A stretch of DNA of 64,000 nt. Origin: Candidatus Terrybacteria bacterium RIFCSPHIGHO2_01_FULL_48_17. GTDB lineage: Bacteria > Patescibacteriota > Minisyncoccia > Terrybacterales > 2-01-FULL-58-14. The position numbers were made by a program, and so were the translations under genes. The notes beneath the pieces were generated by a model. It was not told where the DNA came from and ran no database searches. It saw nothing but the letters and a program-made list of their open reading frames with translations. Location: assembly GCA_001822835.1 (NCBI GenBank), contig MHSS01000004.1, positions 7,186 to 71,185 of the forward strand, in the 5' to 3' direction. Shown one piece after another: positions 1-64,000 of this stretch. Within the stretch, counting starts at the first letter, position 1; each line of letters starts with the position of its first letter.

Positions 1-103
1 GCCTTGATCTTGTGCTTACGCTGGACGAAATTACATCTTTCGAAAACGCCTCCCAATGGGAGGCGCCACTATTTCCTTCCTTCCGAGCCTTGTTGCCTGT
101 ACC

Positions 104-1615
104 CTATCGTACATAGTACTTCGCCTTAATCTCCGCTTCTTCCTCTTCAAGCACCGCCCTGTATTTTTCTTGGGCTTTTCGTCGAAGCTCGCTAAGCTCC
201 TCATCCGAAAATTTGTTAAGCTCCTGCATCTTATTAATTAGGTATTCTTTTGTGTTACGGCTAGGGTCATCCAACACCTCCTCAAATAATGCATCGATAA
301 TCGCTCCGACACGCGGCCCCGGCTTAATATCGAGAATCTCCATAACTTCGTCGCCGTTTATTGCCATCTGCTTGCGTGAGGTCGGCTCGGTCTGCACCTT
401 CTCAACCAAAAACATAAAGTAGCGTAGGCGGTACGGCCGGGCCTTGGGAACGCCCGATCCTATCCGATCCGCCTCTCGCACTTGCAATAACTCAGTGATA
501 TTTTCCTGCCCCGCACGCGCAACCAGGCGTCGAACACCAGCGGGCGTTACTTTGTCTGGATCGGATTGAAACATGTGATTGCGCACCAAAAGCGCTACCT
601 TCTCTATATCGTCTTTTGAAAAACGCAAGCGCGTAAGCATTTGGGCAGCCATGTTGCCTCCCACTGCTTCATGTCCGTAAAACGTAGAGTCGGGTCCGTC
701 GCCTTGTTTGGTACGCGGTTTGCCCACATCGTGCAAAAGCGAGGCAAGTCGTGCGTGGAACGAATACTTTTGTTCGGCGGCGTATTTGAGTGCCAACACA
801 TTGTGTTCCCACACGGTATAAATGTGGTGGCGGTTTTGCCCCACCCCAAAACCTTCCCCCAGTTCCGGCAATATGTAACGCAAAAGCTCTTGCTTGCGCA
901 AAAGCTCAATTCCCCTATCGGCATGGTCGGTCATGATAATTTTTTTGAGCTCGTCAGCAATACGCTCTTTCGCAATCATCTCCAAAAGACCCGCGTGCTC
1001 ACGTACTGCGGCTTGGGTCCTTTCCTCGATGTCAAACCCAAGGTCTGTGGCAAACCGTACTGCTCGCATGAGCCGCAGGGCATCTTCGGAAAAGCGCTTG
1101 TTTGGCTCTCCCACGGCACGAATCACCTTGTCCTCAAGATCTTTTGCGCCGGCGAACGGATCAACTAAACGGGTACCATCGTGCGCCATTGCGTTTATGG
1201 TAAAGTCCCGGCGGGCAAGATCCTCTTCAATGTTTTTGGCAAATTCAATTCGATCCGGATGCCGTTTGTCAGAATATCCCAGATCGCTGCGAAACGTGGT
1301 AACTTCGATGACGGCAACCCCCGGATCTTTTGATCCGGTTTTCACGCCAACGGTCCCAAACTGATTCTCGTAAAAAGAATCGGGGAAAAGTTTTTGAATC
1401 TCCTCCGGAGAAGCGCTGGTGGTGACATCCCAGTCCTTGGGTGGGCGACCAAGCATTGCATCGCGTAGACACCCTCCAACCACAAACGCTTCAAAGCCGG
1501 CATCTCCCAGCTTTCCAAGTATCTGGTGCGCTTCCTCCGGAAATTTGATATTCTCCTCTTTCATAGCGTCTTGAGATTCTCGCCGCAGTGCTTCGTTGTT
1601 GTGAGTTTCTCCCAT
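104..1615 (-). CDS. cca: CCA-adding tRNA nucleotidyltransferase (Pol-beta NTase head + HD domain)
   Basis: Protein has GGCLRD NTase motif, RxxRFATDLGF and C-terminal HD-like LHDVGK; 503 aa typical of bacterial CCA enzymes. Confidence 0.85.
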   Translation of the reverse strand: MGETHNNEALRRESQDAMKEENIKFPEEAHQILGKLGDAGFEAFVVGGCLRDAMLGRPPKDWDVTTSASPEEIQKLFPDSFYENQFGTVGVKTGSKDPGVAVIEVTTFRSDLGYSDKRHPDRIEFAKNIEEDLARRDFTINAMAHDGTRLVDPFAGAKDLEDKVIRAVGEPNKRFSEDALRLMRAVRFATDLGFDIEERTQAAVREHAGLLEMIAKERIADELKKIIMTDHADRGIELLRKQELLRYILPELGEGFGVGQNRHHIYTVWEHNVLALKYAAEQKYSFHARLASLLHDVGKPRTKQGDGPDSTFYGHEAVGGNMAAQMLTRLRFSKDDIEKVALLVRNHMFQSDPDKVTPAGVRRLVARAGQENITELLQVREADRIGSGVPKARPYRLRYFMFLVEKVQTEPTSRKQMAINGDEVMEILDIKPGPRVGAIIDALFEEVLDDPSRNTKEYLINKMQELNKFSDEELSELRRKAQEKYRAVLEEEEAEIKAKYYVR

Positions 1616-1670
1616 AATATTATCGCACGAATGCCTCTTTCTTTTATACTACTTTTCCTATAATGTAAAC

Positions 1671-2624
1671 GTGATGTATAGGGAAGGAGCGCTTCTTGAG
1701 CGCGCGCCAGAACACCCACAAGAAGAAACCGATTCGAGAATGATCGAACGGCGTTTCAGAGAATTGCCTTCGGAGGGAGTGGAGCTTTTGGCAACCAACC
1801 TTGCGCGACCGGATGGATTTGCAAAAACGCTTATTTTGGGGAGCATTTTGACTTCTGAAGAATTGCGTTTGCGTTTTGGCGCCGACTTTGTGAAAACACA
1901 TCGGGGATTTTATAGGGAGCACCCGAGCGCGCGACAGAACCAAGGGGGATTCGACTACAACACTTACATTTCGCTTGCTGGGGGCTTGCCCCAACGCGCC
2001 TATCAAGAAAGCTATCCGAATCGGTGGACAGATCCCGCGTGGCGCAAAGGCCTTGGTTTTATTACGCAGGCGGAAAAGCTCTTGGCACAAGAAAACGCCA
2101 AGCCGTCGTGGGGTATACCGGCGCTAAACGAGGCGATTGATGCTATTTCAAATACTGCGCGTTTTGAGCAACGCTTCCAAAGATATACGAACCGCACCCC
2201 ACACGAATACCAACAATTACTTGAACAGCCGACCAAAGATGACTTTCTCGACCAGCTGCACATTGCGCGCAAGGCAGAGTTTCTTACGGAACACGGCGAC
2301 CAAGCAGAAGTTAATATCGTGCCCACAGAAGGAATACTCCCGCGTTTACCGCTTGACCAAACCGTTATCCTCGTTCCGGAAAAAAGCGAAGAAGCGCTTC
2401 GGCGATATTTGCAAAGGAAGATCGGCGAGCTCAAGCCATTTGCAGAGGAGCTTAAGAATAGCTACGGAGTAGATATCGCCGAACTTACTCCGGAAGTTAT
2501 CCTTAGCCGTTATCCGAATATTTATTGGTATCCGCAGGATAATATCGGATTGGCCGTAGAATATTTAAGTGCACACAAAGAAAAGCTTGACGAATTGCTA
2601 CCCGAACAAAACTTGCGCCCGTAG
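1671..2624 (+). CDS. hypothetical protein; start 10 nt after a TATAAT (1659-1664), likely leaderless; stop overlaps tRNA-Arg 5' end
   Basis: 317-aa ORF with no recognisable motif; -10 hexamer immediately upstream. Confidence 0.5.
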   Translation: MMYREGALLERAPEHPQEETDSRMIERRFRELPSEGVELLATNLARPDGFAKTLILGSILTSEELRLRFGADFVKTHRGFYREHPSARQNQGGFDYNTYISLAGGLPQRAYQESYPNRWTDPAWRKGLGFITQAEKLLAQENAKPSWGIPALNEAIDAISNTARFEQRFQRYTNRTPHEYQQLLEQPTKDDFLDQLHIARKAEFLTEHGDQAEVNIVPTEGILPRLPLDQTVILVPEKSEEALRRYLQRKIGELKPFAEELKNSYGVDIAELTPEVILSRYPNIYWYPQDNIGLAVEYLSAHKEKLDELLPEQNLRP

Positions 2625-2687
2625 CTCAACGGACAGAGCGCCTGGCTTCGGACCAGGAGGTTGAGGGTTCGAATCCTTCCGGGCGCG
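2615..2687 (+). tRNA. tRNA-Arg (anticodon TCG), no encoded CCA
   Basis: Manual cloverleaf: acceptor GCGCCCG/CGGGCGC, anticodon stem CCTGG/CCAGG with loop CTTCGGA, T-loop GGGTTCGAATCC. Confidence 0.8.
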
Positions 2688-2696
2688 CAAATATAG

Positions 2697-2722
2697 ACGC
2701 CGCGGCATTGCCGCGGCGCTTC
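2697..2722. terminator. GC-rich hairpin (CGCCGCGGC ATT GCCGCGGCG) between tRNA-Arg and the convergent permease gene
   Basis: Near-perfect palindrome read in the sequence; weak T-tract. Confidence 0.4.
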
Positions 2723-2763
2723 TGTGTCCTTATCCCCTATCCCCTTATAACTTACCCTGCTTC

Positions 2764-3537
2764 TTACGCTCTTCTCCACGCAAGCGACAAGGCAAACAGC
2801 CCAACGCTTACTAAAATAATTGGGGGTCCGGGAGGAATCGAAAAGTAAGATCCCAACACAAGGCCCGTGATTGTCGCAATAACGGCAATCCCGGCGCTTA
2901 AGACAAGGAAGCTGCGAAGAGAAGAGCTCATATTTTGCGCAGTAGCCGCGGGAACGATAATTAAGGCACCCATCAACAACGTTCCTGCAAAACGGTAACC
3001 CAAAAGCACTCCTGCGGCAAACGCTAAAAGAAAGAGAAGCTCTGCAACATCTGTTTTTATTTTTGCGGAAGCGGCAAGCTCCGGCGAGACAACCGATAAC
3101 ACCAGACGCCGGGTTGCAAAAACCATAAGAATAATGAGGAGCAGTGCTGCAATAATGGCAACCACCGCCGCAAAGGGCGGAAGCGTTTCAATGCCTCCAA
3201 AAAGGGTCTCGAGCACCTCCTCTTCATGCCCGGCAAAAAGCAACGCGCCGACGGCAAGAGCTGAAACAAAAAATACTCCAATAACCGTTTCTTCGGGAAG
3301 TTTCGTCCGGGTACGTACAGCCCAAATAGCGTATGCCGCGCCGAACAAAAAAAGAGCCGCCCCCAAAGATGGAGAAAACGAAAAAGTTAGCGCAAGCGCA
3401 ACACCAGGAAATGCTACGTGCGACAACACATCCCCTGCAAGCGCCATGCGTTTCATAACGGCAAATACCCCCAAAACCCCGGCCGCTGCCGCAATAGCAG
3501 CGCCTGCCATAAAGGTAAGGATAAGATCAAAATCCAT
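2764..3537 (-). CDS. znuB: ABC-3 family metal (Zn/Mn) transporter permease
   Basis: 257-aa polytopic membrane protein with the ZnuB/MntB-like helix pattern; immediately downstream of the cognate ATPase. Confidence 0.75.
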   Translation of the reverse strand: MDFDLILTFMAGAAIAAAAGVLGVFAVMKRMALAGDVLSHVAFPGVALALTFSFSPSLGAALFLFGAAYAIWAVRTRTKLPEETVIGVFFVSALAVGALLFAGHEEEVLETLFGGIETLPPFAAVVAIIAALLLIILMVFATRRLVLSVVSPELAASAKIKTDVAELLFLLAFAAGVLLGYRFAGTLLMGALIIVPAATAQNMSSSLRSFLVLSAGIAVIATITGLVLGSYFSIPPGPPIILVSVGLFALSLAWRRA

Positions 3538-3543
3538 ATGCTA

Positions 3544-4254
3544 TTAATGTTGGTGCTCGTGATGTAAGTGTTGGTAAAAGCCGCGCTCGCCGCCGTACAC
3601 TTTTTGTAACACCTCTGGCGTTAACGCATCATGAATGCTGCCGTAACATACTTGGCTGCGGTTTACGCATACCACATGTGCGGCGTAACGGTATACGACA
3701 TTAAGGTCATGAGAAATCAACAAAATAGTGAGGTTGTGCTGTTTTTTGAGGCGTTCCAGCATTCGATAAATCTCTTCTGCTCCCGGCATGTCAACAGAGG
3801 TAGTTGCTTCATCAATCAACAATACGTCGGGGCTGCCCACCAAAGCCCAGGCAATTAATACGCGCTGCAATTGTCCTCCGGAGAGCACCCCGAGTTTTTT
3901 GTTCAAAATGTCGGCCTTTAACTCCACATCCTCAAGAACCTTGGCAAGATCCCTTGGACGTTCTCCGGTTTTGAACGAAAAAAATTCCTCCACCGTAAGC
4001 GGGAGATCTCGTTCTACACCAAAACGCTGGGGAACATATCCCAGCTTTATGTGTTTTGCCCACTCAATGCTTCCGGCATACGGTAATAGTCCAAGGAGCG
4101 TACGGAAGAGAACGGTTTTCCCCGCACCATTAGGACCAAGAATCGCAACAATATCACCGCGGTGTACGGCAAACGAGAGCTTGTCCAACACCACGTCATT
4201 GCCAAATGCAACCTGCAGATTTTTGACCTCAAGGACTACTTCTCCTTGTTCCAT
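3544..4254 (-). CDS. znuC: metal ABC transporter ATP-binding protein with His-rich C-terminus
   Basis: Walker A GPNGAGKT, ABC signature LSGGQLQR, Walker B LLIDE, C-terminal HLHHEHQH. Confidence 0.85.
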   Translation of the reverse strand: MEQGEVVLEVKNLQVAFGNDVVLDKLSFAVHRGDIVAILGPNGAGKTVLFRTLLGLLPYAGSIEWAKHIKLGYVPQRFGVERDLPLTVEEFFSFKTGERPRDLAKVLEDVELKADILNKKLGVLSGGQLQRVLIAWALVGSPDVLLIDEATTSVDMPGAEEIYRMLERLKKQHNLTILLISHDLNVVYRYAAHVVCVNRSQVCYGSIHDALTPEVLQKVYGGERGFYQHLHHEHQH

Positions 4255-4263
4255 AAAATCAGT

Positions 4264-4290
4264 ATACAGGGTACAGGGTACAGGGTACAG
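4264..4290. repeat. tandem heptamer (GGGTACA) x3.7 in the znuC 5' leader
   Basis: tacagggtacagggtacagggtacag read directly. Confidence 0.9.
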
Positions 4291-4310
4291 CGTTGGAACG
4301 CAGTATATAA

Positions 4311-4340
4311 AGGTGAAGGCCCCGACCGTTTGGTCGGGGC
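4311..4340. terminator. strong stem-loop GGCCCCGACC-GTTT-GGTCGGGGCC, likely terminator of the minus-strand two-gene module
   Basis: 10-bp perfect GC-rich stem read in the sequence. Confidence 0.6.
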
Positions 4341-4354
4341 CCTCTATTTAGTTA

Positions 4355-4686
4355 TTAGGCCGTTGGCTTCTGCTTGCCGAGGCGCTCGCCCGTCTGGTGG
4401 AGCACGCAGGCGAGAATCGGCAGCGTGCTGACCTCCCGCGCGCCCTTGTGAGGCACAAAGGAGAAGGGCAGCAGAACGTCAACCAGCACTTCGTCGTCCG
4501 GATACGTGTCACGGACAACGACGATCTTGCCGTCCCGCTTCTCCTTTTGGGGGATGACCACGACGGCCTTGCCGTGGTAATCGCGGAGAGGATACGCTGG
4601 GTCGCGTCCGGCAGCCAGACCCTCCGCAGACATCCGCACTTCGCAGACGTCACCGGCGCGGAACGTTGGGCCGAGGTTGGACATGT
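4355..4686 (-). CDS. hypothetical protein (about 110 aa from MSNLGPTF...), second gene of a GC-rich two-gene module
   Basis: Internal Met of track ORF 4355..4813 lies just after the stop of the upstream gene; GC content clearly above flanks. Confidence 0.4.
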
Positions 4687-4689
4687 GCT

Positions 4690-5079
4690 TCACGCCGATC
4701 CCTCCTTCTCGATGTCGATCTCTGCCCCGCACTCGGGACAGGCAATGGGGACATCGCTCTCCGGCGTCCACTCTCCGGCAGCGCACCCGCTTTTGCGGTT
4801 CGCGCACCGCCACCGGGTTAGGGAGCCCCTGCCCTGCCGAACCTTGCCGACGTTGAACTCCGTCGGGAGATGGGCAGTAATGCTCCTCTCCTCCGGCGTG
4901 TGCACGGTGATTTGCACCGCGTTCGCGCCAGCCACGATTGAGGTGACCACCCCATCGACCCTTCGATCCGGAAGCGGCTCCCGCTTCCGTTTCTGGGACT
5001 TGTCGTCCCAGACATGAGCTATGCGGCCGGTCTGGGTGAAATTCACCACGAAACCGACCTCGAGCTGTCCAGCCTTCAT
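4690..5079 (-). CDS. hypothetical protein with C-terminal zinc-ribbon (CxxC...CPEC)
   Basis: 129-aa ORF, GGAGG about 8 nt upstream of ATG, consensus promoter upstream. Confidence 0.5.
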   Translation of the reverse strand: MKAGQLEVGFVVNFTQTGRIAHVWDDKSQKRKREPLPDRRVDGVVTSIVAGANAVQITVHTPEERSITAHLPTEFNVGKVRQGRGSLTRWRCANRKSGCAAGEWTPESDVPIACPECGAEIDIEKEGSA

Positions 5080-5126
5080 CGGATTCCTCCTTTCCTTTAC
5101 GGCTGGTCTGGTAATGTACCTTCTTA

Positions 5127-5155
5127 ATTATAAACCCTTATACAAATATTGTCAA
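5127..5155 (-). promoter_or_regulatory. perfect sigma70 consensus promoter TTGACA-17-TATAAT driving the 5079..4355 module
   Basis: minus-strand reading: TTGACAatatttgtataagggttTATAAT, then GGAGG, then ATG at 5079. Confidence 0.65.
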
Positions 5156-5263
5156 GGTTTGCTGATTTCCCAAAAATACAGTATTTTAAAAGACGGAGCG
5201 CCCCGAACCAGAGCGAAGCACGATTCGGGGCAGCCCTGAACCGAACTTTGTTCTGGTTCATGG

Positions 5264-5336
5264 GCGCCCATAGCTCAATTGGCAGAGCAGCTCCCTCTTA
5301 AGGAGACGGTTTCAGGTTCGACTCCTGATGGGCGCA
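5264..5336 (+). tRNA. tRNA-Lys (anticodon CTT), no encoded CCA
   Basis: acceptor GCGCCCA/TGGGCGC, anticodon loop CTCTTAA, T-arm TCAGGTTCGACTCCTGA. Confidence 0.8.
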
Positions 5337-5350
5337 CATCACTCGTTGCC

Positions 5351-5424
5351 GCCGCGGATTTTCACGCCTTCATTGAATATTTAGACAGCTGGTCCCCACT
5401 GCCAGCCCGATGAAAATCCGCGCC
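5351..5424. other. long-range inverted repeat GCCGCGGATTTTCA / TGAAAATCCGCGCC (46-nt loop) just 3' of tRNA-Lys
   Basis: 13/14 complementary arms read directly. Confidence 0.4.
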
Positions 5425-5483
5425 GGCAACTCACTTAAGAAAGACTTTTTATAGGGCAAGATGGCGGAATCCTCAAAAATTTC

Positions 5484-5669
5484 ATGATCAAAAAACGTAA
5501 AGGCAAATACGTGGTGGTGAGCGAAACTACGGGACGGAAATTTGGCTCGTACCCCACGCTCAAAGAGGCAAAACATCACCTCGCTCAAATTGAATATTTC
5601 AAGCGGCTGAAGCATTCGCCACGACCGCAAAAGCAGCTTCGCAAAAAAGGCCTCGTCAAAAAGAAGTAG
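5484..5669 (+). CDS. small basic protein (61 aa), possibly DUF2188-like
   Basis: ORF followed immediately by hairpin GCCCCGAGA-TTC-TCGGGGCG; motif KYVVVSETTGRKFGSYPT..EA. Confidence 0.5.
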   Translation: MIKKRKGKYVVVSETTGRKFGSYPTLKEAKHHLAQIEYFKRLKHSPRPQKQLRKKGLVKKK

Positions 5670-5695
5670 CGCCCCGAGATTCTCGGGGCGTCGGC
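5670..5695 (+). terminator. intrinsic terminator hairpin GCCCCGAGATTCTCGGGGCG
   Basis: perfect 8-bp GC stem directly after the stop codon. Confidence 0.6.
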
Positions 5696-6123
5696 TTACT
5701 TTGCCTCTGAATCTAGGAACGATTTTACCATCTTTTTGAAAAAATCCATTACTGCCTGCTGTTCTGGCAAAAGTTCGCGAAGGCGGTCTATGCTATAAGG
5801 AACGCGGCTCTGTGCCAGAAGATCAATAGGATCGGCGTAATACCTGTCGTGAAATGCGCGAAAGTTTTCCCACTCTTCCAGCACCAAAGACCCTGGCGCG
5901 GCGCGGTAGAGCACGTGACCGCTTGAGAAAAAAATAGCTCCCGCCCATCGCCATAGGAAAAACGGGCAACGATAGAAGCGCCAGCAGGCAGCCCCTTTCT
6001 CTTGATTGCCTCGATGCGCGCCCACTCTTCGTATCTCTCCAGTTGCTCATTATGTATCCGTTGGCTCGGCGTGAGATCAACGCCGGGGTAGGATAAAATT
6101 TTTGCCGCTGTCTTGTCTGGCAT
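5696..6123 (-). pseudogene. hypothetical gene split by a +/-1 frameshift in an A7/T7 homopolymer (5928-5934); fused product about 143 aa
   Basis: Track ORFs 5788..6123 and 5696..6025 are consecutive frames that meet at the T7 run (RELFF | SSGHVLYR). Confidence 0.5.
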
Positions 6124-6222
6124 TTCTCGCCTCTTTTATTTTGTCTTTTTCTTAATACCACGCTGATCCTTTTTTGTCAAAATCTTGCGCGGCAGGGTTG
6201 GTAGACGTAGAATACTAGAGGA

Positions 6223-6870
6223 ATGCGCCCGCTCGGAAAAACCCCAACCCGATGGTCTCCAAAAGTCGCCTACGCCATTGGACTCATTGCAACCGATGGT
6301 TGTCTCTCCAAAGACGGCCGGCATATAGATTTTACTTCGAAAGATAGGGAGCTCGTCGAAACATTCAAACGCTGTCTTGGCGTTACGGCGAAAACCGGCC
6401 GCAAAACAAGTGGCTATAATGGGAAAAAGTATTTCCGTGTACAATTCGGAGATGTATTGTTCTATAAATGGCTGCTGGAAATCGGGCTTATGGCTAAAAA
6501 GTCTACCGTCCTAGAATCGCTTAAGGTACCAGAAAAGTATTTTCCTGATTTTCTCCGAGGAAATTTCGACGGCGATGGAACAATATACGCTTACTGGGAT
6601 TCTCGATGGCGTAGTAGCTACATGTTTTATATAGCCTTTGCGTCAGCAAGCTTACCGTATCTTGAATGGCTGCGCGCATTAACCAAACGACTGATCGGCA
6701 TAAAGGGACGTATTATACCAATGTCGGGCGTATGGGGGCTTCGCTTTGCGAAGCAGGAATCATTGCAATTAATAAGAGTGATGTATTATACTGGCGAGGT
6801 TCCGCATCTTTTAAGAAAGCGCCGAAAGATAGAAAGAATCCTTACAACAAACGGCGTACGTAGCCGATAA
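6223..6870 (+). CDS. free-standing LAGLIDADG homing endonuclease (two-motif type)
   Basis: Motifs AYAIGLIATDGCL and FLRGNFDGDGTIYA about 100 aa apart; lies between tRNA-Lys and tRNA-Leu. Confidence 0.8.
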   Translation: MRPLGKTPTRWSPKVAYAIGLIATDGCLSKDGRHIDFTSKDRELVETFKRCLGVTAKTGRKTSGYNGKKYFRVQFGDVLFYKWLLEIGLMAKKSTVLESLKVPEKYFPDFLRGNFDGDGTIYAYWDSRWRSSYMFYIAFASASLPYLEWLRALTKRLIGIKGRIIPMSGVWGLRFAKQESLQLIRVMYYTGEVPHLLRKRRKIERILTTNGVRSR

Positions 6871-6872
6871 AT

Positions 6873-6956
6873 GCGCGGGTGGCGGAATTGGTACACGCGC
6901 AGGCTTGAGGGGCCTGTGGGCGAAAGCCCTTGGAGGTTCGAGTCCTCTCCCGCGCA
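6873..6956 (+). tRNA. tRNA-Leu (anticodon GAG) with long variable arm, no encoded CCA
   Basis: GCGCGGG...TGGCGGAATTGGTA D-arm typical of Leu, anticodon loop TTGAGGG, variable arm TGGGCGAAAGCCCTTGG, acceptor CCCGCGC. Confidence 0.75.
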
Positions 6957-6963
6957 CATCAAC

Positions 6964-7031
6964 AAAAATCCAGCAGAAATGCGGGATTTTTAATTATTGA
7001 CATTTAATAAATAATAGGTTAAAATAAGAAG
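6964..7031 (+). promoter_or_regulatory. weak terminator hairpin followed by TTGACA-17-TAAAAT promoter for the surface-protein gene
   Basis: ATCCAGCA-GAAA-TGCGGGAT then TTTTT; ttgacatttaataaataataggttaaaat. Confidence 0.5.
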
Positions 7032-7033
7032 GT

Positions 7034-9235
7034 ATGATTTCGTGGATTTCGCGTGCATGCAAAAGCCATCCTAGCTTTTTTGAGCTTGGCCTACGGCTTG
7101 AGCTTGCCCAACACCATGTGCCGAATATAAAACTAAACCGAAAAAAGTTGCGCCGGGCAGCTGGTGCTGGCATGGTCGTATTTTCCATCATCACCATGAG
7201 CATGACGCCCTTTGCGGATCGCACGGCTTTTTCAGCACCCGAAGGATCATATACTGCAACGGGAGGGAGAAATGCCGACGACACACGAGTATGGAATTAC
7301 ACCATTTCAGAGGTTGGCAATGCAAAAGATATCAGCCACATCAGCATCAAGACATGTTTTACAACCGAAGAACTAAATGGCGGGGTTCTCATCGATACCG
7401 ATCCCGAAGATGCATCGGTCGGATATGATGGCTCAACCGGTTTTAACAACGTCATTAAATGGGACCGCAATTTTGAGGCACCCGCAACTGTATCTATCAC
7501 CCTCGACCAAGCTTATGGAATAGATCCAACAGGGACAACGGTGATCATTAAATACGGTCCCACCTATGTTGCGGTCGCCGTTCCCGGTCCCTCCTGCGGC
7601 CAAGCACCACCTCCCCCTCCGCCGCCACCGCCACCCGCAGAATGTCGTCTTGAAATAGAAAAATCGGTTGACAAAACGAGTGCCCTAGACGACGACATCC
7701 TTACGTATACCCTTGCCTTCCGCAACATAGGCACGCGAAACTGCACCGGCGGCGGCGTTAAGGTAAAAGATGTCGTCCACGACTATCTCGTTTTCCAAAA
7801 TTCAACGCATTCGGACAATATAAGTTCTGGCTACAACGGCCCGCCCTATAACAGCGGTTCACGAACACTCATGTGGAATGCGCATGAATTGACGCCAAAT
7901 GAATCGGGGTCTGCAGTATGGACCGCCAAAGTAAACCTTCCTGACTCCTGCGGCACATACGAGATTCCCAACAAAGGCAGCATTACCTCGCAAGAGTATA
8001 ATCATTTTGCAACCTGGGTTGAAAGCAACACGGTGGTTACATCGGTTACAAAAAACTGCCCTCCCCCTCCTCCCCAAAATGCAACGCTCACTATTACCAA
8101 AACCGTAGTGAATGATAACGGAGGCGATGCCCATATATCTGATTTCGCCCTTTTCATTAACGACACGCCAACAACCAGCGGAGCTTCGGTTGTATTGCCG
8201 GCTGGCACATATATTGCAAGCGAACAAAATCTTTTCGGCTACGAAGCAGGTCCCTGGGGCGGCGATTGTTCTACCAGTGGCACGGTAAGCCTTGAAGCCG
8301 GCGACAACAAAACCTGCACCATCACGAATGACGACATCCCATCACCGCCACCTCCCCCTCCGCCGCAATCTCCGCCCCCACCACAATCATCAACGGTCGC
8401 GCCTCGCCTTACGATCTTGAAAACCGTTTCCGATGCATTTACCACGCCGGGCTCAACGCTTACATACGAAATCGTTGTAACAAATGTTGGAAATGGTGCT
8501 GCAAACAACACCATGCTGCAAGATGTCCTCCCCGCCGATTTCGTTTACACAGATACGGGGCTTACCTCAAAAACCTGGAATTTGGGAGGATTGGCTGCGG
8601 GCGCCTCACGTAGCGTGATGTATTCCGTAAAGGTGGAGAGCGACGCGCAGGAGGGCCTTCATACAAATATCGCGACCGCATCTGCCTCAAACCACGGATC
8701 GGTTTCTGATGCCGCAGATGTTGATATACGAAATCCTGCCGTGTTGGGAGGAGAACCCGAGCTCACCATAGAAAAGACGGCAAACGTTTCATTCACAAAC
8801 CCTGGAGCAATAGTGATTTTTACCATTACCGTAAAAAATAGAGGAATCGGCGTCGCAGAAAACGTAATTGTACGCGACACCCTGCCTCCTGGATTTGTCG
8901 AGACGACTTCAAACGCTTCCACGGTCGAATGGCACCTGGGCGACCTTGCGGCAGAAGAAGAGCGAACAATAACATTTCAGGCGCGCGTTGCTCAAGACCT
9001 TATACCAGCAATCTATCGTAACGTGGCATCAGTAAAGGCGGATAATCACGGATCGATGAAAGATACCGCGGATGTTGAAATTCGAGCGGGGGACGTGCTT
9101 GGTTTTGCGGAACTACCCGCAACGGGAGGGAATCTTTTGGCAAGCCCTTTTATAAGAATTGGACTAACACTTCTTATAATGCTTTTGGGCATTGCCTTGC
9201 TCGTAGACGTAAAACGCCTTGGTTTTATGCGCTAA
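7034..9235 (+). CDS. LPXTG-anchored surface protein with DUF11-type repeats and poly-Pro linkers
   Basis: C-terminal ELPATGG + hydrophobic span + KRLGFMR; three PPPPP linkers; repeated TLTYxIxVxNxG modules. Confidence 0.8.
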   Translation: MISWISRACKSHPSFFELGLRLELAQHHVPNIKLNRKKLRRAAGAGMVVFSIITMSMTPFADRTAFSAPEGSYTATGGRNADDTRVWNYTISEVGNAKDISHISIKTCFTTEELNGGVLIDTDPEDASVGYDGSTGFNNVIKWDRNFEAPATVSITLDQAYGIDPTGTTVIIKYGPTYVAVAVPGPSCGQAPPPPPPPPPPAECRLEIEKSVDKTSALDDDILTYTLAFRNIGTRNCTGGGVKVKDVVHDYLVFQNSTHSDNISSGYNGPPYNSGSRTLMWNAHELTPNESGSAVWTAKVNLPDSCGTYEIPNKGSITSQEYNHFATWVESNTVVTSVTKNCPPPPPQNATLTITKTVVNDNGGDAHISDFALFINDTPTTSGASVVLPAGTYIASEQNLFGYEAGPWGGDCSTSGTVSLEAGDNKTCTITNDDIPSPPPPPPPQSPPPPQSSTVAPRLTILKTVSDAFTTPGSTLTYEIVVTNVGNGAANNTMLQDVLPADFVYTDTGLTSKTWNLGGLAAGASRSVMYSVKVESDAQEGLHTNIATASASNHGSVSDAADVDIRNPAVLGGEPELTIEKTANVSFTNPGAIVIFTITVKNRGIGVAENVIVRDTLPPGFVETTSNASTVEWHLGDLAAEEERTITFQARVAQDLIPAIYRNVASVKADNHGSMKDTADVEIRAGDVLGFAELPATGGNLLASPFIRIGLTLLIMLLGIALLVDVKRLGFMR

Positions 9236-9241
9236 CTACTT

Positions 9242-9907
9242 ATGACCGCAATGATGATTCTGCAAAAAGAAAACCACAAAAAAGCGCCGGCGATCAGGAT
9301 TAACCGCACGTGGCGGAGGTCTTCGATTATTGGTTTGCGCCATGCGTTCGGAATGTTCTTTATTGCAGCGGGTATCGCGCTATTTGGGTTTTGGGCGATA
9401 CAGCCTGGAAGTTTTCTTGCTGCGTCTCTTACGTCGTCACTTCCATCAAGCATCCCCGCGCAGCCAGACGTTCCCGTACCGGAAATAGCCGCGACGCTTA
9501 ACGCAAACAACCAAGATGCGCCACGCCTCGTTATAGAAAAAATCGGTGTAAATATGCCCATCGTTGAAGGAAAAGACGAAAGCGCTCTCCTAAAAGGCGC
9601 CTGGCGCTCACCTTGGTCAAGCACCCCAGATCAGGGGGGTAACACGGTGCTTTTCGGACACCGATGGTACCATAAGCCGCCACATCCGGAAACTTTTTAT
9701 GCGCTGGATAAAATAGCGGTAGGCGATACCTTTAATATCTCCTGGAAAGGCGCGATCTACCATTACCAAGTTATCGAAACCAAAGTAGTTTCTCCGAAAG
9801 AAATTTCGGTACTCAAACCAACGGACGACTCCGTGGTAACGCTCATCACCTGTACTCCGCTTTATAGCACCAAGCAACGCCTCATTGTCCGTGCAAAACT
9901 GCTATAA
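9242..9907 (+). CDS. sortase family transpeptidase
   Basis: N-terminal TM, conserved His (LFGHRW), catalytic TLITC, downstream Arg; directly after its probable LPATG substrate. Confidence 0.8.
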   Translation: MTAMMILQKENHKKAPAIRINRTWRRSSIIGLRHAFGMFFIAAGIALFGFWAIQPGSFLAASLTSSLPSSIPAQPDVPVPEIAATLNANNQDAPRLVIEKIGVNMPIVEGKDESALLKGAWRSPWSSTPDQGGNTVLFGHRWYHKPPHPETFYALDKIAVGDTFNISWKGAIYHYQVIETKVVSPKEISVLKPTDDSVVTLITCTPLYSTKQRLIVRAKLL

Positions 9908-9915
9908 TATATAGT

Positions 9916-10932
9916 ATGTGGAACATGCATAAGCTTTCACCATTACACATAGCTCGGAACTTTTTCCTTCCCGGGCAAGAAAACCGTTTTGTGCCACCGG
10001 CCCTAAGCGCCCGCGCCTTGGTATACTACGGCATCTTAACAATGCTGGTATTGGCATCGCTCTCGCCATTAACCCAAACGGTGTCTTGGAGGATTTTTTT
10101 GGGTGCGCTTTCAGAAGAGGTTATCCTTGCCAAGGTAAACCCGGAGCGAGAGGCGGTTGCCGTAAATCCCTTGCGTGTCGATCCACTCCTTTCTGAAGCG
10201 GCACGCCTGAAAGCAGAAGACATGATTGCGCGCGATTACTTTTCGCACTACGACCCCGATGGTTCAAAACCATGGATTTGGTTTAAAAGGGTGGGATATA
10301 CATATGCGGCAGCCGGAGAAAATCTCGCAATAGATTTTTCGGATCCAGCCGCGCTCATGAATGCCTGGCTTGCTTCACCTTCGCACGCAAAAAACATCCA
10401 TAATGGAGTTTTTGCTGATGTGGGAATTGGAATTGCAAAAGGTAATTTCCAGGACCGCGAAACTGCAGTCGTGGTAATGTTTCTAGGCAACAAAGCGGCA
10501 CCAACCGTTCTGGCAACAACGACGCCACAACCAGCTCCGCCGCCACCCGAAACGCCCCCGCAGCCATCGCCGGAACCCAACCCGCAGCAAGCCCCAGAAC
10601 CGGAACCGGAGCCGACCCAACCCTTACCACAACAGGAGCCGACGCCCACCGAACCGCAAACACCGGCAACCGAACCGCTGATTATTCAAACCGCTCTTCC
10701 CGCTGAAACCCAAATTTTCAACGCGCCAATAGAGGAGCCAAACGCCTTTAGCGTTAACACGCGCGCATTTATTTTTACGAGGGTTCCCGCGTTCCTGCGT
10801 ATCGGTCTCTCGCTTATTATGATGGTTTCCCTTTTGGGAATTCTGATACGGCCACGCATGGCGCTTGTTTCCGCGCGCTCCCTTCTTGTGGCCCTATTTT
10901 TGCTTTCGCTTTGGGCTCCTAATCTAATTTGA
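9916..10932 (+). CDS. CAP/SCP/PR-1-like extracellular domain protein with Pro-rich linker and C-terminal TM
   Basis: N-terminal TM, YFSHYDPDG...NAWLASPSHAKNI (SCP-like), PAPPPPETPPQP linker, terminal hydrophobic anchor. Confidence 0.65.
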   Translation: MWNMHKLSPLHIARNFFLPGQENRFVPPALSARALVYYGILTMLVLASLSPLTQTVSWRIFLGALSEEVILAKVNPEREAVAVNPLRVDPLLSEAARLKAEDMIARDYFSHYDPDGSKPWIWFKRVGYTYAAAGENLAIDFSDPAALMNAWLASPSHAKNIHNGVFADVGIGIAKGNFQDRETAVVVMFLGNKAAPTVLATTTPQPAPPPPETPPQPSPEPNPQQAPEPEPEPTQPLPQQEPTPTEPQTPATEPLIIQTALPAETQIFNAPIEEPNAFSVNTRAFIFTRVPAFLRIGLSLIMMVSLLGILIRPRMALVSARSLLVALFLLSLWAPNLI

Positions 10933-11014
10933 ATAATCAATTCATCCACCGCTTAAACAATACCCCTTTCATTGGGGTATTGTATTTTATGGTCAGACAG
11001 GTACGATAAGAGTA

Positions 11015-12322
11015 ATGCGCTCTTTTCAAAAAGGGGAAAAAGAGATGAATAAACTTGATCGGAAGGCAAGCGCGCTTCTTGCAAAAAATCGAAGAACTGC
11101 AACACATAACGGCCGCACATATATCTATACCGTACCTTCCCCCAAAACCTACCCCTTCCAATGGTTTTGGGATTCCTGTTTCCATGCGATGGTCTATGCA
11201 GCGCTCGGTGAGGTCGAACATGCAAAAAATGAGATGGAAAGCTTGCTTTCGTGGCAGCAAGAAGATGGATCAATCCCCCACGTGATTTTTTGGGATCAGT
11301 CAAAGGTACGGCGATTTCCCCGCCGTTGGCATCTTCTCGAAAGCCACGGTGGCATTTCCTCGTTCTTTCCGTGGGCTCCGAAGCCAAAACACACCGCTCT
11401 TATGCAGCCGCCCGTGCTTGCCGAGGCGCTTGATCGTATTGCGAAAGCAGGGGGCGATCCACGGTGGTTTGCCGAAGTCCTTCCAAAAGCAAATCGCTAT
11501 TACCAACATCTTCTTGACGTACGGGATCCTGATCGCGATGGCTTAATAAGCATTGTGGCGCCTTTTGAATCGGGGCTTGATTATAGCCCCGCATATGATC
11601 CAGTGCTCAACCTTAAACCAAATTCTCCTCTCTTTGTTCTAGCTTTTGCGCCCCGGATTGTAACGCTCTCCAATAAAATTCGTTTTGGAAACGACATCCC
11701 GCGAATTCTTGCCAAAGGGAGATTTCATGTTGAAGACGTTTTCGTCAACGGGCTTTTGGCACATAATCTTCAAATTCTGGCAGAGCTTAATAAACAAGCG
11801 GGGAATCCCTATGAGCATTGGATCGCGTCCGCATTGAAAACGTCAGAATCTCTGCTTGGCAAATGCTACGACAAAGAACGAAGGGCGTTTTTTAATCTCT
11901 CCGGCAGGAACGAAAGGCGCTTTCCCGTGCTTAGCATTCATTGCTTCATTCCGCTTTTGGCGCCATATATGCCGGTTCAAATTGCACGCGATGTTATTGA
12001 AGCGCATCTTCTCAACGACAAAGAATTCTGGCCACCGTATCCGGTTCCGAGCGTTTCTATGTCGGAATCTTCTTTTACTGCGGCGCCACGGTATTTTTTG
12101 CGGGGGGATCTCATTTGGCGCGGAGGGTCATGGGTAAACACAAATCGTTATTGCGCAATTATTTTGGAACGCTACGGTTATAACGGCCAGGCAGATTTTT
12201 TGCGCAGAAAAACGCGCATGGCGTTTCTGCAAAACAATTTCCGGGAATATTGTAATCCCATAACCGGAGAAGGGTATGGCGCAGAGAACTTTGGGTGGTC
12301 AACGCTTGTGGTGGATATGTAA
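11015..12322 (+). CDS. six-hairpin glycoside hydrolase-like protein (GH63/GDE-like fold), uncertain
   Basis: FQWFWDSCFHAMVY-type motif and size; no catalytic residues verified. Confidence 0.4.
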   Translation: MRSFQKGEKEMNKLDRKASALLAKNRRTATHNGRTYIYTVPSPKTYPFQWFWDSCFHAMVYAALGEVEHAKNEMESLLSWQQEDGSIPHVIFWDQSKVRRFPRRWHLLESHGGISSFFPWAPKPKHTALMQPPVLAEALDRIAKAGGDPRWFAEVLPKANRYYQHLLDVRDPDRDGLISIVAPFESGLDYSPAYDPVLNLKPNSPLFVLAFAPRIVTLSNKIRFGNDIPRILAKGRFHVEDVFVNGLLAHNLQILAELNKQAGNPYEHWIASALKTSESLLGKCYDKERRAFFNLSGRNERRFPVLSIHCFIPLLAPYMPVQIARDVIEAHLLNDKEFWPPYPVPSVSMSESSFTAAPRYFLRGDLIWRGGSWVNTNRYCAIILERYGYNGQADFLRRKTRMAFLQNNFREYCNPITGEGYGAENFGWSTLVVDM

Positions 12323-12371
12323 CCCTAGAAGCGGATCCGCACCGACTTATGTTCCGAACAATACTAAAACA

Positions 12372-12395
12372 AGTTACCCCGCCTTATGGCGGGGT
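12372..12395. terminator. bidirectional terminator CCCCGCC-TTAT-GGCGGGG + TTTTAAT between convergent genes
   Basis: perfect 7-bp GC stem. Confidence 0.6.
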
Positions 12396-12396
12396 T

Positions 12397-12825
12397 TTAA
12401 TCAACAAAAGAAATAACTTCTTCGGTTATCTTGATAAGCTTTATAAGTTTTGTGGTCCAGCTTGAGCTTCCGTCCATTTGGGCAAAAACCAGTAGTTTTT
12501 CTCTCGCCTCGGCACGAGCGCCCTCATCCGTTTGCGCACGGAGGTCTTCCGTCCATCTCCGAAGCTCCTGCCCTTTCTTCCAATTGTGGCGCAAGTCGTC
12601 TTCTTTCACATACGACGCAAACTGCGCAACATAACGAAAAGAGAGGTTCTTGAGAGAACACAGGTAAAAATTACACCCAGGATTCTCTACTCCTAACGCA
12701 TCGAGCAGGTCTCCGATTTTACATTCAAGCTCTTCGTTATTGGGAGCATCAATTTCATAGGTATGATTTTCCCACAACCAAGGGGCGGCTTTGGGTTCAT
12801 GCGTAATAATGGCTTCGTACCGCAC
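12397..12825 (-). CDS. hypothetical protein
   Basis: 142-aa ORF, no motif recognised. Confidence 0.45.
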   Translation of the reverse strand: MRYEAIITHEPKAAPWLWENHTYEIDAPNNEELECKIGDLLDALGVENPGCNFYLCSLKNLSFRYVAQFASYVKEDDLRHNWKKGQELRRWTEDLRAQTDEGARAEAREKLLVFAQMDGSSSWTTKLIKLIKITEEVISFVD

Positions 12826-12924
12826 GAATTCCTCCTTATTTTCAAATTGCTATCTTTATATTTCTAACACAAAAAGGTTTCGTTGTCAAAAGTTTCACGT
12901 GAATAATCCCCCTCGTTTTACCTC

Positions 12925-13845
12925 CTACCCTTTGTTGCCTCGACTCAAGTATTTCCTATGCACTTCTTTAAGTTGTGGGTCGGTAACGTGGGTATAAACC
13001 TGCGTGGTTGTGATTGACGCATGCCCCAAAATCGCCTGAACAGAACGAAGGTCGGCGCCGTTTCGTAAAAGATCGGTAGCAAGGGAATGACGCATCGTAT
13101 GAGGGGTCACCTTTTTCCCTACGATTCCGGTTTTTACCGCATAGTGTTGTACCAAACGCTCTATGGAGCGTGGCGTTAAACGAGAGAAAAGATTCCCCTT
13201 CCCTCGTGGAATACGCACAAAAAGCGCCTCTTCCACTATATCTTTCCGCGCATCAAGCCATGTCTTCAACGCTTTTTTGGCGCGGTCAGATAAAAATACA
13301 ACCCGCACCTTTCCACCCTTCCCTCGCACAGAAAATTCTCCTTTCTTAAGATTTGCATCGCCGATATTAAGAGCGCATAGCTCTGAAACCCGTAAGCCGG
13401 TTGAAAAAAGGGTTTCCAAAATTGCCCGATCGCGCATAGCTCGCATACCAACACCCTCTGGCGCTTGAAGCAATCGCTCAAGCTCCTCTGGTTCCAAAAA
13501 CGAAACCTCGCGGTCTGGCTGTTTGGCAAGCTCAATCCGTTCAGCCGCCAACGCCTCAATCCCCTTATGGGCCAAATATTTAAGAAATGCGCGCAATGCA
13601 ATCAGATGATAGTTCTGTGTCTTTTGGTTAAGGGAAGGGCTCTGCCGATTCATCCATAAACGAAACTGTCGTACTCCCTCTTCCGTGAGATCCGAGAGAT
13701 CTAGTTTTTCCGCGTTGCCTTCTTTTGCAATAAATGCGAACAGGCGGCTCAAATAATGGTCGTAATTTTCAACGGTTTTGGGGGATCGTCCCCGCTCGAT
13801 CTCAATATACTCAAGAAATCGTTTTTTGGACTCATCAAGTTTCAT
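12925..13845 (-). CDS. xerC: tyrosine site-specific recombinase XerC/XerD family
   Basis: C-terminal HTMRHSLATDLL...LGHASITTTQVYTHV catalytic motifs (R..HxxR..Y). Confidence 0.85.
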   Translation of the reverse strand: MKLDESKKRFLEYIEIERGRSPKTVENYDHYLSRLFAFIAKEGNAEKLDLSDLTEEGVRQFRLWMNRQSPSLNQKTQNYHLIALRAFLKYLAHKGIEALAAERIELAKQPDREVSFLEPEELERLLQAPEGVGMRAMRDRAILETLFSTGLRVSELCALNIGDANLKKGEFSVRGKGGKVRVVFLSDRAKKALKTWLDARKDIVEEALFVRIPRGKGNLFSRLTPRSIERLVQHYAVKTGIVGKKVTPHTMRHSLATDLLRNGADLRSVQAILGHASITTTQVYTHVTDPQLKEVHRKYLSRGNKG

Positions 13846-13985
13846 ACGTTTTTCGTTTATGCATCCAATCCGTATATATGCGTCTATTTATATTGTACGA
13901 CATTTCATTGCTATTCAAAACGTTGACTTTTGAACATATCTATGCTATCCTAAAATCAGGTTCATCGAAAGAAAAAGAGGACGAT

Positions 13986-14360
13986 ATGAATTTGTTCGTA
14001 TATGGAACCCTCACGAAGCCGAGGGTGCAACAAAAAGTGCTCGGGCATACAGCGCAATCGCAGCCCGCAATACTTAAGAACCACACCTTCATTCGAACGC
14101 CTGCGAATTTCGGAAATTATCTTATGGCAGTTCGTAGCATGGGTAATCGCGTACACGGACTACTCCTCTCTGGCCTCTCAAAAGAGGATTTCGAAAAGCT
14201 CGACGAGTACGAGGAAATAGATCAGGAAGGGTGTCCGTACCATCGAAAGGACCTTTTGGTGGTTCTGGAAAACGGCGCGACGGTCTGGGCCGCTGTGTAT
14301 GTGGGAGGCGCAAAACCAAGGTCGCGCCCCAAACATAGCCCATTCGATATTGGTCTGTAG
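13986..14360 (+). CDS. gamma-glutamyl cyclotransferase / AIG2-like protein
   Basis: N-terminal MNLFVYGTL signature; AAAGAGG RBS; track ORF 13734.. is an upstream extension overlapping xerC. Confidence 0.6.
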   Translation: MNLFVYGTLTKPRVQQKVLGHTAQSQPAILKNHTFIRTPANFGNYLMAVRSMGNRVHGLLLSGLSKEDFEKLDEYEEIDQEGCPYHRKDLLVVLENGATVWAAVYVGGAKPRSRPKHSPFDIGL

Positions 14361-14362
14361 AT

Positions 14363-14390
14363 CCCCCAAACATGGGGGTTCTCTTCTTTT
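14363..14390 (+). terminator. CCCCCAAACATGGGGG + T-tract
   Basis: read directly. Confidence 0.6.
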
Positions 14391-14457
14391 AATAAAACCT
14401 TATCCCCAATTTCCTTGTTGCCACCCCAATATGGTATACTATCTTTGACTTTTATTT

Positions 14458-14721
14458 ATGCTCACTCCCAGACAAAAAGACCGTATCATCAAAAAGCATA
14501 ACCTGCATGATGCCGATACCGGCTCACCCGAAGTGCAGGTTGCTTTATTGTCCGATGAAATCAAACGGCTCACGCTACATCTAAAAAAACATCCGAAAGA
14601 TCATTCGTCCCGCCGCGGACTTTTAAAAATGGTTGCGAAACGCAAGAGTTTACTCGATTATCTCCGCGAAAAAAATGCGCGCCGTTATAACAAACTCGCC
14701 AAAGCCCTTGGCCTTGCTTAA
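14458..14721 (+). CDS. rpsO: 30S ribosomal protein S15
   Basis: 87 aa, [10 protein letters not shown]...[28 protein letters not shown]. Confidence 0.95.
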
Positions 14722-15263
14722 TGGTTATCAAACATCCCTCACAACGCGTAGCTGTCTTAGTGGACGTCCAGAACATGTACCACAGCGCCCGGCACCTTTT
14801 TGGCGCGCGGGTGAATTTTAAGGCCCTGCTTGACGCGGCAGTGGCAAAGCGCCAGCTTATCCGTTCTATTGCATACGTGGTACGCTCAGGAGACCAAGAA
14901 GAAAAAACGTTTTTTGATGCCTTGACGAAGGCATCTTTTGAGATAAGGATGAAGGAGCTACAGATCTTTCAGGGCGGCATGAAAAAGGCCGACTGGGATG
15001 TGGGCCTTACGGTAGACGCCATACGTCTCGCCCCCTCGCTTGATGCGATCGTGATTGTGTCGGGAGACGGAGATTTTGTGCCGTTGGTCGAATACCTCAA
15101 AATGAATAAGGGCCTTCAGGTCGAGGTCATGGCCTTTGCAAAATCTTCCTCGCAACGCCTAAAAGAAGCCGCTGATGAATTCATCGATCTTGGCAGTAAC
15201 AAATATCTTTTAAATATTCCTCCTAGTCGCGCGCGGCGCACGATTCAACGGACGAGCACCTAG
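14721..15263 (+). CDS. NYN-domain (LabA-like) protein, start overlaps rpsO stop (TAATG)
   Basis: VAVLVDVQNMYHSAR ... IVSGDGDFVPLVEYL motifs. Confidence 0.8.
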   Translation: MVIKHPSQRVAVLVDVQNMYHSARHLFGARVNFKALLDAAVAKRQLIRSIAYVVRSGDQEEKTFFDALTKASFEIRMKELQIFQGGMKKADWDVGLTVDAIRLAPSLDAIVIVSGDGDFVPLVEYLKMNKGLQVEVMAFAKSSSQRLKEAADEFIDLGSNKYLLNIPPSRARRTIQRTST

Positions 15264-15388
15264 GAAGCCCTAAGCGCTTCCCAAGGGAAAGAGGGTACAG
15301 TACAAGAGAAATTTCCATTCCTGATTTTCTTGTATTCTTCTCTCTTTCTCTCCTCCTTTGAGCGTGGGCAGCCAACGCGCATTGTGTT

Positions 15389-17608
15389 ATGAGTAATCGG
15401 CTGTATTCATATACGCTCCCGCATGGCGTGGAGCTTCAGATAAGCTTTCCCGGTTACGCCGAACAGGCAAACGCAGAAACGCTTGTCCGGCTTGGCGATA
15501 CCGTTATACTCGTCACCACAGTCATGAAAGATGCCCGCAGTGACGGCGTGGGGTTTTTTCCTTTAACCGTAGAGTTTGAAGAAAAGTTTTATGCAGCAGG
15601 GGAGTTGCGCACGTCCCGGTTCGTAAAAAGAGAAGCCAAGCCATCAGATGAGGCGATTCTTGCTGCCCGCCTTATTGACCGCACCATCCGTCCCCGTTTC
15701 CCAAAGGGCATGCGCAACGAAGTGCAGGTGGTAGCAACGACGCTTTCGTATGACGGCGAGAACGATCCGGATATCCTCGGTATTTTGGGGGCCTCAATTG
15801 CCTTGTCGTGTTCCGATATTCCTTGGCACGGCCCGATTGCGGGCGTGCGAGTAGCAAAGCCCAATGGCACGATTTTGGTAAATCCTACCGTAGCCCAACG
15901 CGCGCAAGCAAAATCAGAAATTGTTATTGCCGGAACGAAAAATCGTATCAATATGATGGAAGCAGGCCTCAACGAACTTTCGCATCAAGAAGCACTTACC
16001 CTTATTGCCGATGGCCACAAAGAGGTACAAAAACTCTGCACATTTATTGAAAACATCGTTAAAGAGCAGGGAAAACCGAAAGTTGCCGCCGATCTCTTTG
16101 AACCACCGCGGGAACTGGTAAAAAACATTAGGGAACGCTTTGGCAAAGAGCTAAAAACAGCGCTTTTTGAAGTACCCGGCAAAGTCGAATCGCAAAGCAA
16201 TTTACGCGAACTTGAAGAACGGGCCATCGAGGAAATAGGGGACGAGCAGACAAGCGCACAACATATCCGCGAAGCATTCGAGAACGAAATCAATCGGGTC
16301 GTACACGAAGAAGCGCTTGAAAATGGACGCCGAGCAGACGGCAGGAAAAAGGATGAGGTGCGCATACTTCGTGCGCAAGCCGGAGTATTGCCGCGCACAC
16401 ACGGATCTTCTGTTTTTGTGCGTGGAACCACGCGCGCACTCGCAACCGTAACGCTTGCTGGGCCGGGTGAGCAGCAGCTTGTAGAAACCATGGAAGGGGA
16501 GTGGAAGAAAAATTTCATGCTTCATTATAATTTCCCGCCGTTTTCAGTAGGGGACATTAAGCCATTTCGCGGCCCGGGACGGCGCGAAATAGGCCATGGC
16601 GCTTTGGCGGAACGCGCTATTTCCCCCCTTATTCCTGACCGCGAGACGTTCCCTTATACTATTCGCGTGGTTTCGGAAATTCTTTCGTCAAACGGATCAT
16701 CATCAATGGCATCGGTCTGCGCCGGAACGCTTTCCCTTATGGACGCCGGCGTGCCTTTGAAAAAACCGGTTGCCGGCATCGCCATGGGGCTGATGATGGA
16801 ACAGGGAACAGGGGACGGGGGACAGGGGACAGGAAAATATCTGGTGTTAACGGATATTCAAGGGCCAGAGGATCATCATGGCGACATGGATTTGAAAGTG
16901 GCCGGCACTAAAGACGGTTTCACGGCTCTACAAATGGACGTAAAAATAGAAGGCGTAACATTGAGCGTAATTGAAGAAACGTTTGCGCAGGCACGAAACG
17001 CAATCGACCACATTTTAAAAACGATTACCGATGTTTTGCCGGCACCCCGGCCGTCGGTTGGACCATATGCGCCGAAGGTCCTTGTGCTTAAAATTAACCC
17101 GGATCGCATCCGAGATGTCATCGGTCCTGGCGGCCGCGTGATCAATACCATCATTGAAGAAACGGGTGCTACGATTGACGTTGAACAAGATGGCACTGTG
17201 TATGTTACGTCAATCGATGAGGCGGCCGCGCAAAAAGCGCTTGCATGGGTCAGAAACCTCACCCGCGAAATTATGCCGGGGGAAGAATTTGAAGGAAAAG
17301 TATCACGCATATTTCCGTTTGGCGTGATGCTGGAAATCATGCCGGACAAAGAAGGCCTTATACACGTTTCTGCCCTTGAGCGGTTTAGCATTAGGCACCC
17401 CGGGGATGCCTTTAAGCCCGGACAGGTCGTTCCTGTAGTAGTAAAGGAGATTGACGATCAAGGAAGAGTAAACCTGGCATTAAAGGAAGGATACCAGCCA
17501 GAGGTACAAAGCAGCGGATTTTCCCGTCCGCCGCTCCCTCCTCGTCCGCACCACGGAGGCCCGCGAAGAGGTTTTGGTGGGAATCGTCAGTCCCGAGATC
17601 GTTATTGA
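15389..17608 (+). CDS. pnp: polynucleotide phosphorylase with Arg/Gly-rich C-terminal tail and a heptamer-encoded loop insertion
   Basis: Two RNase PH domains, KH + S1; DEDHHGDMDLKVAGT motif. Confidence 0.95.
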   Translation: MSNRLYSYTLPHGVELQISFPGYAEQANAETLVRLGDTVILVTTVMKDARSDGVGFFPLTVEFEEKFYAAGELRTSRFVKREAKPSDEAILAARLIDRTIRPRFPKGMRNEVQVVATTLSYDGENDPDILGILGASIALSCSDIPWHGPIAGVRVAKPNGTILVNPTVAQRAQAKSEIVIAGTKNRINMMEAGLNELSHQEALTLIADGHKEVQKLCTFIENIVKEQGKPKVAADLFEPPRELVKNIRERFGKELKTALFEVPGKVESQSNLRELEERAIEEIGDEQTSAQHIREAFENEINRVVHEEALENGRRADGRKKDEVRILRAQAGVLPRTHGSSVFVRGTTRALATVTLAGPGEQQLVETMEGEWKKNFMLHYNFPPFSVGDIKPFRGPGRREIGHGALAERAISPLIPDRETFPYTIRVVSEILSSNGSSSMASVCAGTLSLMDAGVPLKKPVAGIAMGLMMEQGTGDGGQGTGKYLVLTDIQGPEDHHGDMDLKVAGTKDGFTALQMDVKIEGVTLSVIEETFAQARNAIDHILKTITDVLPAPRPSVGPYAPKVLVLKINPDRIRDVIGPGGRVINTIIEETGATIDVEQDGTVYVTSIDEAAAQKALAWVRNLTREIMPGEEFEGKVSRIFPFGVMLEIMPDKEGLIHVSALERFSIRHPGDAFKPGQVVPVVVKEIDDQGRVNLALKEGYQPEVQSSGFSRPPLPPRPHHGGPRRGFGGNRQSRDRY
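16803..16833. repeat. heptamer tandem repeat (GGGGACA-type) inside pnp, in-frame (QGTGDGGQGTG)
   Basis: gggaacaggggacgggggacaggggacagg; the corresponding loop in E. coli PNPase (GLVKEGDNYVV) is about 10 aa shorter. Confidence 0.85.
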
Positions 17609-17671
17609 CAGAGGAACTACGGACTGTTATTCTAACCAAAGATTTACAATAAACAAAAGGGGGAGAGCGCA

Positions 17672-18136
17672 ATGGCGCTGATAGTGATACTTGGCGGCGG
17701 GGTCTTTCTTTTCTTTCTTCTGTGGGCAATTGTAGCAAGGGAGACCGAGTGGCTTCTGGCGGCGCTAATGTTTGGCATTATTGCTGCATTGTTCGGGGTG
17801 GCATTCGCTACAGTTGCAAACCAAATACAGCCGCCGCCATACGAACCCTGTGGCGAAGTACAAATTGAGCTAAAGGACAACAAAGCCGCATATGTGGTGC
17901 GTGGTCGTTACGACAACGTATTTGTACGCTTTTGGACAAAATACGGATATTTTGTCGAACCCCACGAAGTGGTCGCAAGCCACGTCGAGATCCACGAAGA
18001 GAACAGAAACGATGCTGTGGCGGAACGGTATTGCCGTGACCGCATCCGATGGTTTGCGCTAGATTGGTCAGACGACAAATACAAATTGCTCGTACCCGAG
18101 GGCTCGGTGGTTACTTCACCGGACCTTTTACGGTAA
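17672..18136 (+). CDS. hypothetical membrane protein (2 N-terminal TM)
   Basis: AAAGGGGGAG RBS; ORF followed by terminator. Confidence 0.5.
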   Translation: MALIVILGGGVFLFFLLWAIVARETEWLLAALMFGIIAALFGVAFATVANQIQPPPYEPCGEVQIELKDNKAAYVVRGRYDNVFVRFWTKYGYFVEPHEVVASHVEIHEENRNDAVAERYCRDRIRWFALDWSDDKYKLLVPEGSVVTSPDLLR

Positions 18137-18141
18137 ACAAT

Positions 18142-18170
18142 GGGGCTGCATGGCAGCCCTATTTTTCTTG
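18142..18170 (+). terminator. GGGGCTGC-ATG-GCAGCCC + TATTTTTCTT
   Basis: read directly. Confidence 0.65.
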
Positions 18171-18196
18171 CCCCAAAAAAGTGGTATAATAATTCT

Positions 18197-19498
18197 ATGG
18201 CCCAAAATAATCGAAACGACGAAGATATATTGACTGCAGGCCAAGCAAGGCCTGATGAAAAGCGTATTCGCACAATGCAGGAGGACCTGGAGCGTGCCAA
18301 GGAACACGTACTCCCTGATCTGCCCTTAGCCACGCCACCCTTACCCAAACAACCTTCAAGACCTGAAACGCCTGTGATTTCGGAAGAATCCCCAGCACCC
18401 ATAGAGTTGCCCATTGTAGGCGAAGAAACGAAACCGGAGGCCGTGCCTCCCGCACCTCCTGAACCTCCACAAACGCCCCCACTCCCGCAAGCAACCGAAT
18501 CGCTTCCAGAAGAAATTTCAGCAGAAGATATTCTCTCGGCGGTCACCGAACCACCGCAACAAAAAGAAACACCAACAACGGGATTTTCTCCTGAAGAACG
18601 CCTTAGTTACTCGCAGGAAGAAAGCGATAAGAAAACCGTAGCGCCTTCGGTACCAGAACTTCCCGTGTTAACTCCCGAAGAAATGCTCTCATTTGGCGAG
18701 GAGGCATTGCCCCAAGCAAAAACAGGAGGCAGATTTTCTGGTATCGCACAAAAACTCCCCATGAAAATGGTCGCAATCGGCCTTGGTGTTTTATTGGTTA
18801 TGGGGGGCCTCGGTATTGTTGGTTACAGCTTCTTTTTTGCAGGCGGGGAAGAGCCGCCACAGCCAGAGCCAACCGCCCCCACACAACCCCCTATTACCGG
18901 ACCTATCGGCTCTCCAGAAGAACCTCCGGTTCCTGAAGCCGTTCTTACCGTTCAAGACACCACCCCGCTTATCGCAAACGACCAGCGCGCCCTAAGCTCA
19001 ACTGCGCGCCGCGTCTATGGCCTCCAGGTTCCCGACCGCGCCGTACACCGCGCATTGGTAAAGCTTGATACGTCCACCGAAAAGCGATATTTGAGTGTTT
19101 CCGAAATCATGGAACAGCTTGGGGCACCTCTTGCCCCAAATCTTGCACGGTATCTTGTAGAATCTGAATCAACGTTTTTCGTATACAGTGAAAACGGGAC
19201 CGTACGCATCGGCTTTGCGGTCCGCACATCCGATGCCGCGGCCCTTCGTGCCGAACTATCCTCTTGGGAAGCCAATGCCGAACAAGAACTTGCAAGCGCA
19301 TTAGAGGCGCTCGGGAAAACGCAAAGCGCCGCAACGCCCCGCTTTCAGGACAACACCCACAACGGCACCCCTATTCGTTTCCTTAACTTTCCTGATCCCA
19401 ACCTTACGATTGATTATGCGGTAGTAGAAAGCAAAAATCTTTTCATTCTGACGACATCTCGCGGCAGCATGTTTGCAGCAATTGATGCGCTACCATAA
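18197..19498 (+). CDS. Pro-rich bitopic membrane protein, hypothetical; probably leaderless (extended -10 TGgTATAAT at 18182-18190)
   Basis: ATG 7 nt after the -10; the track's 18140 start lies inside the upstream terminator. Confidence 0.55.
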   Translation: MAQNNRNDEDILTAGQARPDEKRIRTMQEDLERAKEHVLPDLPLATPPLPKQPSRPETPVISEESPAPIELPIVGEETKPEAVPPAPPEPPQTPPLPQATESLPEEISAEDILSAVTEPPQQKETPTTGFSPEERLSYSQEESDKKTVAPSVPELPVLTPEEMLSFGEEALPQAKTGGRFSGIAQKLPMKMVAIGLGVLLVMGGLGIVGYSFFFAGGEEPPQPEPTAPTQPPITGPIGSPEEPPVPEAVLTVQDTTPLIANDQRALSSTARRVYGLQVPDRAVHRALVKLDTSTEKRYLSVSEIMEQLGAPLAPNLARYLVESESTFFVYSENGTVRIGFAVRTSDAAALRAELSSWEANAEQELASALEALGKTQSAATPRFQDNTHNGTPIRFLNFPDPNLTIDYAVVESKNLFILTTSRGSMFAAIDALP

Positions 19499-19611
19499 AT
19501 GAAGGATGGGGGATAGAATGCAAACAATGAGTATGAGATCGAACAAAAACGGCATATGCTATTTTTGTTTATAGGTTGTGAATAGCATGGTAAATTCTGT
19601 GGATAAGTTGT

Positions 19612-19640
19612 TATTGACCTCTACGGCGCCTCGCGGGATA
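19612..19640 (+). promoter_or_regulatory. TTGACC-17-GATAAT promoter heading a ~400-nt non-coding leader
   Basis: ttgacctctacggcgcctcgcgggataat. Confidence 0.45.
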
Positions 19641-19647
19641 ATAAAAT

Positions 19648-20040
19648 TAGTCCTTTCAACCAACACCCTTTTTCATGCGCTGGCTAACCCCGCGCTCTGG
19701 GTGTAATCCTTTAGCTGGCACCTTTTAACCAAAAAATCCCAATTTCGGGACCCATACGACGCGGGGCGTCATGATAACCCGACCCACAAGCAGGCCGATT
19801 CGGCCCATTCTATAACAATATAGGGGCGTCTGATCGGCCTCTTTTCTTTTTCTCACAACGAGTATCCGAGCTGATGAGAAAAAAGAACCCTGAACCGCGT
19901 TGAAGGGTTACCTTTTACACTTAGCGACGCCTGGTGTCACTGCATTTGTGCAAACAAGCTTGCGGTTTTTCACAAAATCCGCTATCGTTAACGCACGCAC
20001 TTTTGATTTATAAAGGGCTGATCAACGCTGGAGGTAAATG
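19648..20040 (+). ncRNA. candidate structured leader or small RNA (multiple GC stem-loops, internal stem + U-tract about 19790-19860)
   Basis: Hairpins GGCCGATTCGGCC and GACGCGGGGCGTC; stem GGCCGAT...ATCGGCC followed by TCTTTTCTTTTT; no ORF. Confidence 0.25.
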
Positions 20041-20042
20041 TA

Positions 20043-20402
20043 ATGAAAATATTCTTGATATGTCCGGTACGAGGAATTACGGAAGAAGAAAAAAACGTCA
20101 TCGAACAGTATGTTTTGAATTTGGAAGAGGCCGGCCATACAGTACACTGGCCTCCGCGCGATACCGACCAAAATGATTCTGTGGGATTGCGGATCTGTCA
20201 AGACAACCGCAAGGCGCTTGAAGAAGCGGAGGAAATTCATATTTGGTACAACGAAACATCGCAGGGCTCGCTTTTTGATCTTGGTATGGCGTTCGCCCTA
20301 AGAAAAAAGGTTGTCCTGATTAATCGGAAACGGGCCCGACGAACCCCTCACAAAAGCTTTATCAATGTACTCCTCGCCATCAATAGGACAAAACGCTATT
20401 AA
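20043..20402 (+). CDS. nucleoside 2-deoxyribosyltransferase-like (Rossmann-fold) small protein, uncertain
   Basis: MKIFLICPVRG N-terminus; terminator GCCGCCCCTCGGGCGGC downstream (20405-20430). Confidence 0.35.
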   Translation: MKIFLICPVRGITEEEKNVIEQYVLNLEEAGHTVHWPPRDTDQNDSVGLRICQDNRKALEEAEEIHIWYNETSQGSLFDLGMAFALRKKVVLINRKRARRTPHKSFINVLLAINRTKRY

Positions 20403-20501
20403 ACCGCCGCCCCTCGGGCGGCTTTGCTCTTATTGTGACTGCGAATCAAGAAATTGTTCTCATTGTTGCAAAATAAAGAAACATGTGCTTGAAAGTGTAG
20501 G

Positions 20502-22016
20502 ATGTCGGCAAAACTCTTTTCGTTTGCACCGCGCGGACTTGAAGCGCAACTGGTAACCGTTGAGGTGGATGCGGCCAAGGGGCTTCATCAATTTAAGATC
20601 GTGGGGCTTGCAGACAAAGCGGTTGAAGAGGCAAAAGAGCGGGTGACTGTCGCGCTCCGGCATGCCCACGCCAAACCGCCGCAAACATATAACCAGCGCG
20701 TGGTGGTAAACTTAGCCCCGGCAGACCTTAAAAAACAAGGAACGCATTTTGACCTTCCTATTGCGCTTGCGTTCTTACTCGCATCAGACCAACTTCAACC
20801 AAAAACGAAAAAACCGATTCTTGCTGCAGCAGAGCTTTCGCTCGACGGCGGTCTCCGAGCAGTGCCAGGCATTCTCCCTGCGGCGCTTCTTGCTAAAAAA
20901 CAAGGGGCGCTTTTACTCATCTCGGAAGCCAACCAAAAAGAAGCCGCGCTCGTTGAAGGTATAGAATTTTTGGCCACGCCCAATCTTACCAACATGCTCA
21001 AAGCGCTTGAGGGCGACGTGCCACCAGAGCAAGGATCGGGCATACCGGAAGATCTTCAAAAAACAGAAAGCGATTTTGATTTTTCCTTTATCGCAGGGCA
21101 AGCGCATGCCAAACGCGCTTTGGAAATTGCTGCAGCCGGCGCGCACAATCTGCTTTTATTCGGGCCTCCCGGATCCGGAAAAACGCTTTTGGTGCGAGCC
21201 CTTCCATCTATTTTGCCGCCACTCACCGCAGAGGAAACGCTCGAGATAACGTCGCTGTGGTCTCTTGCGGGACTGTTAAATCATGACCAGCCGCTCATGC
21301 GCGAGCGGCCATTCCGCAGCCCGCACCACTCCGCATCCCGCGCAGCGCTTATCGGCGGGGGATCGGGCACTGCCGGCCCGGGAGAGATTTCGCTTGCCCA
21401 TCGCGGGGTTTTGTTTTTGGACGAGTTCCCGGAGTTCCAGCGGCACGTGCTTGAAGCGCTGCGCCAGCCAATGGAGGACGGCATTGTGTCGGTTGCGCGG
21501 GCAGAAGGAACGTTTACGTATCCGGCGCGCTTCATGCTTATTGCATCTATGAACCCATGCCCCTGCGGGCATTTAGATGATCCCGAAATTGCCTGCAAGT
21601 GCTCGGCAGGGGAGATAGCGCGCTATCAAAAAAGGGTCTCCGGCCCCATGATGGATCGCATTGACCTTTTTGTGTCCATGCCCCGCATTCCCTACGAGGA
21701 GTTTCGCGGAGGAGAGGGGGCGGAACCGTCAGAAAAAGTACGCGAGCGCGTCGTTTGGGCGCGGGCGCGGCAAGAAAAAAGGCAACGCAAAACCAACGCA
21801 GAACTTTCCGCAAAAGATCTCAAAAAGTTTTCCGCGCTTCCGCCGGATGCCGAACAAATGCTTAAAAACGCTCACGACCGCATGCATTTGTCGCCGCGGG
21901 CAATACATCGAATCCTTAAAGTTTCTCGCACAATTGCCGATCTTGCGGGCGATGAAACCATTACCGCAGCTCACATCGCGGAGGCATTACAGTACCGGCA
22001 ACAAGAAAACGAATAA
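20502..22016 (+). CDS. comM: Mg-chelatase-like AAA+ ATPase YifB/ComM
   Basis: Lon-like N-domain, Walker A GPPGSGKT, Walker B LFLDEFPEF, C-terminal Mg_chelatase_C. Confidence 0.9.
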   Translation: MSAKLFSFAPRGLEAQLVTVEVDAAKGLHQFKIVGLADKAVEEAKERVTVALRHAHAKPPQTYNQRVVVNLAPADLKKQGTHFDLPIALAFLLASDQLQPKTKKPILAAAELSLDGGLRAVPGILPAALLAKKQGALLLISEANQKEAALVEGIEFLATPNLTNMLKALEGDVPPEQGSGIPEDLQKTESDFDFSFIAGQAHAKRALEIAAAGAHNLLLFGPPGSGKTLLVRALPSILPPLTAEETLEITSLWSLAGLLNHDQPLMRERPFRSPHHSASRAALIGGGSGTAGPGEISLAHRGVLFLDEFPEFQRHVLEALRQPMEDGIVSVARAEGTFTYPARFMLIASMNPCPCGHLDDPEIACKCSAGEIARYQKRVSGPMMDRIDLFVSMPRIPYEEFRGGEGAEPSEKVRERVVWARARQEKRQRKTNAELSAKDLKKFSALPPDAEQMLKNAHDRMHLSPRAIHRILKVSRTIADLAGDETITAAHIAEALQYRQQENE

Positions 22017-22054
22017 GGGGGATGGGACGCGGAGAAAAACGGGGGTTAGCAAAA

Positions 22055-22077
22055 CTATCGGGGTCGGACCCCGATAG
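22055..22077. other. 23-bp palindrome CTATCGGGGTCGGACCCCGATAG (one central mismatch) followed by a second hairpin GCCAGCGGTGAAACTGGC
   Basis: read directly; terminator and/or protein-binding site. Confidence 0.5.
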
Positions 22078-22138
22078 TAATATAAAAAGCCAGCGGTGAA
22101 ACTGGCGTTAGTTATTGCGAGAGCGTGAGACCTATTGC

Positions 22139-22462
22139 TTATTCTCTGAAAGAATGAACGCTAAGCCGGTCTTGGTCGCGGCGACGCATGCTTTCAATAA
22201 TCTCTTTGCCGCGTATTCCTTCCTGAAGCTGCAGGAACTCGCCATGCGTAATCCAATGACATTTATTGCCAACGCATCGCAAGTAAAGCATCGGCGGCAT
22301 AACGCTTCCCGTAATTTCTTGCATCCGCGCCTGACACAACGGGCATTGCATTTCAATTCTCCTGTCGCGGACTCTTTGACGCTCTAGCGCCGTTTTCAAT
22401 CTTCTAATCCTAGAATAGCACATACCAATAAAAAAGCAATGGTTCGACAAAAAAAGAAACAC
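22139..22462 (-). CDS. small zinc-ribbon protein (CPLC...CVGNKC), start uncertain
   Basis: Cys4 pattern; overlaps an alternative ORF. Confidence 0.3.
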   Translation of the reverse strand: MFLFLSNHCFFIGMCYSRIRRLKTALERQRVRDRRIEMQCPLCQARMQEITGSVMPPMLYLRCVGNKCHWITHGEFLQLQEGIRGKEIIESMRRRDQDRLSVHSFRE

Positions 22463-22499
22463 CGCCCAGAAGAAATCGTGGGGCGGTGTAAAAATGCGA

Positions 22500-22898
22500 T
22501 CATGTTTTGTGAATCGTGTGGTAACCTTCGTGCAACAAAACGAGCCATTTGATATGATCCGGCAATTCCTGCCAAACCAGGGTATTGATACAAATTATGA
22601 ATAGATAAGGAACACCCCAAAAGTACGGGAAATACGTATGCACATGAATGGGCCCCGCGCGAGTTCCATCGATGCCCGCCCCTCCAACCAGAAAGGGAAG
22701 ATAGAGCGCTCTGCCAAGACGGGTTTGGAGTTCGCACGAAAGCGCAGCAAGATCAAAACCCGCCATATGAAAGATTCTCGCAGCATACCAATCCGCTTCC
22801 CATTCAGCAGGATTTTCGGAATGGGGAACGTCTGCAAAATACCGGGGCGAGCAGTCGCCGAGAAATTGAATAGCCAAAGGAAGTTTAGGTAGTATCAA
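22500..22898 (-). CDS. hypothetical protein with C-terminal HExxH (LHEGYH) motif, possible small metallopeptidase
   Basis: motif only. Confidence 0.3.
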   Translation of the reverse strand: MILPKLPLAIQFLGDCSPRYFADVPHSENPAEWEADWYAARIFHMAGFDLAALSCELQTRLGRALYLPFLVGGAGIDGTRAGPIHVHTYFPYFWGVPYLFIICINTLVWQELPDHIKWLVLLHEGYHTIHKT

Positions 22899-23042
22899 CT
22901 CTATTGCCTCATTTCTTAAAGATCAATTACGATAAAAGTAATATACCACATTTGTACCAAAAAGCAATGCCTTAAATTCTTACCACAAATCCCCGTATAG
23001 ACGGGGCTTCTGTACCCTATACCCTAAACTCTGTTACCCGAA

Positions 23043-24260
23043 CTAAAATGGATTTCTGTCTCCGTGTACCTCAAAATGTACGTGGCATCCGGTTGAGCGT
23101 CCGGCTTGCGCCCCTTGTAGCGAGCGCGAACCGCCCATTTGAGCAATAACATTTCCTTTGCCGACCTGTTGGCCTTTGGTCACATAAATCTGCAGCAAAT
23201 GCGCGTACAAGGTCTCTGTGCCGTTGGGGTGGGAAATAACAATCACGTTTCCAAACCCGCCGTTCCATCCATATTCAGCCCTCGTTACGACGCCGTCCGC
23301 TGAAGCGAAAATCGGGGTGCCGCAATTATTCGCCATATCAACCCCAAAGTGATATGAGGTAATGCCGCGGCTGCGCCGATACCCTGGGGACGTCGGGAGT
23401 CCGTAATACCCATTTGATGGGGGAGCGGAAGCAGATAATGCTCCACCAACCACGCGTGGTCGCGCCGCAGCTGGGGGAGCTGGCGGCGGCGGAACCTCAC
23501 CACCCACAAAGAAAATCTCGTCACCCATAGCTAATGTACCATCCGCCGGCAGGCCATTGAATTGAATCACCTTTTCGGAATCCGCATTAAATTTTTTGGC
23601 AAGCGCAGCAAGCGTCTCGCCCTGCTTCACCTGATACAGCACCCCGTCAGCCGGAGGAATGCGCAGCACATCTCCTGGCCGCAAAAAATCAAAATTTTTC
23701 AAATGGGAATTGGCCCACACCACCGAAGACATGCTGACACCATATTGTGAGGCAACTTCAGAAAGCGTGTCTCCTGTTTTCACTACATATTCGCTCGCAG
23801 CCCGGGAGCTTCGACGCCCTGCATCGACGGGTGAGGGAGAAGGGTAGGCATCTAACACGCCGTCAAGAGGCAAAACGACATTTGTCCAATCTTCATCTTG
23901 CGGCTGTACTGGTCCGCCAACTGCCAATACCACCGAAACCGCAGCAGGGGAAATCGTCGGACGTTCCGCAACCACAAAAACTTCGGCATCCTCGTTTTGT
24001 GAAGCAAAAAACGCGTCGAAAGATACAACATCCCCCGCCGCCTGAAACGCCACTCCCAACACCAAAAAGACCACAACCCCAAGGGTGGGGTTTCGCCCAA
24101 ACACGTAACTAAGTTGCCTCAGCCGCCGCCACCGTTTTCTGTCCGGAAGCTCTTCTATTGAGGAGCCCTTTTCCGGGTAAAATCCCATAGCAAAACGCCG
24201 CTTATCACGGCGCACACCAAATCTAGCAAATTTATCCGCCGTGTCAAGCTGGATGTCCAC
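23043..24260 (-). CDS. membrane-anchored LysM(x2)-M23 peptidoglycan endopeptidase
   Basis: two LysM (YVVKTGDTLSEVA; YQVKQGETLAALA), M23 core HFGVDMA...GCHVHFEV; terminator CCCCGT-ATAG-ACGGGG at 22995-23010. Confidence 0.85.
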   Translation of the reverse strand: MDIQLDTADKFARFGVRRDKRRFAMGFYPEKGSSIEELPDRKRWRRLRQLSYVFGRNPTLGVVVFLVLGVAFQAAGDVVSFDAFFASQNEDAEVFVVAERPTISPAAVSVVLAVGGPVQPQDEDWTNVVLPLDGVLDAYPSPSPVDAGRRSSRAASEYVVKTGDTLSEVASQYGVSMSSVVWANSHLKNFDFLRPGDVLRIPPADGVLYQVKQGETLAALAKKFNADSEKVIQFNGLPADGTLAMGDEIFFVGGEVPPPPAPPAAARPRVVGGALSASAPPSNGYYGLPTSPGYRRSRGITSYHFGVDMANNCGTPIFASADGVVTRAEYGWNGGFGNVIVISHPNGTETLYAHLLQIYVTKGQQVGKGNVIAQMGGSRSLQGAQAGRSTGCHVHFEVHGDRNPF

Positions 24261-24343
24261 ACAATAAAAACCCTTATTTTACCTCAAAAACATTGTCCGT
24301 ACCTCGCAAAAAGCCGGTTCCGTGCTAGGGTAACGGGGACGGT

Positions 24344-25252
24344 ATGAAAGAATATATATTTCGAGTCATTCTGCTTGGGACGCTAGTGTGTGCAACTCTG
24401 GTGGTTTCTGGCGTTGCTTCAAGCAAAGAGCCGGGGATCCGCCAGCCTATCGTCACGCTACAGGTTGCGGGCATCTCCTACGTCGTGGACGCGAAGACCT
24501 CAATGCAGGAACTCGGTCTTTCCGACGCTGAGCCGCAATCAGAGATAAAACCAACCAATGGTTTGGTTATCGTATCGCTCCCCAAACGGAATGTAAGCAT
24601 TGTTCACGACGGCACGAAGGAAAGCGTTGCGCTATCAGGAGAGCTTGTTGGCCAGGCGCCCAATGAAGCGGGTCTTGCGCTTGGGCCCCTTGACCGAACC
24701 GTACCTAGCGCCGATACCCCGCTCACTGCAGACATGACTATTGAAATTGTGCGCGTTTCACAGGAGGAACGGACCGAACAAACACCAATCCCGTTTCAAG
24801 TTACGGCTCACAATAATCCCGACATGCTCTGGGGAACAAAAAAAATTGTCCAAAAGGGAGCCAAAGGCGTGCGAGAAGAACGGGTGCTTGTTTTGGCGGA
24901 AAACGGAGAGACCGTCGAACGCACCGTGCTTTCTTCGCAAACCATAACCCCACCCAAAGAACAAATCGAAGAAGTGGGAACAAAAATTATAGTAGGAAAA
25001 ACCGTTGAAGGTATCGGCTCGTGGTATTCTTTCCGAAAAGGAATGTTTGCCGCCTCAACGATTTTTCCGCGCGGGACATTTCTACGCGTCACCAACTTGG
25101 AAAATGGTAAACGGGTTCTTGTCCAGGTCAACGATTATGGCCCCACTACCCCTGGCCGCGTCATCGATCTTGAGGCCGCCGCCTTCATGGCCTTGGGAAA
25201 ACCTTTGTGGCAGGGGTTGATGCGAGTAAGAGTAGAAGAAATCTTACAATGA
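24344..25252 (+). CDS. G5 + 3D/RlpA-like (double-psi beta-barrel) cell-wall protein
   Basis: N-terminal TM; C-terminal GIGSWYS...RVLVQVNDYGP...RVIDLEAAAF. Confidence 0.65.
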   Translation: MKEYIFRVILLGTLVCATLVVSGVASSKEPGIRQPIVTLQVAGISYVVDAKTSMQELGLSDAEPQSEIKPTNGLVIVSLPKRNVSIVHDGTKESVALSGELVGQAPNEAGLALGPLDRTVPSADTPLTADMTIEIVRVSQEERTEQTPIPFQVTAHNNPDMLWGTKKIVQKGAKGVREERVLVLAENGETVERTVLSSQTITPPKEQIEEVGTKIIVGKTVEGIGSWYSFRKGMFAASTIFPRGTFLRVTNLENGKRVLVQVNDYGPTTPGRVIDLEAAAFMALGKPLWQGLMRVRVEEILQ

Positions 25253-25340
25253 ATTTCTGCAAGTTTCTATAAATTTCGCGAAGCAAATTTCTTCACATAA
25301 GAAACACATCGAAGCACGTAGAAATTCATAGAAATTTGTT
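25253..25340. promoter_or_regulatory. AT-rich region with forward and inverted copies of the motif A(A/G)TTTCTAT(A/G)A(A/G)TTTC upstream of ksgA and the T4SS-like cluster
   Basis: aagtttctataaatttcgcgaagcaaat (25261-25288) and inverted copy about 25318-25340; about 85% identical to the element at 38644-38686. Confidence 0.5.
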
Positions 25341-26169
25341 GTGTATGGAGTTAGCCTCAAGAATATCTGTTCAGCGGCTTTTGAAACAATACGGTATAAA
25401 ACCGCGCAAGGCGCTTGGGCAAAATTTTTTGGTATCGGCCGTTACGCGAAATAAACTGGTGGGGGCTGCATATATAAAGGAAAACGACACGGTGATTGAA
25501 ATCGGAGCAGGGCTTGGCGCGGTTACTCAAGAACTTGCCCGTCGCGCCAAAAAAGTCGTTGCGATTGAGCGCGACGAGAACCTCTGTGTTATCCTGGAGA
25601 ACCTTTTTAAGAACACGCCAAACGTCGAAATCGTCTGCGAAGACGCGCTGAAACAGCTACCAGTAATCAGTAATCAGCTACCAGTTTATAAGGTGATCGG
25701 AAACATTCCTTATAAAATCACAGGCCCGCTAGTGCGAACATTGGTAGATTCAACGCAGCCGCCGCAAAAAATCGTTTTTATGGTGCAAAAAGAGGTGGGG
25801 GAGCGCATATGCGCCAAACCGCCCCATATGAGCTTATTGGCTCTTGCGGCCCAGCATGCTGCGCGCACTTCCTATATATACACAGTTGGGAGGCGTAATT
25901 TTTACCCCCATCCAGCAGTTGATAGCGCTATTATTGCCATTACGCCCAAAAAACACGACCAAAACCAAGACGAAGGCCTTTTTATGGTTGCAAAAACGGC
26001 TTTTCGGTCTCCCCGCAAACAAATTTTGGGCGCACTTTCACGGAATCTCGGTAAAAGCCGGATGGAGGTGGAAAAAATTCTCTCCTTGTGCAAGATTTCG
26101 TCTTCCTCGCGCCCGCAAGAACTCTCTGTTGAACAATGGCATTGCCTTGCTGAAAAGCTTATACGATAA
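25336..26169 (+). CDS. rsmA: 16S rRNA (adenine1518/1519-N6)-dimethyltransferase
   Basis: GQNFL, IEIGAGLGAVT SAM motif, GNIPYKIT; contains the heptamer-encoded segment at 25655-25690 (CAGTAAT repeats). Confidence 0.9.
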   Translation: MLCMELASRISVQRLLKQYGIKPRKALGQNFLVSAVTRNKLVGAAYIKENDTVIEIGAGLGAVTQELARRAKKVVAIERDENLCVILENLFKNTPNVEIVCEDALKQLPVISNQLPVYKVIGNIPYKITGPLVRTLVDSTQPPQKIVFMVQKEVGERICAKPPHMSLLALAAQHAARTSYIYTVGRRNFYPHPAVDSAIIAITPKKHDQNQDEGLFMVAKTAFRSPRKQILGALSRNLGKSRMEVEKILSLCKISSSSRPQELSVEQWHCLAEKLIR

Positions 26170-26190
26170 TAGGGATGAGAAAAGAACCGC

Positions 26191-28560
26191 ATGGTATCAT
26201 CACGCACTACGGCTATTGTATTAACAGGGGCGACGCTCGTCGTAGTGGTTTTCTTTTTCTTTTTCTCCCCCCGAACTTACACAGCAACGGCGACCGGAAC
26301 CCCCACGGGCCAATCCTTAACAACCGGAAACCCCTTGCTCGACACGGAACACTTCTTGCGTTCGACAATGTTTTCGGGGCTGCTTCCAAAAATTAACGAG
26401 CCGCATCGTGGCACATTCGGTGTCTCGCTCGGGGTTGAGCTTGGAGAAGATTGCGGCGGTGGAACGGAAACAACAGAAGGTGTTGGTCCTGTGTTTGATG
26501 GCGTTTCAGGCTGTAACGCCTGCCAACAAATTGCGCAATGTATCGGCAGTAAAACAGGCCACCAAGACCCCGCGTATCTATGGGATTCAACCACACAAAT
26601 CTGCGGCGTTGGCATCGAAACAGATGGGAGTACGGCAAATAGCTGTAAAGCGGGCGACGCATGCCTTGGAGTACCTATAATAGGTGGCTTCGACAGAGTA
26701 AAAGACGATGCAATAGCCATGGTGCTGAATGCAGAAACGCTTTTCCCCCGAAGTGCCGCCCCAGCAAAACTCTTACTCGCTTACACCTATGCGGTAAGCA
26801 AATGGAATCCTTTTGAAGGAGAGGGGCTTTATCCAACTGATCTGTGTGCTGCAGATAAAACGGCGTTGGAAGGATCAACTTTGTGCGGAGATCCGTTCGT
26901 AGACGGCGAGACAAAAACAATGGACATAGATGGCGACCTGGTAGCGGACGGCAAAGCGTGTCTTGCAATGCCGATTTCCAAAGATCCTGACGGCGCTGGC
27001 GCCCTATGCGGCGGGCGAATTGGAATTTCGCAAGTGCTTCCCACCATTTACGAAACCAACGGATTTCTTATCGGAACACTTACCGGAGATCCTCACCCAA
27101 ACCCGTGGAGCCAGCGCGACGGCCTCGGCGTTGCCGAATCACTCTTATCACTCAACGCATCGCTTTTTGATGAACCAACGTGTAACGCCGCGTGCGTTGC
27201 CGGGGGAAGGAGTATCGATACGTGCCTTACAGTATGCGCAACCGAAAAGGAGCGTTGTGCCATTCTTGACTCATTTTATGGGCCAGGTACCTGTCTTGCG
27301 CCGACGGCCGAACAAAAAATATTCGCCGATACAGTACAGCAATTTGAACCCGTTATGGAAAGCTTGCTCACCACGGGCGCATGTCCTGGCGCGGGAAGCT
27401 GTCAAGATATTCCCGGCTTCGACCGCTTCAATGAACTACGCGCCCTTGTTGACGAAATGGTACCTAAAGTAAAAACGCTATACGGATATGTAGTACGTCC
27501 CGAATACGTCCTTGCGGTTATGAAAATCGAATCGGGATGGAACCCCACGCTTAACCCCCTCCTGCGGTACTACTATACTCACAGCCCATTTACGGGCGGA
27601 CTGCTCTTAGGACAACTTCCGGCTTTCCAGGAGATATGTTCGGACCCAACCACAAGGGCTGAGGTTGAAGCGCAATACGGGGTTGAATTCGGAAAATGCG
27701 AAGATATGCCGGTATCTTCGGCCGGGGCAATGGGAATTGCCCAAGCCATGCCAACTACTTGGAGGGGCGTATTGCAACAAACCAATAACTTAAAGGATCT
27801 TACGGGAGACAATTATGATAATCCCTGGAACGACAGGCACGCAGTTGCTTTCGCAACATATTTCCTCGGCCAAAAGGTGGACGGCTGCGGCAGCGAAGAA
27901 AAAGCATCAGGCGCTTATTATTCCGTTGGCTGCACCGCACCCAATGAACATTACGAACGGGTAAAAACCGTTCTTCCTCTCATCGAAGACCTGTACGCCC
28001 AGGCGTGTTCTGTGCCCGGAGGAGATGGCTGTCCTCTCGTTATGCCGCCGTTTCCGCCAACGCCACCCACAACCGGCTGCTTACAACTCACCAGCGATTT
28101 CTGTCCCGCTGGCGGCTGTTTCTGTTATGCGGGAATTCACGAAGGCGTGGACATCGTAGGCGTTCGGGGGGAGCAGATCTATGCGCCGTTTGACGGAAGC
28201 GTTATAGATGTGATCGATGGTTGTATAGAAGGCGATGGAACATGCGGCGGAGGATGGGGAAACCACCTTGTGGTCAAACAGGACGCCACAAACTTCCATA
28301 TACTTTACGCGCACCTACAAGATATTCTGGTGCTTCCGGGAGAACACGTTACAAAAGGAAGGGTGCTTGGGCACGTGGACAATACCGGCCGTTCGGGTGG
28401 CGACCACCTCCATTTTGAAGTTAATACGAACGCAAATCCGCGAACTGACGACGTAGGCAAAGACGATCCAAGAAAATACTTTACCTGTATTCCTAAAGAG
28501 CCGACGTGTAAAGATTCCACCAAAGATGAATTTTGTCCGCCGACTGGAGAAACAAAATAA
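26191..28560 (+). CDS. Cys-rich secreted cell-wall hydrolase with lytic-transglycosylase-like (ESGWNP...GIAQAMP) and C-terminal M23 domains; VirB1-like by position
   Basis: N-terminal TM; M23 motif HEGVDIVG...GDHLHFEV; first gene of a 12-gene same-strand cluster. Confidence 0.7.
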   Translation: MVSSRTTAIVLTGATLVVVVFFFFFSPRTYTATATGTPTGQSLTTGNPLLDTEHFLRSTMFSGLLPKINEPHRGTFGVSLGVELGEDCGGGTETTEGVGPVFDGVSGCNACQQIAQCIGSKTGHQDPAYLWDSTTQICGVGIETDGSTANSCKAGDACLGVPIIGGFDRVKDDAIAMVLNAETLFPRSAAPAKLLLAYTYAVSKWNPFEGEGLYPTDLCAADKTALEGSTLCGDPFVDGETKTMDIDGDLVADGKACLAMPISKDPDGAGALCGGRIGISQVLPTIYETNGFLIGTLTGDPHPNPWSQRDGLGVAESLLSLNASLFDEPTCNAACVAGGRSIDTCLTVCATEKERCAILDSFYGPGTCLAPTAEQKIFADTVQQFEPVMESLLTTGACPGAGSCQDIPGFDRFNELRALVDEMVPKVKTLYGYVVRPEYVLAVMKIESGWNPTLNPLLRYYYTHSPFTGGLLLGQLPAFQEICSDPTTRAEVEAQYGVEFGKCEDMPVSSAGAMGIAQAMPTTWRGVLQQTNNLKDLTGDNYDNPWNDRHAVAFATYFLGQKVDGCGSEEKASGAYYSVGCTAPNEHYERVKTVLPLIEDLYAQACSVPGGDGCPLVMPPFPPTPPTTGCLQLTSDFCPAGGCFCYAGIHEGVDIVGVRGEQIYAPFDGSVIDVIDGCIEGDGTCGGGWGNHLVVKQDATNFHILYAHLQDILVLPGEHVTKGRVLGHVDNTGRSGGDHLHFEVNTNANPRTDDVGKDDPRKYFTCIPKEPTCKDSTKDEFCPPTGETK

Positions 28561-28565
28561 AATAT

Positions 28566-30476
28566 ATGGATACTCGTCACGCTCCACGCAATATCTTGCA
28601 ATATTTATTACTCGCCCTCGGCGGTGTAGTATTGCTTTCGGCAATGCTCGCGCTTGCATCACTTAAAGACGCTTCCAAACAAAACGTACGAGCCCTAACT
28701 CCTGAAGACATCTCCACGACGATAAACGGTATATTCAATACCGGCGACGCAAGCGCTATTACGGCTCTCGCGGGACCGGATGGGCAGATACTCGTTGGAG
28801 GCACGGTCCGTAGTGGTGGGTCGTTCGTTCCCAAGCTCGTATCACTCGAAGATGGTTCTGCCTCGAATCTTTCCTTCGGACTCAAAAACTTTTCAAGTGC
28901 TGCAGTAGAGTCGGTCGCATACGATGGCCAAACATGGCTTGTCGGTGGCGGAGATCCCTTTCTTAATCCAACATCATCGCCAAAACTCAATTCCTACGAC
29001 GGAAGCAGCTTTCAGGATTTGTCATCGTTGCTACAGAACTATAAAGGGTCAGCACAAGCGCTTGGAGGCAATGGATCATATTGGCTGATTGGCATCAACG
29101 GACTTCCCCCGTCCCAAGGCGGAGCGCTTGAAGCGGAAGTAGGGACAACAAGCACAGTGTTATTAAAATACGACGGCACAAATATTTCGGAGATCATCTC
29201 GTCTACAACAAAATCGGATCTCACTGGTGCCTGGATACGCGATATTGCGTGGAACGGGGAATATTGGCTCATCGCACTTGAAAGCGTGCCGCTTAGCGAA
29301 TCTTCTAACTTCCGTGGGCCGTACAAGAGCCGGCTTATGCGATATGATGGCACCACTCTTACGGAATTGACTGTTGGCAAATTTATTAACTACGCCGTCT
29401 TTGCGATCGGCTGGGATGGGGAGCGCTGGATTATTCCCGCCTTTGATAACATTACAAACCAAACGAGCTTCTGGTCTTATGACGGAAAAGCAATAGCACG
29501 GCTTTCCCTTGCCCTTCCTGACAACAAGGTTGTGTCTGCCTTAGCGTGGACGCGCGATAAATGGATTATTGCAACCACCAATGCAAATAATCTTCGCGAT
29601 AAAATCAGTCGAGACCTTACACAAGCAACAGACCTCACAAGGGATGCGGGTGAATTGTGGGAATACGATGGCGCGAACCTCAAAAATATTACCGTGCCTA
29701 CCGCGCTCCTTTTTGTGGAAGATATGGTATTCGACAATACTGCACAAAGTGCATATATTGGCGGCGCAAACTCGCAGGGACGCGTGGCGCTCTTATCTTT
29801 CGCAGTTCCCGCGGCACCGGAATTTCCCGATGGTACGCTCTTGCGTGCAGCAAACCGGCCTGAAGTATTCGTTATTTTTAAAAATAAGAAAAAGCACGTT
29901 CCCGACGCAAACATTTTCGGCTCATACGGCTATCGTTTCGAAAGCGTGCAAACGGTTGATGAGACAACGCTCAACCTTATTCCCGACGTGAAACTTATAT
30001 CAGCACCCGGGGATCCGCGGGTCTTCTTCCTTGACCGAGGTCAAAAACGATGGCTTCGGAATGAAACGGTGTTTGCAAGTTATGGTCTCCCGTGGGACGA
30101 GATATTATCGATAAACGCGACGGATCTTAGCGTATATCGCGACGCTCGCCTGCTCAAATCTCCAGGGGATGAACGCGTTTACTTCATCACAGGAAAAGGG
30201 CTCATCCACCACATTCCAAGCCCCGAGGCCTTTGTGTCTTATGGTAACAAATGGGAGGACATCGTTGGAGTAAGCATAGCAGAATTGCAGTCGTACGAGG
30301 TTGCCAATCTTGTCCGAAAGGCAGGCGATTTCCGCGTATATAAAGTACAGGATGGGGTAAAATATTGGGTACGGACATATGAGGCGTTTCAAAAGTTCGG
30401 ACTGGACCCAAGCAAGGTTTTGGAAATAAACGAAGTCGAATTCAACTCATATACCGAGGGCGCGCCCCTCAATTAG
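28566..30476 (+). CDS. secreted protein with WxxGxxWLI-type propeller-like repeats and four C-terminal tandem ~53-aa repeats
   Basis: Start at the MDTRH Met just after the upstream stop; repeats GDxRV(F/Y)...G.K..IP..EAF.SYG. Confidence 0.55.
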   Translation: MDTRHAPRNILQYLLLALGGVVLLSAMLALASLKDASKQNVRALTPEDISTTINGIFNTGDASAITALAGPDGQILVGGTVRSGGSFVPKLVSLEDGSASNLSFGLKNFSSAAVESVAYDGQTWLVGGGDPFLNPTSSPKLNSYDGSSFQDLSSLLQNYKGSAQALGGNGSYWLIGINGLPPSQGGALEAEVGTTSTVLLKYDGTNISEIISSTTKSDLTGAWIRDIAWNGEYWLIALESVPLSESSNFRGPYKSRLMRYDGTTLTELTVGKFINYAVFAIGWDGERWIIPAFDNITNQTSFWSYDGKAIARLSLALPDNKVVSALAWTRDKWIIATTNANNLRDKISRDLTQATDLTRDAGELWEYDGANLKNITVPTALLFVEDMVFDNTAQSAYIGGANSQGRVALLSFAVPAAPEFPDGTLLRAANRPEVFVIFKNKKKHVPDANIFGSYGYRFESVQTVDETTLNLIPDVKLISAPGDPRVFFLDRGQKRWLRNETVFASYGLPWDEILSINATDLSVYRDARLLKSPGDERVYFITGKGLIHHIPSPEAFVSYGNKWEDIVGVSIAELQSYEVANLVRKAGDFRVYKVQDGVKYWVRTYEAFQKFGLDPSKVLEINEVEFNSYTEGAPLN

Positions 30477-30480
30477 AAAC

Positions 30481-31413
30481 ATGAAACGTACGCTTATTAT
30501 TACAATCGGGGTTATTGTGGTCGGAGGGCTTGCGCTTGTCGGCGCATATTCCCTATTTCGCGGACCGACACTGGGAGTGCTTGTAAACGTATTGCGTTTT
30601 TTGGGAACACCGATTGCGCAAGAAGACACGGGAGCAACGGTTGAAGGGCCATCGTTCACAGAAGACCGTGATAGCGACGGCTTATCCGATGCCAAAGAAG
30701 AAATTTACGGCACAAACTCCGACCTCCCAGACACGGACGGCGATAACTTCACCGATGGCGCTGAAGTACGCAAGGGTTTTGACCCGAAAGTCGCCGGGCA
30801 AGGAAAAATTGCGGACAATCCGGAACTGATGCGAAATCTCACTATTGCCTATTTTGAATGGGCAAGGGAAACGTCAAACATCGAAGATCCGCAGCTTGCC
30901 GAACAGGGTATTCAAACATTTTTGATCAGCCGCAAACAAGACCGGCTCATTTTACCAACGGTTGAAGATAACGAGATTGTACGCACCGACGCCTCCGGAC
31001 CAGATGCCGTTAAAGCATACCTCGACGCCTTTGCTCAAGTAACCCTTCCCCCCGTAACCGCCTCGTACCTGGACCTTGCGGAAGGAAGTTTACAAGAAGA
31101 AACGCAAACCATTATTGATACGGTGGTTTTGGGGATCGATGCAACCTACGAGCAAATTCGCCGTATCCCAACGCCCCAAGAGGCAATTGAAGTGCAACGA
31201 GGGCAGCTTGCAACCATGAAAGCATTAAAGGAGCTTTTTTTGGATCTTAAAAGCGTCAGGCGGGATCCGGTAAAACTGATACGCGACATTTCCTGGGGTA
31301 ACGAACTTGTACTCAAATCAGCGGATATTGAGAAAAAACGCCAGGAACTTGGCTTAATTACAAATCCGGCATTTCAAAATAGTAATCAGGGGACAGGGGA
31401 CAGTAATCAGTAA
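30481..31413 (+). CDS. N-terminal TM + TSP3-like Ca-binding motif protein (DRDSDGLSD...DTDGDNFTDGAE)
   Basis: motif read directly; C-terminus encoded by heptamer repeats (QGTGDSNQ). Confidence 0.55.
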   Translation: MKRTLIITIGVIVVGGLALVGAYSLFRGPTLGVLVNVLRFLGTPIAQEDTGATVEGPSFTEDRDSDGLSDAKEEIYGTNSDLPDTDGDNFTDGAEVRKGFDPKVAGQGKIADNPELMRNLTIAYFEWARETSNIEDPQLAEQGIQTFLISRKQDRLILPTVEDNEIVRTDASGPDAVKAYLDAFAQVTLPPVTASYLDLAEGSLQEETQTIIDTVVLGIDATYEQIRRIPTPQEAIEVQRGQLATMKALKELFLDLKSVRRDPVKLIRDISWGNELVLKSADIEKKRQELGLITNPAFQNSNQGTGDSNQ

Positions 31414-31418
31414 AACAC

Positions 31419-32147
31419 ATGAAGCGGCGTATTCCTTTTTTCATAAAAACGATTCTTTTACTTGCGCTTTTTGGCATCGGCGCTGCGTTTGCCTCCCCAC
31501 AAAAAAACCAAGATGCTCTTGACGCGCAAAATGCTACAATAGATAGCGAAGCGGCTTTATTGCAAGAAGAAGAGGCCTTGGGAGCTGCCGCGACTAAATC
31601 GCAACAAGTGCGCGAACCCTTCCTTGCATCAATTCTCAATGCCGTGGGCGCGAAAGGGCAAAATGATACTCTAATCGGAACAAATGATGTTGCTGAATCA
31701 GAAATCACAAGCACTATTGGTTCCGACGCTACGGCGCTACAGCCCACGATTCAAGCACAGGCCATTGCAGAATATATCGTTGCAACGTCAAACCTTGGGG
31801 GCGATCTTGCGCCAAACCGCATGCAATCGGCCCTATCGCTTGCAAGCCAAGGAGATAAAAATATCCTACTGGACGTTGCCGGAGGATACCGAAAGCTCGC
31901 AGAGGCCTTTAACAAAGTTGCCCCTCCACCCGAACTTCAGCAAAACCACGAGGCGACAAAAGTATTGCTTGGGCGGTTCGCCGGATTTTTAGAAAATCTT
32001 TCATCGCTTCCTGCAACAGAAATTGAAGGTGCGTGGAAAAGCGGAGAGCGCAGCGCGATAACACAAGAAGCGGAGCGTTTAAATCAAGAACTGCGGGCAA
32101 TCGTAACACAATACAATGTTCAACTTCCCGTGGGAACGATCCCCTAG
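31419..32147 (+). CDS. secreted alpha-helical (Ala/Gln/Glu-rich) protein; VirB5/TrbJ-like position, speculative
   Basis: signal peptide, 242 aa, composition. Confidence 0.45.
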   Translation: MKRRIPFFIKTILLLALFGIGAAFASPQKNQDALDAQNATIDSEAALLQEEEALGAAATKSQQVREPFLASILNAVGAKGQNDTLIGTNDVAESEITSTIGSDATALQPTIQAQAIAEYIVATSNLGGDLAPNRMQSALSLASQGDKNILLDVAGGYRKLAEAFNKVAPPPELQQNHEATKVLLGRFAGFLENLSSLPATEIEGAWKSGERSAITQEAERLNQELRAIVTQYNVQLPVGTIP

Positions 32148-32159
32148 GACAAAAATTGC

Positions 32160-32300
32160 CCTAATTTCTAATTGCTCTAATTTGTCTAATCAAATCCCAA
32201 TGTCTAATACAAACAAGGTCAAAACATTTAAACATTAGAAATTCGGTTAAATTCTTTAGGTCAATTAGGTTAATTGGGTCAATTAGAAATTTAACATTCC
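32160..32300. promoter_or_regulatory. AT-rich intergenic region with three copies of AATTTCTAATT / AATTAGAAATT and direct repeat GTCAATTAG
   Basis: 32164-32174 forward, 32235-32246 and 32282-32293 reverse; the only sizeable gap inside the cluster. Confidence 0.5.
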
Positions 32301-32304
32301 TCTC

Positions 32305-34449
32305 ATGTTTTTCTGTAAGCAAATGAATGTTCTTGTTTTGCTTTTGCTCGCAATAATAACGGGTTTCTTTGTGGCGCATCCTGCTCATGCCGCTGTTCCT
32401 GTTGCGGTTGTGCAATTTGACGCCGGGACGGATTTTGAAACCAGCATTCTTTCGTTCCTTGGGGATCTTTTCGACAAACTAACCACAAAACAACTCGAAT
32501 CAAGTGCGGCTTTTGAACTCTTGAAAGTTGAAAAAGCGCGCGAGGACGTAAATAAGCTAATGCAAGAAGTGCAGGAAGAGCTTACGGATTATGGAATCGC
32601 CCTTGCTGTGCAGGACTACCGTGTTTCCAAAGATCCTCGCTGTCTTGAAGAACCCTCGACCTGTCCCACCGCAAATGAGCTTTCTATTTCTCCCTACAAA
32701 CAGTCGCGTATTATTAACAATGTATACGATTATATTTTTGAGGAGCCGCGTGAAAAGGCGCGTGTTTATACAATGTGCTATTTTAATCTTTTCATCTGGG
32801 ATCAGGCCGGGATACTTGATGACATGTTCGGTGATGCCGGCCTTATGGGAGCCCCTCAAGACCCTCCAGACGGTCTTTGTGCGATAGGGGGGAAAGATGT
32901 CACGCCAGGGGGGCCCACGAAATGCACGTATGGAAGCAAAAGCACGCGCCAAAGCATCAACAAACTTCGGGAAACCAGAGACGCAATGCTTTTTGGGCTT
33001 CGTCGAGCAAACTATTACCAACTCGATTACCCGCAAATATTCTTGTTTGGCGACTGGATGGGATATCCGGAAACGAGTAACGCCGCCATCCAACAGTATG
33101 GCCTTGCGGGACGGGGGGAATTCGATAGTGCGGAGATGCGCAAAATGTCGCTTGCTAATTGCATCCCGATTCTTGCAGATACATCCACGCCCCTTCTTCC
33201 AGATCCTGCGCTTCGTTTTCACAACGTTTCTTTAGAGCAGGTAATGGCGGTTCTGCCCTCGCTTATAGAGGGCACCGCAGGACGCCCACAATCAACGCTC
33301 ATTGAGCTCAGGGCGGTACAAGAGGATAAAAATAATATTGACGGCGTCGCCCGTATCGCCATCAGTAATATTTCACGGATTATCAATGAAACCCAAAAGG
33401 AGCGTGAGCTTACATATCTTGCCGGCCAAGGCATCAGGCCGGAGCGTTTATATCTTGAGCTCAACAACAAAGACGAAGCCGGCGAACCCATAGATCCTAT
33501 TCGCGGAGGGCCCGGTGATCTTATTCAATACGAATATGATACCGGCTACATTGTTGCCCCCGCAGTGGTGCTTCTACAAAAAATGCAAGCGGCAAACCAA
33601 GCAATGTTTGATCTAGCGCAAAAATCGTTTTTGTATCTTGATCCGGAAAGGACGTCGCTCTCCACGCTTAATCGGTATAATGTGGTCAGTAACGCAGACA
33701 CTTGTTATGACGATGATGGCAATACGTTCCCGTGTGCTTTTATCGGAGGGTTTTTCGAACGGCAAATTTGCAACGTAGTTCCTAATAATCCTTCCGGCAC
33801 TTATTGTTTCCCCGTCGATCCGTGGCTCAAACCACGCACTGCGTTCAGGTCGGCGCCCGACGCAAAACGGGTTGGCCCTAATTTTAAGACAAGCCAGGAT
33901 TCTCCATTGCCGATACTCTCAAGCGAAGGCGGGCTTCCTGCGCCTTGGGAGGATGAAAGCGCGTACGTGGCACTCGGAAACGAAAAAGTGGGGGCTGCGG
34001 CCGAAAGAGGAAGCCAACAATTCGATCTGAAATATAAGATAAGTGATTATAAATTCGATACACCTAAAGTTGCATATCCTGGTATTTTAGAAAGTGCTGG
34101 GTGGAACAAGGGCGACAACATCGGTTTAAAGGCGCTCGGGGCGGATTATGCCATCAACGACTGGTATGATCGTGTGTTTGAAATGTATGAACCATATCGT
34201 AACGAAAATACGCTTACATTTGGGCCAGGGGAGTGGACATGTTACATCGCAACGTGGTTCAGATTCCGACAAGTGGAGGGGAATCTTGTTCCAACTTTTG
34301 CCAGCACGCGCACCGTTATAGATATCGGCGAACGAACATTTAGTATTTTGCCGACCGCAAAAATTATACAAGGCCCGACAGTTGCGGACGCGCTCCAAAA
34401 TCAAATCGACGACTATTGCGGCGAGCGCCTATCCGATACTAGCTACTAA
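32305..34449 (+). CDS. large secreted protein (714 aa), hypothetical
   Basis: signal peptide ...AHPAHA-AVP; no motif. Confidence 0.5.
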   Translation: MFFCKQMNVLVLLLLAIITGFFVAHPAHAAVPVAVVQFDAGTDFETSILSFLGDLFDKLTTKQLESSAAFELLKVEKAREDVNKLMQEVQEELTDYGIALAVQDYRVSKDPRCLEEPSTCPTANELSISPYKQSRIINNVYDYIFEEPREKARVYTMCYFNLFIWDQAGILDDMFGDAGLMGAPQDPPDGLCAIGGKDVTPGGPTKCTYGSKSTRQSINKLRETRDAMLFGLRRANYYQLDYPQIFLFGDWMGYPETSNAAIQQYGLAGRGEFDSAEMRKMSLANCIPILADTSTPLLPDPALRFHNVSLEQVMAVLPSLIEGTAGRPQSTLIELRAVQEDKNNIDGVARIAISNISRIINETQKERELTYLAGQGIRPERLYLELNNKDEAGEPIDPIRGGPGDLIQYEYDTGYIVAPAVVLLQKMQAANQAMFDLAQKSFLYLDPERTSLSTLNRYNVVSNADTCYDDDGNTFPCAFIGGFFERQICNVVPNNPSGTYCFPVDPWLKPRTAFRSAPDAKRVGPNFKTSQDSPLPILSSEGGLPAPWEDESAYVALGNEKVGAAAERGSQQFDLKYKISDYKFDTPKVAYPGILESAGWNKGDNIGLKALGADYAINDWYDRVFEMYEPYRNENTLTFGPGEWTCYIATWFRFRQVEGNLVPTFASTRTVIDIGERTFSILPTAKIIQGPTVADALQNQIDDYCGERLSDTSY

Positions 34450-34458
34450 CGGAGGTTT

Positions 34459-36465
34459 ATGAAGTCCTCGCACAAAACAATCCTGGTTTTCGCGCTAACA
34501 TTGCTGATTCTTTCCATATTCCTTCCGCATCATGCAGACGCGTTTCTTGGCGTAGATTTGCCGGATCCCCGCGAAGTGGCGCTTAAAATGTTCGATGCGA
34601 TACTTACGATTATTCGAAACGCCGCCGCATCCTTACTGCATATTGCAGCACAATTTCTCAAATATGCCTTGGTTGATTTAACGGGCTCAATGCCCTTTTA
34701 CAATAACTTTTTTGTGCAGGCCGGCTGGCAAGCAGTAAGGGACTTCGCGAATCTTGGATTCGTCCTTTTCTTGCTTGTAGCCGCAGTAGCCACCATTTTG
34801 GATCTTCAAAATTATGGCTGGAAACGTATTATACCCCGTCTCATTATCGTGGCTCTTTTGGTAAACTTTAGTTTGCCGCTCGTCGCTTTTGCCATTAATA
34901 TTGCAAACCTCATGATGGGCTTTTTCACAGTGAACGTCGCGTCAGAAGCCGGATATTCGGATATCGGGGCGGCACTCATTGCTGGCTTTCGTGTGGGTGA
35001 TATTACCGCGGACCCGTCGCTGGAAAGCTTAAAAATAGCAAACGGGGGAGGAGATATAAGTACGACCATGACATCAATCATCAATAATATCACCGCCATT
35101 ATTTTCTTTCTCATCGCGGCAGTTATTCTGTTTTGGCTTGCGATGTACCTTATCGTGCGCATTATTGCGCTCTGGGTATTGATAATCCTTTCACCCTTGG
35201 CAATTGTGGCGAGCATCTTTCCGGCAACGCAAAGCATGTTTAGCCGGTGGCTGCACCAGCTCACGCATTGGACGTTTTTTGGAATTGCTGCTGCTTTTTT
35301 CTTATGGCTTGCCACGTTGCTCATCTTTACGGTCAATACGCAAAATTGGGCGGATATCCAGCTCGTTGGAGGGGCAAACTATCTTTCGCTGACATCAAAA
35401 GCCGGCCTCCTCTTTTCCTACGCAACCACCGCGGTTTTCTTGGTCTTGGCGTTACAAACGGCAAAAGGGGCTTCGCAGGGATTTGCACAAATGGTGGTAA
35501 ATACTGCCGGAGGATTGGCAATGGGTGCGGTCGGATTTGCTGCAGGTGCGGCAGGACGGCCGGCATTGCGTCGAGCCAGACGAGCCGTTGCTGAAAGCAA
35601 GACGGTCCGCGGGTTTGCAGAAGGAACGGGGAAGGCCTTGGAACGCATTCGAAACGTACCTATTTTGGGCGGGGCAACACGAGGGGCGCGAGAAGGACTT
35701 ATGGGTCTCGCTGGAGCCGGTCCAATGAAGGACGAAACGGAAAAGGAATACAAACGACTCAAAGCATCAAATCTCTCGCCCATACAAATTGCACGGCTTG
35801 CTTCTAACACCGACAGCCAGGGGCTAAAAGTTGCGACTGGGAGGGCGCTTAGCGAGACGAACGCATATGATAAGGCAACTACCGACGATGAGAGACATAT
35901 GGTACGGCGCCTGCAAAACCAAGCTTATGTTATTGCTGAATCTACCGGCAATACTAAAGAGATTGAAAATCTTGCCTATAACGATAAAGGGTATGCGGAA
36001 CGCGCACGCGAACGAGGGATTGGATATTTCAAAGACCTCAGCGATGAAGAAATCAATAAAAGATTTGTGGGAGAGCATACGTCTTCCGAAATCCTGCAAC
36101 AGCCGGAAACCGCCTTCAACATGTCTGCTGCGAATGTCCGAGGAGTAGCACAGCGTGGTTCGCCCAAACAACGGAAGGCCTTGGCCGAAGCAATTTTGGG
36201 AACGGAACAAAAGCCCGTCACAGAACCGCCCCAAGGTGTCAGCGAAGAGCAATTCCGCTTTATGCAACAACTCGTGCAATTAAATGCCGCCCTTGCAGAA
36301 ACCATTGGGCGCACCAAGGCATTCGGCCGCGCGCAAGCGGAAGTTGCAGCGGCACAAGAAGCAATCGGAGGCGATGTCACCGACATACGTCAGCAATTAC
36401 AAACACCGCCGCAAGAACCGAAGCAGGAACCGGAAGGGACAGACAAAGAAAATAAAAATGTGTAA
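34459..36465 (+). CDS. polytopic membrane protein (6-7 TM) with a hydrophilic C-terminal domain; VirB6/TrbL-like
   Basis: TM topology and size; follows the secreted proteins and precedes VirB3/VirB4-like genes. Confidence 0.45.
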   Translation: MKSSHKTILVFALTLLILSIFLPHHADAFLGVDLPDPREVALKMFDAILTIIRNAAASLLHIAAQFLKYALVDLTGSMPFYNNFFVQAGWQAVRDFANLGFVLFLLVAAVATILDLQNYGWKRIIPRLIIVALLVNFSLPLVAFAINIANLMMGFFTVNVASEAGYSDIGAALIAGFRVGDITADPSLESLKIANGGGDISTTMTSIINNITAIIFFLIAAVILFWLAMYLIVRIIALWVLIILSPLAIVASIFPATQSMFSRWLHQLTHWTFFGIAAAFFLWLATLLIFTVNTQNWADIQLVGGANYLSLTSKAGLLFSYATTAVFLVLALQTAKGASQGFAQMVVNTAGGLAMGAVGFAAGAAGRPALRRARRAVAESKTVRGFAEGTGKALERIRNVPILGGATRGAREGLMGLAGAGPMKDETEKEYKRLKASNLSPIQIARLASNTDSQGLKVATGRALSETNAYDKATTDDERHMVRRLQNQAYVIAESTGNTKEIENLAYNDKGYAERARERGIGYFKDLSDEEINKRFVGEHTSSEILQQPETAFNMSAANVRGVAQRGSPKQRKALAEAILGTEQKPVTEPPQGVSEEQFRFMQQLVQLNAALAETIGRTKAFGRAQAEVAAAQEAIGGDVTDIRQQLQTPPQEPKQEPEGTDKENKNV

Positions 36466-36480
36466 AACGAAACAGAAGTT

Positions 36481-37341
36481 ATGCCGGTTTTAACGCCTCA
36501 ACTATCTCCGCAACTTTTGGAAACCGCAGGGGACGAACGCACAGAAAAAGCCATCGCTTGGATCGCACAACGTTGGAAACTAAAAAGTGCTGACGATTTT
36601 GTGGCACAAGGCGCAAATTTTCAAGAAGCCCTCAGGCAATCACAAGTTTTTGTCCTTTCGCAAACAGTAGGAGAAGTGCTTGCGGGCAAGCTTCACCCCA
36701 ATTTTGTGGTAAAAACCCTTGAAGAACGCCTGAATATTCCACGCGACCGTGCACGCGACATTGCACATGACGTTTCGCGCGAAATTTTCTCGCGCGTACG
36801 AAGGGAGCTCATGGATTATTACCGGATAACGCCCGAACAGAAAGTTGCGCACCCCTCTCGGGACGCGGACCTACGCGGACAGGACGCAGACAAACACGGA
36901 CAACAGGAAGAGCCGATGAAGCCGTCAATGGCGGAGAGCATACAGGGTACAGGGTACAGGGCACAGGAATCAGAAGACGGGGGACAGGGAATAGAAATTG
37001 GGGAACCGGGATTGGCAATCAGTAATCAGAAATCAGAAATCGGGGATCGGGGGATGGAAGTTAAGGAAGAAGCACCGGCGCCGCCGCAAGAATCAGAATT
37101 AAAAGAGATCCCGCAACAACCACCTTTTGATGCGACGTTAGGCAAACCAAGTTTGGTAGAACAAGTGGAAGAAAAGTCGTTTCCCGAAAACATACAGCAA
37201 ACAGGGGACAGGGGACAGGAAACCGGGGCACAGGGGACGGGGGACGGGGGACAGGGGACAGTAAACGGAAAACCCGTTGCCGGACACGATAAACCGGAGC
37301 ACTTTGAGCCAGGACCGGGCCAGGTTATCGATCTAAGATGA
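36481..37341 (+). CDS. hypothetical protein whose C-terminal half is encoded by heptamer tandem repeats (QGTG-rich)
   Basis: repeats at 36941-37055 and 37199-37263. Confidence 0.5.
   Translation: MPVLTPQLSPQLLETAGDERTEKAIAWIAQRWKLKSADDFVAQGANFQEALRQSQVFVLSQTVGEVLAGKLHPNFVVKTLEERLNIPRDRARDIAHDVSREIFSRVRRELMDYYRITPEQKVAHPSRDADLRGQDADKHGQQEEPMKPSMAESIQGTGYRAQESEDGGQGIEIGEPGLAISNQKSEIGDRGMEVKEEAPAPPQESELKEIPQQPPFDATLGKPSLVEQVEEKSFPENIQQTGDRGQETGAQGTGDGGQGTVNGKPVAGHDKPEHFEPGPGQVIDLR
36941..37055. repeat. about 17 consecutive degenerate heptamers (ACAGGGT/ACAGGGC/TCAGAAA/TCGGGGA ...)
   Basis: strict 7-nt periodicity read directly. Confidence 0.9.
37199..37263. repeat. (GGGGACA)-type heptamer array, about 9 units
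   Basis: aacaggggacaggggacaggaaaccggggcacaggggacgggggacgggggacaggggaca. Confidence 0.9.
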
Positions 37342-37354
37342 GTTGAAAATTAAA

Positions 37355-37405
37355 GGTTAAGAGTTAAGAGTTAAATTCTTAATTCTCGATTTTAGATTTT
37401 TAATT
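37355..37405. repeat. AT-rich heptamer-periodic array (GTTAAGA GTTAAGA GTTAAAT TCTTAAT ...) in an intergenic spacer
   Basis: read directly. Confidence 0.8.
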
Positions 37406-37407
37406 TA

Positions 37408-37860
37408 TTGAGTGTGCAAGTCAAAGTTCCCAAATTCATTGATATTGAAGATAAAGTTATTTTTGGCTTAACCTGGCGCCAATTTTTATTCTTGGGCGTA
37501 GGTGGCGGAGTCGGCATTGTTGCGTTCTATGTTTTAGTACAACCCTTAGGAACAGCAATCGGTGTTGTTTCTATGACCATTGGTGCAATCTTTGCGTTAG
37601 TCAAAATAAACAACCGCCCCATGCATATATTTGTATATTCATTGTGGAACTATTTTTTTAACCCACGCCAATACACATGGAAAAAAGAAGCGACCGCGGC
37701 AAGGACAGCGAAAGTGACCAAAATCACAAAAAAGGAGACGCCGGCAACTCCCAAAACCATAACTCCGGAACGACTAAAACGCCTTTCGGTATTGCTAGAT
37801 ATCCAAGGACAAAAACAATCTGATGCCAATGTCAAAGTCCAAAGCTCAAATGCCAAATAA
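37408..37860 (+). CDS. PrgI/VirB3-like small membrane protein
   Basis: N-terminal VPKFIDIEDKVIFGLTWRQFLFLGVGGGV followed by two TM helices, about 150 aa, located before the VirB4 genes. Confidence 0.55.
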   Translation: MSVQVKVPKFIDIEDKVIFGLTWRQFLFLGVGGGVGIVAFYVLVQPLGTAIGVVSMTIGAIFALVKINNRPMHIFVYSLWNYFFNPRQYTWKKEATAARTAKVTKITKKETPATPKTITPERLKRLSVLLDIQGQKQSDANVKVQSSNAK

Positions 37861-37960
37861 AACCCAAAATCCCAAGCTCAAATACCAAAACCCGTGCGTT
37901 TTTATGCTTTGGATTTTCGTCATTGATTTGTCATTTGGATTTTGAAATTTGGATTTAGTA
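37836..37960. repeat. about 125-bp imperfect palindromic element with 7-nt periodicity (CCAAA-rich arm / cgtgcg centre / TTTGG-rich arm); copy 1
   Basis: shares AAATCCCAA and CATTTGGATTT signatures with the copy at 45836-45960. Confidence 0.6.
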
Positions 37961-37964
37961 GCCG

Positions 37965-38633
37965 TTGCTTATGCCTCAAGTATCCACCCAATCGTTTCTT
38001 CAGTTTGAGTTCGTCCGTGAAGGCGCGATTGTCCTTCGGGGCGGAGGACTGCGTGCAATTTTAATGGTGTCGGGATCAAATTTCGGCCTGAAATCCCAGG
38101 AAGAGCAAGAGGCAACGGTATATGCATTTCAGAATTTCCTCAATTCTCTTGATTTTGACATCCAAATAACCATACATTCGCGTAAAATTGATATCGAACC
38201 CTATCTTGCAACGCTTGGAGAACGTCTTGAACGGGCAGAGACCGATCTTTTGCGCGTGCAGACGCGCGAATATATCGAGTTTATCCGTTCTTTTGTTGAA
38301 GGCGCAAACATTATGGCAAAGCAGTTTTTTGTCATAGTGCCATACGACCCGGTAACCGGCACCAAAGAAAGGGGAGTTGTAGCAAAAGCAAGGGCACTGC
38401 TTCCTGTTTCAAAAAAAGAAACGGTTTTAGAGGAAGAAAATTTTGAAACAAATCGCAAACAGCTTATGGAGCGCGTTGAGTTTACGGTTCAGGGCCTGCA
38501 TAAAACCGGTCTTCGCTCAACCGCGCTCTCAACGGAAGAGATTATAGAACTTCTGTGGAAGCTTTATAATCCGGAAAAGGAAGCAAAGGGACAAATGCCA
38601 AATTTTGAAGAACTTGGTGCGGCTTCGGACTAA
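37965..38633 (+). CDS. VirB4/TrbE N-terminal domain (CagE_TrbE_VirB-like) as a separate ORF
   Basis: LRGGGLRAILMVSGSNFGLKSQEEQEATVYAFQNFLNSLDFDIQITIHSRKIDIEPYL matches the VirB4 N-domain pattern; in-frame stop, then 78-nt gap. Confidence 0.6.
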   Translation: MLMPQVSTQSFLQFEFVREGAIVLRGGGLRAILMVSGSNFGLKSQEEQEATVYAFQNFLNSLDFDIQITIHSRKIDIEPYLATLGERLERAETDLLRVQTREYIEFIRSFVEGANIMAKQFFVIVPYDPVTGTKERGVVAKARALLPVSKKETVLEEENFETNRKQLMERVEFTVQGLHKTGLRSTALSTEEIIELLWKLYNPEKEAKGQMPNFEELGAASD

Positions 38634-38643
38634 CCTGCACAAT

Positions 38644-38686
38644 AAGTTTCTATGAGTTTCGCCGAGCAAATATCTATAAATTTCTG
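38644..38686. promoter_or_regulatory. copy of the AAGTTTCTATGAGTTTCGC..GAGCAAAT element in the gap between the two VirB4 ORFs
   Basis: about 27/32 identity to 25261-25292. Confidence 0.5.
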
Positions 38687-38711
38687 AAACTAATGGATTG
38701 AAATTGATTGT

Positions 38712-40493
38712 ATGAACCCCCCTAAAGCTCAACTTTCTCCCGAAGAACTCTTTGAACGAGGCGTTGCAACCTTGAAGGATTTGCTTGCGCCATCAGCCCT
38801 GGAGTTTTCCCAAAACACCATAAAAATAGGCGAGCGCTATACGCGCATTCTTTTTGCGTTTTCCTACCCCCGCTACCTTACAACCAACTGGCTTTCACCT
38901 ATTATTAACCTTGATCAAACCATTGACGTAACCATGTTTGTTCAGCCGGTAGAGACCGCGGAGATGCTAAAAAAAATGGAAAAGAAGGTCGCCGAGGTTG
39001 AATCGCAAATGATGGAACGAGAAGAAAAAGGGCGGGTGCGCGACCCGATGCTGGAGACCGCCTATAAGGATCTTGAGGATTTGCGCGATAAATTACAGCA
39101 GGCCCGTGATAGAATGTTTCAGTTTTCGCTTTATATCACTATCTGGGGAAGATCCGAAGAAGAGCTTGCTTCCATTGAAAATACAATTCGCTCCCAACTT
39201 GAAGGACGGCTTGTATATATGAAGCCGGCAATTTTTCAACAAGAAGAGGCCCTTAAATCCGTGCTGCCGTACGCGGATAATTGGCTTAAGATATCAACAA
39301 ATTTGGACGCGGAAACCATTGCAACGGCCTTCCCGTTTATTTCGCTGGATCTCACCATGAACCACGGGGTGCTTTACGGCATTAACCGGCACAATAATTC
39401 CCTCGTTATTTTTGACCGCTTCTCGTTACCCAACGCAAATTCCGTAATGTTTGGAATTTCCGGAGGGGGAAAATCCTATGCAGCAAAACTTGAGGTGCTG
39501 CGCGCGCTTATGTTTGGCACCGATGTTATAGTGGTTGACCCGGAGAACGAATATGAGCATTTGGCCCGTGCAGCTGGCGGAACTTTCGCCCATATCTCTC
39601 TTACCGCAAAACAGCATATCAACCCTTTCGATTTGCCGCCCATAACGGAAGACGAAAGCCCTAAAGAAATTTTTAGATCCCATCTCCTCGAAGTCGTGGG
39701 GCTACTGAAAGTAATGCTGGGCAAAAATATCACCCCGGATGAGGAAGCGATTGTTGACCGTGCGGTTACGGAAACCTATGCCTCACGCAATATCACATCG
39801 GAAAGCGATTTCTCGATCATCACAGCCCCGCTTTTTTCCGATTTCCTCTCGGTGTTAGGAGATCTTGAGGGAGGAAGAGTTCTTGCGCAACGGCTTGAAA
39901 AATTTACAAAGGGTGCGTATGCGGGTTTCTTGGATCAACCGACGAACGTGGATATTAACCGCCGCTTTATTGTATTTAGCATCCGGGATCTTGAAGAAGA
40001 GTTGCGACCGATTGCGATGTACATTATTTTACATTTTATCTGGAATCGTATACGCGCATCTTTAAAAAAACGGCTTTTGGTTATTGATGAAGCGTGGTGG
40101 CTTATGCAAAAAGAGGATGGCGCCGCGTTCTTGTTTTCCATCGCCAAGCGGGCTCGAAAATATTTCCTTGGCATCGCAACCATCACCCAAGACGTAGCGG
40201 ATTTTATGGGATCCCCCTACGGCCAGCCCATTGTCGCAAACTCATCGCTTCAATTGCTCTTTAAACAGTCGCCCGCAACTATTGATGCCGTGCAGAAAAC
40301 GTTTAACCTTACGGACGAAGAGAGGTATCTGTTGCTGGAAAGCGCGGTAGGAGACGCATTGTTTTTTGCCGGTCTTAAACATGTGGCTATACAGGTTGTG
40401 GCTTCGTACACAGAAGATCAGATTATTACATCGGATCCTTCCCAGCTTTTGGCAATAAAGCGCGCACGAGAAAACCTTACACAAAAACAGTGA
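38712..40493 (+). CDS. VirB4-family conjugative/T4SS ATPase, C-terminal NTPase part
   Basis: Walker A GISGGGKS, Walker B LLVIDEAWWL, ITQDVADF motif; 593 aa. Confidence 0.85.
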   Translation: MNPPKAQLSPEELFERGVATLKDLLAPSALEFSQNTIKIGERYTRILFAFSYPRYLTTNWLSPIINLDQTIDVTMFVQPVETAEMLKKMEKKVAEVESQMMEREEKGRVRDPMLETAYKDLEDLRDKLQQARDRMFQFSLYITIWGRSEEELASIENTIRSQLEGRLVYMKPAIFQQEEALKSVLPYADNWLKISTNLDAETIATAFPFISLDLTMNHGVLYGINRHNNSLVIFDRFSLPNANSVMFGISGGGKSYAAKLEVLRALMFGTDVIVVDPENEYEHLARAAGGTFAHISLTAKQHINPFDLPPITEDESPKEIFRSHLLEVVGLLKVMLGKNITPDEEAIVDRAVTETYASRNITSESDFSIITAPLFSDFLSVLGDLEGGRVLAQRLEKFTKGAYAGFLDQPTNVDINRRFIVFSIRDLEEELRPIAMYIILHFIWNRIRASLKKRLLVIDEAWWLMQKEDGAAFLFSIAKRARKYFLGIATITQDVADFMGSPYGQPIVANSSLQLLFKQSPATIDAVQKTFNLTDEERYLLLESAVGDALFFAGLKHVAIQVVASYTEDQIITSDPSQLLAIKRARENLTQKQ

Positions 40494-40497
40494 CACT

Positions 40498-40824
40498 ATG
40501 AACGAAGAGGAGTATACTGGAAACGAAGAGGAGGAAGAGCTTACACAACGCCAAGCGCTCGCTCAAGAGCGCGGCGACGCACAAACAGCAGGGCACTATT
40601 TAAAACAACAAGCGCAACAACAGGCAGTGCGCGCTGGAATGCAAATGGCAAAACAAGTGGTAAGACGTGTTGTGGTACAAGCGGCAATTCGAGGCATCAT
40701 CATACTGCTTACCAATCCTGTCGCGCTAGTTATAGAAGGCGTTATTTTGCTTATCATTATCGTGGTTCTTATCGTAATATACGGCGGATTCTATATCCAA
40801 GAAGGGGCCTCCCAAATTTTATGA
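40498..40824 (+). CDS. small membrane protein with acidic N-terminus and a 35-aa hydrophobic hairpin
   Basis: starts 5 nt after the VirB4 stop; overlaps the next gene by 4 nt. Confidence 0.45.
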   Translation: MNEEEYTGNEEEEELTQRQALAQERGDAQTAGHYLKQQAQQQAVRAGMQMAKQVVRRVVVQAAIRGIIILLTNPVALVIEGVILLIIIVVLIVIYGGFYIQEGASQIL

Positions 40825-41906
40825 AGAGGAAAATCTCCTATAGTTATCACAGGCTACTGCTTTGGTGTATAGGCGCTTTTATGGCAATGGCGATTCTTCC
40901 CTTTGTCGCCAACGCTATGTTGCCTGCAGACGGCGGTCTTGGTGGCGTGGGAGCCCCGGGTCAAAGTCAAAACATCAGCAGCCCTCGTCCGAAACTCGAA
41001 GAGGGTCTTGAGCTTCCTCTCCCCGGCGCCCCTGATTTTTCAACCGGCGATCCTGCTGACATTATCGGCTGGTTCTTTTTCTTTACGATGGGCATAGTCG
41101 GGATCCTGGCGCTTATTATGTTGGTTGTCGGGGGAGTGCAATTCACCGCTTCTGCCATTGATCCCGAAGCACGAACCCAAGCACGTAATCGGATACGAGC
41201 AGCCCTTACCGGCCTTTTGCTTGCACTCGTTTCATTTGTGCTTCTCTATACGCTCAATCCAGATCTTGTCAATTTGCGTAGCCCCTCGCTTCCGTGTGTT
41301 TCGTGTGCTTGCCTTGATAGCACGCGAGCGGCTCCCGGACTGAATGTAAATAATTGCGTACAATCAGATCAAGCGGCCTATAGTACGGGCATCCGTGAAA
41401 CAGGAGCGTTTAATACCGACCCCTGTTTGACCTCTGCGATCGCAAGTATTGATCCTAATAGATTAAAGCTCTTGGACGACGCCGGACGCACAGCCGAATA
41501 CGCGAGGGCGTCGGCTGCAAAGGGATGCGGATTTGTTTTTATTGCGGACGATGACAAAACCAATACCACGTGTGCGGCCTATTGCATGCAGAAAAAGGCA
41601 GATAGTTGTGACTATCGCAACGAGCCGGGGTGTAGTTGTAAATCAATCTATGAGCAAACAAAAAACTGGGCATGCAAAACCATGGGTCTCAATACCGTAT
41701 GCAATGAAGAAAAAGACAGCCCCGATGATTCCCAACTTTTCGGATGCCCGCTCCTTGGTTCGTATGTCGAATACGCGACAAATCTCGGCGGAGATTACGA
41801 TGCCTGTAAGTGCGCATCTACAGTAACATGTGCGGATGACGAGGTTATCTCGCTCGTGAAGGATACATTTAAGGAATTGCCGGGCTGGGCGGGTGGCTGC
41901 AACTAA
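40821..41906 (+). CDS. VirB2/TrbC-like pilin module (signal peptide + 2 TM) fused to a C-terminal domain of about 210 aa with 20 Cys
   Basis: cleavable signal ...VANA, hydrophobic pair IIGWFFFFTMGIVGILALIMLVVGG / LTGLLLALVSFVLLY separated by a charged loop. Confidence 0.4.
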   Translation: MKRKISYSYHRLLLWCIGAFMAMAILPFVANAMLPADGGLGGVGAPGQSQNISSPRPKLEEGLELPLPGAPDFSTGDPADIIGWFFFFTMGIVGILALIMLVVGGVQFTASAIDPEARTQARNRIRAALTGLLLALVSFVLLYTLNPDLVNLRSPSLPCVSCACLDSTRAAPGLNVNNCVQSDQAAYSTGIRETGAFNTDPCLTSAIASIDPNRLKLLDDAGRTAEYARASAAKGCGFVFIADDDKTNTTCAAYCMQKKADSCDYRNEPGCSCKSIYEQTKNWACKTMGLNTVCNEEKDSPDDSQLFGCPLLGSYVEYATNLGGDYDACKCASTVTCADDEVISLVKDTFKELPGWAGGCN

Positions 41907-43189
41907 GGAATCGTAGCCAGCACGACCACAAAGAGAACGGCTAAGTCGTTTTTAAGAATTGGGGTATCGATAAGGCCGTGGAGAATAATCGCAGCTAGAG
42001 CTGCGAAGGGAATAGGGAATAGGGAATAGGGAATAGACGAGGAATGGCGAAGCGCTAGGAGCGCTTTTTTTGTTATGACAAAAAGGAGCCATAAAAAACC
42101 GGAGAGTCCCAAAAGGCCTGCGGACAACCAGATAGCAAGAAAAATGTTATGTGGTTGCGGCACTGCCCACTCAAGGTATGGAGGAAATTGCGGCTGCACG
42201 CTAAGGAAATAATACTGAAATGCCCCGGGACCAATACCAAAAAACCAATGGTCTTTTAAAATTTCAAGTGCGGCTTGCCATACCATAATGCGTGAAGCAA
42301 AAGAGGAACGAGCGCCGGTATCGAAAACAATAAAGGCCGCAGTTGTTGCGACAACCACCAAGAAAAGTGCGGCAAAAACTGCTTTAAGGGGAATCTTGCG
42401 TGTAAGCAATAAAAGCGTAAGCGCGCCAAGCGCGGCGCTTATGATGCCTCCCGATGATTGTGTAAACAAAAGGGCTATAGCGATAACGCCAAACGCTATA
42501 CCAAAACCAAAGCGTATTTTTTTAGTTGTCTCAAAGAGGAACAATCCAAGCGCAACGGCAAGCGCTGGGGCCAATACCATCGCAAGATGGTTTGGCGACA
42601 AAAAAAATCCGCGCAAGCGCATATCATACGTTACAAAATCGCCACCAAACAGGGCGCCAATAAGCGCACCGCTTGCTTGAAGCGCAGCCCCCACAACAAC
42701 TGCCGCCAAAAACAGTTTTTTGTTTCGGACATCTTGCTGCACAAACGCATACGCCGCAACGCCGAATAAAACAGGTAGGATAAAAATGCTTTTTAACTCT
42801 CCCAGTGCCCGCAACTGCAACCAAAAACCAGCCGTAATCGTAGCGAAGGCGGCGCCCAAAATAATTAAACTAGCCGGGGCTATCCACCATGGCAGGGAAA
42901 GCTCAATTTTTTTGCGCAACCACAAAGCGAAAAACCCCGCAAGGGCCCCCATCACCAAAAGATCAAGAGCGTTTGTACGCAGCGCGCCTTCGCGGATACG
43001 GATAAGATAAAGCGGCGTTAATAAAATAACCACCACAACGGCATCGCGCGGCCTCAACAAAGTAAGCACAAGGAACAACCCCGCTCCTGCTGCAACCACT
43101 ATAAGCTCAAGCGGGGTGGTGGCGATTATTTCCATAAAAAGAGAGTTGTGCCGTGCCAGCCGCAAAACCAGCCAGCACAACAAATACAA
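41903..43189 (-). CDS. O-antigen ligase/Wzy-like polytopic membrane protein; contains heptamer-encoded segment SSIPYSLFPIPF (42007-42037)
   Basis: 10+ TM helices; GGGAATA x3 on the opposite strand. Confidence 0.55.
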   Translation of the reverse strand: MYLLCWLVLRLARHNSLFMEIIATTPLELIVVAAGAGLFLVLTLLRPRDAVVVVILLTPLYLIRIREGALRTNALDLLVMGALAGFFALWLRKKIELSLPWWIAPASLIILGAAFATITAGFWLQLRALGELKSIFILPVLFGVAAYAFVQQDVRNKKLFLAAVVVGAALQASGALIGALFGGDFVTYDMRLRGFFLSPNHLAMVLAPALAVALGLFLFETTKKIRFGFGIAFGVIAIALLFTQSSGGIISAALGALTLLLLTRKIPLKAVFAALFLVVVATTAAFIVFDTGARSSFASRIMVWQAALEILKDHWFFGIGPGAFQYYFLSVQPQFPPYLEWAVPQPHNIFLAIWLSAGLLGLSGFLWLLFVITKKALLALRHSSSIPYSLFPIPFAALAAIILHGLIDTPILKNDLAVLFVVVLATIP

Positions 43190-44420
43190 ACAACACCTGT
43201 GGCGAGTAGAGCGTTGTTTCTACTAAAGATTGGGCGGCAAACACGGCGATTGATGCGGCAAAGCCATGTGCCAAAAGCGTTTTTTGTTTAACAAACGCCA
43301 AAAAAGCAGCGTAAAGCATACCGACCCAGAACATAAGGCCAAATATGCCAAGCTCGGATGCCATCTCAAGATAGGTATTGTGCGCATTGGTAGGAATACG
43401 AAAAGCAAGTTGGGGCCCAAGAGTCGCCGCAAGCCCTCCGAGCCCAACGCCCAATAACGGATGTTTAAAGAAAATGGTTGTGGTATCCTGCCACAACAAA
43501 AGCCGCGCGGCAAACGACCCTTCGTTCACATCGAAACTCGCGGCGAAACGATCCCGAAAGGGTGCAATAAACAAAAACAGAACAAAAAGGAGAAGCGCTA
43601 CAGAAAATACCATAGCGCGCATGTGACCAGAAAAATTCCGCCATCGTAACACCGCAAACACGAAAAATCCGACAAGCACCGCCGCGTACCCGCCGCGGGA
43701 AAACGATAGGATAATTGCAGCCACCATTAGTATCATTGCAAAAATTGCGAAGGGGCGCGCGGTGCGCGACATGCTGCCTAAAAGACCGGCGGTGCAAAAA
43801 AAAGCTATGCCCAAAAAAAGCGAAAGCGTGTGAGGATCGGAAAAAGGGAAAAAGGCGCGCAGTATCGGGCCTCCCACATCAACAAAAAAACTTGGAAATT
43901 GAAAAACGGCTTCTGCGGTGGTGTTTCCCCACAAAAAAGGGGCTACGTTTTTTATTGCAGCCACCACCGTTTCCCCTCCAAACAAAAACCCAAGCCCTGC
44001 TTGAAAAACCGCAAGGAGCGCCGCCATAAAACCCCCAAACGCAATACCCGCAGCAAAAAAACGTGCGCGCGCCGCCCAAACCGCCGCAAGCCATAAAACC
44101 GGGAAAAATCCTGCTAAAAAAATAAATTTTCGAACTGCAAATGCCGGTGCTTCCGCCCAAAATAGCGACAATCCAGCAACTGCCAAAAATCCCGTAGCTG
44201 TCCAAAATACGGGGTGTACGGGCACGGGAAACGTCCGTTTCCATAAGAAAAGAACCGCGGTGCATCCATAAATCCCCACAACAAGGATTCGAATAGTTGC
44301 AAGATCCCATGAGCCGATATTGGCTGCCGGCAATATAGGGACAGTCGCCAAAAGCGCAAAAAAGGAAAACTGCAGAAATTTCATATTTTTAGCGCACTGC
44401 ATGCGCTCGCAAAAGATCAA
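43107..44420 (-). CDS. O-antigen ligase/Wzy-like polytopic membrane protein
   Basis: topology; overlaps the neighbour by 83 nt, so start may be downstream. Confidence 0.55.
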   Translation of the reverse strand: MIFCERMQCAKNMKFLQFSFFALLATVPILPAANIGSWDLATIRILVVGIYGCTAVLFLWKRTFPVPVHPVFWTATGFLAVAGLSLFWAEAPAFAVRKFIFLAGFFPVLWLAAVWAARARFFAAGIAFGGFMAALLAVFQAGLGFLFGGETVVAAIKNVAPFLWGNTTAEAVFQFPSFFVDVGGPILRAFFPFSDPHTLSLFLGIAFFCTAGLLGSMSRTARPFAIFAMILMVAAIILSFSRGGYAAVLVGFFVFAVLRWRNFSGHMRAMVFSVALLLFVLFLFIAPFRDRFAASFDVNEGSFAARLLLWQDTTTIFFKHPLLGVGLGGLAATLGPQLAFRIPTNAHNTYLEMASELGIFGLMFWVGMLYAAFLAFVKQKTLLAHGFAASIAVFAAQSLVETTLYSPQVLFVFVVLAGFAAGTAQLSFYGNNRHHPA

Positions 44421-45858
44421 TGTGCTCCTGTGTTATGCCCCGAAACATGCGAAGCGAAAGAATGTAGAGGGCTGGACAGATAATGAGATAGGGGATTAAC
44501 GCGAAAATGCCAAGTTTGTGGCTAATGTCGCCCAAAAACATAAATGGAATCGCCATAACGATCGATGCTGCCAAAGCATACAGAACCCGCATCGTGCGTA
44601 TATATCCGCCAGAGGCCCTCGCGCAAATACACATAAGACCAAACGTTACTACAAATTCTGTAAGGACCGTACTCGTTGCGGCGGCAACATACGAAAAACG
44701 AGGAATAAATATCAGATTTAAACCGAAATTAAGCACCATGCCGATTCCATATGCCCATACCGCCCTTCGTTGCTGGCCAAGCGCAATAACCGCACTTCCA
44801 AAAACATTTCCCAAAAAAATGAGCGCTGCCGCAACCAAGAGAATGCGCAGGGGGGACACCGCCTGCAAAAAATCTTTCCCGCCAAGCGCCTCCACCAAAA
44901 GGGGTGCCAAGAAAAACCCGCCAATCATCAAGGGCATTGCCGCAAACATAATGACTTCAAACAAACGCTGGAGCGTTACTCGAAATGCTTTTAAGTTTTC
45001 TACTGCCTCCAAAGAAAGCCGGGGCATAATAAGTCCCACAAACATTGCAGGAAAGAAAATAAGATACTCAAGCATTTTATAAGCAAGGTTATAAAGGCCT
45101 ACGTCTTCCGGCGGACGCAAAAAAGAAAGCATAACCGTATCCATCCGAAAATAAACAAGGGTAAACAAAAGCCCTATGGCAATAGGGAGGGACTCTCGAA
45201 TAATTCCTTTGGCAACGGGCAATGAAAAAGAGAGCCGGAAGGGAAGATATTGACGCACCGCCCTATAATGCACGGCAAATTGCAGAAACGAGCTTGCCAC
45301 TAACGCAACCAAAAAAAGAACTACCGAGCCCCCCAGTACCGCAATAATGACCGATAAACCAAGCTGTAACACCCTTCCCGCAATTTCGGCTAAGGCAGCC
45401 CAATACGCCTTGAGCCGTTTTTGCAAAGGCGCCATGGAAAGCTGCACTAATGACTGTAGCCAAAACGCAACCGCAGCTAACGGGATACCTATACGTGAAG
45501 CAGGGGATAGGGGAACAAAAACAAGCGCCGCGACAACGCCGATACTCAAAATTACACTAAGCGCCGCAAGGCGAATACTAAACGTTACTGAAAAAAGAGA
45601 CCGCTCGTTTGCGCCAGGACGCGAACTCTCGCGCAAAACATATTGGTAAAGGCCGAGGTCGGCAGCAATACTAAAAAGATACAAAAAAGCTAAAATAGCC
45701 GAATACTCGCCAAAAAACCCAGGCCCCAATGAACGGGTAACGATTCCAATAGAAACTAATGCTAAAACGCCGCCAAAAAGTCGTGCGGCGGCGGATATCA
45801 ACGTATTTGCGGCAACGGTCTGAAACATCATTAAAAAAATCCAAATAACAAAATCCAA
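44389..45858 (-). CDS. polysaccharide biosynthesis flippase (Wzx / MOP superfamily)
   Basis: 489 aa, about 14 TM. Confidence 0.6.
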   Translation of the reverse strand: MDFVIWIFLMMFQTVAANTLISAAARLFGGVLALVSIGIVTRSLGPGFFGEYSAILAFLYLFSIAADLGLYQYVLRESSRPGANERSLFSVTFSIRLAALSVILSIGVVAALVFVPLSPASRIGIPLAAVAFWLQSLVQLSMAPLQKRLKAYWAALAEIAGRVLQLGLSVIIAVLGGSVVLFLVALVASSFLQFAVHYRAVRQYLPFRLSFSLPVAKGIIRESLPIAIGLLFTLVYFRMDTVMLSFLRPPEDVGLYNLAYKMLEYLIFFPAMFVGLIMPRLSLEAVENLKAFRVTLQRLFEVIMFAAMPLMIGGFFLAPLLVEALGGKDFLQAVSPLRILLVAAALIFLGNVFGSAVIALGQQRRAVWAYGIGMVLNFGLNLIFIPRFSYVAAATSTVLTEFVVTFGLMCICARASGGYIRTMRVLYALAASIVMAIPFMFLGDISHKLGIFALIPYLIICPALYILSLRMFRGITQEHIDLLRAHAVR

Positions 45859-45960
45859 ATATCAAATAAAATCCCAAACCCCAATGCCAAAAACCGAACG
45901 TGCGGGTCTTGGACATTACGTCGTTGGACATTTATTTGGCATTTGGATTTGTCTTCATGG
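45836..45960. repeat. about 125-bp imperfect palindromic heptamer-periodic element; copy 2
   Basis: aaatccaaataacaaaatccaaatatcaaataaaatccc ... cgtgcgg ... ggacatttatttggcatttggatttg. Confidence 0.6.
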
Positions 45961-46419
45961 GTATGGTCGTATCACAACCCTCCGGTCGCGCCCTTCGCCT
46001 TGTGATTCCGTGACTACGTCCCCTCGGGCTGCAAGCTCTAAGTGTATAAGACGTCGTTCAAAGGCAGACATTGGTTCAAAAATGTATTGGCTTTTAGAAT
46101 AGCGTACCTCGTCAGCCGCGTCCCGCGCGCGTTGCCGCACAATTTTAGCTCGCTCGGCCCGGTAACCATTGACGTCAAGCGTTAACCGAGGCGCTTGTTC
46201 TCCGGCATCCCGTAATACAATGCGCCGCAACATATACTCAAGCGCAGCCAATCCTTGCCCCTGTTCGCCAATAAGAGCGCCCGCGCCTTCGGATGCTTGA
46301 ATCTTTACTTCAATGCCGCCGGTTGGCCCTTCGCTGATATCGGCAATCGCTTCTGGAAAGCCAAGGAAAGACAAAAGGCGCTCTGTTGTTTCCTTTGTTT
46401 TACTAAGAAGTTGTTCCAT
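45955..46419 (-). CDS. jag: Jag/KhpB-like KH + R3H RNA-binding protein
   Basis: KH GxxG-like IGEQGQGLAAL; R3H FEPMSAFERRLIHLELA; sits downstream of yidC. Confidence 0.8.
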   Translation of the reverse strand: MEQLLSKTKETTERLLSFLGFPEAIADISEGPTGGIEVKIQASEGAGALIGEQGQGLAALEYMLRRIVLRDAGEQAPRLTLDVNGYRAERAKIVRQRARDAADEVRYSKSQYIFEPMSAFERRLIHLELAARGDVVTESQGEGRDRRVVIRPYP

Positions 46420-47158
46420 GGTTATCCTTATTGTCTACCATTTTTTGCGCAATACGATATTGGGCGGCAGAAATCACGGTAGTGACAAACCAATAAAGTG
46501 CTAGTGCCGCTGGGAATTTCCACGCGATAACCACCGTAATTGCGGGGAAAACAAACAGGGTTTGCTTTGAGAGCATTTTCGCAAAATCTCCTCCGCCCTG
46601 TCCCGTATCTTTTATGCTCATTCGCGATTGCACCAACTGGGCTAATCCCGCCGCAACTGCAAGATAAGGCGAGGGGACGCTTAAGTCAAGAAATCCAAAT
46701 GCTAATAGGGAAACGTTGCCGGGATCGGGAATAAAACCATAAAGATTCTCAAACGCTCCCGCGTGTACATCGCGCAAAAGAATCCGCCACAACGCAAAAA
46801 GAATTGGAAGCTGCGCCAAAACCGGCATAAGCGATACGAAAGGGTTTATGTTGTGTTCCCGGTATAAACTCATGATTTCGCGCCCCTGCGCTTCCCGATC
46901 GTGCTTAAAACGTTTCTGCAGTTCCTGAATTTTTGGTTGTAATTTTGTGAGTGCTCGTTGTCCGGCAAGCGCTTTAACAGTGAGCGGGAAGAGTGCTAGC
47001 CGAACAATAATGGTGAAAATAATAATCGCAAGTCCAAGATCTTGCCAGGGCAATACGGCATATACGCCCGCCAGAAGATTCTCAAGCGGTTGGCTCACAA
47101 AAACATGGAACGCATTACCGATAACGTTCATAAGATAAATGCATAAGTAGACGGCCAA
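46403..47158 (-). CDS. yidC: membrane protein insertase YidC (short form)
   Basis: 5-TM 60 kDa_IMP core; synteny rpmH-rnpA-yidC-jag. Confidence 0.85.
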   Translation of the reverse strand: MAVYLCIYLMNVIGNAFHVFVSQPLENLLAGVYAVLPWQDLGLAIIIFTIIVRLALFPLTVKALAGQRALTKLQPKIQELQKRFKHDREAQGREIMSLYREHNINPFVSLMPVLAQLPILFALWRILLRDVHAGAFENLYGFIPDPGNVSLLAFGFLDLSVPSPYLAVAAGLAQLVQSRMSIKDTGQGGGDFAKMLSKQTLFVFPAITVVIAWKFPAALALYWFVTTVISAAQYRIAQKMVDNKDNHGTTS

Positions 47159-47468
47159 GGTCTTCCCGCAGGCGTTCGCTTATCTTGGAAGTCGGAACGG
47201 TATTTATAAAAACAATGAGGTCGTATGGGCGGGGGAGAGAGGGAAGTTTCGAAGCCAGTGCTTGTACAATAATCCTTCGTATCCGATTGCGCATAGTTGC
47301 CTTTTTTACAATGCTTTGTGGGATGACAACTGCGGCGCGTGATATTTTGCGGCGGCTTGCCGAATATGCTCGTAGCCGGATAAAGCGTCCGGTAAAGTTG
47401 CGCGCACGCAATCGAAAGAGTGACCGAAGTTCCTTCCTCGAAATTCTATAGAGAACAGGTAACGCCAC
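47115..47468 (-). CDS. rnpA: RNase P protein component
   Basis: 117 aa basic, ...RNRIRRIIVQ... RNR motif; downstream of rpmH. Confidence 0.85.
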   Translation of the reverse strand: MALPVLYRISRKELRSLFRLRARNFTGRFIRLRAYSASRRKISRAAVVIPQSIVKKATMRNRIRRIIVQALASKLPSLPRPYDLIVFINTVPTSKISERLREDLGRLLMHLSYERYR

Positions 47469-47471
47469 ACC

Positions 47472-47606
47472 CTAAACATTAACAATATTCCATCTTCCTT
47501 TCCGCCGGCGCCGTGCAAGAGTCCTGCGCCCGCTCGTGCGCGATTGTCTTTGACGAAATCCGTGCGTACGCTTCCGTTTTCGTTTTTTCGGACGAGGAAT
47601 GCGCAT
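47472..47606 (-). CDS. rpmH: 50S ribosomal protein L34 (not in the ORF track because <60 aa)
   Basis: Manual translation: [44 protein letters not shown]. Confidence 0.85.
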
Positions 47607-47837
47607 ATGTTCCTATTTGATGCCTCGTTTTTCATCTTTGCGCGTAGTTGCGCGTTCAGGCATAACGGGCTACACTGTAGCATGCTCCGGGAAATGAAGC
47701 AATAAAATGTTTCCCACTGGTTTTCCCCAGCGTCTCCACAGTTCCGGTTGTTTTCTGATTTTACAACAACGTCTCCGTTGATATACTAATCGATGTTTTT
47801 CCTTAATACAAAATAGCGCTCTTGTATAGTTCAACGT

Positions 47838-49232
47838 ATGCCAAGCATAGATACAATGAATACTCAAAACGTGTGGAAAAACGTATTGGAAGAAGCGGAA
47901 CAAGCATTATCCCGCGCAAGTTTTCACACCTGGTTTAGAAAAACTGAACTGGCTTCATTGTCAGATGGCATCGCAACAATACATGTACCAAATGAATTCT
48001 CAAAAGAATGGATGGAAACAAAATATCGGCACCTCTTACTTAAACTGCTTCGCAACGCTGCCGAAGATATCCGTGATGTGGTTTTTGTTATACATAGCGG
48101 CGAGAGTAAACAAAAAACAAGCCATCGTACCGCTTCGTTGCCCGACACCCACACCATTCCGCTTCCGCTCACAACGCCTCGCATCAATCGGGAAACGAAT
48201 CTTAATCCGCGCTATACCCTTGAGTCGTTTGTGGTCGGTCCTTCCAATGAACTCGTGCACGCCGCAGCTACTGCGGTAACAAAACAGCTTGCAACGCTCT
48301 ACAATCCGTTTTTTGTTTGGGGAGGCGTGGGTTTAGGGAAAACCCACCTTTTGCATGCAATCGGCAACGCGATTGCAAAAGAAAAAAATCTTAAAGTTCG
48401 TTATATCACCTCAGAAAAATTTACCTCGGATTTTGTTTCTGCGTTACGCACGCGTACCGTCGAAACTTTCCGCGAACGCTACCGTTCCTATGATGTTCTC
48501 CTCATTGACGATGTTCAGTTTATGGGGGGCAAAGAAAAATCGCAGGAAGAGCTTTTCCATACATTCAACGAACTCTACAGCCAAGAGCGACAAATCGTAT
48601 TTGCCTCTGACAGACCGCCCCGCTCTATCCCGGAGCTGGAAGAACGGCTGCGCTCTCGCTTTGAGGGAGGCATGATTGCGGATATTCAGCCGCCGGATTT
48701 TGAAACCCGCCTTGCGATTATTCACAACAAGGCCAAAGAACGAGGATGTTCACTGGACGAAGAAACGGCACGATCGATCGCAGAAAATGTCCACCGCAAC
48801 ATTCGGGAGCTTGAGGGAGCGCTCAACCGAGTTCTCGCTGAGGCAAAAGACAGCGCTATACGTCTGTCTTCCCGTCAGGTACGACGCATGCTTGCCAACA
48901 ACAATAACGATAGCCAGCACAAAGTCACCTTTAAGGACATTGTGCACTGCGTCTCCCGCTATTACGATCTTGAAGAAAAAGCGCTGTTTGACAAAACGCG
49001 GCGACAGGAAGTGGTACGGCCCCGACAGGTGGCTATGTATCTTGCGCGCGAGGTGCTTAAGCTGTCGTTTCCCTCTATTGGTGTTAAGTTTTCTGGGCGC
49101 GATCATACTACGGTCATGCACGCATGCACCCGCATTCAGGAAGAAATAAATTCCTCCGGCCCTATTACAGAAGAACTCCAAACATTACACAATACGCTCC
49201 GTGAATATGAAGAAGGTGGGGAAGACGTGTAG
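47838..49232 (+). CDS. dnaA: chromosomal replication initiator DnaA
   Basis: Walker A GGVGLGKTHL, Walker B LLIDDVQF, C-terminal DnaA-box binding domain. Confidence 0.95.
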   Translation: MPSIDTMNTQNVWKNVLEEAEQALSRASFHTWFRKTELASLSDGIATIHVPNEFSKEWMETKYRHLLLKLLRNAAEDIRDVVFVIHSGESKQKTSHRTASLPDTHTIPLPLTTPRINRETNLNPRYTLESFVVGPSNELVHAAATAVTKQLATLYNPFFVWGGVGLGKTHLLHAIGNAIAKEKNLKVRYITSEKFTSDFVSALRTRTVETFRERYRSYDVLLIDDVQFMGGKEKSQEELFHTFNELYSQERQIVFASDRPPRSIPELEERLRSRFEGGMIADIQPPDFETRLAIIHNKAKERGCSLDEETARSIAENVHRNIRELEGALNRVLAEAKDSAIRLSSRQVRRMLANNNNDSQHKVTFKDIVHCVSRYYDLEEKALFDKTRRQEVVRPRQVAMYLAREVLKLSFPSIGVKFSGRDHTTVMHACTRIQEEINSSGPITEELQTLHNTLREYEEGGEDV

Positions 49233-49435
49233 AGAAGCCGTGTGGATTAACGGGATAAATAAAACACAGATAAAAATAACGCCTTTCCCTTCAACAATTC
49301 TTCCCTCTGTTTTCCACACATAATTCCCATGGTTTTTTATTTTGTTTTCAACAATTTTTTCCTAAATTACATAATTTTCCACACCCCTAATAACAATAAC
49401 AAATAAAATAGTATTTATTATATTTTATTATAGTC
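49233..49435. promoter_or_regulatory. probable oriC segment: three DnaA-box-like 9-mers (TGTGGATTA, TTTTCCACA x2) plus AT-rich unwinding region
   Basis: boxes at 49241-49249, 49310-49318, 49375-49383; AT-run 49386-49432. Confidence 0.55.
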
Positions 49436-50548
49436 ATGCTGATTTCTGTCGAACGCAATCAATTTCTTAAGGGGCTTTCAATTATTGAACACGCTATTGG
49501 GCGTTCTCCAACGCTTCCCGTGTTAGGATACGTTCTTTTAAAAACCGTAGATAATATTCTTGAACTTACCGCAACAAATCTTGAACTTTCTATTACCACG
49601 CGCATTTCCGCAAAAATTCAAACCCCCGGCGTTATAAGCGTTCCTTATCGAACACTTGGAGGACTTCTACACAATTTATCTCATGCAATAATTGAGTTAA
49701 AAGGAGTTCGTGAAACACTGGAAATTAATACACCTGCACAAAAGGCAAAAATTCAAGGAGGAGCAGTTAATGAATTTCCACTTATTCCGGACGTCAAAAC
49801 AAAAAACATTATTCGCTTCCAAAATCCGCATACTTTAACAGAAGACCTTGATTCGGTATTGCCTGCGGTGGCAGCAAGTGATGTACGGCCTGAACTTAAC
49901 GGAGTGCTTTTGGAGGTAGGGGAGGAGGAAACGGTTTTTGCAGCAACCGATACCTTTCGTTTAGCCGTAAGATCCACGAAAGACGTAGAGGCAAAAGAGC
50001 CAAAAGTTGCAATTCTACCAAAACGAACCGCGGAGGTTCTTTCAAAACTTATGCGGGATGCTAAACACGTAGACGGACACCTTTCTCTAACCCAAGCTCT
50101 CTTTACGGACGGCACCACCAGCATAGTGTCACGTTTAATTGAAGGGTCCTTCCCTGATTTTTCCGCAATCCTTCCGAAACAAGAAAGCGCAGCAATTCGT
50201 CTTTCACGCGAGGAATTCTTACAGGAATTAAATGCCGCTTCGCTTTTTACCAGTCGCCTCAACGATGTTTCGCTTACAATTCAACCACAAAAAGCAAATC
50301 TTTTGATTTCCGCACACAACCCCGACATAGGAGAATATGAAACGGCAGTAAAAGGGGCTGCACATGGGCAAAAAATAACCCTTGCATTTAATTATCGTTA
50401 TCTCATTGATGGCCTTGCCGGATTCAGCGGCGACCAACAGATTGATTTTGTGTTTGTAGGAGAAGGCAAGCCCGGCCTTATGCGGCCGGCCAACACAAAA
50501 GACGAGCGGAATGTATATCTTGTAATGCCCATCCGTACAAACGCGTAG
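49436..50548 (+). CDS. dnaN: DNA polymerase III beta sliding clamp
   Basis: 370 aa, three-domain clamp pattern. Confidence 0.95.
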   Translation: MLISVERNQFLKGLSIIEHAIGRSPTLPVLGYVLLKTVDNILELTATNLELSITTRISAKIQTPGVISVPYRTLGGLLHNLSHAIIELKGVRETLEINTPAQKAKIQGGAVNEFPLIPDVKTKNIIRFQNPHTLTEDLDSVLPAVAASDVRPELNGVLLEVGEEETVFAATDTFRLAVRSTKDVEAKEPKVAILPKRTAEVLSKLMRDAKHVDGHLSLTQALFTDGTTSIVSRLIEGSFPDFSAILPKQESAAIRLSREEFLQELNAASLFTSRLNDVSLTIQPQKANLLISAHNPDIGEYETAVKGAAHGQKITLAFNYRYLIDGLAGFSGDQQIDFVFVGEGKPGLMRPANTKDERNVYLVMPIRTNA

Positions 50549-50549
50549 C

Positions 50550-50861
50550 ATGCCCTATTCATTTCGGAAGGCGCTCGAGGAACGGAAAACCCATTCTGCG
50601 GCTCTCCGTCAGGCAGAAGAGTGGCGCGACATAAAACACGCGTGGCAGATGGCCACGCGTGTTGTGTTTGGGAAAAAGCACAACATTTTTCGGACTCTTC
50701 GTATCGTTCGTTTCTCTAACGGCACTCTTGAAGTTGCTTGCGGCCATGCGGCAGAATGCGCCTCTGCTCGTTTACAGGAGCGAGAACTTCTTTCGGCGCT
50801 TAACCGGATTCTTGGGGAAACACTAACGGTGCATTCATTGCGCTTCCACCTTGAAGGTTAA
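50550..50861 (+). CDS. DUF721/DciA-like small protein
   Basis: position right after dnaN and C-terminal ...LGETLTVHSLRF pattern; convergently overlaps the PBP1A 3' end by 62 nt. Confidence 0.5.
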   Translation: MPYSFRKALEERKTHSAALRQAEEWRDIKHAWQMATRVVFGKKHNIFRTLRIVRFSNGTLEVACGHAAECASARLQERELLSALNRILGETLTVHSLRFHLEG

Positions 50862-53307
50862 GCGTGGTTGTGGTTTCCCCGCGGTTTCCCCAGGGGTCAA
50901 AGGCCCGAACAGTAAGAGTGACCGCGTCTTGTGATGAGGGCGCAGAAATCTTAACGCTCCCGGAATAGTAATCGGTTTGGCCTTGTCGTAAAAGGGTTGT
51001 CGCAAAAATCCCATCAATAAAAACAATTACCTGTGATATTCCCAATGGCGCTTGTGCAGAAACACGCACGGTAACGTTCGATTTGTTTTTGATGCTCGAT
51101 TCGGAAAACGGTTCGAGAATAAAGACATTCGGCTCGTTTTTTGGAACGTGGATGTCGTCATAGTCCTCGGGTGGGTGTTCTTGCGCGGATTGGGCAAGCG
51201 TAGGATCCGAAGAGATCCATTTTTGAACTGCCTGTTCCCAATTAGCAAACTGAGGATCCTGATATGGATTGTCGGGCGGATCGCCCCGTGGATCGCTCCG
51301 ATTTATCCAAAAAAGCGTGTCGTGCACAACTCGATATACGCGCTTTTCGGTCCATTCGGGAGGCGTGCGCTCCGTTGCTTTTTTTCCGGATGCCCGATCA
51401 ACAAACACGGTTTCTTCAATTGCCCATTGACCATTAAGAATTGGCTTGTCGGTTGAGACGGGTTTGGGCGGGATAAATTTTTCAGAGGGAATCTCGGCAA
51501 GCGCTGTTTTCATAAATTGATTCCAGATTGGTGCCGCAACCACGACTCCGTCAGCGCCACGTTTCATTGGAGAGTTATCGTTATTGCCAACCCATACGCC
51601 CGTAACAAGTGAGGGGGTATAACCAACAGTCCAAGCGTCCCGAAAATCTTGGTGTGTTCCCGTTTTTGCGGCAACCGGTCGGGAGCCAAGCGTGAGGGGA
51701 GAATTTGTACCAAATATGGGTGCGCGGGCATTGTTGTCGGAGAGTATGTTGGTGATCTGTCGCGCAATCTCTTTGTCCAACGCTTCTTTCTCTTCGGCTT
51801 TTCTTTCATATAATATCTTGCCCTGCGCATCTTCAATCTTTAAAATAGCGCCCGATGGTACCCGTATTCCATCATTGGCAAATACGCCAAACGCTCCGGT
51901 CTCTTCCAGGAGCGTTACCGCTCCTCCTCCTAAAACCAAGGCAAGGCCATACTCGTCTGGGCGGGTGAGCGTGGTTACGCCCAGGCGTTCTGCAAGTTTT
52001 ATGGCATTTTCTACACCTGCAAGATAAAGCATTTTGACAGACGGAACATTTAAAGAATTTGCAAGCGCTTGGCGTGCGGTTATTGGTCCCATGAAGGAGC
52101 CGTTGTAATTTTGCGGACGGTAGGATTTGGCGCCGCCTGTGGCAAATTCGGTTGGAACATCAAACAAAACAGTTTCAGTAGTAAACCCGCGTTCGAGCGC
52201 AGCAGCATAGACAACGGGCTTGAATGAAGATCCTGGTTGGCGTTGTCGTATCGCAACATTTACCTTGCCATCAATGGCGTCATCGAAGTAGTCGACCGAT
52301 CCTACAAGAGCGAGGATTTCTCCAGATTTTGGGTCAATTGCCACGAGTGCCGCATTGGTTGCACCCCATCGTTCAATGCGCGGCCTTAAGTCGGTAATAT
52401 TTTTTTCTGCGATTTCTTGTAGCTTCCAATCAAGTGAGGTGGTAATCCGTAAACCACCCCGCTCAAGGAGTTCAGTACCCACAAGCCGTTCTGCTTCTTC
52501 GCGCGCGAAAAAGACAAAATGGGGTGCTTTAATGTTGGTGCGCAGTGGTGCAAACATGGTTTCCTGTTCTCGCGCTTTTGTGCCCTCGTCATGGGAGATA
52601 TACCCAAGCTCTTCCATGCGGTCTAGGATATGGTTTCGGCGCGCGATCAGTTCCTCTGCATGGGAACCATACGGGGAATAAAACGAGGGGGCTTTGGGAA
52701 GCGCTGCCAAGGCGGCCGCTTCATCGAGCGTTAAGTCAGAGACGGGTTTATTAAAAAACATTCGCGAAGCCGCTTCGGATCCATAGATGTTGGAACCATA
52801 AGGAATTTGGTTAAGATATGCTTCCAGAATTTCTTCTTTGGAGTAACGCAATTCAAGTTCCAGCGAAAGGACGATTTCTCGGATTTTTCGTGCAGGGGTT
52901 TTCTCTGGAGTAAGCACGGCGTTGCGCACAAGCTGTTGTGTAATAGTGGAGCCCCCCTCGGCGAATTCGCCTTTAAAAATATCGCGCAAGGTTGAGCGGA
53001 TAACGCCGGGGATATCGATACCAATATGGTGAAAGAACTGATCGTCTTCGGCCGCAAGGGTTGCGTTTACTAGATACGGCGAAATTTCATCAAGCGCTAC
53101 AACGCGCCGACGCTGTTCATTAAAGAATTCAAACAGTAATACATTCCCTGTACGATCGAACACCTGAGTTGTTTGTTCAATATGACGTTCGGCAAATGCG
53201 GCGGGTGTCGGGAGATCGCGAATACTCCAGAGCACAAAGACAATAGCCGCAAGCAGAAGGATTCCTGTTGCAAGGGCTATGCGTTTAATGAGTTTCTTAG
53301 GTATCAT
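50800..53307 (-). CDS. class A penicillin-binding protein (GT51 + transpeptidase) with C-terminal Ig-like extension
   Basis: N-terminal TM, GT51 motifs EDxxFxxHxG/GGSTITQQ, SxxK (SSFK), SxN, KTG. Confidence 0.9.
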   Translation of the reverse strand: MIPKKLIKRIALATGILLLAAIVFVLWSIRDLPTPAAFAERHIEQTTQVFDRTGNVLLFEFFNEQRRRVVALDEISPYLVNATLAAEDDQFFHHIGIDIPGVIRSTLRDIFKGEFAEGGSTITQQLVRNAVLTPEKTPARKIREIVLSLELELRYSKEEILEAYLNQIPYGSNIYGSEAASRMFFNKPVSDLTLDEAAALAALPKAPSFYSPYGSHAEELIARRNHILDRMEELGYISHDEGTKAREQETMFAPLRTNIKAPHFVFFAREEAERLVGTELLERGGLRITTSLDWKLQEIAEKNITDLRPRIERWGATNAALVAIDPKSGEILALVGSVDYFDDAIDGKVNVAIRQRQPGSSFKPVVYAAALERGFTTETVLFDVPTEFATGGAKSYRPQNYNGSFMGPITARQALANSLNVPSVKMLYLAGVENAIKLAERLGVTTLTRPDEYGLALVLGGGAVTLLEETGAFGVFANDGIRVPSGAILKIEDAQGKILYERKAEEKEALDKEIARQITNILSDNNARAPIFGTNSPLTLGSRPVAAKTGTHQDFRDAWTVGYTPSLVTGVWVGNNDNSPMKRGADGVVVAAPIWNQFMKTALAEIPSEKFIPPKPVSTDKPILNGQWAIEETVFVDRASGKKATERTPPEWTEKRVYRVVHDTLFWINRSDPRGDPPDNPYQDPQFANWEQAVQKWISSDPTLAQSAQEHPPEDYDDIHVPKNEPNVFILEPFSESSIKNKSNVTVRVSAQAPLGISQVIVFIDGIFATTLLRQGQTDYYSGSVKISAPSSQDAVTLTVRAFDPWGNRGETTTTLNLQGGSAMNAPLVFPQESG

Positions 53308-53374
53308 CTAAATTCTACTTTCTCATAGCTTTTGGTTGGTTGCAACGTAAGCATTTCTTGCGCACAATAGAGAG

Positions 53375-54559
53375 ATGAGGCCTTTTCCCCATGGCGAACT
53401 TGCGTCTTTCCTTTCTCGGGGGGTTGACGATATTGTTTCGCGAGACGAAGTTAATCAAATCCTAAAGAGCACAAAGCCGGTGATCGTGAAATACGGCATT
53501 GACCCAACAACCGCCCAGCTGCATCTTGGATATTGGGTTATTTTCCGGCGCCTTAAGAAGCTACAGGCCCTTGGGCATACCGTGGTTGTGGTGTTGGGCA
53601 CGTTTACCGGACGCTTCGGCGATCCTACCGGAAAAACCAAGGCACGTACTCTTCGGGAGAAGCGCGAAGTAGAAGGCGTTGCCCGATCCCTTTCTATTAT
53701 GGTCAAAAAAATATTGGCGCCATCTCGTACCAAGATAACGCAAAACGCGCGATGGCTTGACGCAATGTCTCTTGATACGTTTTTTCACCTTCTTAGTCAT
53801 TTCACGGTGGGACAGATGCGCGAGCGAGATCTTTTTCAAAAGCGTGAGCATGCAGGTAAAGAAGTATATCTTTATGAGTTTTTGTATCCAATATTGCAGG
53901 CATATGATTCTGTAGCAATTAATGCCGATCTTACTATTGTGGGATCCGATCAATTATTTAACGAACTTCAGGCGCGGAAGCTCCAGCACAGTTTAGGACG
54001 GAAAGCACAGGGCATCATTACGCTCAAACTCTTACCAGGCACTGACGGCAAAGAAAAAATGTCACAATCGCTTGGCAATGCCATTAACGTGTTTGATTCT
54101 GCGGAGGAACAGTTCGGTGCGCTAATGTCTATTCCCGATGCTGCTGTGCCAATATACGCGGAACTTCTTTCGGATTTTGAGCTCGCACCTCTTGTGCGCG
54201 CAAGCGCAAAAGGCGGTATTGCCGCACGCGATGCTAAAATGAGGGTTGCCGAAACTGTTGTTGCTGAAATCCATGGCACGCATGATGCGGCTCGCGCGAA
54301 AGAACGGTTTGTGGGGCGTTTCCGAAAACATGAGGTTACGAGTCATCCGTCAGCAAAAATGGGTGCGCATACCATCGTTGATGTTTTGGTGGAAATAAAA
54401 ATGGCTTCGTCGAAAAACGAAGCGCGACGGCTTCTTAAACAGCGGGGCGTGAAGATTAACGGAAATATAATTACAGACGAACGTCACGCCGTTTCGCATC
54501 AAGACGTTATTGCGGTTGGCAAACGAAGAACCGTAAAAGTTATACGTAAGACCGGATAA
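53375..54559 (+). CDS. tyrS: tyrosine--tRNA ligase
   Basis: HIGH-type LHLGY, KMSQS, C-terminal S4 domain. Confidence 0.95.
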   Translation: MRPFPHGELASFLSRGVDDIVSRDEVNQILKSTKPVIVKYGIDPTTAQLHLGYWVIFRRLKKLQALGHTVVVVLGTFTGRFGDPTGKTKARTLREKREVEGVARSLSIMVKKILAPSRTKITQNARWLDAMSLDTFFHLLSHFTVGQMRERDLFQKREHAGKEVYLYEFLYPILQAYDSVAINADLTIVGSDQLFNELQARKLQHSLGRKAQGIITLKLLPGTDGKEKMSQSLGNAINVFDSAEEQFGALMSIPDAAVPIYAELLSDFELAPLVRASAKGGIAARDAKMRVAETVVAEIHGTHDAARAKERFVGRFRKHEVTSHPSAKMGAHTIVDVLVEIKMASSKNEARRLLKQRGVKINGNIITDERHAVSHQDVIAVGKRRTVKVIRKTG

Positions 54560-54605
54560 GCCACGGTGGTTCACGTACGATGCGGCTTCATTTAATGCAA
54601 ACAGG

Positions 54606-54631
54606 ACACAAAACCCCGGCACGTTCTTTCG
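54606..54631. terminator. bidirectional terminator CCCCGGCACG-TTCTTT-CGTGCCGGGG
   Basis: 10-bp perfect stem between convergent tyrS and a small ORF. Confidence 0.7.
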
Positions 54632-54645
54632 TGCCGGGGTCAGTG

Positions 54646-54777
54646 TTATTCCTCGTTTCCGAAATCTTCTTCCTCTTCCTCGTCGTCGACATCTTCTTCA
54701 GGCACATCAGCGGTTTCGCTTTGGTCGTCTTTTTGTGACGTGACCACAAATCGTTTAAGTAAAGCATCTGAGGCCAT
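54646..54777 (-). CDS. 43-aa highly acidic small protein (MASDALLKRFVVTSQKDDQSETADVPEEDVDDEEEEEDFGNEE)
   Basis: perfect SD GGAGGTG 8 nt upstream of ATG; terminator directly downstream; absent from the track (<60 aa). Confidence 0.4.
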   Translation of the reverse strand: MASDALLKRFVVTSQKDDQSETADVPEEDVDDEEEEEDFGNEE

Positions 54778-54956
54778 AAAATTCACCTCCTTTTCAAAAG
54801 TTCCCCCATATGGATCGCGGGGGCACCTAGATTAGATAAATGATATTTTCTACTACCTATTATTGCCGTGCTTCTATATTGCCAAACAAAAAGGCGTGGT
54901 CAAAGGATAGATCTGGGGATAAGCCCAAATTGTTTATTGGGAGCACACGGATCGTT

Positions 54957-55433
54957 TTAGGGGGTATATGTATAAAGACGCGAAGACCCCACAATAGCAA
55001 TGGCTAAAGCGTCTGCGGCATCTGGGGGGCTTGGAGGTTGCGAAAGATCCAGCAGCTTCGCTACAGTTTCTTGAATTTGGCGTTTTGAGGCAGAACCGGT
55101 TCCGCAAATCGCCTTTTTTACGGATGCTGGCGATAATTCCACAACGGGAAGTTTTCGGTCGGCTGCAGCAAGCAGCACAATACCCCTTACGTAAAGCGTT
55201 TTGAACGCGTCCCCACGCGCCTGTCCCCAAAACACCTTTTCCAAAACCACTCGGTCTGGACGCGTTTTCGTAAGGAGACCGTTAATTTCGTGGCTAAAAA
55301 ACTGTAATCGCTCACCAAGCTCCCCGCCTTTTGGTGCGATAACCCCAAACGTTATTGCCTCGGGTCGTGCGCTGCCAGTCACTACGCCAAAGCCGGTGCG
55401 GGAAAAACCAGGATCGATACCAAGGACCATCAT
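54957..55433 (-). CDS. ruvC: Holliday junction resolvase RuvC
   Basis: MMVLGIDPGFSRTGFGVV... catalytic D/E pattern. Confidence 0.9.
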   Translation of the reverse strand: MMVLGIDPGFSRTGFGVVTGSARPEAITFGVIAPKGGELGERLQFFSHEINGLLTKTRPDRVVLEKVFWGQARGDAFKTLYVRGIVLLAAADRKLPVVELSPASVKKAICGTGSASKRQIQETVAKLLDLSQPPSPPDAADALAIAIVGSSRLYTYTP

Positions 55434-55471
55434 AAGGGATAGTGAATATGGGGTAGAGAGTAGAGAATGGC

Positions 55472-56194
55472 TTATATTATGTTGGACCAGATTTGTTGAA
55501 TATCGTCATGATTGTCAAGCGCTTCAACCAGCTTCCCGAAAACATGTTCGTCGGCACCTGACAAGGTAATCGGCTGGGTTGGTTTCCAGCCAAGGGTTAT
55601 ATCTTCTACGGCGACTCCGCGATCTTCACACGCGCGACGTACGAGATCAAGCTTTTGCGGGTCTTGAACTACCACCTCAATCGTATCGTCTTTTTCAATG
55701 TCATCCGCCCCGGCATCCATCAAAACAAGTTCAAGCTCGTCGTTCTTCTTGTCCTGTTTTGTAGGGTCAATAGTTATAAATCCCACACGCCGAAACGCCC
55801 ACCCAACGCCTCCCTCTGCCGCTGTTTTGGCACCACTTATTTCCAAAAGATGCTTTATCTCGCTCACCGTGCGGTTTTTATTATCGGTTATGCCCTCAAT
55901 GAGCAGGAGCGATCCAGCGGGTCCCACGGCCTCGAGCAAAAACGGTTCAAGCGCTCCTCCCTCTAGGGTTCCGCTGCCGCGCGCTATTGCGCGTTCTATA
56001 TTCTCTTTTGGCATATTGAGCGTTCGTGCCCGATCAATCTCCATGCGTAGTTTTGCATTCGCATTTGGGTCATTTCCGCCTTCACGAGCCGCAATAGAAA
56101 TTGCGCGGGAAAGCTTACCAAACATTTTCCCGCGTTTTTTATCGGCAGTTTCTTTTTGATTTTTGATATTTGACCATTTGGAGTGGCCGGACAT
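55472..56194 (-). CDS. yebC: YebC/PmpR family DNA-binding transcriptional regulator
   Basis: MSGHSKWSNIKNQK N-terminus. Confidence 0.9.
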   Translation of the reverse strand: MSGHSKWSNIKNQKETADKKRGKMFGKLSRAISIAAREGGNDPNANAKLRMEIDRARTLNMPKENIERAIARGSGTLEGGALEPFLLEAVGPAGSLLLIEGITDNKNRTVSEIKHLLEISGAKTAAEGGVGWAFRRVGFITIDPTKQDKKNDELELVLMDAGADDIEKDDTIEVVVQDPQKLDLVRRACEDRGVAVEDITLGWKPTQPITLSGADEHVFGKLVEALDNHDDIQQIWSNII

Positions 56195-56198
56195 AGGA

Positions 56199-56248
56199 CA
56201 GGGATTGGGGGGTTAGGGAATAGGGAACAGAAATCGGGGAATGGGATT
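56199..56248. repeat. GGGAATA/GGGAACA/GGGGAAT heptamer cluster in the yebC leader
   Basis: ggattggggggttagggaatagggaacagaaatcggggaatggg. Confidence 0.8.
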
Positions 56249-57602
56249 ATAATTTAATGCGATAGAAAACGACGCCGGCGCCAGCAAGGAGCGCAAGGGC
56301 TACAGCTCCAATAAGGGGAAGGTTTGCGCCGAGAGGCGAGGATGGGTTTGAAGCAGCGGCTTGAAGCGCTAATGCCTCGCTTTCATTATCATCTGTAGTT
56401 GAGGGTTTAGCATCGGAAGGCAAAGAAGGAGCCGTGGTTTGTGAAGTTTTTGGCGATGCGCTTTTTGAAATTGTGCCTGTGTTTTGCGCGGGAATTGTAG
56501 GAGCTTGAGCCGGTGGGGTCTGTGCAGACGCCGTTTCTCCGCCCGACGCTGTTTGCTGATTGCCAGTTGCCTTTTTCTGATTGGCCGCATTTGGTGTGGG
56601 CTTGCTCGTCCATTCCCAGGTGTCGCCGAAACGCGCAAGCGCCAACCCTTCAGCGCTCTCATTATAGCGTATTGCGTCGTGTTGTTGGCCAGACGGATCA
56701 ATGAGCCGTACCGTGTCGCCGTCTGTGTTATTGAGCGTCAGTTTTGTTTGCGAGTAATAAAAAGCGCGGTATTCTCCCGAAACGAGAGAGGTTCCTTCGG
56801 GAATAGTCCAAGGGCCGGTTGTGTTGCCGTCTTGATCATCAAGTCGCCATCCCGATACGTCAACTTGGGCTGTGCCAGTGTTTACGATTTCAATAAACTC
56901 GTTTTCGACATCCCGGCCATCAGGATCCGGGAGGAGTTCGGAGAGAAAAACCTGCGTGGTGTCATAATCTGGAGGCGGTTCCGGATCTGTTGTGGGTGCC
57001 GGATCCGGCGATGACGGATCCGGTATCGGTGGTTCTTGCTCCTGGGGCGGGGGAGGAGTTTGTTCTTGCGGCGGCTCTTCCTGTTGAACGGAGGAATTTG
57101 GCGCTTTTGGCGTTCCTCCGGCGCTCATGCTTGTTTGCCAGTTGTCTGAAGCGGTGCGCTCCATGGTTTGTTTGGTTGTATTGTCGCCCGCAGGCCATCC
57201 AGAAAAAGCGTCAATCGTTTGTACGGTATTGTTATCAGCGTCTTTCAGTAAAAGCACTTCTCCGCTATTTGAAAGCGCGCCGGTATAGATTTGGTCGGCG
57301 GTAATCGTGGGAATGGTTTCGTCATCCGTACGTTCGAGCAAAAAATACCCCCTGGCCGAAATAGTTCCGGAAAGCAATATAGTTGGTGTCCCGTCAGCGG
57401 CCTCAATAGTCCAGCCGGAAAGATCCACTGATTCACTTCCAAAATTTGCAAGCTCAATCCATTCATCCGCCGTACTCGTTGTTGTCCCCATCCATGCAAT
57501 TTCGTTTATCACCACGTTGGAATTTGCAACAGCCGAAACCGGCACCATCATTCCTGTTGCCATCCCCATTGCTGCTATTGTTATGACGGCCGATTTTTTC
57601 AT
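56247..57602 (-). CDS. lamin-tail-domain (LTD x2) secreted protein with Pro/Thr-rich linker and C-terminal TM anchor
   Basis: VVINEIAWMGT...EWIELAN and VFLSELLPDP...EFIEIVN. Confidence 0.7.
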   Translation of the reverse strand: MKKSAVITIAAMGMATGMMVPVSAVANSNVVINEIAWMGTTTSTADEWIELANFGSESVDLSGWTIEAADGTPTILLSGTISARGYFLLERTDDETIPTITADQIYTGALSNSGEVLLLKDADNNTVQTIDAFSGWPAGDNTTKQTMERTASDNWQTSMSAGGTPKAPNSSVQQEEPPQEQTPPPPQEQEPPIPDPSSPDPAPTTDPEPPPDYDTTQVFLSELLPDPDGRDVENEFIEIVNTGTAQVDVSGWRLDDQDGNTTGPWTIPEGTSLVSGEYRAFYYSQTKLTLNNTDGDTVRLIDPSGQQHDAIRYNESAEGLALARFGDTWEWTSKPTPNAANQKKATGNQQTASGGETASAQTPPAQAPTIPAQNTGTISKSASPKTSQTTAPSLPSDAKPSTTDDNESEALALQAAASNPSSPLGANLPLIGAVALALLAGAGVVFYRIKL

Positions 57603-57724
57603 ACGTAGCTTCTTTAACGGATGTTTCCGTGTTAGTCAAGTTGTTAATAGTAGTAGCGGTGTTTTCTTATCTGAAATATAATTCCGCCCTCCCGGGCGGC
57701 TTCGTTTTTTTATCTTTGTTTTCC

Positions 57725-57960
57725 TCACGCGAGCACGAGCGGCGGGGCTGCGAGCGCTCTTTATTATTTTATCACCCTGGAAGCAGATGGGGTGCGTTAA
57801 GAAAAGTGTCGCGCAGCTCGAGCGGGCATGGATGGGCGCGTTCGTGGTTCGTAAGCTGAAAGCTTCGCGCCCAGAGCGAGCGCGAGCGCCAAGCCGCAGA
57901 CGCCTCGCTGGGGCGGCTGACGGCGTCTTTTCGAAACGCGCCCCATCTGCCCCACCTCTC
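57725..57960. other. GC-rich non-coding segment with nested long-range stems (GGAAGCAGATGGGGTGCGTT ... AACGCGCCCCATCTGCC; GGCGCG...AAGCTGAAAGCTT...CGCGCC)
   Basis: no convincing ORF; stems read directly; preceded by terminator CCGCCCTCCCGGGCGG + T8 at 57690-57720. Confidence 0.25.
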
Positions 57961-58485
57961 TCATGGCCAGGGACGGTTCCCTTTTAACGCGATCCGCTGC
58001 GCGCGCGCGATAATCTCTTTTACTACTTCCGGCCGGTCTACCTGCTCAAACGTAAACACGTTTAACTCGCCTGCAGTTTGCGCGCGAATAGTTCCAAAAT
58101 GAAGTAGGGTTTCCACAAGACCTCGTTGTTCTATCGTAACATCCTGCAGTCGTGAGAGATTTAACTCCGCAACCGTGCGGTTAAACATGCCCTTTTGTTC
58201 AATATGTACAATCCGTTCGTTGGTAATAATAAAGACGTCGTAATAATAGTTAATCATGCCGGCAAAGAGCCATAGCCATACCGTCCATTCAAAAAACCCG
58301 GAAAGAAACACATACGGCGTGATAAGCGCGCCACGAAGGATTTCAAGTTTGGGAGCCGCAAGAATTGCTGCGCCAAAAAGCGGCCCAAGCAGCAAAAGAA
58401 GCGCGGCTGCCCAAGTTGCGGCAAATACAAACCACGTTTTTCTTCGAACGGCTAAAATATCTTCATTCTTGTGGAGTTCAATCAT
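57961..58485 (-). CDS. bacterial PH domain (YdbS/YdbT-like) membrane protein
   Basis: two TM then PH-like domain. Confidence 0.65.
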   Translation of the reverse strand: MIELHKNEDILAVRRKTWFVFAATWAAALLLLLGPLFGAAILAAPKLEILRGALITPYVFLSGFFEWTVWLWLFAGMINYYYDVFIITNERIVHIEQKGMFNRTVAELNLSRLQDVTIEQRGLVETLLHFGTIRAQTAGELNVFTFEQVDRPEVVKEIIARAQRIALKGNRPWP

Positions 58486-58523
58486 TGGTTAGCAAATAGG
58501 GATTAGAGAATAGAGAATAGGGG

Positions 58524-58745
58524 CTATTGTTGGAGGAGTTCGGGCAGGGAGCTCCAGGGAGTGGCAAGAAATGATGCAAGAATCAGAATAGCCCAAACAA
58601 TGGTGCCGACAAGAAATAAAACAAGCAATTGCCTCGAACGGTCGCCCTGGACCGCATATTTTTTAATATGGTATACGATGGCTGCAGAAACTGCGCCAAA
58701 AAATAAAAGACCCAAAAGCAGAAAAGCGGCGGCGAGGAAAAACAT
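58524..58745 (-). CDS. small two-TM membrane protein
   Basis: 73 aa hydrophobic; flanked on both sides by GGGAATA-type repeats (58493-58524, 58753-58786). Confidence 0.4.
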   Translation of the reverse strand: MFFLAAAFLLLGLLFFGAVSAAIVYHIKKYAVQGDRSRQLLVLFLVGTIVWAILILASFLATPWSSLPELLQQ

Positions 58746-58785
58746 ATTCTATAAGGGAATAGGGAGTAGGGAATAGGGAATAAAA

Positions 58786-59814
58786 CTAGAAGAGCTTCGT
58801 ATTTCTGTTGTCAGGGGGTTTGAGACCCAGGTGTTCCCAGGCCTCGGCCGCTGCTACGCGTCCTCTCGGGGTGCGCAGCACGTATCCGATTTGCATAAGA
58901 TATGGCTCGACAAAATCAAGGAGCGTATCCTCTTCTTCAGAAAGCGAGGCGGCGAGCGCCTGGATGCCGGCTGGCCCACCCTTAAATTTTTCTATAAGAA
59001 TACGCAGGTATTCCCGATCGAGCTTATCGAGCCCTTTTTCGTCTATTTCCAGCATCGAAAGCGTCCGTTCGGTAGTGACGTCGTCGATGTTTGGCGATTT
59101 CGTGCCACCTTCAACTTGCGCCACATCCCGTGCGCGTTTTAAAAGCCGGTTGGCAATGCGAGGCGTTTGGCGCGCGGCTTTTGCGATGCGTTTTTTCGCT
59201 TGCGCGTCCAAAGATACCCCAAGCAATCGGGCGGATCGCCCAAGGATTTCTTCAATTTCGTCATCCGTATAAAAATCTAAACGAAATGCCTGACCGAATC
59301 GTGATCGGAGGGGGGAAGACAAAAGCCCTACGCGCGTGGTCGCGGCGATTAATGTGAACGGCGGAAGATTCAATTGCAGTGTACGCGCAGCTGTGCCTTT
59401 GCCAAGAATAATATCTAGCGTCCGCGCTTCCATCGCGGGGTACAGCACCTCCTCCACCATGCGGGGAAGTCGGTGGGCCTCATCGATGAAAAGCACCTCG
59501 CCTGGTTCAAGATTTGTAAGTATGGACGCAAGATCACCAACGCGTTCGATGGCGGGGCCGGAAGTTACGCGCATGGTTGCTGTCATATGTTTTGCAATAA
59601 GATGTGCGAGCGTTGTTTTCCCAATACCCGCGGGACCGTGCAGTAATATATGGTCAAGCGTACCTTCTCGTAAGCGAGCGGCTTGTATGGCGATAAGCAA
59701 ATTTTCTTTTGCCTGTTTTTGGCCCACATATTCCTCGAATACTTCTGGGCGAAGCGTTAATTCAAGGGTCGGATCTTGCGCTAAAGGGGCGCGAGGGCGT
59801 TCGCTTTTTGGCAT
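58786..59814 (-). CDS. ruvB: Holliday junction branch-migration helicase RuvB (start chosen at MPKSERPRAP; the track's 59979 start reads through a structured RNA region)
   Basis: ...LRPEVFEEYVGQ, Walker A GPAGIGKTTLA, Walker B LFIDEAHRL. Confidence 0.9.
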   Translation of the reverse strand: MPKSERPRAPLAQDPTLELTLRPEVFEEYVGQKQAKENLLIAIQAARLREGTLDHILLHGPAGIGKTTLAHLIAKHMTATMRVTSGPAIERVGDLASILTNLEPGEVLFIDEAHRLPRMVEEVLYPAMEARTLDIILGKGTAARTLQLNLPPFTLIAATTRVGLLSSPLRSRFGQAFRLDFYTDDEIEEILGRSARLLGVSLDAQAKKRIAKAARQTPRIANRLLKRARDVAQVEGGTKSPNIDDVTTERTLSMLEIDEKGLDKLDREYLRILIEKFKGGPAGIQALAASLSEEEDTLLDFVEPYLMQIGYVLRTPRGRVAAAEAWEHLGLKPPDNRNTKLF

Positions 59815-59823
59815 ATGGGATAG

Positions 59824-59852
59824 TTGACAAAAATATAGAAATCTGCTATAAT
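59824..59852 (+). promoter_or_regulatory. perfect consensus promoter TTGACA-17-TATAAT on the plus strand
   Basis: ttgacaaaaatatagaaatctgctataat. Confidence 0.6.
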
Positions 59853-59859
59853 TCTTTAC

Positions 59860-60058
59860 AGAGGAGCGTTTGGCGAGTTGCCGGCCCCGGCTCCGGTCGG
59901 GGAGGGGATATCCTGGCGGATGGGCCATCAGGCCTTGGCTCGATGGTTCCTCGAGGATATCCTTCCTCGTGGTTCCCAAGCCAAGAGATTTTCCGGCAAC
60001 TCGCCGAGCGTTTCTTTCGATTCGTCCCTCTTTGAGGGGCGATCTTTATTTTATTTTG
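59860..60058 (+). ncRNA. candidate structured small RNA of about 190 nt (6S-like architecture: about 20-bp terminal helix closing a structured core), ending in an intrinsic terminator
   Basis: 5' AGCGTTTGGCGAGTTGCCGG pairs with 3' CCGGCAACTCGCCGAGCGTT; internal GGATATCC palindromes; terminator CCCTC-TTTG-AGGGG + TTTATTTTATTTT. Confidence 0.4.
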
Positions 60059-61746
60059 AAAAGCTCCTCCATATCTTCAAGTGGTCCGGTGACGCGTTCA
60101 AGTTCTGCCGTATCGGTAGTGCCATCCAAGACGCGCAGCAGGCCATCCTGTTGCATGGTTACCATTCCACGTTCGGCTGCGGTCTTGCGAACCTCAAAAG
60201 TGGATGGCTTTTTAAGTGTAAGCGATTCCATTGCAGAGTCCATGGGGAATAATTCAAAGATGCCTACGCGGCCGCGATAACCGGTATTGTGGCATGCGGC
60301 ACATCCTTTTGCGTAAAAGAGCTCAAGCCCCTTTGAAAAGGTCGGCATAAGTGGCGCGGGAAGGCCCGCAAGAGCTTTTTTGATTCGACTCGTCATTTCC
60401 TCATTTAGGGTGGCGCTCGTTGCGCATTCTTTACAAAGACGGCGCAACAGCCGTTGTCCTATAATAAGCGAGAGTGCGGGCGCGATGGTTTCTGGTTTTG
60501 CGCCAAGCTCAATAAGTCGCGGTATGGCTCCTGGGGCATCGTTGGTATGGAGCGTTGAGAAAACGAGATGCCCGGTAAGTGCTGCTTGTAACGCGATGTT
60601 TGCGGTTTCTATATCACGCACCTCTCCTACCAAAACATAGTCCGGATCCTGCCGTACGATCGAGCGCAGCCCAACCGCAAATGTGTATTTAGCTTCTGTA
60701 TCCACTTGCGTCTGTTCAATTCCCCGAATGCGGTACTCGATAGGATCTTCGATCGTAATGATTTTTACTTTTGGCGTGGTGACGTGGCGTACCAAGGCAT
60801 ACAGCAGAGTAGTTTTTCCGGATCCGGTGGGACCGGTGGTAAGAATCATTCCATTTGGTTGTTTTAACCCTTCCCGAATTTTTTCCAAAAGATCTTGCCG
60901 CAGCCCAAGCTCCTCCAGGCTTAACAGGTTTCGCGGGTTTAGAATCCGAAGCGTTACAAACTCCCCGTATTTTCCCGGAAGGGAAGATGCGCGGATTTCA
61001 ATATCTTGTTGTTCTACATGGATGGTGAAGCGGCCATCTTGCGCGCGATCTCGTACATTAAGTTTTAATCCCGCAAGAAGTTTAAGGCGTTCCAGCACCA
61101 GGTTATACATTTCTTGTTCAAGCTCGGCGATGTCTTGCAAAATACCATCTATACGGAGACGAACAAGCGATTTTTTTTCTTGGGGTTCGATATGGATATC
61201 TGAGGCATCGGCAAAAAGCCCTCCTGCCAAAACAAGATTCACCGCAACTCCAAAATCTCGCGGTTCGATCTGTTGCAACAGTTTACGCAGCTCATCAAGC
61301 GCATTCAGTTGTTTTTTAAACGCTGCGATATCCGCGCTTGAGATGCTTACTTCTCCAGAAATGCGTTGGCCCCCACGAGCATATTTTTCATATTCTGAAA
61401 GAAGTTCCAAAAAACCACTTTGCGAGATAACGGAAAGTTTTGGTTTAAGGCCCTGTTGTTCAAGCTCCTCCAAAAACTCTTTTGTTTCTTTACGTTCGGG
61501 ATTGGGGGTTATGATACCAATGCCATGGTCTTCTTGGCTATACGGGAAAGCCAGGGCTTGCGTAAGCTTCTCTTTTGGATAACGGGACAACACCATGCTG
61601 TCGATAGAGACGCTTTCGTGTTGTGTAAAGGGAAGCTTGAGGCGTTGGGCAAGCTCTCGACCCCGTTCTTCCTCTTCGCGCCTGTGTAAAGCCGAGATTT
61701 TTTTTGCAACTGCATTTCGATCGTTCGTGCCGAATGTGTCTGGCAT
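60046..61746 (-). CDS. pilB: GspE/PilB-family secretion or type IV pilus assembly ATPase
   Basis: Walker A GPTGSGKTTL, Asp box, Walker B, His box, tetracysteine CxxC...CxxC. Confidence 0.9.
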   Translation of the reverse strand: MPDTFGTNDRNAVAKKISALHRREEEERGRELAQRLKLPFTQHESVSIDSMVLSRYPKEKLTQALAFPYSQEDHGIGIITPNPERKETKEFLEELEQQGLKPKLSVISQSGFLELLSEYEKYARGGQRISGEVSISSADIAAFKKQLNALDELRKLLQQIEPRDFGVAVNLVLAGGLFADASDIHIEPQEKKSLVRLRIDGILQDIAELEQEMYNLVLERLKLLAGLKLNVRDRAQDGRFTIHVEQQDIEIRASSLPGKYGEFVTLRILNPRNLLSLEELGLRQDLLEKIREGLKQPNGMILTTGPTGSGKTTLLYALVRHVTTPKVKIITIEDPIEYRIRGIEQTQVDTEAKYTFAVGLRSIVRQDPDYVLVGEVRDIETANIALQAALTGHLVFSTLHTNDAPGAIPRLIELGAKPETIAPALSLIIGQRLLRRLCKECATSATLNEEMTSRIKKALAGLPAPLMPTFSKGLELFYAKGCAACHNTGYRGRVGIFELFPMDSAMESLTLKKPSTFEVRKTAAERGMVTMQQDGLLRVLDGTTDTAELERVTGPLEDMEELFKIK

Positions 61747-61936
61747 TAGTTCTATTGTACCATATTAGACGCGGACGTACGCTGACTAAACGCTGACTTA
61801 CGCGGAATCTCACACCCACACATGATAGTAGTTTACCGTAGCGCAGGATGTGGTGAGCGTCAATCGTTTCTTGACGAATTAACCGGTTTTTGTTATCCTC
61901 ATCGTGGCAGTTTGACAATAGGAAAAGGAAAAAAAG

Positions 61937-62290
61937 ATGACGCTTTTTGAGTTGATCGAAAAGAAGTTGAGGTTTGCTTCTGTTAATACCGAGTCATGGG
62001 CGGATGTAGAAAGAGTTATCATCTGGTCTGTGCCGCATAAGCCCCGATTGGATTTTTATCACCATATGGCTCCGCGTGCCGTTACGCCCGGAGAAGCAAA
62101 GCACTTATTTAAAAACGTAACCATTAATGGGGCCTCCTCGGGAGATGACACCCTCCCTGATTTTACGGTTATCACGAAACGATTCGTGGTCTTTGTTGAT
62201 CATCGTCAGCATTCTGCGCCGAGCACATATATCGGTCCGCGCCGTACGCATGACGTACTCACAGCAGCTCCGCGTCAGCCAATACTATAA
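61937..62290 (+). CDS. hypothetical protein
   Basis: TTGACG-17-TATCCT upstream; terminator CCGCC-CCCAAAA-GGCGG + T7 at 62292-62322. Confidence 0.45.
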   Translation: MTLFELIEKKLRFASVNTESWADVERVIIWSVPHKPRLDFYHHMAPRAVTPGEAKHLFKNVTINGASSGDDTLPDFTVITKRFVVFVDHRQHSAPSTYIGPRRTHDVLTAAPRQPIL

Positions 62291-62340
62291 TCCGCCCCCA
62301 AAAGGCGGCATTTTTTTGGATCTAAGATACAATAGAGGCA

Positions 62341-62835
62341 ATGGTGACGAAAAACGATAACGAATTGGTTGCGCTTGGAAAAAAGACAGGAGAAGCCCTG
62401 CGCCAACAAAAAAACGGTCCCCTGGTTCTTGCTTTGGTAGGGGAGCTGGGTTCCGGCAAAACCACATTTGTGCGCGGGCTTGCGAAGGGCCTTGGTATTC
62501 GTGCGCGCATTACCTCGCCAACGTTTGTGCTGGCGAAACGGTATCGTGTGCCCGCGATAAGAAACAAGAAACAAGAAACAAGAAACAAACAAGATACAAG
62601 ATACAAAAAACAAGAAACAAACCGGCAATACTTTTGGCACATGGACGCGTATCGGCTAAAAGATGGGCGTGACCTTGCGGGCATTGATTTTGAGGAAATA
62701 GTAAGCGACTCCGCAAATATTGTTGCCATTGAATGGGCAAACAAAATAAAACGCGCGATTCCGAAAGGCGCGCGCTGGATTCGTTTTTTCCATTTACCCG
62801 GCAATCGCCGCAAAATAATTTTTTCGATGGAATAA
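62341..62835 (+). CDS. tsaE: tRNA t6A37 biosynthesis ATPase TsaE, with about 20-aa insertion encoded by AGAAACA heptamer repeats
   Basis: GELGSGKTTFVRGL P-loop, ITSPTF, HMDAYRL. Confidence 0.8.
   Translation: MVTKNDNELVALGKKTGEALRQQKNGPLVLALVGELGSGKTTFVRGLAKGLGIRARITSPTFVLAKRYRVPAIRNKKQETRNKQDTRYKKQETNRQYFWHMDAYRLKDGRDLAGIDFEEIVSDSANIVAIEWANKIKRAIPKGARWIRFFHLPGNRRKIIFSME
62558..62623. repeat. (AGAAACA)n / (AGATACA)n heptamer array inside tsaE
   Basis: gataagaaacaagaaacaagaaacaagaaacaaacaagatacaagatacaaaaaacaagaaacaaacc. Confidence 0.9.
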
Positions 62836-62941
62836 AAAAGAGGGAATATGAAATAAGGAGTAAGGATTCCGCGGCTGTCAGCGGAGAATTCACGAAACTT
62901 GCTTTTTCGGAGATGGGGTGATAAGCTCTGAATGAAGGAAA

Positions 62942-63556
62942 TTGAAAAAAGAAGAGAGAGGAAGAAATATGGCCCATTCTGTTTCTGCAGCACTTTGCTT
63001 TCCAGAATACGTAGCCTTATTTCAGGATGCTTTGCAGGCTGGCGAGAAAGATCGGGTTGCGACCGTAATAACCATTTACGCGCGTCATATTGCCGATGCG
63101 GTGCGCAATGACCGCGCAGAAAACCCCGTGAAGGCGTGGGAAGAACTCATGCAATTAAGCAAGGATTTGTTTGAAATGCACACGATTGCCAATCGGCTCA
63201 TTCTGTCCCGCAAGAACGTGCCCGATAGCGCGTTGGTCCATGAAGCAAGCGGTAGCATGCGAGCATTGCGCATGCTTTGTGGAGAATATATGCTGACCGT
63301 GATTCCTTCCGCCGTTCTTGATGAAGCAAGAAAGTACCGTACGATCCTCCTTGGTCTTCAAGGCGTCAATGATAAATGGTTAGATGAACTGCCGTCATTG
63401 TCCGGGTTTTCATCTGCGGAAACAAAATCCGCAGTTCATGCATTGAACCGTTACGGGTTTATTCAGATGACTAATTTTGGGAAAAAGCGCGGCAAGAGCC
63501 GTTTCGCAGTATCGCTTCTTCCCTTAGGGGAGGATGCCATAAAGTACACGCAATAG
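62942..63556 (+). CDS. hypothetical protein
   Basis: 204-aa ORF, terminator AAACCGCCC-TCGT-GGGCGGTTT + T-tract at 63568-63595. Confidence 0.45.
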   Translation: MKKEERGRNMAHSVSAALCFPEYVALFQDALQAGEKDRVATVITIYARHIADAVRNDRAENPVKAWEELMQLSKDLFEMHTIANRLILSRKNVPDSALVHEASGSMRALRMLCGEYMLTVIPSAVLDEARKYRTILLGLQGVNDKWLDELPSLSGFSSAETKSAVHALNRYGFIQMTNFGKKRGKSRFAVSLLPLGEDAIKYTQ

Positions 63557-63847
63557 TTTCCGTAATCAAACCGCCCTCGTGGGCGGTTTCCTTTTTCTTT
63601 CCCTCTTCCTCCATTTTTGCTCAAAGCGAAGAACGCAAGAATATGTCATGATGAAAAATAAGCAGCACGAGGGATGCGACGAGAAAAGTTCAATCTCTTT
63701 TCTTTTTCCTTTCCTCTCTCTGTCAGCAAGATATGTCATAATAAGAAGCGAGCAGCAGGAAAGAGCGCGAGGGGCGGGACGCCGAGCGGCCTTAAGGAAC
63801 GGAAGGATCCCTTGCAGACGCGAGGCGGCCTGCCCGAGCGCTTTGCT

Positions 63848-64000
63848 ATGCCAACGCATCTCCTCATCCTCGACACCTCTTCGCTTTTCTTTCGCGCATT
63901 CCATGCGCTTCCTTCGCTTACCTCCGCATCTGGAGAACCAGCGGGGGCCGTCTACGGTTTTTTAAGTTTGCTGTTTAAAGCAGTTGAACAACTTAAGCCA
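63848..64000 (+). CDS. polA: DNA polymerase I, N-terminal 5'-3' exonuclease domain (truncated by the window end)
   Basis: Manual translation MPTHLLILDTSSLFFRAFHALPSLTSASGEPAGAVYGFLSLLFKAVEQLKP matches the Pol I N-terminus. Confidence 0.7.
   Translation, partial: MPTHLLILDTSSLFFRAFHALPSLTSASGEPAGAVYGFLSLLFKAVEQLKP

What the first reader, a model, noticed from the sequence alone, without database searches (positions are those of the whole stretch)
37965..40493. VirB4 encoded as two ORFs, with a copy of a recurring regulatory element in the 78-nt gap
The N-terminal (CagE_TrbE_VirB-like) and C-terminal (Walker A/B) parts of VirB4 are separate ORFs divided by an in-frame stop and a 78-nt spacer. 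The spacer holds an element (38644-38686) about 85% identical to one upstream of ksgA and the cluster start (25261-25292). Three explanations are possible. It may be a genuine split gene with an internal promoter. An element insertion may have disrupted VirB4. A sequencing or assembly artefact may have created a pseudogene. Each implies something different about whether the apparatus is functional.
Basis: partly seen in the sequence, partly recalled or inferred. Interest (0 to 1): 0.65.

Follow-up and report, generated by a model that had tools for sequence, protein, structure and literature searches.

The report
Conserved two-gene VirB4 with inserted repeat
The secretion-system ATPase VirB4 is normally made from two neighbouring genes in this group of tiny bacteria, which was already known, and the gap between them here holds a copy of a small repeated DNA element that is found in several bacterial phyla and appears to be under selection at this site.

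Summary
ORF1 (37971-38633, 220 aa) and ORF2 (38712-40493, 593 aa) are separated by 78 nt with four in-frame stops. Together they are colinear with a full-length monoderm VirB4.

It is not an artefact, a pseudogene or an insertional disruption:
- Four independent assemblies carry the identical gap.
- All 120 listed best homologues of each ORF have the split lengths.
- Close relatives have the same two genes 1-10 nt apart, in other frames and without the element.
- Both genes are under strong purifying selection.

The layout is the known TrsD + VirB4 arrangement of Patescibacteria type IV secretion systems (PMC12102498). The organism is a Candidatus Terrybacteria.

The spacer element (38639-38711) and its copy upstream of ksgA (25246-25342) belong to a roughly 70-100-nt, AT-rich, inverted-repeat family. 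It has AATTTC/GAAATT boxes at about 10-nt phase around the core GCGAAGCA. Copies lie between unrelated housekeeping genes in CPR, Omnitrophota and other MAGs. I found no Rfam match and no literature match.

The element entered an already split gene pair. It is identical in a relative whose synonymous sites are only about 45% identical, so it is probably functional. The mechanism (promoter or protein-binding array) is inferred, not shown.

The parts
37408..37860 (+). prgI (VirB3-like) gene, immediately upstream of the pair. Its 3' end and the following spacer (37813-37970) differ between strains.
   Evidence: Pfam PF12666 PrgI, E 4.4e-12. The order prgI-trsD-virB4 is conserved in relatives and in pSK41 as trsC-trsD-trsE. 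The strain-level allele replacement is shown.
37971..38633 (+). ORF1: a stand-alone VirB4 N-terminal-domain protein of 220 aa (TrsD-like, Pfam TraC-like). The mechanical ORF starts at TTG 37965.
   Evidence: 1136 homologues were found, and the best 120 are all 194-240 aa. NCBIfam places residues 17-122 on positions 13-118 of the 752-position CD1110 VirB4 model, residues 28-122 on VirB4_plasma (E 3.5e-11), and residues 14-159 on TIGR00929 positions 17-151. hhalign matches the N-terminal 20-196 of a fused 783-aa VirB4 at 91.7% probability. The AF2 model's top 14 PDB matches are all TrwK/VirB4.
38634..38711 (.). 78-nt spacer between ORF1 and ORF2, with four in-frame stops.
   Evidence: It is identical in four independent assemblies.
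38639..38711 (+). Copy 2 of the dispersed repeat (73 nt, 29% G+C). Layout: ACAATAAGTTTC-TATGAGTTTC (38639-38660), core GCCGAGCA (38661-38668), AATATC-TATAAATTTC (38669-38684), short loop, right end ATTGAAATTGATTGT (38697-38711) abutting the ATG.
   Evidence: It is 100% identical to the copy in L001 apart from a 16-nt indel, while 4-fold degenerate sites are 41-45% identical. It is absent from the same spacer in L062, L004, L054 and L055.
38712..40493 (+). ORF2: VirB4 ATPase lacking the first ~175 positions of the full-length model (593 aa). Walker A is at residue 248 and Walker B at residue 455.
   Evidence: NF045971 conju_CD1110: residues 9-559 on profile 176-733/752, 388.7 bits against a cut-off of 325. 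4AG5 VirB4 C-terminal domain, E 3e-40. Pfam. tblastn covers 91-97% of the protein against Firmicutes VirB4. Motifs.
38712..38744 (+). First 11 codons of virB4. They are conserved at the DNA level together with the element, with 1 mismatch to L001.
   Evidence: Alignment. The protein N-terminus is not conserved in more distant relatives, so the constraint is on the nucleotides.
25246..25342 (+). Copy 1 of the dispersed repeat (97 nt, 31% G+C). It fills the spacer between the G5/DPBB gene, whose TGA stop at 25250-25252 lies inside the element, and ksgA (ATG 25345). The core GCGAAGCA is at 25278-25285. This is the head of the co-directional gene string that contains the T4SS cluster.
   Evidence: It folds as a long hairpin, z = -3.5.
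26191..41906 (+). Surrounding co-directional T4SS cluster: SLT+M23 cell-wall hydrolase (26191-28560), TrbL/VirB6-like (34459-36465), prgI, trsD-like, virB4, a small membrane protein (40498-40824) and a T4SS pilin (40821-41906). It lies ~6 kb from dnaA (47838).
   Evidence: Pfam. dnaA and dnaN are annotated on the identical contig L057. Proximity of the T4SS to the origin in Paceibacteria is described in PMC12102498.

Best explanation
This is the normal, functional layout of the type IV secretion ATPase in Patescibacteria, here in a Candidatus Terrybacteria genome. The first ~200 residues of a full-length monoderm VirB4 are made as a separate protein, ORF1. The literature on these systems calls it TrsD; Pfam calls it TraC-like. 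The rest, a second N-terminal subdomain plus the Walker A/B ATPase domain, is made as ORF2.

Shown:
- The two products are colinear with a fused VirB4.
- The split is conserved in the close relatives examined and in all 120 listed best homologues of each ORF (of 1136 and at least 8000 hits), and also occurs in Firmicutes plasmids.
- Both genes are under purifying selection.
- The shared reading frame is a coincidence.

Inferred: the two proteins assemble non-covalently. ORF1 plays the part of the VirB4 N-terminus next to PrgI/VirB3, whose gene lies directly upstream.

The ancestral state of the gap is 1-10 nt, which would allow coupled translation. In the common ancestor of this lineage and its closest sampled relative, a copy of a small AT-rich inverted-repeat element inserted into that gap without touching either gene. 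The element is of MITE or REP type and is found in several phyla.

Shown: that copy, with its copy-specific base changes, and the first 11 codons of virB4 have stayed identical while synonymous sites have nearly saturated. The long hairpin of the element is not preserved in the window.

Inferred: the copy has acquired a cis-acting role at the DNA level. The most likely role is a protein-binding or curved-DNA module that drives or modulates independent expression of virB4 and the downstream pilin genes. A second copy sits at the head of the ksgA-T4SS gene string.
For: Colinearity:
- ORF1 maps to positions 13-118 and ORF2 to positions 176-733 of the 752-position CD1110 VirB4 model.
- The ORF1 profile aligns to residues 20-196 of a fused 783-aa C. 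perfringens VirB4. ORF2 residue 15 aligns from about residue 207 of that protein.
- The ORF1 model matches only TrwK/VirB4 among its top 14 PDB hits.

Conservation of the split:
- Homologue lengths fit the split.
- Synteny is conserved in relatives.
- A Pontibacillus plasmid has a 274-aa protein plus a 621-aa VirB4, hhalign 99.7%.
- pSK41 has trsD-trsE 14 nt apart.
- The arrangement is published: 2272 TrsD homologues, 1664 next to virB4, and essential in S. epibionticum ML1.

Not an artefact: four assemblies have the identical spacer.

Selection on the genes: amino-acid identity is 80% and 93%, against 41% and 45% identity at 4-fold sites.

Frame is incidental: start offsets in L001, L004, L054, L055 and pSK41 are not multiples of 3.

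The element came later: it is absent from the 8-nt gap of L062 (VirB4 83% identical) and from the 10-, 4- and 1-nt gaps of L004, L054 and L055. It is present in L001, whose VirB4 is 93% identical.

Constraint on the element: 73/73 aligned element positions are identical, and it is the most conserved 40-nt stretch of the 3.1-kb alignment.

DNA level rather than hairpin:
- The window copy folds no better than shuffles, z = -0.68, whereas L001 gives z = -4.8.
- There is no copy-specific complementarity between arms across 26 copies, p = 0.39.

Element family.
Against: - No transcription, protein-interaction or DNA-binding data exist for this organism.
- No sigma-70-type promoter is found in the spacer.
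- ORF1 scores far below the cut-off of the NCBIfam TrsD/TraD model (17.7 against 200 bits), and its match to pSK41 TrsD is weak at 6.8% probability. 'TrsD' is therefore a label taken from the literature, not a tested membership.
- The structural match to TrwK is modest: TM 0.38-0.49, E 3e-3 or weaker.
- The window strain and the L001 lineage occur in the same metagenome (3300025323). A short recombination tract could in principle explain the identical block.
- No target-site duplication or partner transposase was found for the element, so its mobility is inferred from its distribution only.
Confidence: 0.8

Rival explanations
1. The element is a selfish, functionless miniature transposable element. 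Its identity between the window and the L001 lineage reflects recent exchange of a short DNA tract between co-occurring relatives, not selection.
For: - The family is dispersed, AT-rich in a 49% G+C genome, bounded by inverted repeats, and present or absent among close relatives. It is found in several phyla between unrelated housekeeping genes.
- Copies in Omnitrophota carry a second nested insert in either orientation.
- The two lineages come from the same metagenome.
Against: - The identical block (38639-38744) coincides with the element plus 11 codons and is flanked on both sides by diverged sequence. A conversion tract of about 105 nt placed exactly there is unlikely.
- Both copies share variants that differ from the family consensus (GAGTTTCGCCGAGCAAATATC), so they were not refreshed from other copies.
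- A 16-nt indel separates them, so they are not a very recent transfer.
Confidence: 0.2
2. The element works at the RNA level inside a trsD-virB4 transcript. It could be a processing site for a double-strand-specific RNase, a stabilising hairpin, or an A/U-rich translation-initiation enhancer for virB4, which has no Shine-Dalgarno sequence.
For: - Most family members, the ksgA copy and the L001 copy fold into long hairpins (z = -3.5, -4.8, -2.0).
- About three quarters of copies are in the sense orientation relative to the flanking genes, and many abut a start codon.
- Conservation extends into the first 11 codons of virB4.
- This genome rarely uses Shine-Dalgarno sequences.
Against: - The window copy has lost most of its right arm and does not fold better than shuffled sequence, yet the remainder is perfectly conserved.
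- There is no compensatory pairing across 26 copies.
- The boxes repeat every ~10 nt, one turn of the DNA helix, which has no obvious meaning in RNA.
- There is no Rfam match.
- About a quarter of copies are antisense to both neighbours.
Confidence: 0.2
3. VirB4 is a pseudogene. A once continuous gene was broken, either by the element or by nonsense mutations, and the apparatus is defective.
For: The two ORFs share a frame and are colinear with a fused VirB4 of Firmicutes.
Against: - The same two genes exist without the element, and in other frames, in relatives.
- All 120 best homologues of each ORF have the split lengths.
- Amino-acid identity of 80% and 93%, against about 43% at 4-fold sites, shows selection on both ORFs.
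- The catalytic motifs are intact.
- TrsD is reported as essential in a cultivated relative.
Confidence: 0.02
4. Sequencing or assembly error created the gap, or a single protein is made by programmed read-through or frameshifting.
For: None beyond the shared frame.
Against: - The 131-nt region is identical in four assemblies from four samples.
- There are four in-frame stops.
- Relatives have the genes in different frames with 1-94-nt gaps.
Confidence: 0.01

Closest known systems
TrsD + VirB4 pair of Patescibacteria type IV secretion systems (Quinonero-Coronel et al. 2025, PMC12102498)
   Same: - A small protein with remote homology to the VirB4 N-terminus is encoded directly upstream of a ~600-aa VirB4 and downstream of PrgI/VirB3.
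- The cluster includes VirB6-like and VirB2-like pilin genes, has no relaxase in view, and lies close to dnaA.
   Different: That paper, as far as I searched it, does not discuss the intergenic spacer or any repeat element in it. This locus has a 78-nt gap occupied by a dispersed repeat, where relatives have 1-10 nt.
trsC-trsD-trsE of staphylococcal plasmids pSK41/pGO1 (MPF-FATA prototype)
   Same: The gene order is VirB3-like, then a ~220-aa protein, then VirB4, with a short gap of 14 nt.
   Different: ORF1 is only marginally similar to staphylococcal TrsD: NF041427 gives 17.7 bits against a cut-off of 200, and hhalign gives 6.8% probability. TrsE is longer, at 672 aa. ORF1 is much closer to the stand-alone protein of a Pontibacillus plasmid (99.7%).
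Full-length CD1110-family VirB4 of Firmicutes (for example the 783-aa C. perfringens plasmid protein) and TrwK/VirB4 of R388
   Same: ORF1 plus ORF2 together cover the whole CD1110 model in order. The ORF1 fold matches TrwK. The ORF2 ATPase domain matches 4AG5 and TrwK residues 445-735.
   Different: Those are single polypeptides. Here the break lies at about model position 175, inside what is classically called the N-terminal domain.
Small dispersed inverted-repeat elements that sit in intergenic DNA and affect neighbouring genes (Correia elements of Neisseria, ERIC, REP/BIME). This comparison comes from my own knowledge and was not tested here.
   Same: About 70-140 nt long, with terminal inverted repeats, multiple copies, strictly intergenic, present or absent among relatives, and often next to gene starts.
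   Different: - This family has an invariant asymmetric core (GCGAAGCA) between arrays of AATTTC/GAAATT boxes at about 10-nt phase.
- It occurs in two layouts, left-right and right-left.
- It shows no detectable target duplication.
- Near-identical copies are found in different phyla (CPR, Omnitrophota and others) rather than in one genus.

Membership tests
VirB4 ATPase, CD1110 type (NCBIfam NF045971), monoderm MPF-FATA systems | Whole-protein score above the curated cut-off | tested here: met
   ORF2 alone scores 388.7 bits against a cut-off of 325, covering profile 176-733/752.
VirB4 ATPase, CD1110 type (NCBIfam NF045971), monoderm MPF-FATA systems | Walker A and Walker B motifs of the P-loop domain | tested here: met
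   GISGGGKS at residue 248 and LLVIDE at residue 455. P-loop_TraG and AAA_10 match. 4AG5 gives E 3e-40.
VirB4 ATPase, CD1110 type (NCBIfam NF045971), monoderm MPF-FATA systems | A single polypeptide that includes model positions 1-175 | tested here: not met
   Positions 13-118 are on ORF1, a separate gene.
VirB4 ATPase, CD1110 type (NCBIfam NF045971), monoderm MPF-FATA systems | Context with other mating-pair-formation genes | tested here: met
   PrgI, a TrbL/VirB6-like protein, a T4SS pilin and an SLT/M23 hydrolase lie on the same strand.
TrsD/TraD family (NCBIfam NF041427; pGO1/pSK41 prototype) | Score above the curated cut-off of 200 bits | tested here: not met
   ORF1 scores 17.7 bits, E 0.0025. 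pSK41 TrsD itself scores 227.6 bits. hhalign of the ORF1 profile against pSK41 TrsD gives 6.8% probability.
TrsD/TraD family (NCBIfam NF041427; pGO1/pSK41 prototype) | A protein of about 200-270 aa encoded between the VirB3-like gene and virB4 | tested here: met
TrsD/TraD family (NCBIfam NF041427; pGO1/pSK41 prototype) | Remote homology to the N-terminal part of VirB4 | tested here: met
TrsD as defined in PMC12102498 (CONJScan MPF-FATA TrsD profile) | A hit to that HMM profile | not testable with these tools
   The profile is not in the libraries offered. The paper reports 2272 such homologues in Patescibacteria, 1664 of them next to virB4.
Pfam PF26593 TraC-like | A Pfam hit | tested here: inconclusive
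   The hit is precomputed for the 100% identical P0001 and for all 120 listed homologues. The local Pfam copy returned no family for ORF1.
Miniature inverted-repeat transposable element (MITE) | Short, non-coding, with terminal inverted repeats | tested here: met
   Copies are 70-138 nt. The ends are ACAATnAATTTC ... GAAATTnATTGT.
Miniature inverted-repeat transposable element (MITE) | Many dispersed copies, and presence or absence at orthologous sites | tested here: met
   - There are 2 copies in the window, and at least 7 exact-core stretches in one Omnitrophota MAG.
- About 32 genome stretches and 5 unrelated metagenome contigs carry real copies.
- The trsD-virB4 site is filled in the window and L001 and empty in L062.

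Miniature inverted-repeat transposable element (MITE) | Target-site duplication | tested here: inconclusive
   Inspection of the flanks showed none. No closely matched empty and filled pair was available.
Miniature inverted-repeat transposable element (MITE) | An autonomous partner with the same ends that encodes a transposase | tested here: not met
   No left and right ends enclosing a transposase were found in about 290 kb of held loci. Whole genomes could not be scanned.
Sigma-70-type promoter | -35 and -10 hexamers with 16-18-nt spacing in the spacer, on the + strand | tested here: not met
   The consensus scan of 37300-38900 finds none on the + strand. None is found at 24900-25700 either. 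Promoters of this phylum may differ.
Any described RNA family (Rfam 15) | A covariance-model match | tested here: not met
   The window yields only 3 tRNAs at gathering thresholds. Nothing at the element positions appears in four loci with canonical copies at E <= 1.

The most novel reading that the evidence does not exclude
The spacer element may belong to a previously undescribed, cross-phylum family of roughly 70-100-nt intergenic modules. The family is seen in CPR/Patescibacteria, Omnitrophota and MAGs labelled Bdellovibrionales and Pseudomonadales. Phased AATTTC/GAAATT boxes flank an invariant GCGAAGCA core.

Under this reading the module is the binding array of a specific, horizontally shared DNA-binding protein and acts as a portable promoter or operator. 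In this lineage it would have been recruited to uncouple virB4 and the pilin genes from trsD, and to link them with the head of the ksgA-T4SS gene string.
Probability: 0.3. Interest if true: 0.6.

Novelty: new member of a known kind. Interest (0 to 1): 0.35.

Why it matters
The type IV secretion system is the one apparatus shown to be essential for the epibiotic life of a cultivated member of this phylum (cited in PMC12102498). It therefore matters whether this locus is intact, and it is. The 'split' should not be scored as a pseudogene in genome surveys.

Two modest points go beyond what I found in the literature I searched:
- The two halves map cleanly onto one full-length VirB4 model with a break at about position 175. 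That gives a natural experiment on what the VirB4 N-terminus does.
- The gap has been colonised by a small repeat that is then held invariant. The same repeat family occurs in very distant ultra-small bacteria. If it is a portable regulatory module, it would be a handle on gene regulation in organisms whose promoters are essentially uncharted.

Tried and rejected
- **Local Pfam scan of ORF1:** no hit.
- **PDB sequence search with ORF1:** only chance matches to picornavirus VP3.
- **Sigma-70 promoter and terminator scans of both element sites:** nothing on the + strand.
- **Rfam:** gathering thresholds on the whole window and permissive thresholds on four loci with canonical copies gave no family at the element.
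- **Hairpin hypothesis:** a permutation test of within-copy against between-copy arm complementarity gave no signal (17.65 against 17.59 of 22, p = 0.39). The window copy folds like shuffled sequence.
- **Regulon hypothesis:** the genes downstream of copies are unrelated housekeeping genes, including rpsB, rpsG, rplE, recR, prfA, murG, guaA, smc, htrA, moaA and acpS.
- **Phage origin:** the 19-mer core has no match in viral contigs.
- **Autonomous partner element:** none found.
- **Additional copies in the window:** none beyond the two.
- **Literature:** neither strand of the core sequence occurs in any paper. Searches for MITE + CPR and for Omnitrophota/Patescibacteria + inverted repeat found nothing relevant.
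- **Homology of the window elements to the repeats in the corresponding spacers of the 71% relatives (L063, L064):** the alignment is not convincing, so they are treated as a different repeat family.
- **Read-through or frameshift fusion:** rejected because there are four stops and the frames differ in relatives.
Full report
**What is there**

ORF1 runs from 37965 (TTG) or, more likely, 37971 (ATG) to 38633. ORF2 runs from 38712 to 40493 in the same frame. The 78 nt between them contain four in-frame stop codons, so this is a true intergenic spacer and not a point nonsense mutation.

ORF2 has the P-loop_TraG/AAA_10 domains, Walker A (GISGGGKS) and Walker B (LLVIDE). Residues 219-573 align to the solved C-terminal domain of a VirB4 (4AG5, E 3e-40) and to TrwK residues 445-735.

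The neighbours on the same strand are a PrgI/VirB3-like gene, a TrbL/VirB6-like gene, a T4SS pilin and an SLT+M23 wall hydrolase. KsgA of the window is 100% identical to a protein of a Candidatus Terrybacteria MAG.

**ORF1 and ORF2 are the two halves of one VirB4**

NCBIfam places ORF1 residues 17-122 on positions 13-118 of the 752-position CD1110-type VirB4 model. It places ORF2 residues 9-559 on positions 176-733, at 388.7 bits against a cut-off of 325. ORF1 also matches the N-terminal parts of two other VirB4 models, with E 3.5e-11 for VirB4_plasma and positions 17-151 for TIGR00929.

A Clostridium perfringens plasmid encodes a fused 783-aa VirB4 directly after prgI. The ORF1 family profile aligns to its residues 20-196 (hhalign 91.7%, E 7.6e-7). 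ORF2 residue 15 aligns from about its residue 207.

An AlphaFold model of ORF1 (mean pLDDT 76) finds TrwK/VirB4 of R388 as its 14 best PDB matches. The scores are modest, with probability 0.97-1.0 for the top 12, E 3e-3 or weaker, and TM 0.38-0.49.

The local Pfam copy gives nothing for ORF1, while precomputed annotation calls it PF26593 TraC-like.

**The split is conserved, old and already described**

- ORF1 has 1136 homologues, and the best 120 are all 194-240 aa.
- The best 120 homologues of ORF2 are all 583-621 aa.
- Relatives keep prgI - small gene - virB4, with gaps of 1, 4, 8 and 10 nt and in different frames. The shared frame in the window is therefore incidental. Even the closest relative (L001) has the two genes out of frame.
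- A Pontibacillus plasmid has a 274-aa stand-alone homologue (hhalign 99.7%) overlapping a 621-aa VirB4.
- pSK41 has trsC-trsD-trsE with a 14-nt gap.
- Quinonero-Coronel et al. [quoted passage not shown] They found 2272 homologues, 1664 of them next to virB4, and it is essential in S. epibionticum ML1. They also note the closeness of the cluster to dnaA. Here dnaA is ~6 kb away.

By the NCBIfam TrsD/TraD model, ORF1 is not a member: it scores 17.7 bits against 200, and the profile match to pSK41 TrsD has 6.8% probability. I therefore call it TrsD-like in position and role, and a VirB4 N-terminal-domain protein by homology.

**Not an artefact and not a pseudogene**

Four assemblies from four samples contain the identical 131-nt region around the spacer.

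Between the window and L001, TrsD is 80% identical and VirB4 is 93% identical in protein. Four-fold degenerate sites are only 41% and 45% identical, which means strong purifying selection on both genes.

**The element**

The 28-mer shared by 25261 and 38644 is absent from 100 shuffles. The full copies are 25246-25342 and 38639-38711, about 30% G+C in a 49% G+C window. A profile finds no third copy.

Scans of public collections show a family:
- 6 metagenome contigs, one of which is the L001 contig.
- 39 genome stretches for the 19-mer ATTTCGCGAAGCAAATTTC. About 32 of them have the full architecture, and about 7 are bare chance matches.

The record titles name several CPR groups (Saccharibacteria, Levyibacteriota, Portnoybacteria, Falkowbacteria). 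They also name at least seven Omnitrophota MAGs, one with at least 7 exact-core stretches, four of them on an 810-kb contig. Other MAGs are labelled Bdellovibrionales and Pseudomonadales. I did not verify these labels.

The consensus is aaacAAtaAaTTTC-tAtnAATTTC-GCGAAGCA-AATTTC-tAtnAATTTC, then a loop, then (taGAAAtTna) repeated 3-4 times, ending TTGT.

Two layouts occur, left-right and right-left. Copies are intergenic, between unrelated housekeeping genes, and about three quarters are in the sense orientation. I found no Rfam family, no literature match and no viral match.

**History and constraint at this site**

The element is present in L001 (VirB4 93% identical) with 16 extra nt, which add further GAAATT boxes. 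It is absent from L062 (83%; 8-nt gap) and from more distant relatives. So it inserted into an already existing short gap.

All 73 aligned element positions are identical between the window and L001, including the variants that distinguish this copy from the family consensus. Identity continues through the first 11 codons of virB4 with one mismatch. It is the best-conserved stretch of the 3.1-kb alignment, whose mean identity is 76%. Under neutrality, at about 45-50% identity per site, this has a probability below 1e-20. A very short recombination tract between the two co-occurring lineages is the only alternative I cannot exclude.

**How it probably works**

The long hairpin seen in other copies is lost in the window copy: z = -0.68, against -4.8 for L001 and -3.5 for the ksgA copy. 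The arms show no copy-specific compensation (p = 0.39). The boxes recur every ~10 nt, one helical turn.

I therefore favour a DNA-level role, as a protein-binding or curved-DNA module. It would give virB4 and the downstream pilin genes their own expression signal after the insertion broke the tight coupling with trsD. A second copy lies at the head of the ksgA-T4SS gene string.

This is inference. No sigma-70 consensus is present. However, this genome seems to use few Shine-Dalgarno sites and has many TAnAAT-like hexamers 5-10 nt before start codons, so its promoters may not fit the scan.

An RNA-level role (processing site or A/U-rich initiation enhancer) and a neutral passenger are kept as rivals.

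**Verdict**

The gene part is ordinary and already known, and the apparatus looks intact. The spacer element is a real, constrained copy of an apparently undescribed, widely distributed small repeat family. That is the only part that goes beyond the literature I searched.

Noticed in passing
window 37813-37970 versus L057:2796-2872 (also L058-L060): Assemblies of the same strain are 99.95% identical elsewhere but carry a completely different sequence in place of the 3' end of prgI plus the prgI-trsD spacer. The window allele has three TTTGGATTT repeats. The other allele has a GGGATAGG.../CCCTATTCCCTAT palindromic module and gives PrgI a different C-terminus. This looks like strain-level swapping of an intergenic module.
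   Followed up: partly
window 42007-42036(-), 56214-56227(-), 58754-58780(-); 45942(+), 45837/45851/46691(-); 61770-61807(-); upstream of 4254(-): Short tandem-repeat modules recur in different spacers of this genome, often as about three direct repeats just upstream of a start codon. Examples are CCCTATT, TTTGGATTT, GCGTAAGTC and GTACCCT. The GCGTAAGTC module also sits upstream of prgI in the relative L001 (826-863).
   Followed up: partly
L063:1385-1476, 1885-1997, 2655-2757: In a relative with 71% identical VirB4, a different ~100-nt repeat precedes each of prgI, trsD and virB4. It has CTCGAAT boxes and ends with three ATTCGCG repeats at 11-12-nt spacing. The ksgA-upstream spacer of a contig from the same sample series (L064:2933-3000) has the same motifs. 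The spacers colonised here are therefore colonised by another repeat family there.
   Followed up: partly
window, upstream of many start codons (e.g. 9916, 1615(-), 47838, 61746(-), 6223): Few genes have a Shine-Dalgarno sequence. Many have a TAnAAT-like hexamer ending 5-10 nt before the ATG, which suggests frequent leaderless or very short-leader mRNAs.
   Followed up: no
L028:5700-5850, L031:5070-5210, L034:2070-2215 (Omnitrophota MAG JBAZGN01): Three copies of the AATTTC/GAAATT element carry a second, G+C-rich palindromic insert of about 55 nt in their loop (GATTGTCCGCCACCGATGAC...GGCGGATCCGCC...). In one of the three it is in the opposite orientation. This is a repeat nested within a repeat.
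   Followed up: no
L056:3667-3748 (Candidatus Kaiserbacteria MAG): The trsD-virB4 gap is 82 nt there. It holds yet another palindromic repeat (TAGCCACTAG / CTAGTGGCTA motifs) that is unrelated to the window element.
   Followed up: no
window 25250-25252: The TGA stop codon of the G5/DPBB (resuscitation-promoting-factor-like) gene lies inside the left end of element copy 1. The right end of that copy stops 2 nt before the ksgA ATG. The element therefore fills the whole spacer and supplies the stop codon.
   Followed up: yes

Follow-up and report, generated by a model that had tools for sequence, protein, structure and literature searches.

Patescibacteria make up a large share of bacterial diversity, and those that have been cultivated live attached to host cells. 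We know of no account of what the T4SS of these organisms touches or transports. [quoted passage not shown] Is this really a pilin of a conjugation-type apparatus and, if so, what might a pilin of this kind do with such a head?

Layout of the pilin-head protein and its gene cluster

The open reading frame (ORF) of the pilin-head protein was confirmed as real. Its 361-aa start is, on sequence grounds, better supported than the NCBI-annotated 341-aa start, because it restores a charged n-region to the signal peptide, because the starts of the orthologues align with it and because its ATG overlaps the stop codon of the upstream ORF as ATGA. M1 and K2 are invariant in the alignment of orthologue starts, and other sources (P0139) call the 361-aa form as well. 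The fusion of the two parts is no artefact of assembly or of a frameshift, since an identical protein is found on 11 contigs and the architecture is common to three orthologue clusters from independent assemblies.

From sequence and hydropathy, a type I signal peptide is assigned to aa 1-32 (MKRK...PFVANA, followed by M), which leaves a mature protein of 329 aa; the cleavage region aligns in the orthologues. Two hydrophobic stretches follow at aa 78-114 and 123-152 with the charged loop IDPEARTQARNRIR between them. The tail that precedes them (aa 33-77) is modelled by AF2 at pLDDT 50-59 without secondary structure, and bears an L-x-L-P-L-P-G motif like the 'LLxPLPG' of the short members of the family (family consensus). 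The pilin module is made up of helix 1 (78-113), a short positive loop, helix 2 (115-145) and the family motif NPDLV (146-150). Beyond it, the C-terminal domain extends for ~200 residues to the stop codon. The C-terminus is placed outside the cell because a signal peptide is combined with two membrane helices, and this holds with or without cleavage of the signal. Net charges of +2 for the loop, -4 for the N-tail and -9 for the C-domain agree with this placement.

Table 1. Features of the pilin-head gene and its surroundings. Coordinates are counted from the first letter of the window.
Feature	Coordinates	Strand	Basis or remark
Pilin-head ORF	40821..41906	+	ATG start, 361 aa
Sec-type signal peptide, aa 1-32	40821..40916	+	MKRK n-region, hydrophobic core, VANA cleavage motif
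Acidic low-complexity N-tail of mature protein, aa 33-77	40917..41051	+	AF2, net charge -4
VirB2-like pilin module, aa 78-150	41052..41270	+	PF18895, family HMM, AF2, NF045849
Junction NLRSPSLPCVSCAC, aa 151-164	41271..41312	+	Best-conserved stretch among orthologues
Orphan Cys-rich ectodomain, aa 159-361	41295..41903	+	18 Cys, 14 invariant in four orthologues
VirB1-like wall hydrolase (SLT + Peptidase_M23)	26191..28560	+	Pfam; 34 Cys, first in operon
VirB6/TrbL-like polytopic membrane protein	34459..36465	+	Pfam TrbL 9e-05 (22.8 bits, slightly under the 25.9 cut-off), ~9 hydrophobic segments
PrgI family (VirB3-like)	37408..37860	+	Pfam PF12666, 4.4e-12
TrsD-like, equivalent to VirB4 N-terminal domain	37965..38633	+	NCBIfam VirB4_plasma 3.6e-11, TrsD 0.0025
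VirB4-like ATPase	38712..40493	+	Pfam P-loop_TraG 6.6e-24, AAA_10 1.6e-12
108-aa protein, two TM helices	40498..40824	+	Translationally coupled to pilin gene; kept in orthologous loci
dnaA	47838-49232		~6 kb from pilin gene
dnaN	49436-50548		

The pilin-head gene is the last in a 15.7-kb run of genes on the + strand, separated by gaps of at most 157 bp. The run begins with the SLT + M23 hydrolase and proceeds through four secreted proteins of unknown family, the TrbL/VirB6-like protein, a 286-aa protein, PrgI, the TrsD-like protein, the VirB4-like ATPase and the 108-aa protein with two TM helices. The TrsD-like protein aligns with positions 130-232 of the VirB4_plasma model; homologues of it were present in 39 of 85 fetched loci, largely overlapping the 49 loci with a VirB4 homologue. 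On the 3′ side of the pilin-head gene, two O-antigen-ligase-like genes, a flippase, jag and yidC lie on the opposite strand, and dnaA and dnaN follow. No match to a relaxase or coupling protein (T4CP) family was obtained among the window ORFs scanned. Because VirB4, PrgI, TrsD, VirB6 and the hydrolase stand in one cluster, near dnaA and with no relaxase found, the cluster is a chromosomal MPF_FATA-like Patescibacteria T4SS.

Clusters of this type and their VirB2-like pilins have already been published (2023-2025). Quinonero-Coronel et al. 2025 (PMC12102498) reported Patescibacteria VirB2-like pilins near virB4 and T4SS that lie close to dnaA and are without relaxases, in a dataset that includes the Terrybacteria genome RIFCSPHIGHO2_01_FULL_48_17. 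In Southlakia epibionticum, the one species of the group open to experiment, the homologous T4SS and its pilin array are essential for epibiotic growth (PMC10633639).

Membership of the pilin family

The Pfam model PF18895 (T4SS_pilin) matched the full protein with 33 bits and the module alone with 36.2 bits, against a gathering cut-off of 26.6, and a family HMM built from 89 relatives matched the ORF at E 8e-31. With the same family HMM, no other pilin-family ORF was found in the 64-kb window, short paralogues included. The residues YTLNPDLV at aa 143-150 fit the family motif T-(I/L)-N-P-D-L-V that ends helix 2, and the helical hairpin is predicted by AF2, from the family alignment, at pLDDT ~90. 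NCBIfam NF045849 also matches aa 89-142 at 7e-07, with a score of 28.8 that lies below the equivalog cut-off of 40. Judged by these profile matches, the pilin-head protein clearly and securely belongs to PF18895, the pilin family of Patescibacteria. In size it falls outside the range of the small PF18895 precursors that have been described and studied (361 aa against about 100-145 aa). The best 120 profile matches to the pilin module in a word-indexed protein database were all short pilins of 76-144 aa, a list that omitted the query protein itself and whose biased length distribution was not used for frequencies.

The relationship of the family to the classical VirB2 proteins was approached by several routes. 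PF18895 is matched by all 89 aligned relatives. PF04956 (TrbC/VirB2) is touched weakly, at E<1, by 44 of the 89, the best value being 4.7e-05, and the next most frequent two-helix family is matched by 15; for the pilin-head protein itself, Pfam gave no PF04956 match at E<=1. When the CPR profile was aligned with hhalign to genuine VirB2/TrbC (an alignment of five sequences, Ti VirB2 and four annotated TrbC/VirB2), the whole hairpin fell in register, but at E 0.009 and a probability of 4%. Alignment to the single VirB2 was weak too. The Ti VirB2 sequence was confirmed at 100% identity in a plasmid record. A Foldseek search of the PDB with the hairpin returned generic helical hairpins and nothing specific, and a PDB sequence search with the pilin-module profile returned nothing relevant. 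Homology of the Patescibacteria pilin family to VirB2 is therefore put at a modest level of profile evidence, to which topology and gene context are added.

The cysteine-rich head and its relatives

The whole protein contains 19 Cys, one of which (C16) belongs to the signal peptide, the other 18 lying in the stretch from aa 159 to aa 360. These 18 make up 8.7% of the 207 residues of the C-domain, against a background of 0.75% across the remaining 54 window ORFs (binomial P ~5e-14). The original prediction had described a signal peptide ending in VANA, two hydrophobic helices with a short charged loop, a pilin module of T4SS type and an extracellular domain with 20 Cys. The first two elements are borne out by sequence and hydropathy, the third by the PF18895 scores and by the position of the gene downstream of VirB4, and the external location of the domain by the predicted topology and the charges that agree with it; the domain is also rich in cysteine as described, and only the count has to be corrected from 20 to 18. 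The CxxC, CxC and CSC motifs that had been pointed out are indeed there, as C159-xx-C162-x-C164, C271-S-C273 and C329-K-C331. Elsewhere in the operon, Cys are concentrated in the secreted proteins (34 in the hydrolase, 18 in the pilin head), and there are none in VirB4 (593 aa), the VirB6-like protein (668 aa), PrgI or the TrsD-like protein.

The head is without known relatives beyond its own orthologues in the searches made. A phmmer search with aa 150-361 against 1.84 billion representatives recovered three clusters, namely the protein itself and two orthologue clusters, and searches of Pfam, NCBIfam and PDB sequences gave no match for the C-domain. By BLAST, it also has no significant similarity to the operon's two other secreted proteins rich in Cys. 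An AF2 model of the full protein, with 3 homologues, reached a mean pLDDT of 41 and ~30 in the C-domain, too low for a confident structure of the head. From these searches, and from the orthologue alignment, the C-terminal ~200 residues are classed as an orphan domain with conserved cysteines. The orthologues derive from independent groundwater assemblies. One of them lies on a 14-kb contig on which the gene order is kept through dnaA and dnaN (96-aa ORF, pilin, two Wzy genes, flippase, Jag, YidC, RnpA, dnaA, dnaN). Identity among the orthologues is 75-83% in the junction, 56-71% in the hairpin and 32-38% in the head.

A closer look at the cysteines in these orthologues reveals a regular pattern. 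Fourteen are invariant in all four sequences, and the changes specific to one lineage always affect two Cys at a time: C202 and C236 are jointly lost in orthologue P0003, in which an insertion carries two new Cys; C271, found in the window protein only, accompanies C360; and in orthologue P0018 C351' occurs with C360. The gain and loss of Cys in pairs indicates structural disulfides, and specific pairs are predicted from it, C202-C236 and C271-C360 among them.

The first database matches that shared only the pilin module with the window protein were found to carry different Cys-rich extensions. The family was accordingly sampled in 80 species-level Patescibacteria loci, with the residues after the NPDLV motif taken as the extension and those of >100 aa counted as extended. 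Extended C-termini were present in 69 of 98 pilin-family ORFs, a share in which extended forms are perhaps over-represented as the loci were chosen as the best matches to the pilin module. The original prediction had called the fusion unusual, and this holds relative to classical VirB2/TrbC, whereas within the Patescibacteria sampled it does not. At least one extended form occurred in 57 of 79 loci, with short and extended forms together in 2 only. In 44 loci a VirB4 homologue lies upstream of the pilin ORF on its own strand, and 27 of the 48 pilin ORFs there were extended; of the extended pilin-family genes outside the window, about half are not neighbours of VirB4. The extensions contain 4.6% Cys, compared with 0.61% in neighbouring ORFs, and the count is even in 60 of the 69 (p 2e-10). 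They are also diverse in sequence, 75 extensions falling into 43 BLAST clusters. A few have dockerin/EF-hand signatures, or weak NlpC/P60 or SLT (wall-hydrolase) ones, and in some family members the Cys-rich part is N-terminal instead, likewise on the outer side. It is robust that extended forms occur in species-level genomes by the dozen, under the labels of several different candidate phyla. In the papers searched on Patescibacteria VirB2-like pilins we found no description of large or Cys-rich extensions. What appears to be undescribed is the form with a head, together with its disulfide signature and polymorphism; the type of cluster and the family of pilins were known before.

Candidate role of the head and comparison with known systems

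On balance, we lean towards reading the pilin-head protein as a VirB2-like subunit of the chromosomal, conjugation-derived T4SS typical of Patescibacteria, with the head as a host-contacting surface that determines specificity. The protein would be exported by Sec, and its hairpin would rest in the membrane with both ends outside. The C-domain would fold and oxidise outside the cell, forming about nine disulfides. By analogy with VirB2, VirB4 might then pull the hairpin from the membrane into a T4SS stalk or filament, so that every subunit built in would present a rigid head, stabilised by oxidation, on its outer side. The heads would form the exposed surface that contacts the host, and their fast turnover between lineages may reflect host specificity; a specificity surface of this kind would explain why the heads of other lineages are unrelated in sequence. 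Under the helical parameters of the F-pilus, a 22-kDa head on each subunit would pack tightly, and a homopolymeric pilus is for this reason uncertain. A tip, adhesin, host-contacting or DNA-contacting role had been suggested for the domain at the outset. Such roles can be inferred at most, and the lack of a relaxase or coupling protein among the window ORFs scanned speaks against DNA contact specifically.

A wider version of this proposal, which we offer tentatively and hold to be doubtful as it stands, is that many Patescibacteria build a T4SS filament or outer channel from hairpins with fast-evolving, disulfide-knotted heads that set which host cell the epibiont may attach to or feed from. 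Within such a system, the Terrybacteria gene would count as a single orphan allele.

Rather unlikely, though to be taken seriously, is a surface protein that stays anchored in the membrane and does not polymerise at all. The hairpin would then serve as an anchor, or as a static part of the stalk at the VirB6 platform, and the head would have its task in the envelope of the cell itself, where it might, for instance, be structural, bind the wall or act as an enzyme. The size of the subunit (329 aa when mature) would suit such an arrangement, as would the resemblance of some extensions to wall hydrolases or dockerins, and Gram-positive-type T4SS are normally without pili (PMC12102498, PMC12857230). 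That some half of the extended relatives in other loci lie away from VirB4 points the same way; however, in both the Terrybacteria operon and the orthologous locus the gene is tightly coupled to VirB4. Moreover, no second pilin-family gene was found in the window, so that the VirB2-like part, if the apparatus needs one, must be this protein, and its hairpin is more conserved than its head, both of which argue against a mere anchor.

It is also conceivable, and in our view improbable, that the protein is a pro-protein with a processing site in the junction, between LRSPSLP and CVSC, from which the C-domain is trimmed off or released as an effector or toxin on the host. Maturation of RP4 TrbC, in which C-terminal residues are trimmed, would be a precedent, yet no protease gene is adjacent to the pilin-head gene. 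The junction is indeed the most conserved stretch between orthologues, but three of the domain's own invariant Cys lie within it. Extensions that are polymorphic between lineages recall toxin and effector domains; against this, no toxin or immunity signature was found in Pfam or NCBIfam, and a 200-aa domain with nine disulfides would be costly as a discarded piece. Very improbable, finally, is a domain that binds metals (Zn or Fe-S) through its Cys, possibly in the cytoplasm, instead of forming disulfides: CxxCxC and CxC motifs are present, no Dsb- or VKOR-type disulfide oxidoreductase was found when sought among the window ORFs and many Patescibacteria of this kind inhabit low-oxygen groundwater, but topology and charge bias place the C-end outside, the domain contains 0 His, its Cys change in pairs with even counts prevailing in relatives, and the cytoplasmic proteins of the operon avoid Cys entirely.

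If the host-contacting reading is true, the polymorphic disulfide-rich head offers a concrete molecule that may underlie the recognition and the range of hosts, and a sequence marker with which lineages and habitats could be compared. As a soluble domain it could moreover be used as bait to identify the hosts of uncultivated lineages. The VirB2-type pilin concept would be widened beyond minimal 70-residue hairpins, and a head-bearing filament, if real, would give conjugation-type pili an architecture not yet described, with a design analogous to that of type IV pili.

Classical VirB2-type pilins are ~70 aa when mature and lack a globular domain, and some are cyclised or acetylated. Like VirB2 (Ti), TrbC (RP4) and TraA (F), the Terrybacteria protein has a signal peptide and a two-helix hairpin with a short loop on the cytoplasmic side and both ends outside, and its gene shares with the classical pilin genes a setting in a T4SS cluster beside VirB3- and VirB4-like genes. 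It differs from them in lacking a PF04956 match and in its mature length, which includes the head. The Mycoplasma ICE pilin-like protein (NF045849, Mbov_0395 family) belongs to a system that is likewise of monoderm MPF_FATA type, judged by the adjacent locus numbers of the models for the pilin-like protein (Mbov_0395) and VirB4 (Mbov_0397); its model is a hairpin of 80 positions without a C-terminal domain.

With the major pilins of type IV pili the likeness is one of design only, a hydrophobic helical core with a disulfide-stabilised surface head, and the two are not homologous. The core of the former is a single long helix and the ATPase is PilB, whereas the Terrybacteria core is a hairpin and the ATPase VirB4. 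A type IV pilus pilin was ruled out, as the signal ends in A-N-A followed by M and there is no class III prepilin peptidase site (G followed by F/M-x-x-x-E). The T4SS adhesins VirB5/TraC, CagL and PrgB resemble the head in the role proposed for it, contact with the target, but are separate proteins and not pilin fusions; no adhesin-family match of the pilin-head protein was obtained in Pfam or NCBIfam at the thresholds used. PMC12102498 reports that Patescibacteria have no PrgB-like adhesin, which leaves the target-contacting role open.

The nearest described relatives are those of other Patescibacteria, namely the pilin array SEML1_0014-0019 of Southlakia epibionticum and the 'Sec-secreted array' of TM7x, both of which consist of VirB2-like PF18895 pilins (PMC10633639, PMC12102498, bioRxiv 10.1101/258137). 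The Terrybacteria system shares with these a signal peptide followed by the hairpin and NPDLV, and a chromosomal MPF_FATA-like cluster near dnaA that contains VirB4, PrgI and VirB6 and lacks a relaxase. VirB2-like pilins of Patescibacteria have been described as small proteins in arrays (PMC10633639, PMC12102498), and the genes SEML1_0017-0019 of S. epibionticum are short (381-417 nt). In contrast, where short pilins of Patescibacteria stand in tandem arrays of 2-11, the Terrybacteria window holds a single gene, and its product adds a 200-aa head with 18 Cys to the hairpin.

Cysteine content along the T4SS operon

The operon shows a contrast in cysteine distribution: the cytoplasmic and membrane components are devoid of cysteine, whereas the secreted components are rich in it. 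Not a single cysteine was found in the VirB6-like protein (668 aa), the 286-aa protein, PrgI, the TrsD-like protein or VirB4 (593 aa), which are encoded on the + strand between positions 34459 and 40493 of the window. The wall hydrolase that opens the operon begins with a signal or transmembrane segment and contains 34 cysteines (4.3%), and BLAST detected no similarity between this protein and the pilin head, the cysteine-rich C-terminal domain of the pilin.

Among the four secreted or anchored proteins that follow (Pfam and NCBIfam searches), only the 310-aa protein had a family match, to TSP3-type calcium-binding repeats; the 647-, 242- and 714-aa proteins gave none. BLAST found homologues of none of the four in the 85 loci that were fetched, and on this comparison their genes are lineage-specific members of the T4SS cluster.

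Features of the window by position
Feature	Position	Strand	Remarks
Free-standing LAGLIDADG-type ORF	6223-6870	+	between tRNA-Lys (5264-5337) and tRNA-Leu (6873-6957)
Surface-protein locus	7034-10932	+	DUF11/CARDB/SpaA-like protein, sortase, CAP-domain protein
SLT + Peptidase_M23 wall hydrolase (VirB1-like)	26191-28560	+	T4SS operon gene 1
Four consecutive secreted/anchored proteins	28533-34449	+	647, 310, 242, 714 aa
TrsD-like protein, 222 aa	37965-38633	+	NCBIfam matches to VirB4 N-terminal part and TrsD
108-aa two-TM protein	40498-40824	+	stop overlaps pilin start (ATGA)
Two tandem Wzy_C (O-antigen ligase-like) genes	41903-44420	-	convergent with pilin gene
PilB/T2SSE-type ATPase	60046-61746	-	match 3e-108

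Genes around the pilin

The TrsD-like protein looks like the N-terminal domain of VirB4 split off as a separate gene (3.6e-11 to the VirB4 model, 0.0025 to TrsD). Of the 85 loci fetched, 39 contain a homologue of it, mostly the same ones as the 49 with a VirB4 homologue. The 108-aa protein, with an acidic, Gln-rich N-terminus ahead of its two helices, matched no Pfam or NCBIfam family; its homologues were confined to L001-L004, the four fetched loci that carry P0003, an orthologue of the window pilin. Downstream, the first Wzy_C gene overlaps the pilin stop codon by 4 bp, and the convergent tandem arrangement is kept in the orthologous locus L001.

Other loci in the window

The presence of the PilB/T2SSE-type ATPase shows that the 64-kb window codes not just for the T4SS but also for a type IV pilus or type II secretion-like system. 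In the surface-protein locus, the DUF11/CARDB/SpaA-like product (733 aa) has its anchor at the C-terminus, and the CAP domain is that of the cysteine-rich secretory protein family. Neither an rRNA nor an intron RNA family turned up near the LAGLIDADG-type ORF.

Extended pilin-family proteins of other lineages

Extended pilin-family proteins also occur elsewhere, with dockerin/EF-hand modules in locus L036 (2967-4799), a weak NlpC/P60 match in locus L047 (5752-7458) and a weak SLT match in the database protein P0005. In two further family members, P0006 (22 cysteines) and P0012 (20 cysteines), the cysteine-rich extension is N-terminal, ahead of the hairpin.

Follow-up and report, generated by a model that had tools for sequence, protein, structure and literature searches.

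What occupies the gap between ruvB and pilB in the 64,000-nt stretch of a Candidatus Terrybacteria genome analysed here (hereafter, the window), and does it encode an RNA? Patescibacteria (CPR) account for a large share of bacterial diversity and have tiny genomes; to our knowledge, almost none of their non-coding RNAs has been characterised experimentally. The initial annotation of the window had placed in this gap a candidate orphan, 6S-like small RNA gene, with closed ends and its own promoter and terminator. The features that it described are all present, well beyond chance. The questions addressed below are what structure they predict, how far this structure is conserved, and which function would suit it.

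The ruvB-pilB gap

Both flanking genes are located on the minus strand: ruvB at 58786-59814 and a pilB-type ATPase gene (T2SSE family) at 60046-61746, with its stop codon at 60046-60048. The 231-nt gap that separates them holds all features of the candidate RNA which, read from the plus strand, is divergent from ruvB and convergent with pilB. Six RuvB homologues align to the long ruvB open reading frame from M56, so the correct start is the ATG at 59814 and not position 59979, a start that had already been suspected to be wrong. The resulting 342-aa product is the gene call in several public assemblies, an identical RuvB protein is present in GCA_001822935.1 and in Rifle aquifer assemblies, and the nearest named relatives of this protein are from Parcubacteria and Sungbacteria. 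The 55-codon N-terminal extension (58786-59979, minus strand), which crosses the RNA gene, has been kept in some public gene calls, for example P0001 with 380 aa. Three mechanical reading frames (59709-60035, 59870-60280 and 59878-60252, plus strand; 108-136 aa) all cross the RNA gene as well. No credible protein was found in the gap, in line with the earlier reading; there are just spurious reading frames entering pilB in antisense.

A set of heptamer tandem arrays (58754-58782, 58495-58520 and 62559-62622) was also observed in the window: AGGGAAT x4 immediately past the ruvB stop, AATAGAG x3.7 between two small genes, and AAGAAAC x9 within a tsaE-like reading frame (62341-62835), where it encodes a KQET-rich insert.

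Promoter and terminator

The plus-strand promoter noticed initially scored 12 out of 12, with a -35 hexamer TTGACA (59824-59829), a 17-nt spacer and TATAAT (59847-59852) preceded by TG, which makes the extended -10 element TGCTATAAT (59844-59852). It is the sole 12/12 site in the 4.5 kb scanned (58000-62500), and its spacing predicts a transcription start at about 59859-60. The -35 box lies 10 nt from the ruvB start codon of the opposite strand in the window, and about 5 nt from it in loci L010 and L014. Promoter candidates for ruvB on the minus strand are weak, matching 8 of 12 positions at best. Among the relatives, TTGACA is also found upstream in L008, L010, L012, L014, L015, L016, L101, L106, L110, L113, L115 and L117, and TTGACA together with TGnTAnnnT at the same place is kept upstream of the RNA in all members of the subfamily to which the window belongs.

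At the other end of the gap, an intrinsic terminator with its U tract covers 60019-60058 on the plus strand. Its hairpin, TCGTCCCTC-TTT-GAGGGGCGA (60022-60042), is followed by TCTTTATTTT, and the tract overlaps the pilB stop codon. The terminator, which the initial annotation had noticed, is specific to the plus strand: read from the minus strand, the same hairpin has no T run after it. Since the 3′ hairpin of pilB thus has no T run on its own strand, read-through from pilB into ruvB is plausible.

Predicted fold

The segment 59859-60058 (plus strand) folds with an energy of -116.3 kcal/mol vs. a mean of -75.5 kcal/mol for its shuffled versions (z = -8.1), none of 200 shuffles being equal, and the reverse strand of the same segment reaches just -88.4 kcal/mol. 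The RNA, from about 59860 to 60050 (plus strand), folds as a four-way junction made of a long closing helix (P1), a hairpin (P2), a long hairpin (P3) and another hairpin (P4); its predicted length is roughly 160 nt for the core and 190 nt with the terminator.

The pairing of the two ends, which had been noticed from the letters, corresponds to P1, formed by a 5′ strand at 59860-59884 and a 3′ strand at 59993-60017. As DNA, the arms 59862-59884 and 59993-60015 are 83% Watson-Crick complementary; the other arm positions are G-T, so the RNA can form 25 continuous pairs. Following the 5′ strand, P2 (59885-59902, CCCCGGC-UCCG-GUCGGGG) is a GC-rich hairpin of 7 bp with a UCCG loop. P3 (59904-59964) is interrupted by internal loops and has the base GGGGAUAUCCU/AGGAUAUCCUU, a conserved GGA...UCC segment and a variable tip, which in the family is UNCG-like or extended to a variable degree. 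The palindromes described before for the GC-rich core find their explanation here: the P3 base is formed by the two GGATATCC copies (59906-59913 and 59955-59962) pairing with each other. P4 (59966-59987) carries GGUUCCCAAGCC, invariant in the window subfamily, and its loop sequence varies in more distant family members. The U-rich linker J4/1, AUUUU (59988-59992), is predicted to be single-stranded and leads to the 3′ strand of P1; all of these elements are on the plus strand.

Relatives of the window RNA and covariation

Contigs whose RuvB is 59-87% identical to that of the window have the same order of pilB, a gap of 230-400 nt and ruvB, and in every case the same four-helix architecture occupies the gap, on the strand that codes for neither gene. 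When metagenomes were scanned for a P4-plus-P1 pattern, 32 matches came up, 15 of which are this RNA (nine distinct sequences), in all cases between pilB and ruvB where flanks were available; the remaining matches were rejected as chance occurrences within coding DNA. All nine sequences have the upstream TTGACA and TGnTAnnnT. The four helices are kept despite substantial sequence divergence among the relatives. In addition to covariation in its outer half, P1 exists in two further variants, GAAC/GAGCUGCCGG paired with CCGGCAGUUC/GCUC in L014, L101 and L106, and GGUCGUGGGCAAUU paired with AAUUGCCCACGACC in L015, L016 and L018. P2 is always a hairpin, with a variable sequence and a length ranging from 3 to 26 bp overall and from 6 to 26 bp in the window subfamily, where up to 26 bp are reached in L010, L014, L101, L106 and L117.

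In an alignment of 11 subfamily sequences (A4), 91.9% of the cells were paired, 31 of the 54 pairs had changed on both sides and none of 500 shuffles reached any of the five measures, although these statistics, and those of the second alignment given below, are somewhat inflated, as the pairs were counted on RNAalifold structures derived from the very alignments tested, and as the sequences share ancestry. When the 3′ partners were moved by 1-3 columns as a control, pairing fell to 41-51%. The MAFFT alignment was wrong in the 5′ half of the L015, L016 and L018 variants, for which reason covariance models were built per subfamily. The model of the window subfamily (R1) gave 126.6 bits on the window at 59863-60014 (plus strand), the window sequence being part of the model, whereas the reverse strand scored 34 bits vs. 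127 for the sense strand. With independent members, R1 scored 140 bits (L113), 132 (L117), 124 (L115), 118 (L110), 60 (L023) and 52 (L019).

Two assemblies had an incomplete element. In GCA_001822935.1 (MHSY01000008.1, L002 2820-2952), which is from the organism of the window itself, a run of N within the RNA replaces P2 and the start of P3, and the pilB call is shorter (454 vs. 566 aa); the hairpin-rich element seems to break assemblies. L007 (3804-3906) and L008 (2505-2655) have one RuvB protein in common (P0003, with 87% identity to that of the window). In the L007 RNA, 48 nt are missing between two CCCCGGCT copies, so that P2 has lost its 3′ half and P3 most of its 5′ half. This loss would be either a true deletion variant or an assembly collapse.

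A wider family in Patescibacteria

For a broader view, at least 80 loci were fetched from GTDB species representatives via RuvB, most of them from distant genomes. Such sampling covers mainly Paceibacteria/Parcubacteria-type genomes, with some records labelled just 'Saccharibacteria' or 'bacterium'. A search for paired ends upstream of ruvB found an element of 145-175 nt with a P1 of 26-31 bp in nearly every Patescibacteria locus among those listed, and no such element in the non-CPR loci among the matches listed. In this main family the RNA is about 142-165 nt long. A typical element consists of an inner P1 CUCUAAGCAAUC/GAUUGUUUAGAG, a short P2, a P3 with AGGACG...CUAUCCU and a P4 hairpin, followed by a U run, with junction linkers of 0-2 nt. 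An alignment of 32 main-family sequences (A5) had 93.5% of its cells paired, with double changes in 28 of 49 pairs and no equally good result in 500 shuffles; slid controls paired at 36-47%. Conserved positions of A5 include a G-U pair of P1, present in 30 of the 32 sequences, and a tandem U-G/G-U of P3. P1 is continuous, with 95-99% of its cells paired in A4 and A5. Loss of the pairing in relatives, the outcome that the initial annotation had named as speaking against an RNA, was looked for, and the pairing held in both alignments.

The model built from A5 (R2) matched 62 loci among those listed, once per locus and with E-values of about 1e-5 or better from a shortened calibration, and it reached L018 as well once the filters were switched off. 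These 63 loci are all of the listed ones that have at least 200 nt upstream and do not belong to named non-CPR taxa; in the loci of named non-CPR taxa among those listed, R2 had no match. In 61 of the 63 loci listed, ruvB has the RNA immediately upstream of it, encoded on the other strand. The two exceptions, L028 (5903-6057, plus strand) and L054 (4135-4289, plus strand), have it downstream of ruvB and on the ruvB strand, at a distance of 150 nt or 1.9 kb; judging by this position, the RNA has stayed near ruvB after rearrangement. The other neighbour is pilB in most but not all loci, hence the link with ruvB is the tighter one.

With the members of the window subfamily, R2 reached 9-14 bits at best and does not reach the window RNA directly. 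Both R1 and R2 match the intermediates L016, L018, L019, L020 and L023, and the proposed homology between the subfamily and the main family rests, transitively, on these intermediates, the shared architecture and synteny. The RNA of the window is not the orphan that it had been supposed to be: on these sequence comparisons, it is a member of a family located beside ruvB in every Patescibacteria genome sampled, among the loci listed.

Upstream regions of the wider family had some features of their own. Main-family loci such as L085, L051, L064-L066, L069 and L093 have two extended -10 elements on opposite strands, about 30 bp apart and 40-60 nt upstream of P1. These are placed back to back, TGCTATACT being read in the direction of the RNA and TGCTATAAT in that of ruvB, and jointly form an inverted repeat; such pairs imply that the predicted transcripts of the RNA and ruvB are divergent and overlapping. 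Moreover, in L015, L016, L018, L019, L023, L032, L039 and L082, a small GC hairpin and then a U run occur between the predicted promoter and P1. This terminator-like element could serve for attenuation, form a tiny transcript of its own or stabilise the 5′ end.

The RNA strand

The two strands of the element are far from equivalent. Of 66 members, 65 have the more stable fold on the strand opposite ruvB, with an average advantage of 17.5 kcal/mol; this strand has about 10 G-U pairs per member vs. 3 on the other strand, including the invariant ones in P1 and P3, and its model scores are three- to fourfold higher. Together with the promoter and the terminator, this asymmetry identifies the plus strand of the window as the RNA strand. 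From all of this sequence evidence, it is highly probable that the gap contains a real, separately transcribed RNA gene, and the proposal of a stand-alone structured small RNA on the plus strand, with its own promoter and terminator, is well supported.

Comparison with known RNA families

In Rfam 15, no family matched the RNA of the window or eleven family loci at the gathering threshold or, beyond chance-level matches, at E <= 10. The sole gathering-threshold matches in the 64-kb window were three tRNA genes (2615-2687, 5264-5336 and 6873-6956, plus strand). The 6S models had no match at E <= 10 in window positions 59700-60200 and L085 2720-2930, nor at E <= 1 in ten family loci. The Rfam models of Y RNA, SRP RNA, RNase P RNA and tmRNA gave no match either, and ARAGORN detected no tRNA or tmRNA and no T-loop/D-loop signature; the earlier view that the RNA is neither SRP RNA nor tmRNA nor RNase P RNA is consistent with these searches. 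SRP RNA, whose domain IV hairpin has a GNRA loop and conserved symmetric and asymmetric loops, was rejected because of the missing model match and the absence of the conserved domain IV features from P3. RNase P RNA was rejected likewise, there being no model match; it has a conserved P4 core and about 350 nt, compared with about 160 nt here. For 17 Parcubacteria genomes, neither ffh nor ffs was detected (PMC4508563; Nelson and Stegen, 2015).

The msr-msd RNA of retrons is similar in having terminal inverted repeats around several hairpins. It was discarded since no reverse transcriptase gene is located downstream of the window RNA, where the terminator is followed by pilB in antisense. No copies of the RNA came up in scans of viral contigs, on which ground a phage-borne element was rejected. 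Three readings of its parts were dropped as well. As an antisense seed, the P4 loop would pair with its complement CTTGGGAAC, which is no commoner in the window than by chance (19 matches vs. 15.2 expected), and the loop varies outside the subfamily. In a tertiary pairing between the P4 loop and 'UGGG' of P3, the partner varies while CCCA is fixed. By inspection, K-turn and GNRA-receptor readings of the P3 internal loops fitted poorly.

More general likenesses exist with several classes. Y RNAs (YrlA) and other RNP scaffold RNAs also have ends that form a long stem, a multi-helix module opposite to it and variable peripheral lengths. However, the window RNA has no Y RNA model match, no T- or D-loop and no Ro/Rsr gene among its called neighbours, and it is linked to ruvB. 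The raiA, OLE and ROOL/GOLLD types are likewise defined by structure and covariation only, phylogenetically restricted and of open biochemical function, but differ in architecture, size and host lineage, and the near-invariant position beside ruvB is a feature of the present RNA. Four helices with linkers of 0-2 nt are shared with the tRNA-like cloverleaf and with perfect four-helix junctions (hairpin ribozyme, U1 snRNA), as is, for the cloverleaf, the arm order of a short, a long and a third hairpin; in contrast to these, P1 here has 20-31 bp and there are no conserved tRNA nucleotides, CCA end or catalytic loop motifs. The literature searched contained no description of this ruvB-linked RNA and none of a 6S RNA in CPR. 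As judged from its sequence and predicted fold, the structured RNA family is new, fitting no known family or architecture.

Possible function

The reading that we prefer, with a probability of about 0.45, is that of a stable, trans-acting RNA which would bind protein in a ribonucleoprotein-type complex and is a candidate housekeeping RNA. A variable periphery around a conserved core is typical of RNP scaffolds. In this family, a fixed core (the junction, the inner P1 with its G-U pair, the P3 loops and P4) is combined with variable tips, which favours recognition by a protein through shape together with some fixed nucleotides. The partner would recognise a surface made of the conserved elements, namely P4, the junction, 10-12 bp on the inner side of P1 and, in P3, the internal loops together with the GGA/UCC segment. 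As the lengths of the P2 and P3 tips are free to vary, these tips are proposed to be exposed spacers. The long helix at the ends would protect the RNA from exonucleases and, in most family members, also acts as the terminator stem. As every member sampled has kept the RNA, apparently in a single copy per genome, it must do something important in these organisms.

The leading specific rival is that the RNA acts as a functional analogue of 6S RNA, binding the sigma-70 holoenzyme as an open-promoter mimic in which P1 would be the downstream duplex, P3 the upstream arm, and P2 and P4 the strands of the bubble. It is kept in this place on account of the 6S-like proportions and the lack of any 6S RNA reported for CPR in the literature searched, but we regard it as unlikely. 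A 6S RNA is described as a rod about 200 nt long, in which bulges break up the two arms and the central bubble has relatively little structure; the 5′ side of the bubble is open and acts as the template, its 3′ side contains a hairpin in some cases, and in the 6S-1 RNA of B. subtilis this hairpin is accompanied by a weak one predicted on the 5′ side (PMC8876501). The main family has a closing helix of 26-31 bp, a 5′ side of about 13 nt with a hairpin of just 3-4 bp, an apical arm of 56-70 nt with internal loops and a 3′ side of about 25 nt with a hairpin, an arrangement for which 6S-1 offers a parallel. Like 6S RNA (RF00013 and relatives) and Ms1, the ruvB-linked RNA would be a stand-alone, probably abundant transcript of 150-200 nt from a housekeeping promoter, with both ends in a long closing helix; it is lineage-wide and single-copy per locus, with a consensus promoter.

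The resemblance ends with the details of the fold. Apart from the missing 6S model match even at E <= 10, P2 covaries as a helix in both alignments, with 7 GC-rich base pairs in the window and up to 26 bp elsewhere, and a strand folded in this way would be blocked as a template. The linkers of 0-2 nt leave almost no unpaired nucleotides at the junction of the main family and so no open bubble, and P1 is free of the bulges of 6S arms, the internal loops being in the apical arm P3. The main-family RNA is also shorter. As a result of the P2 helix, the nearly closed junction and the bulge-free P1, the RNA fails the structural definition of 6S and should not be filed as such. Of the 6S-like character assigned to it initially, the overall layout is retained; the consensus fold is a closed four-way junction and not a rod with an open central bubble.

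A less probable rival, and quite a doubtful one, is a cis-acting regulator of ruvB and perhaps pilB, in which the RNA would be strongly transcribed across the ruvB promoter and work by promoter occlusion, polymerase collision or antisense pairing. Its strength is in the locus: the RNA is divergent from ruvB and directly upstream of it with few exceptions, which is a tighter link than that with pilB; the -35 box is within 10 nt of the ruvB start codon in the window, and the minus-strand promoter candidates of ruvB are weak; the read-through transcript made plausible by the missing T run after the pilB hairpin would be fully complementary to the RNA; and many main-family loci have the back-to-back extended -10 elements. 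Given the near-invariant linkage and the overlapping divergent promoters, a cis or locus-specific role could replace the general trans role. However, a role in antisense pairing or interference alone would not need a four-way junction kept by compensatory changes, with conserved G-U pairs and internal loops; the RNA is downstream of ruvB in L028 and L054; and in the main family there appears to be room for ruvB to have its own promoter, 80-250 nt away from the ATG. Such a cis role may also coexist with the trans role of a protein-binding RNA that we favour.

That the RNA is catalytic or binds a ligand, as a ribozyme or a stand-alone sensor like raiA or OLE, is very unlikely. The conserved multi-helix junction and invariant internal-loop nucleotides would suit such a molecule, and the conserved tandem G-U pairs could bind metal ions, but the models of known ribozymes and riboswitches gave no match, the RNA strand has no gene further downstream that could be regulated, and few single-stranded positions are conserved across all subfamilies. 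More speculative still is a new, Patescibacteria-specific class of housekeeping RNA whose near-perfect four-helix junction would be functionally tied to the Holliday-junction machinery, for example a junction mimic that would titrate or regulate RuvA, RuvB or RuvC; if true, it would explain why the linkage to ruvB has outlasted that to pilB. Finally, it is hardly credible that the gap holds no RNA gene but a DNA palindrome or a large terminator or insulator between pilB and ruvB: the long inverted repeats, and the A run and T run that flank many members and could terminate transcription in both directions, would agree with it, but not the strong G-U-based strand asymmetry, the promoter conserved on one strand or the covariation reaching three internal hairpins, which a terminator does not need.

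Overall, a structured RNA at this position has a practical consequence for annotation, as the element causes over-extended ruvB calls and, it seems, assembly gaps, and it offers a new RNA class for structural study. For the biology of Patescibacteria, a link between RNA and the control of recombination and repair is possible, and the RNA may be what fills a housekeeping role that is missing in these organisms, for instance in place of 6S RNA.
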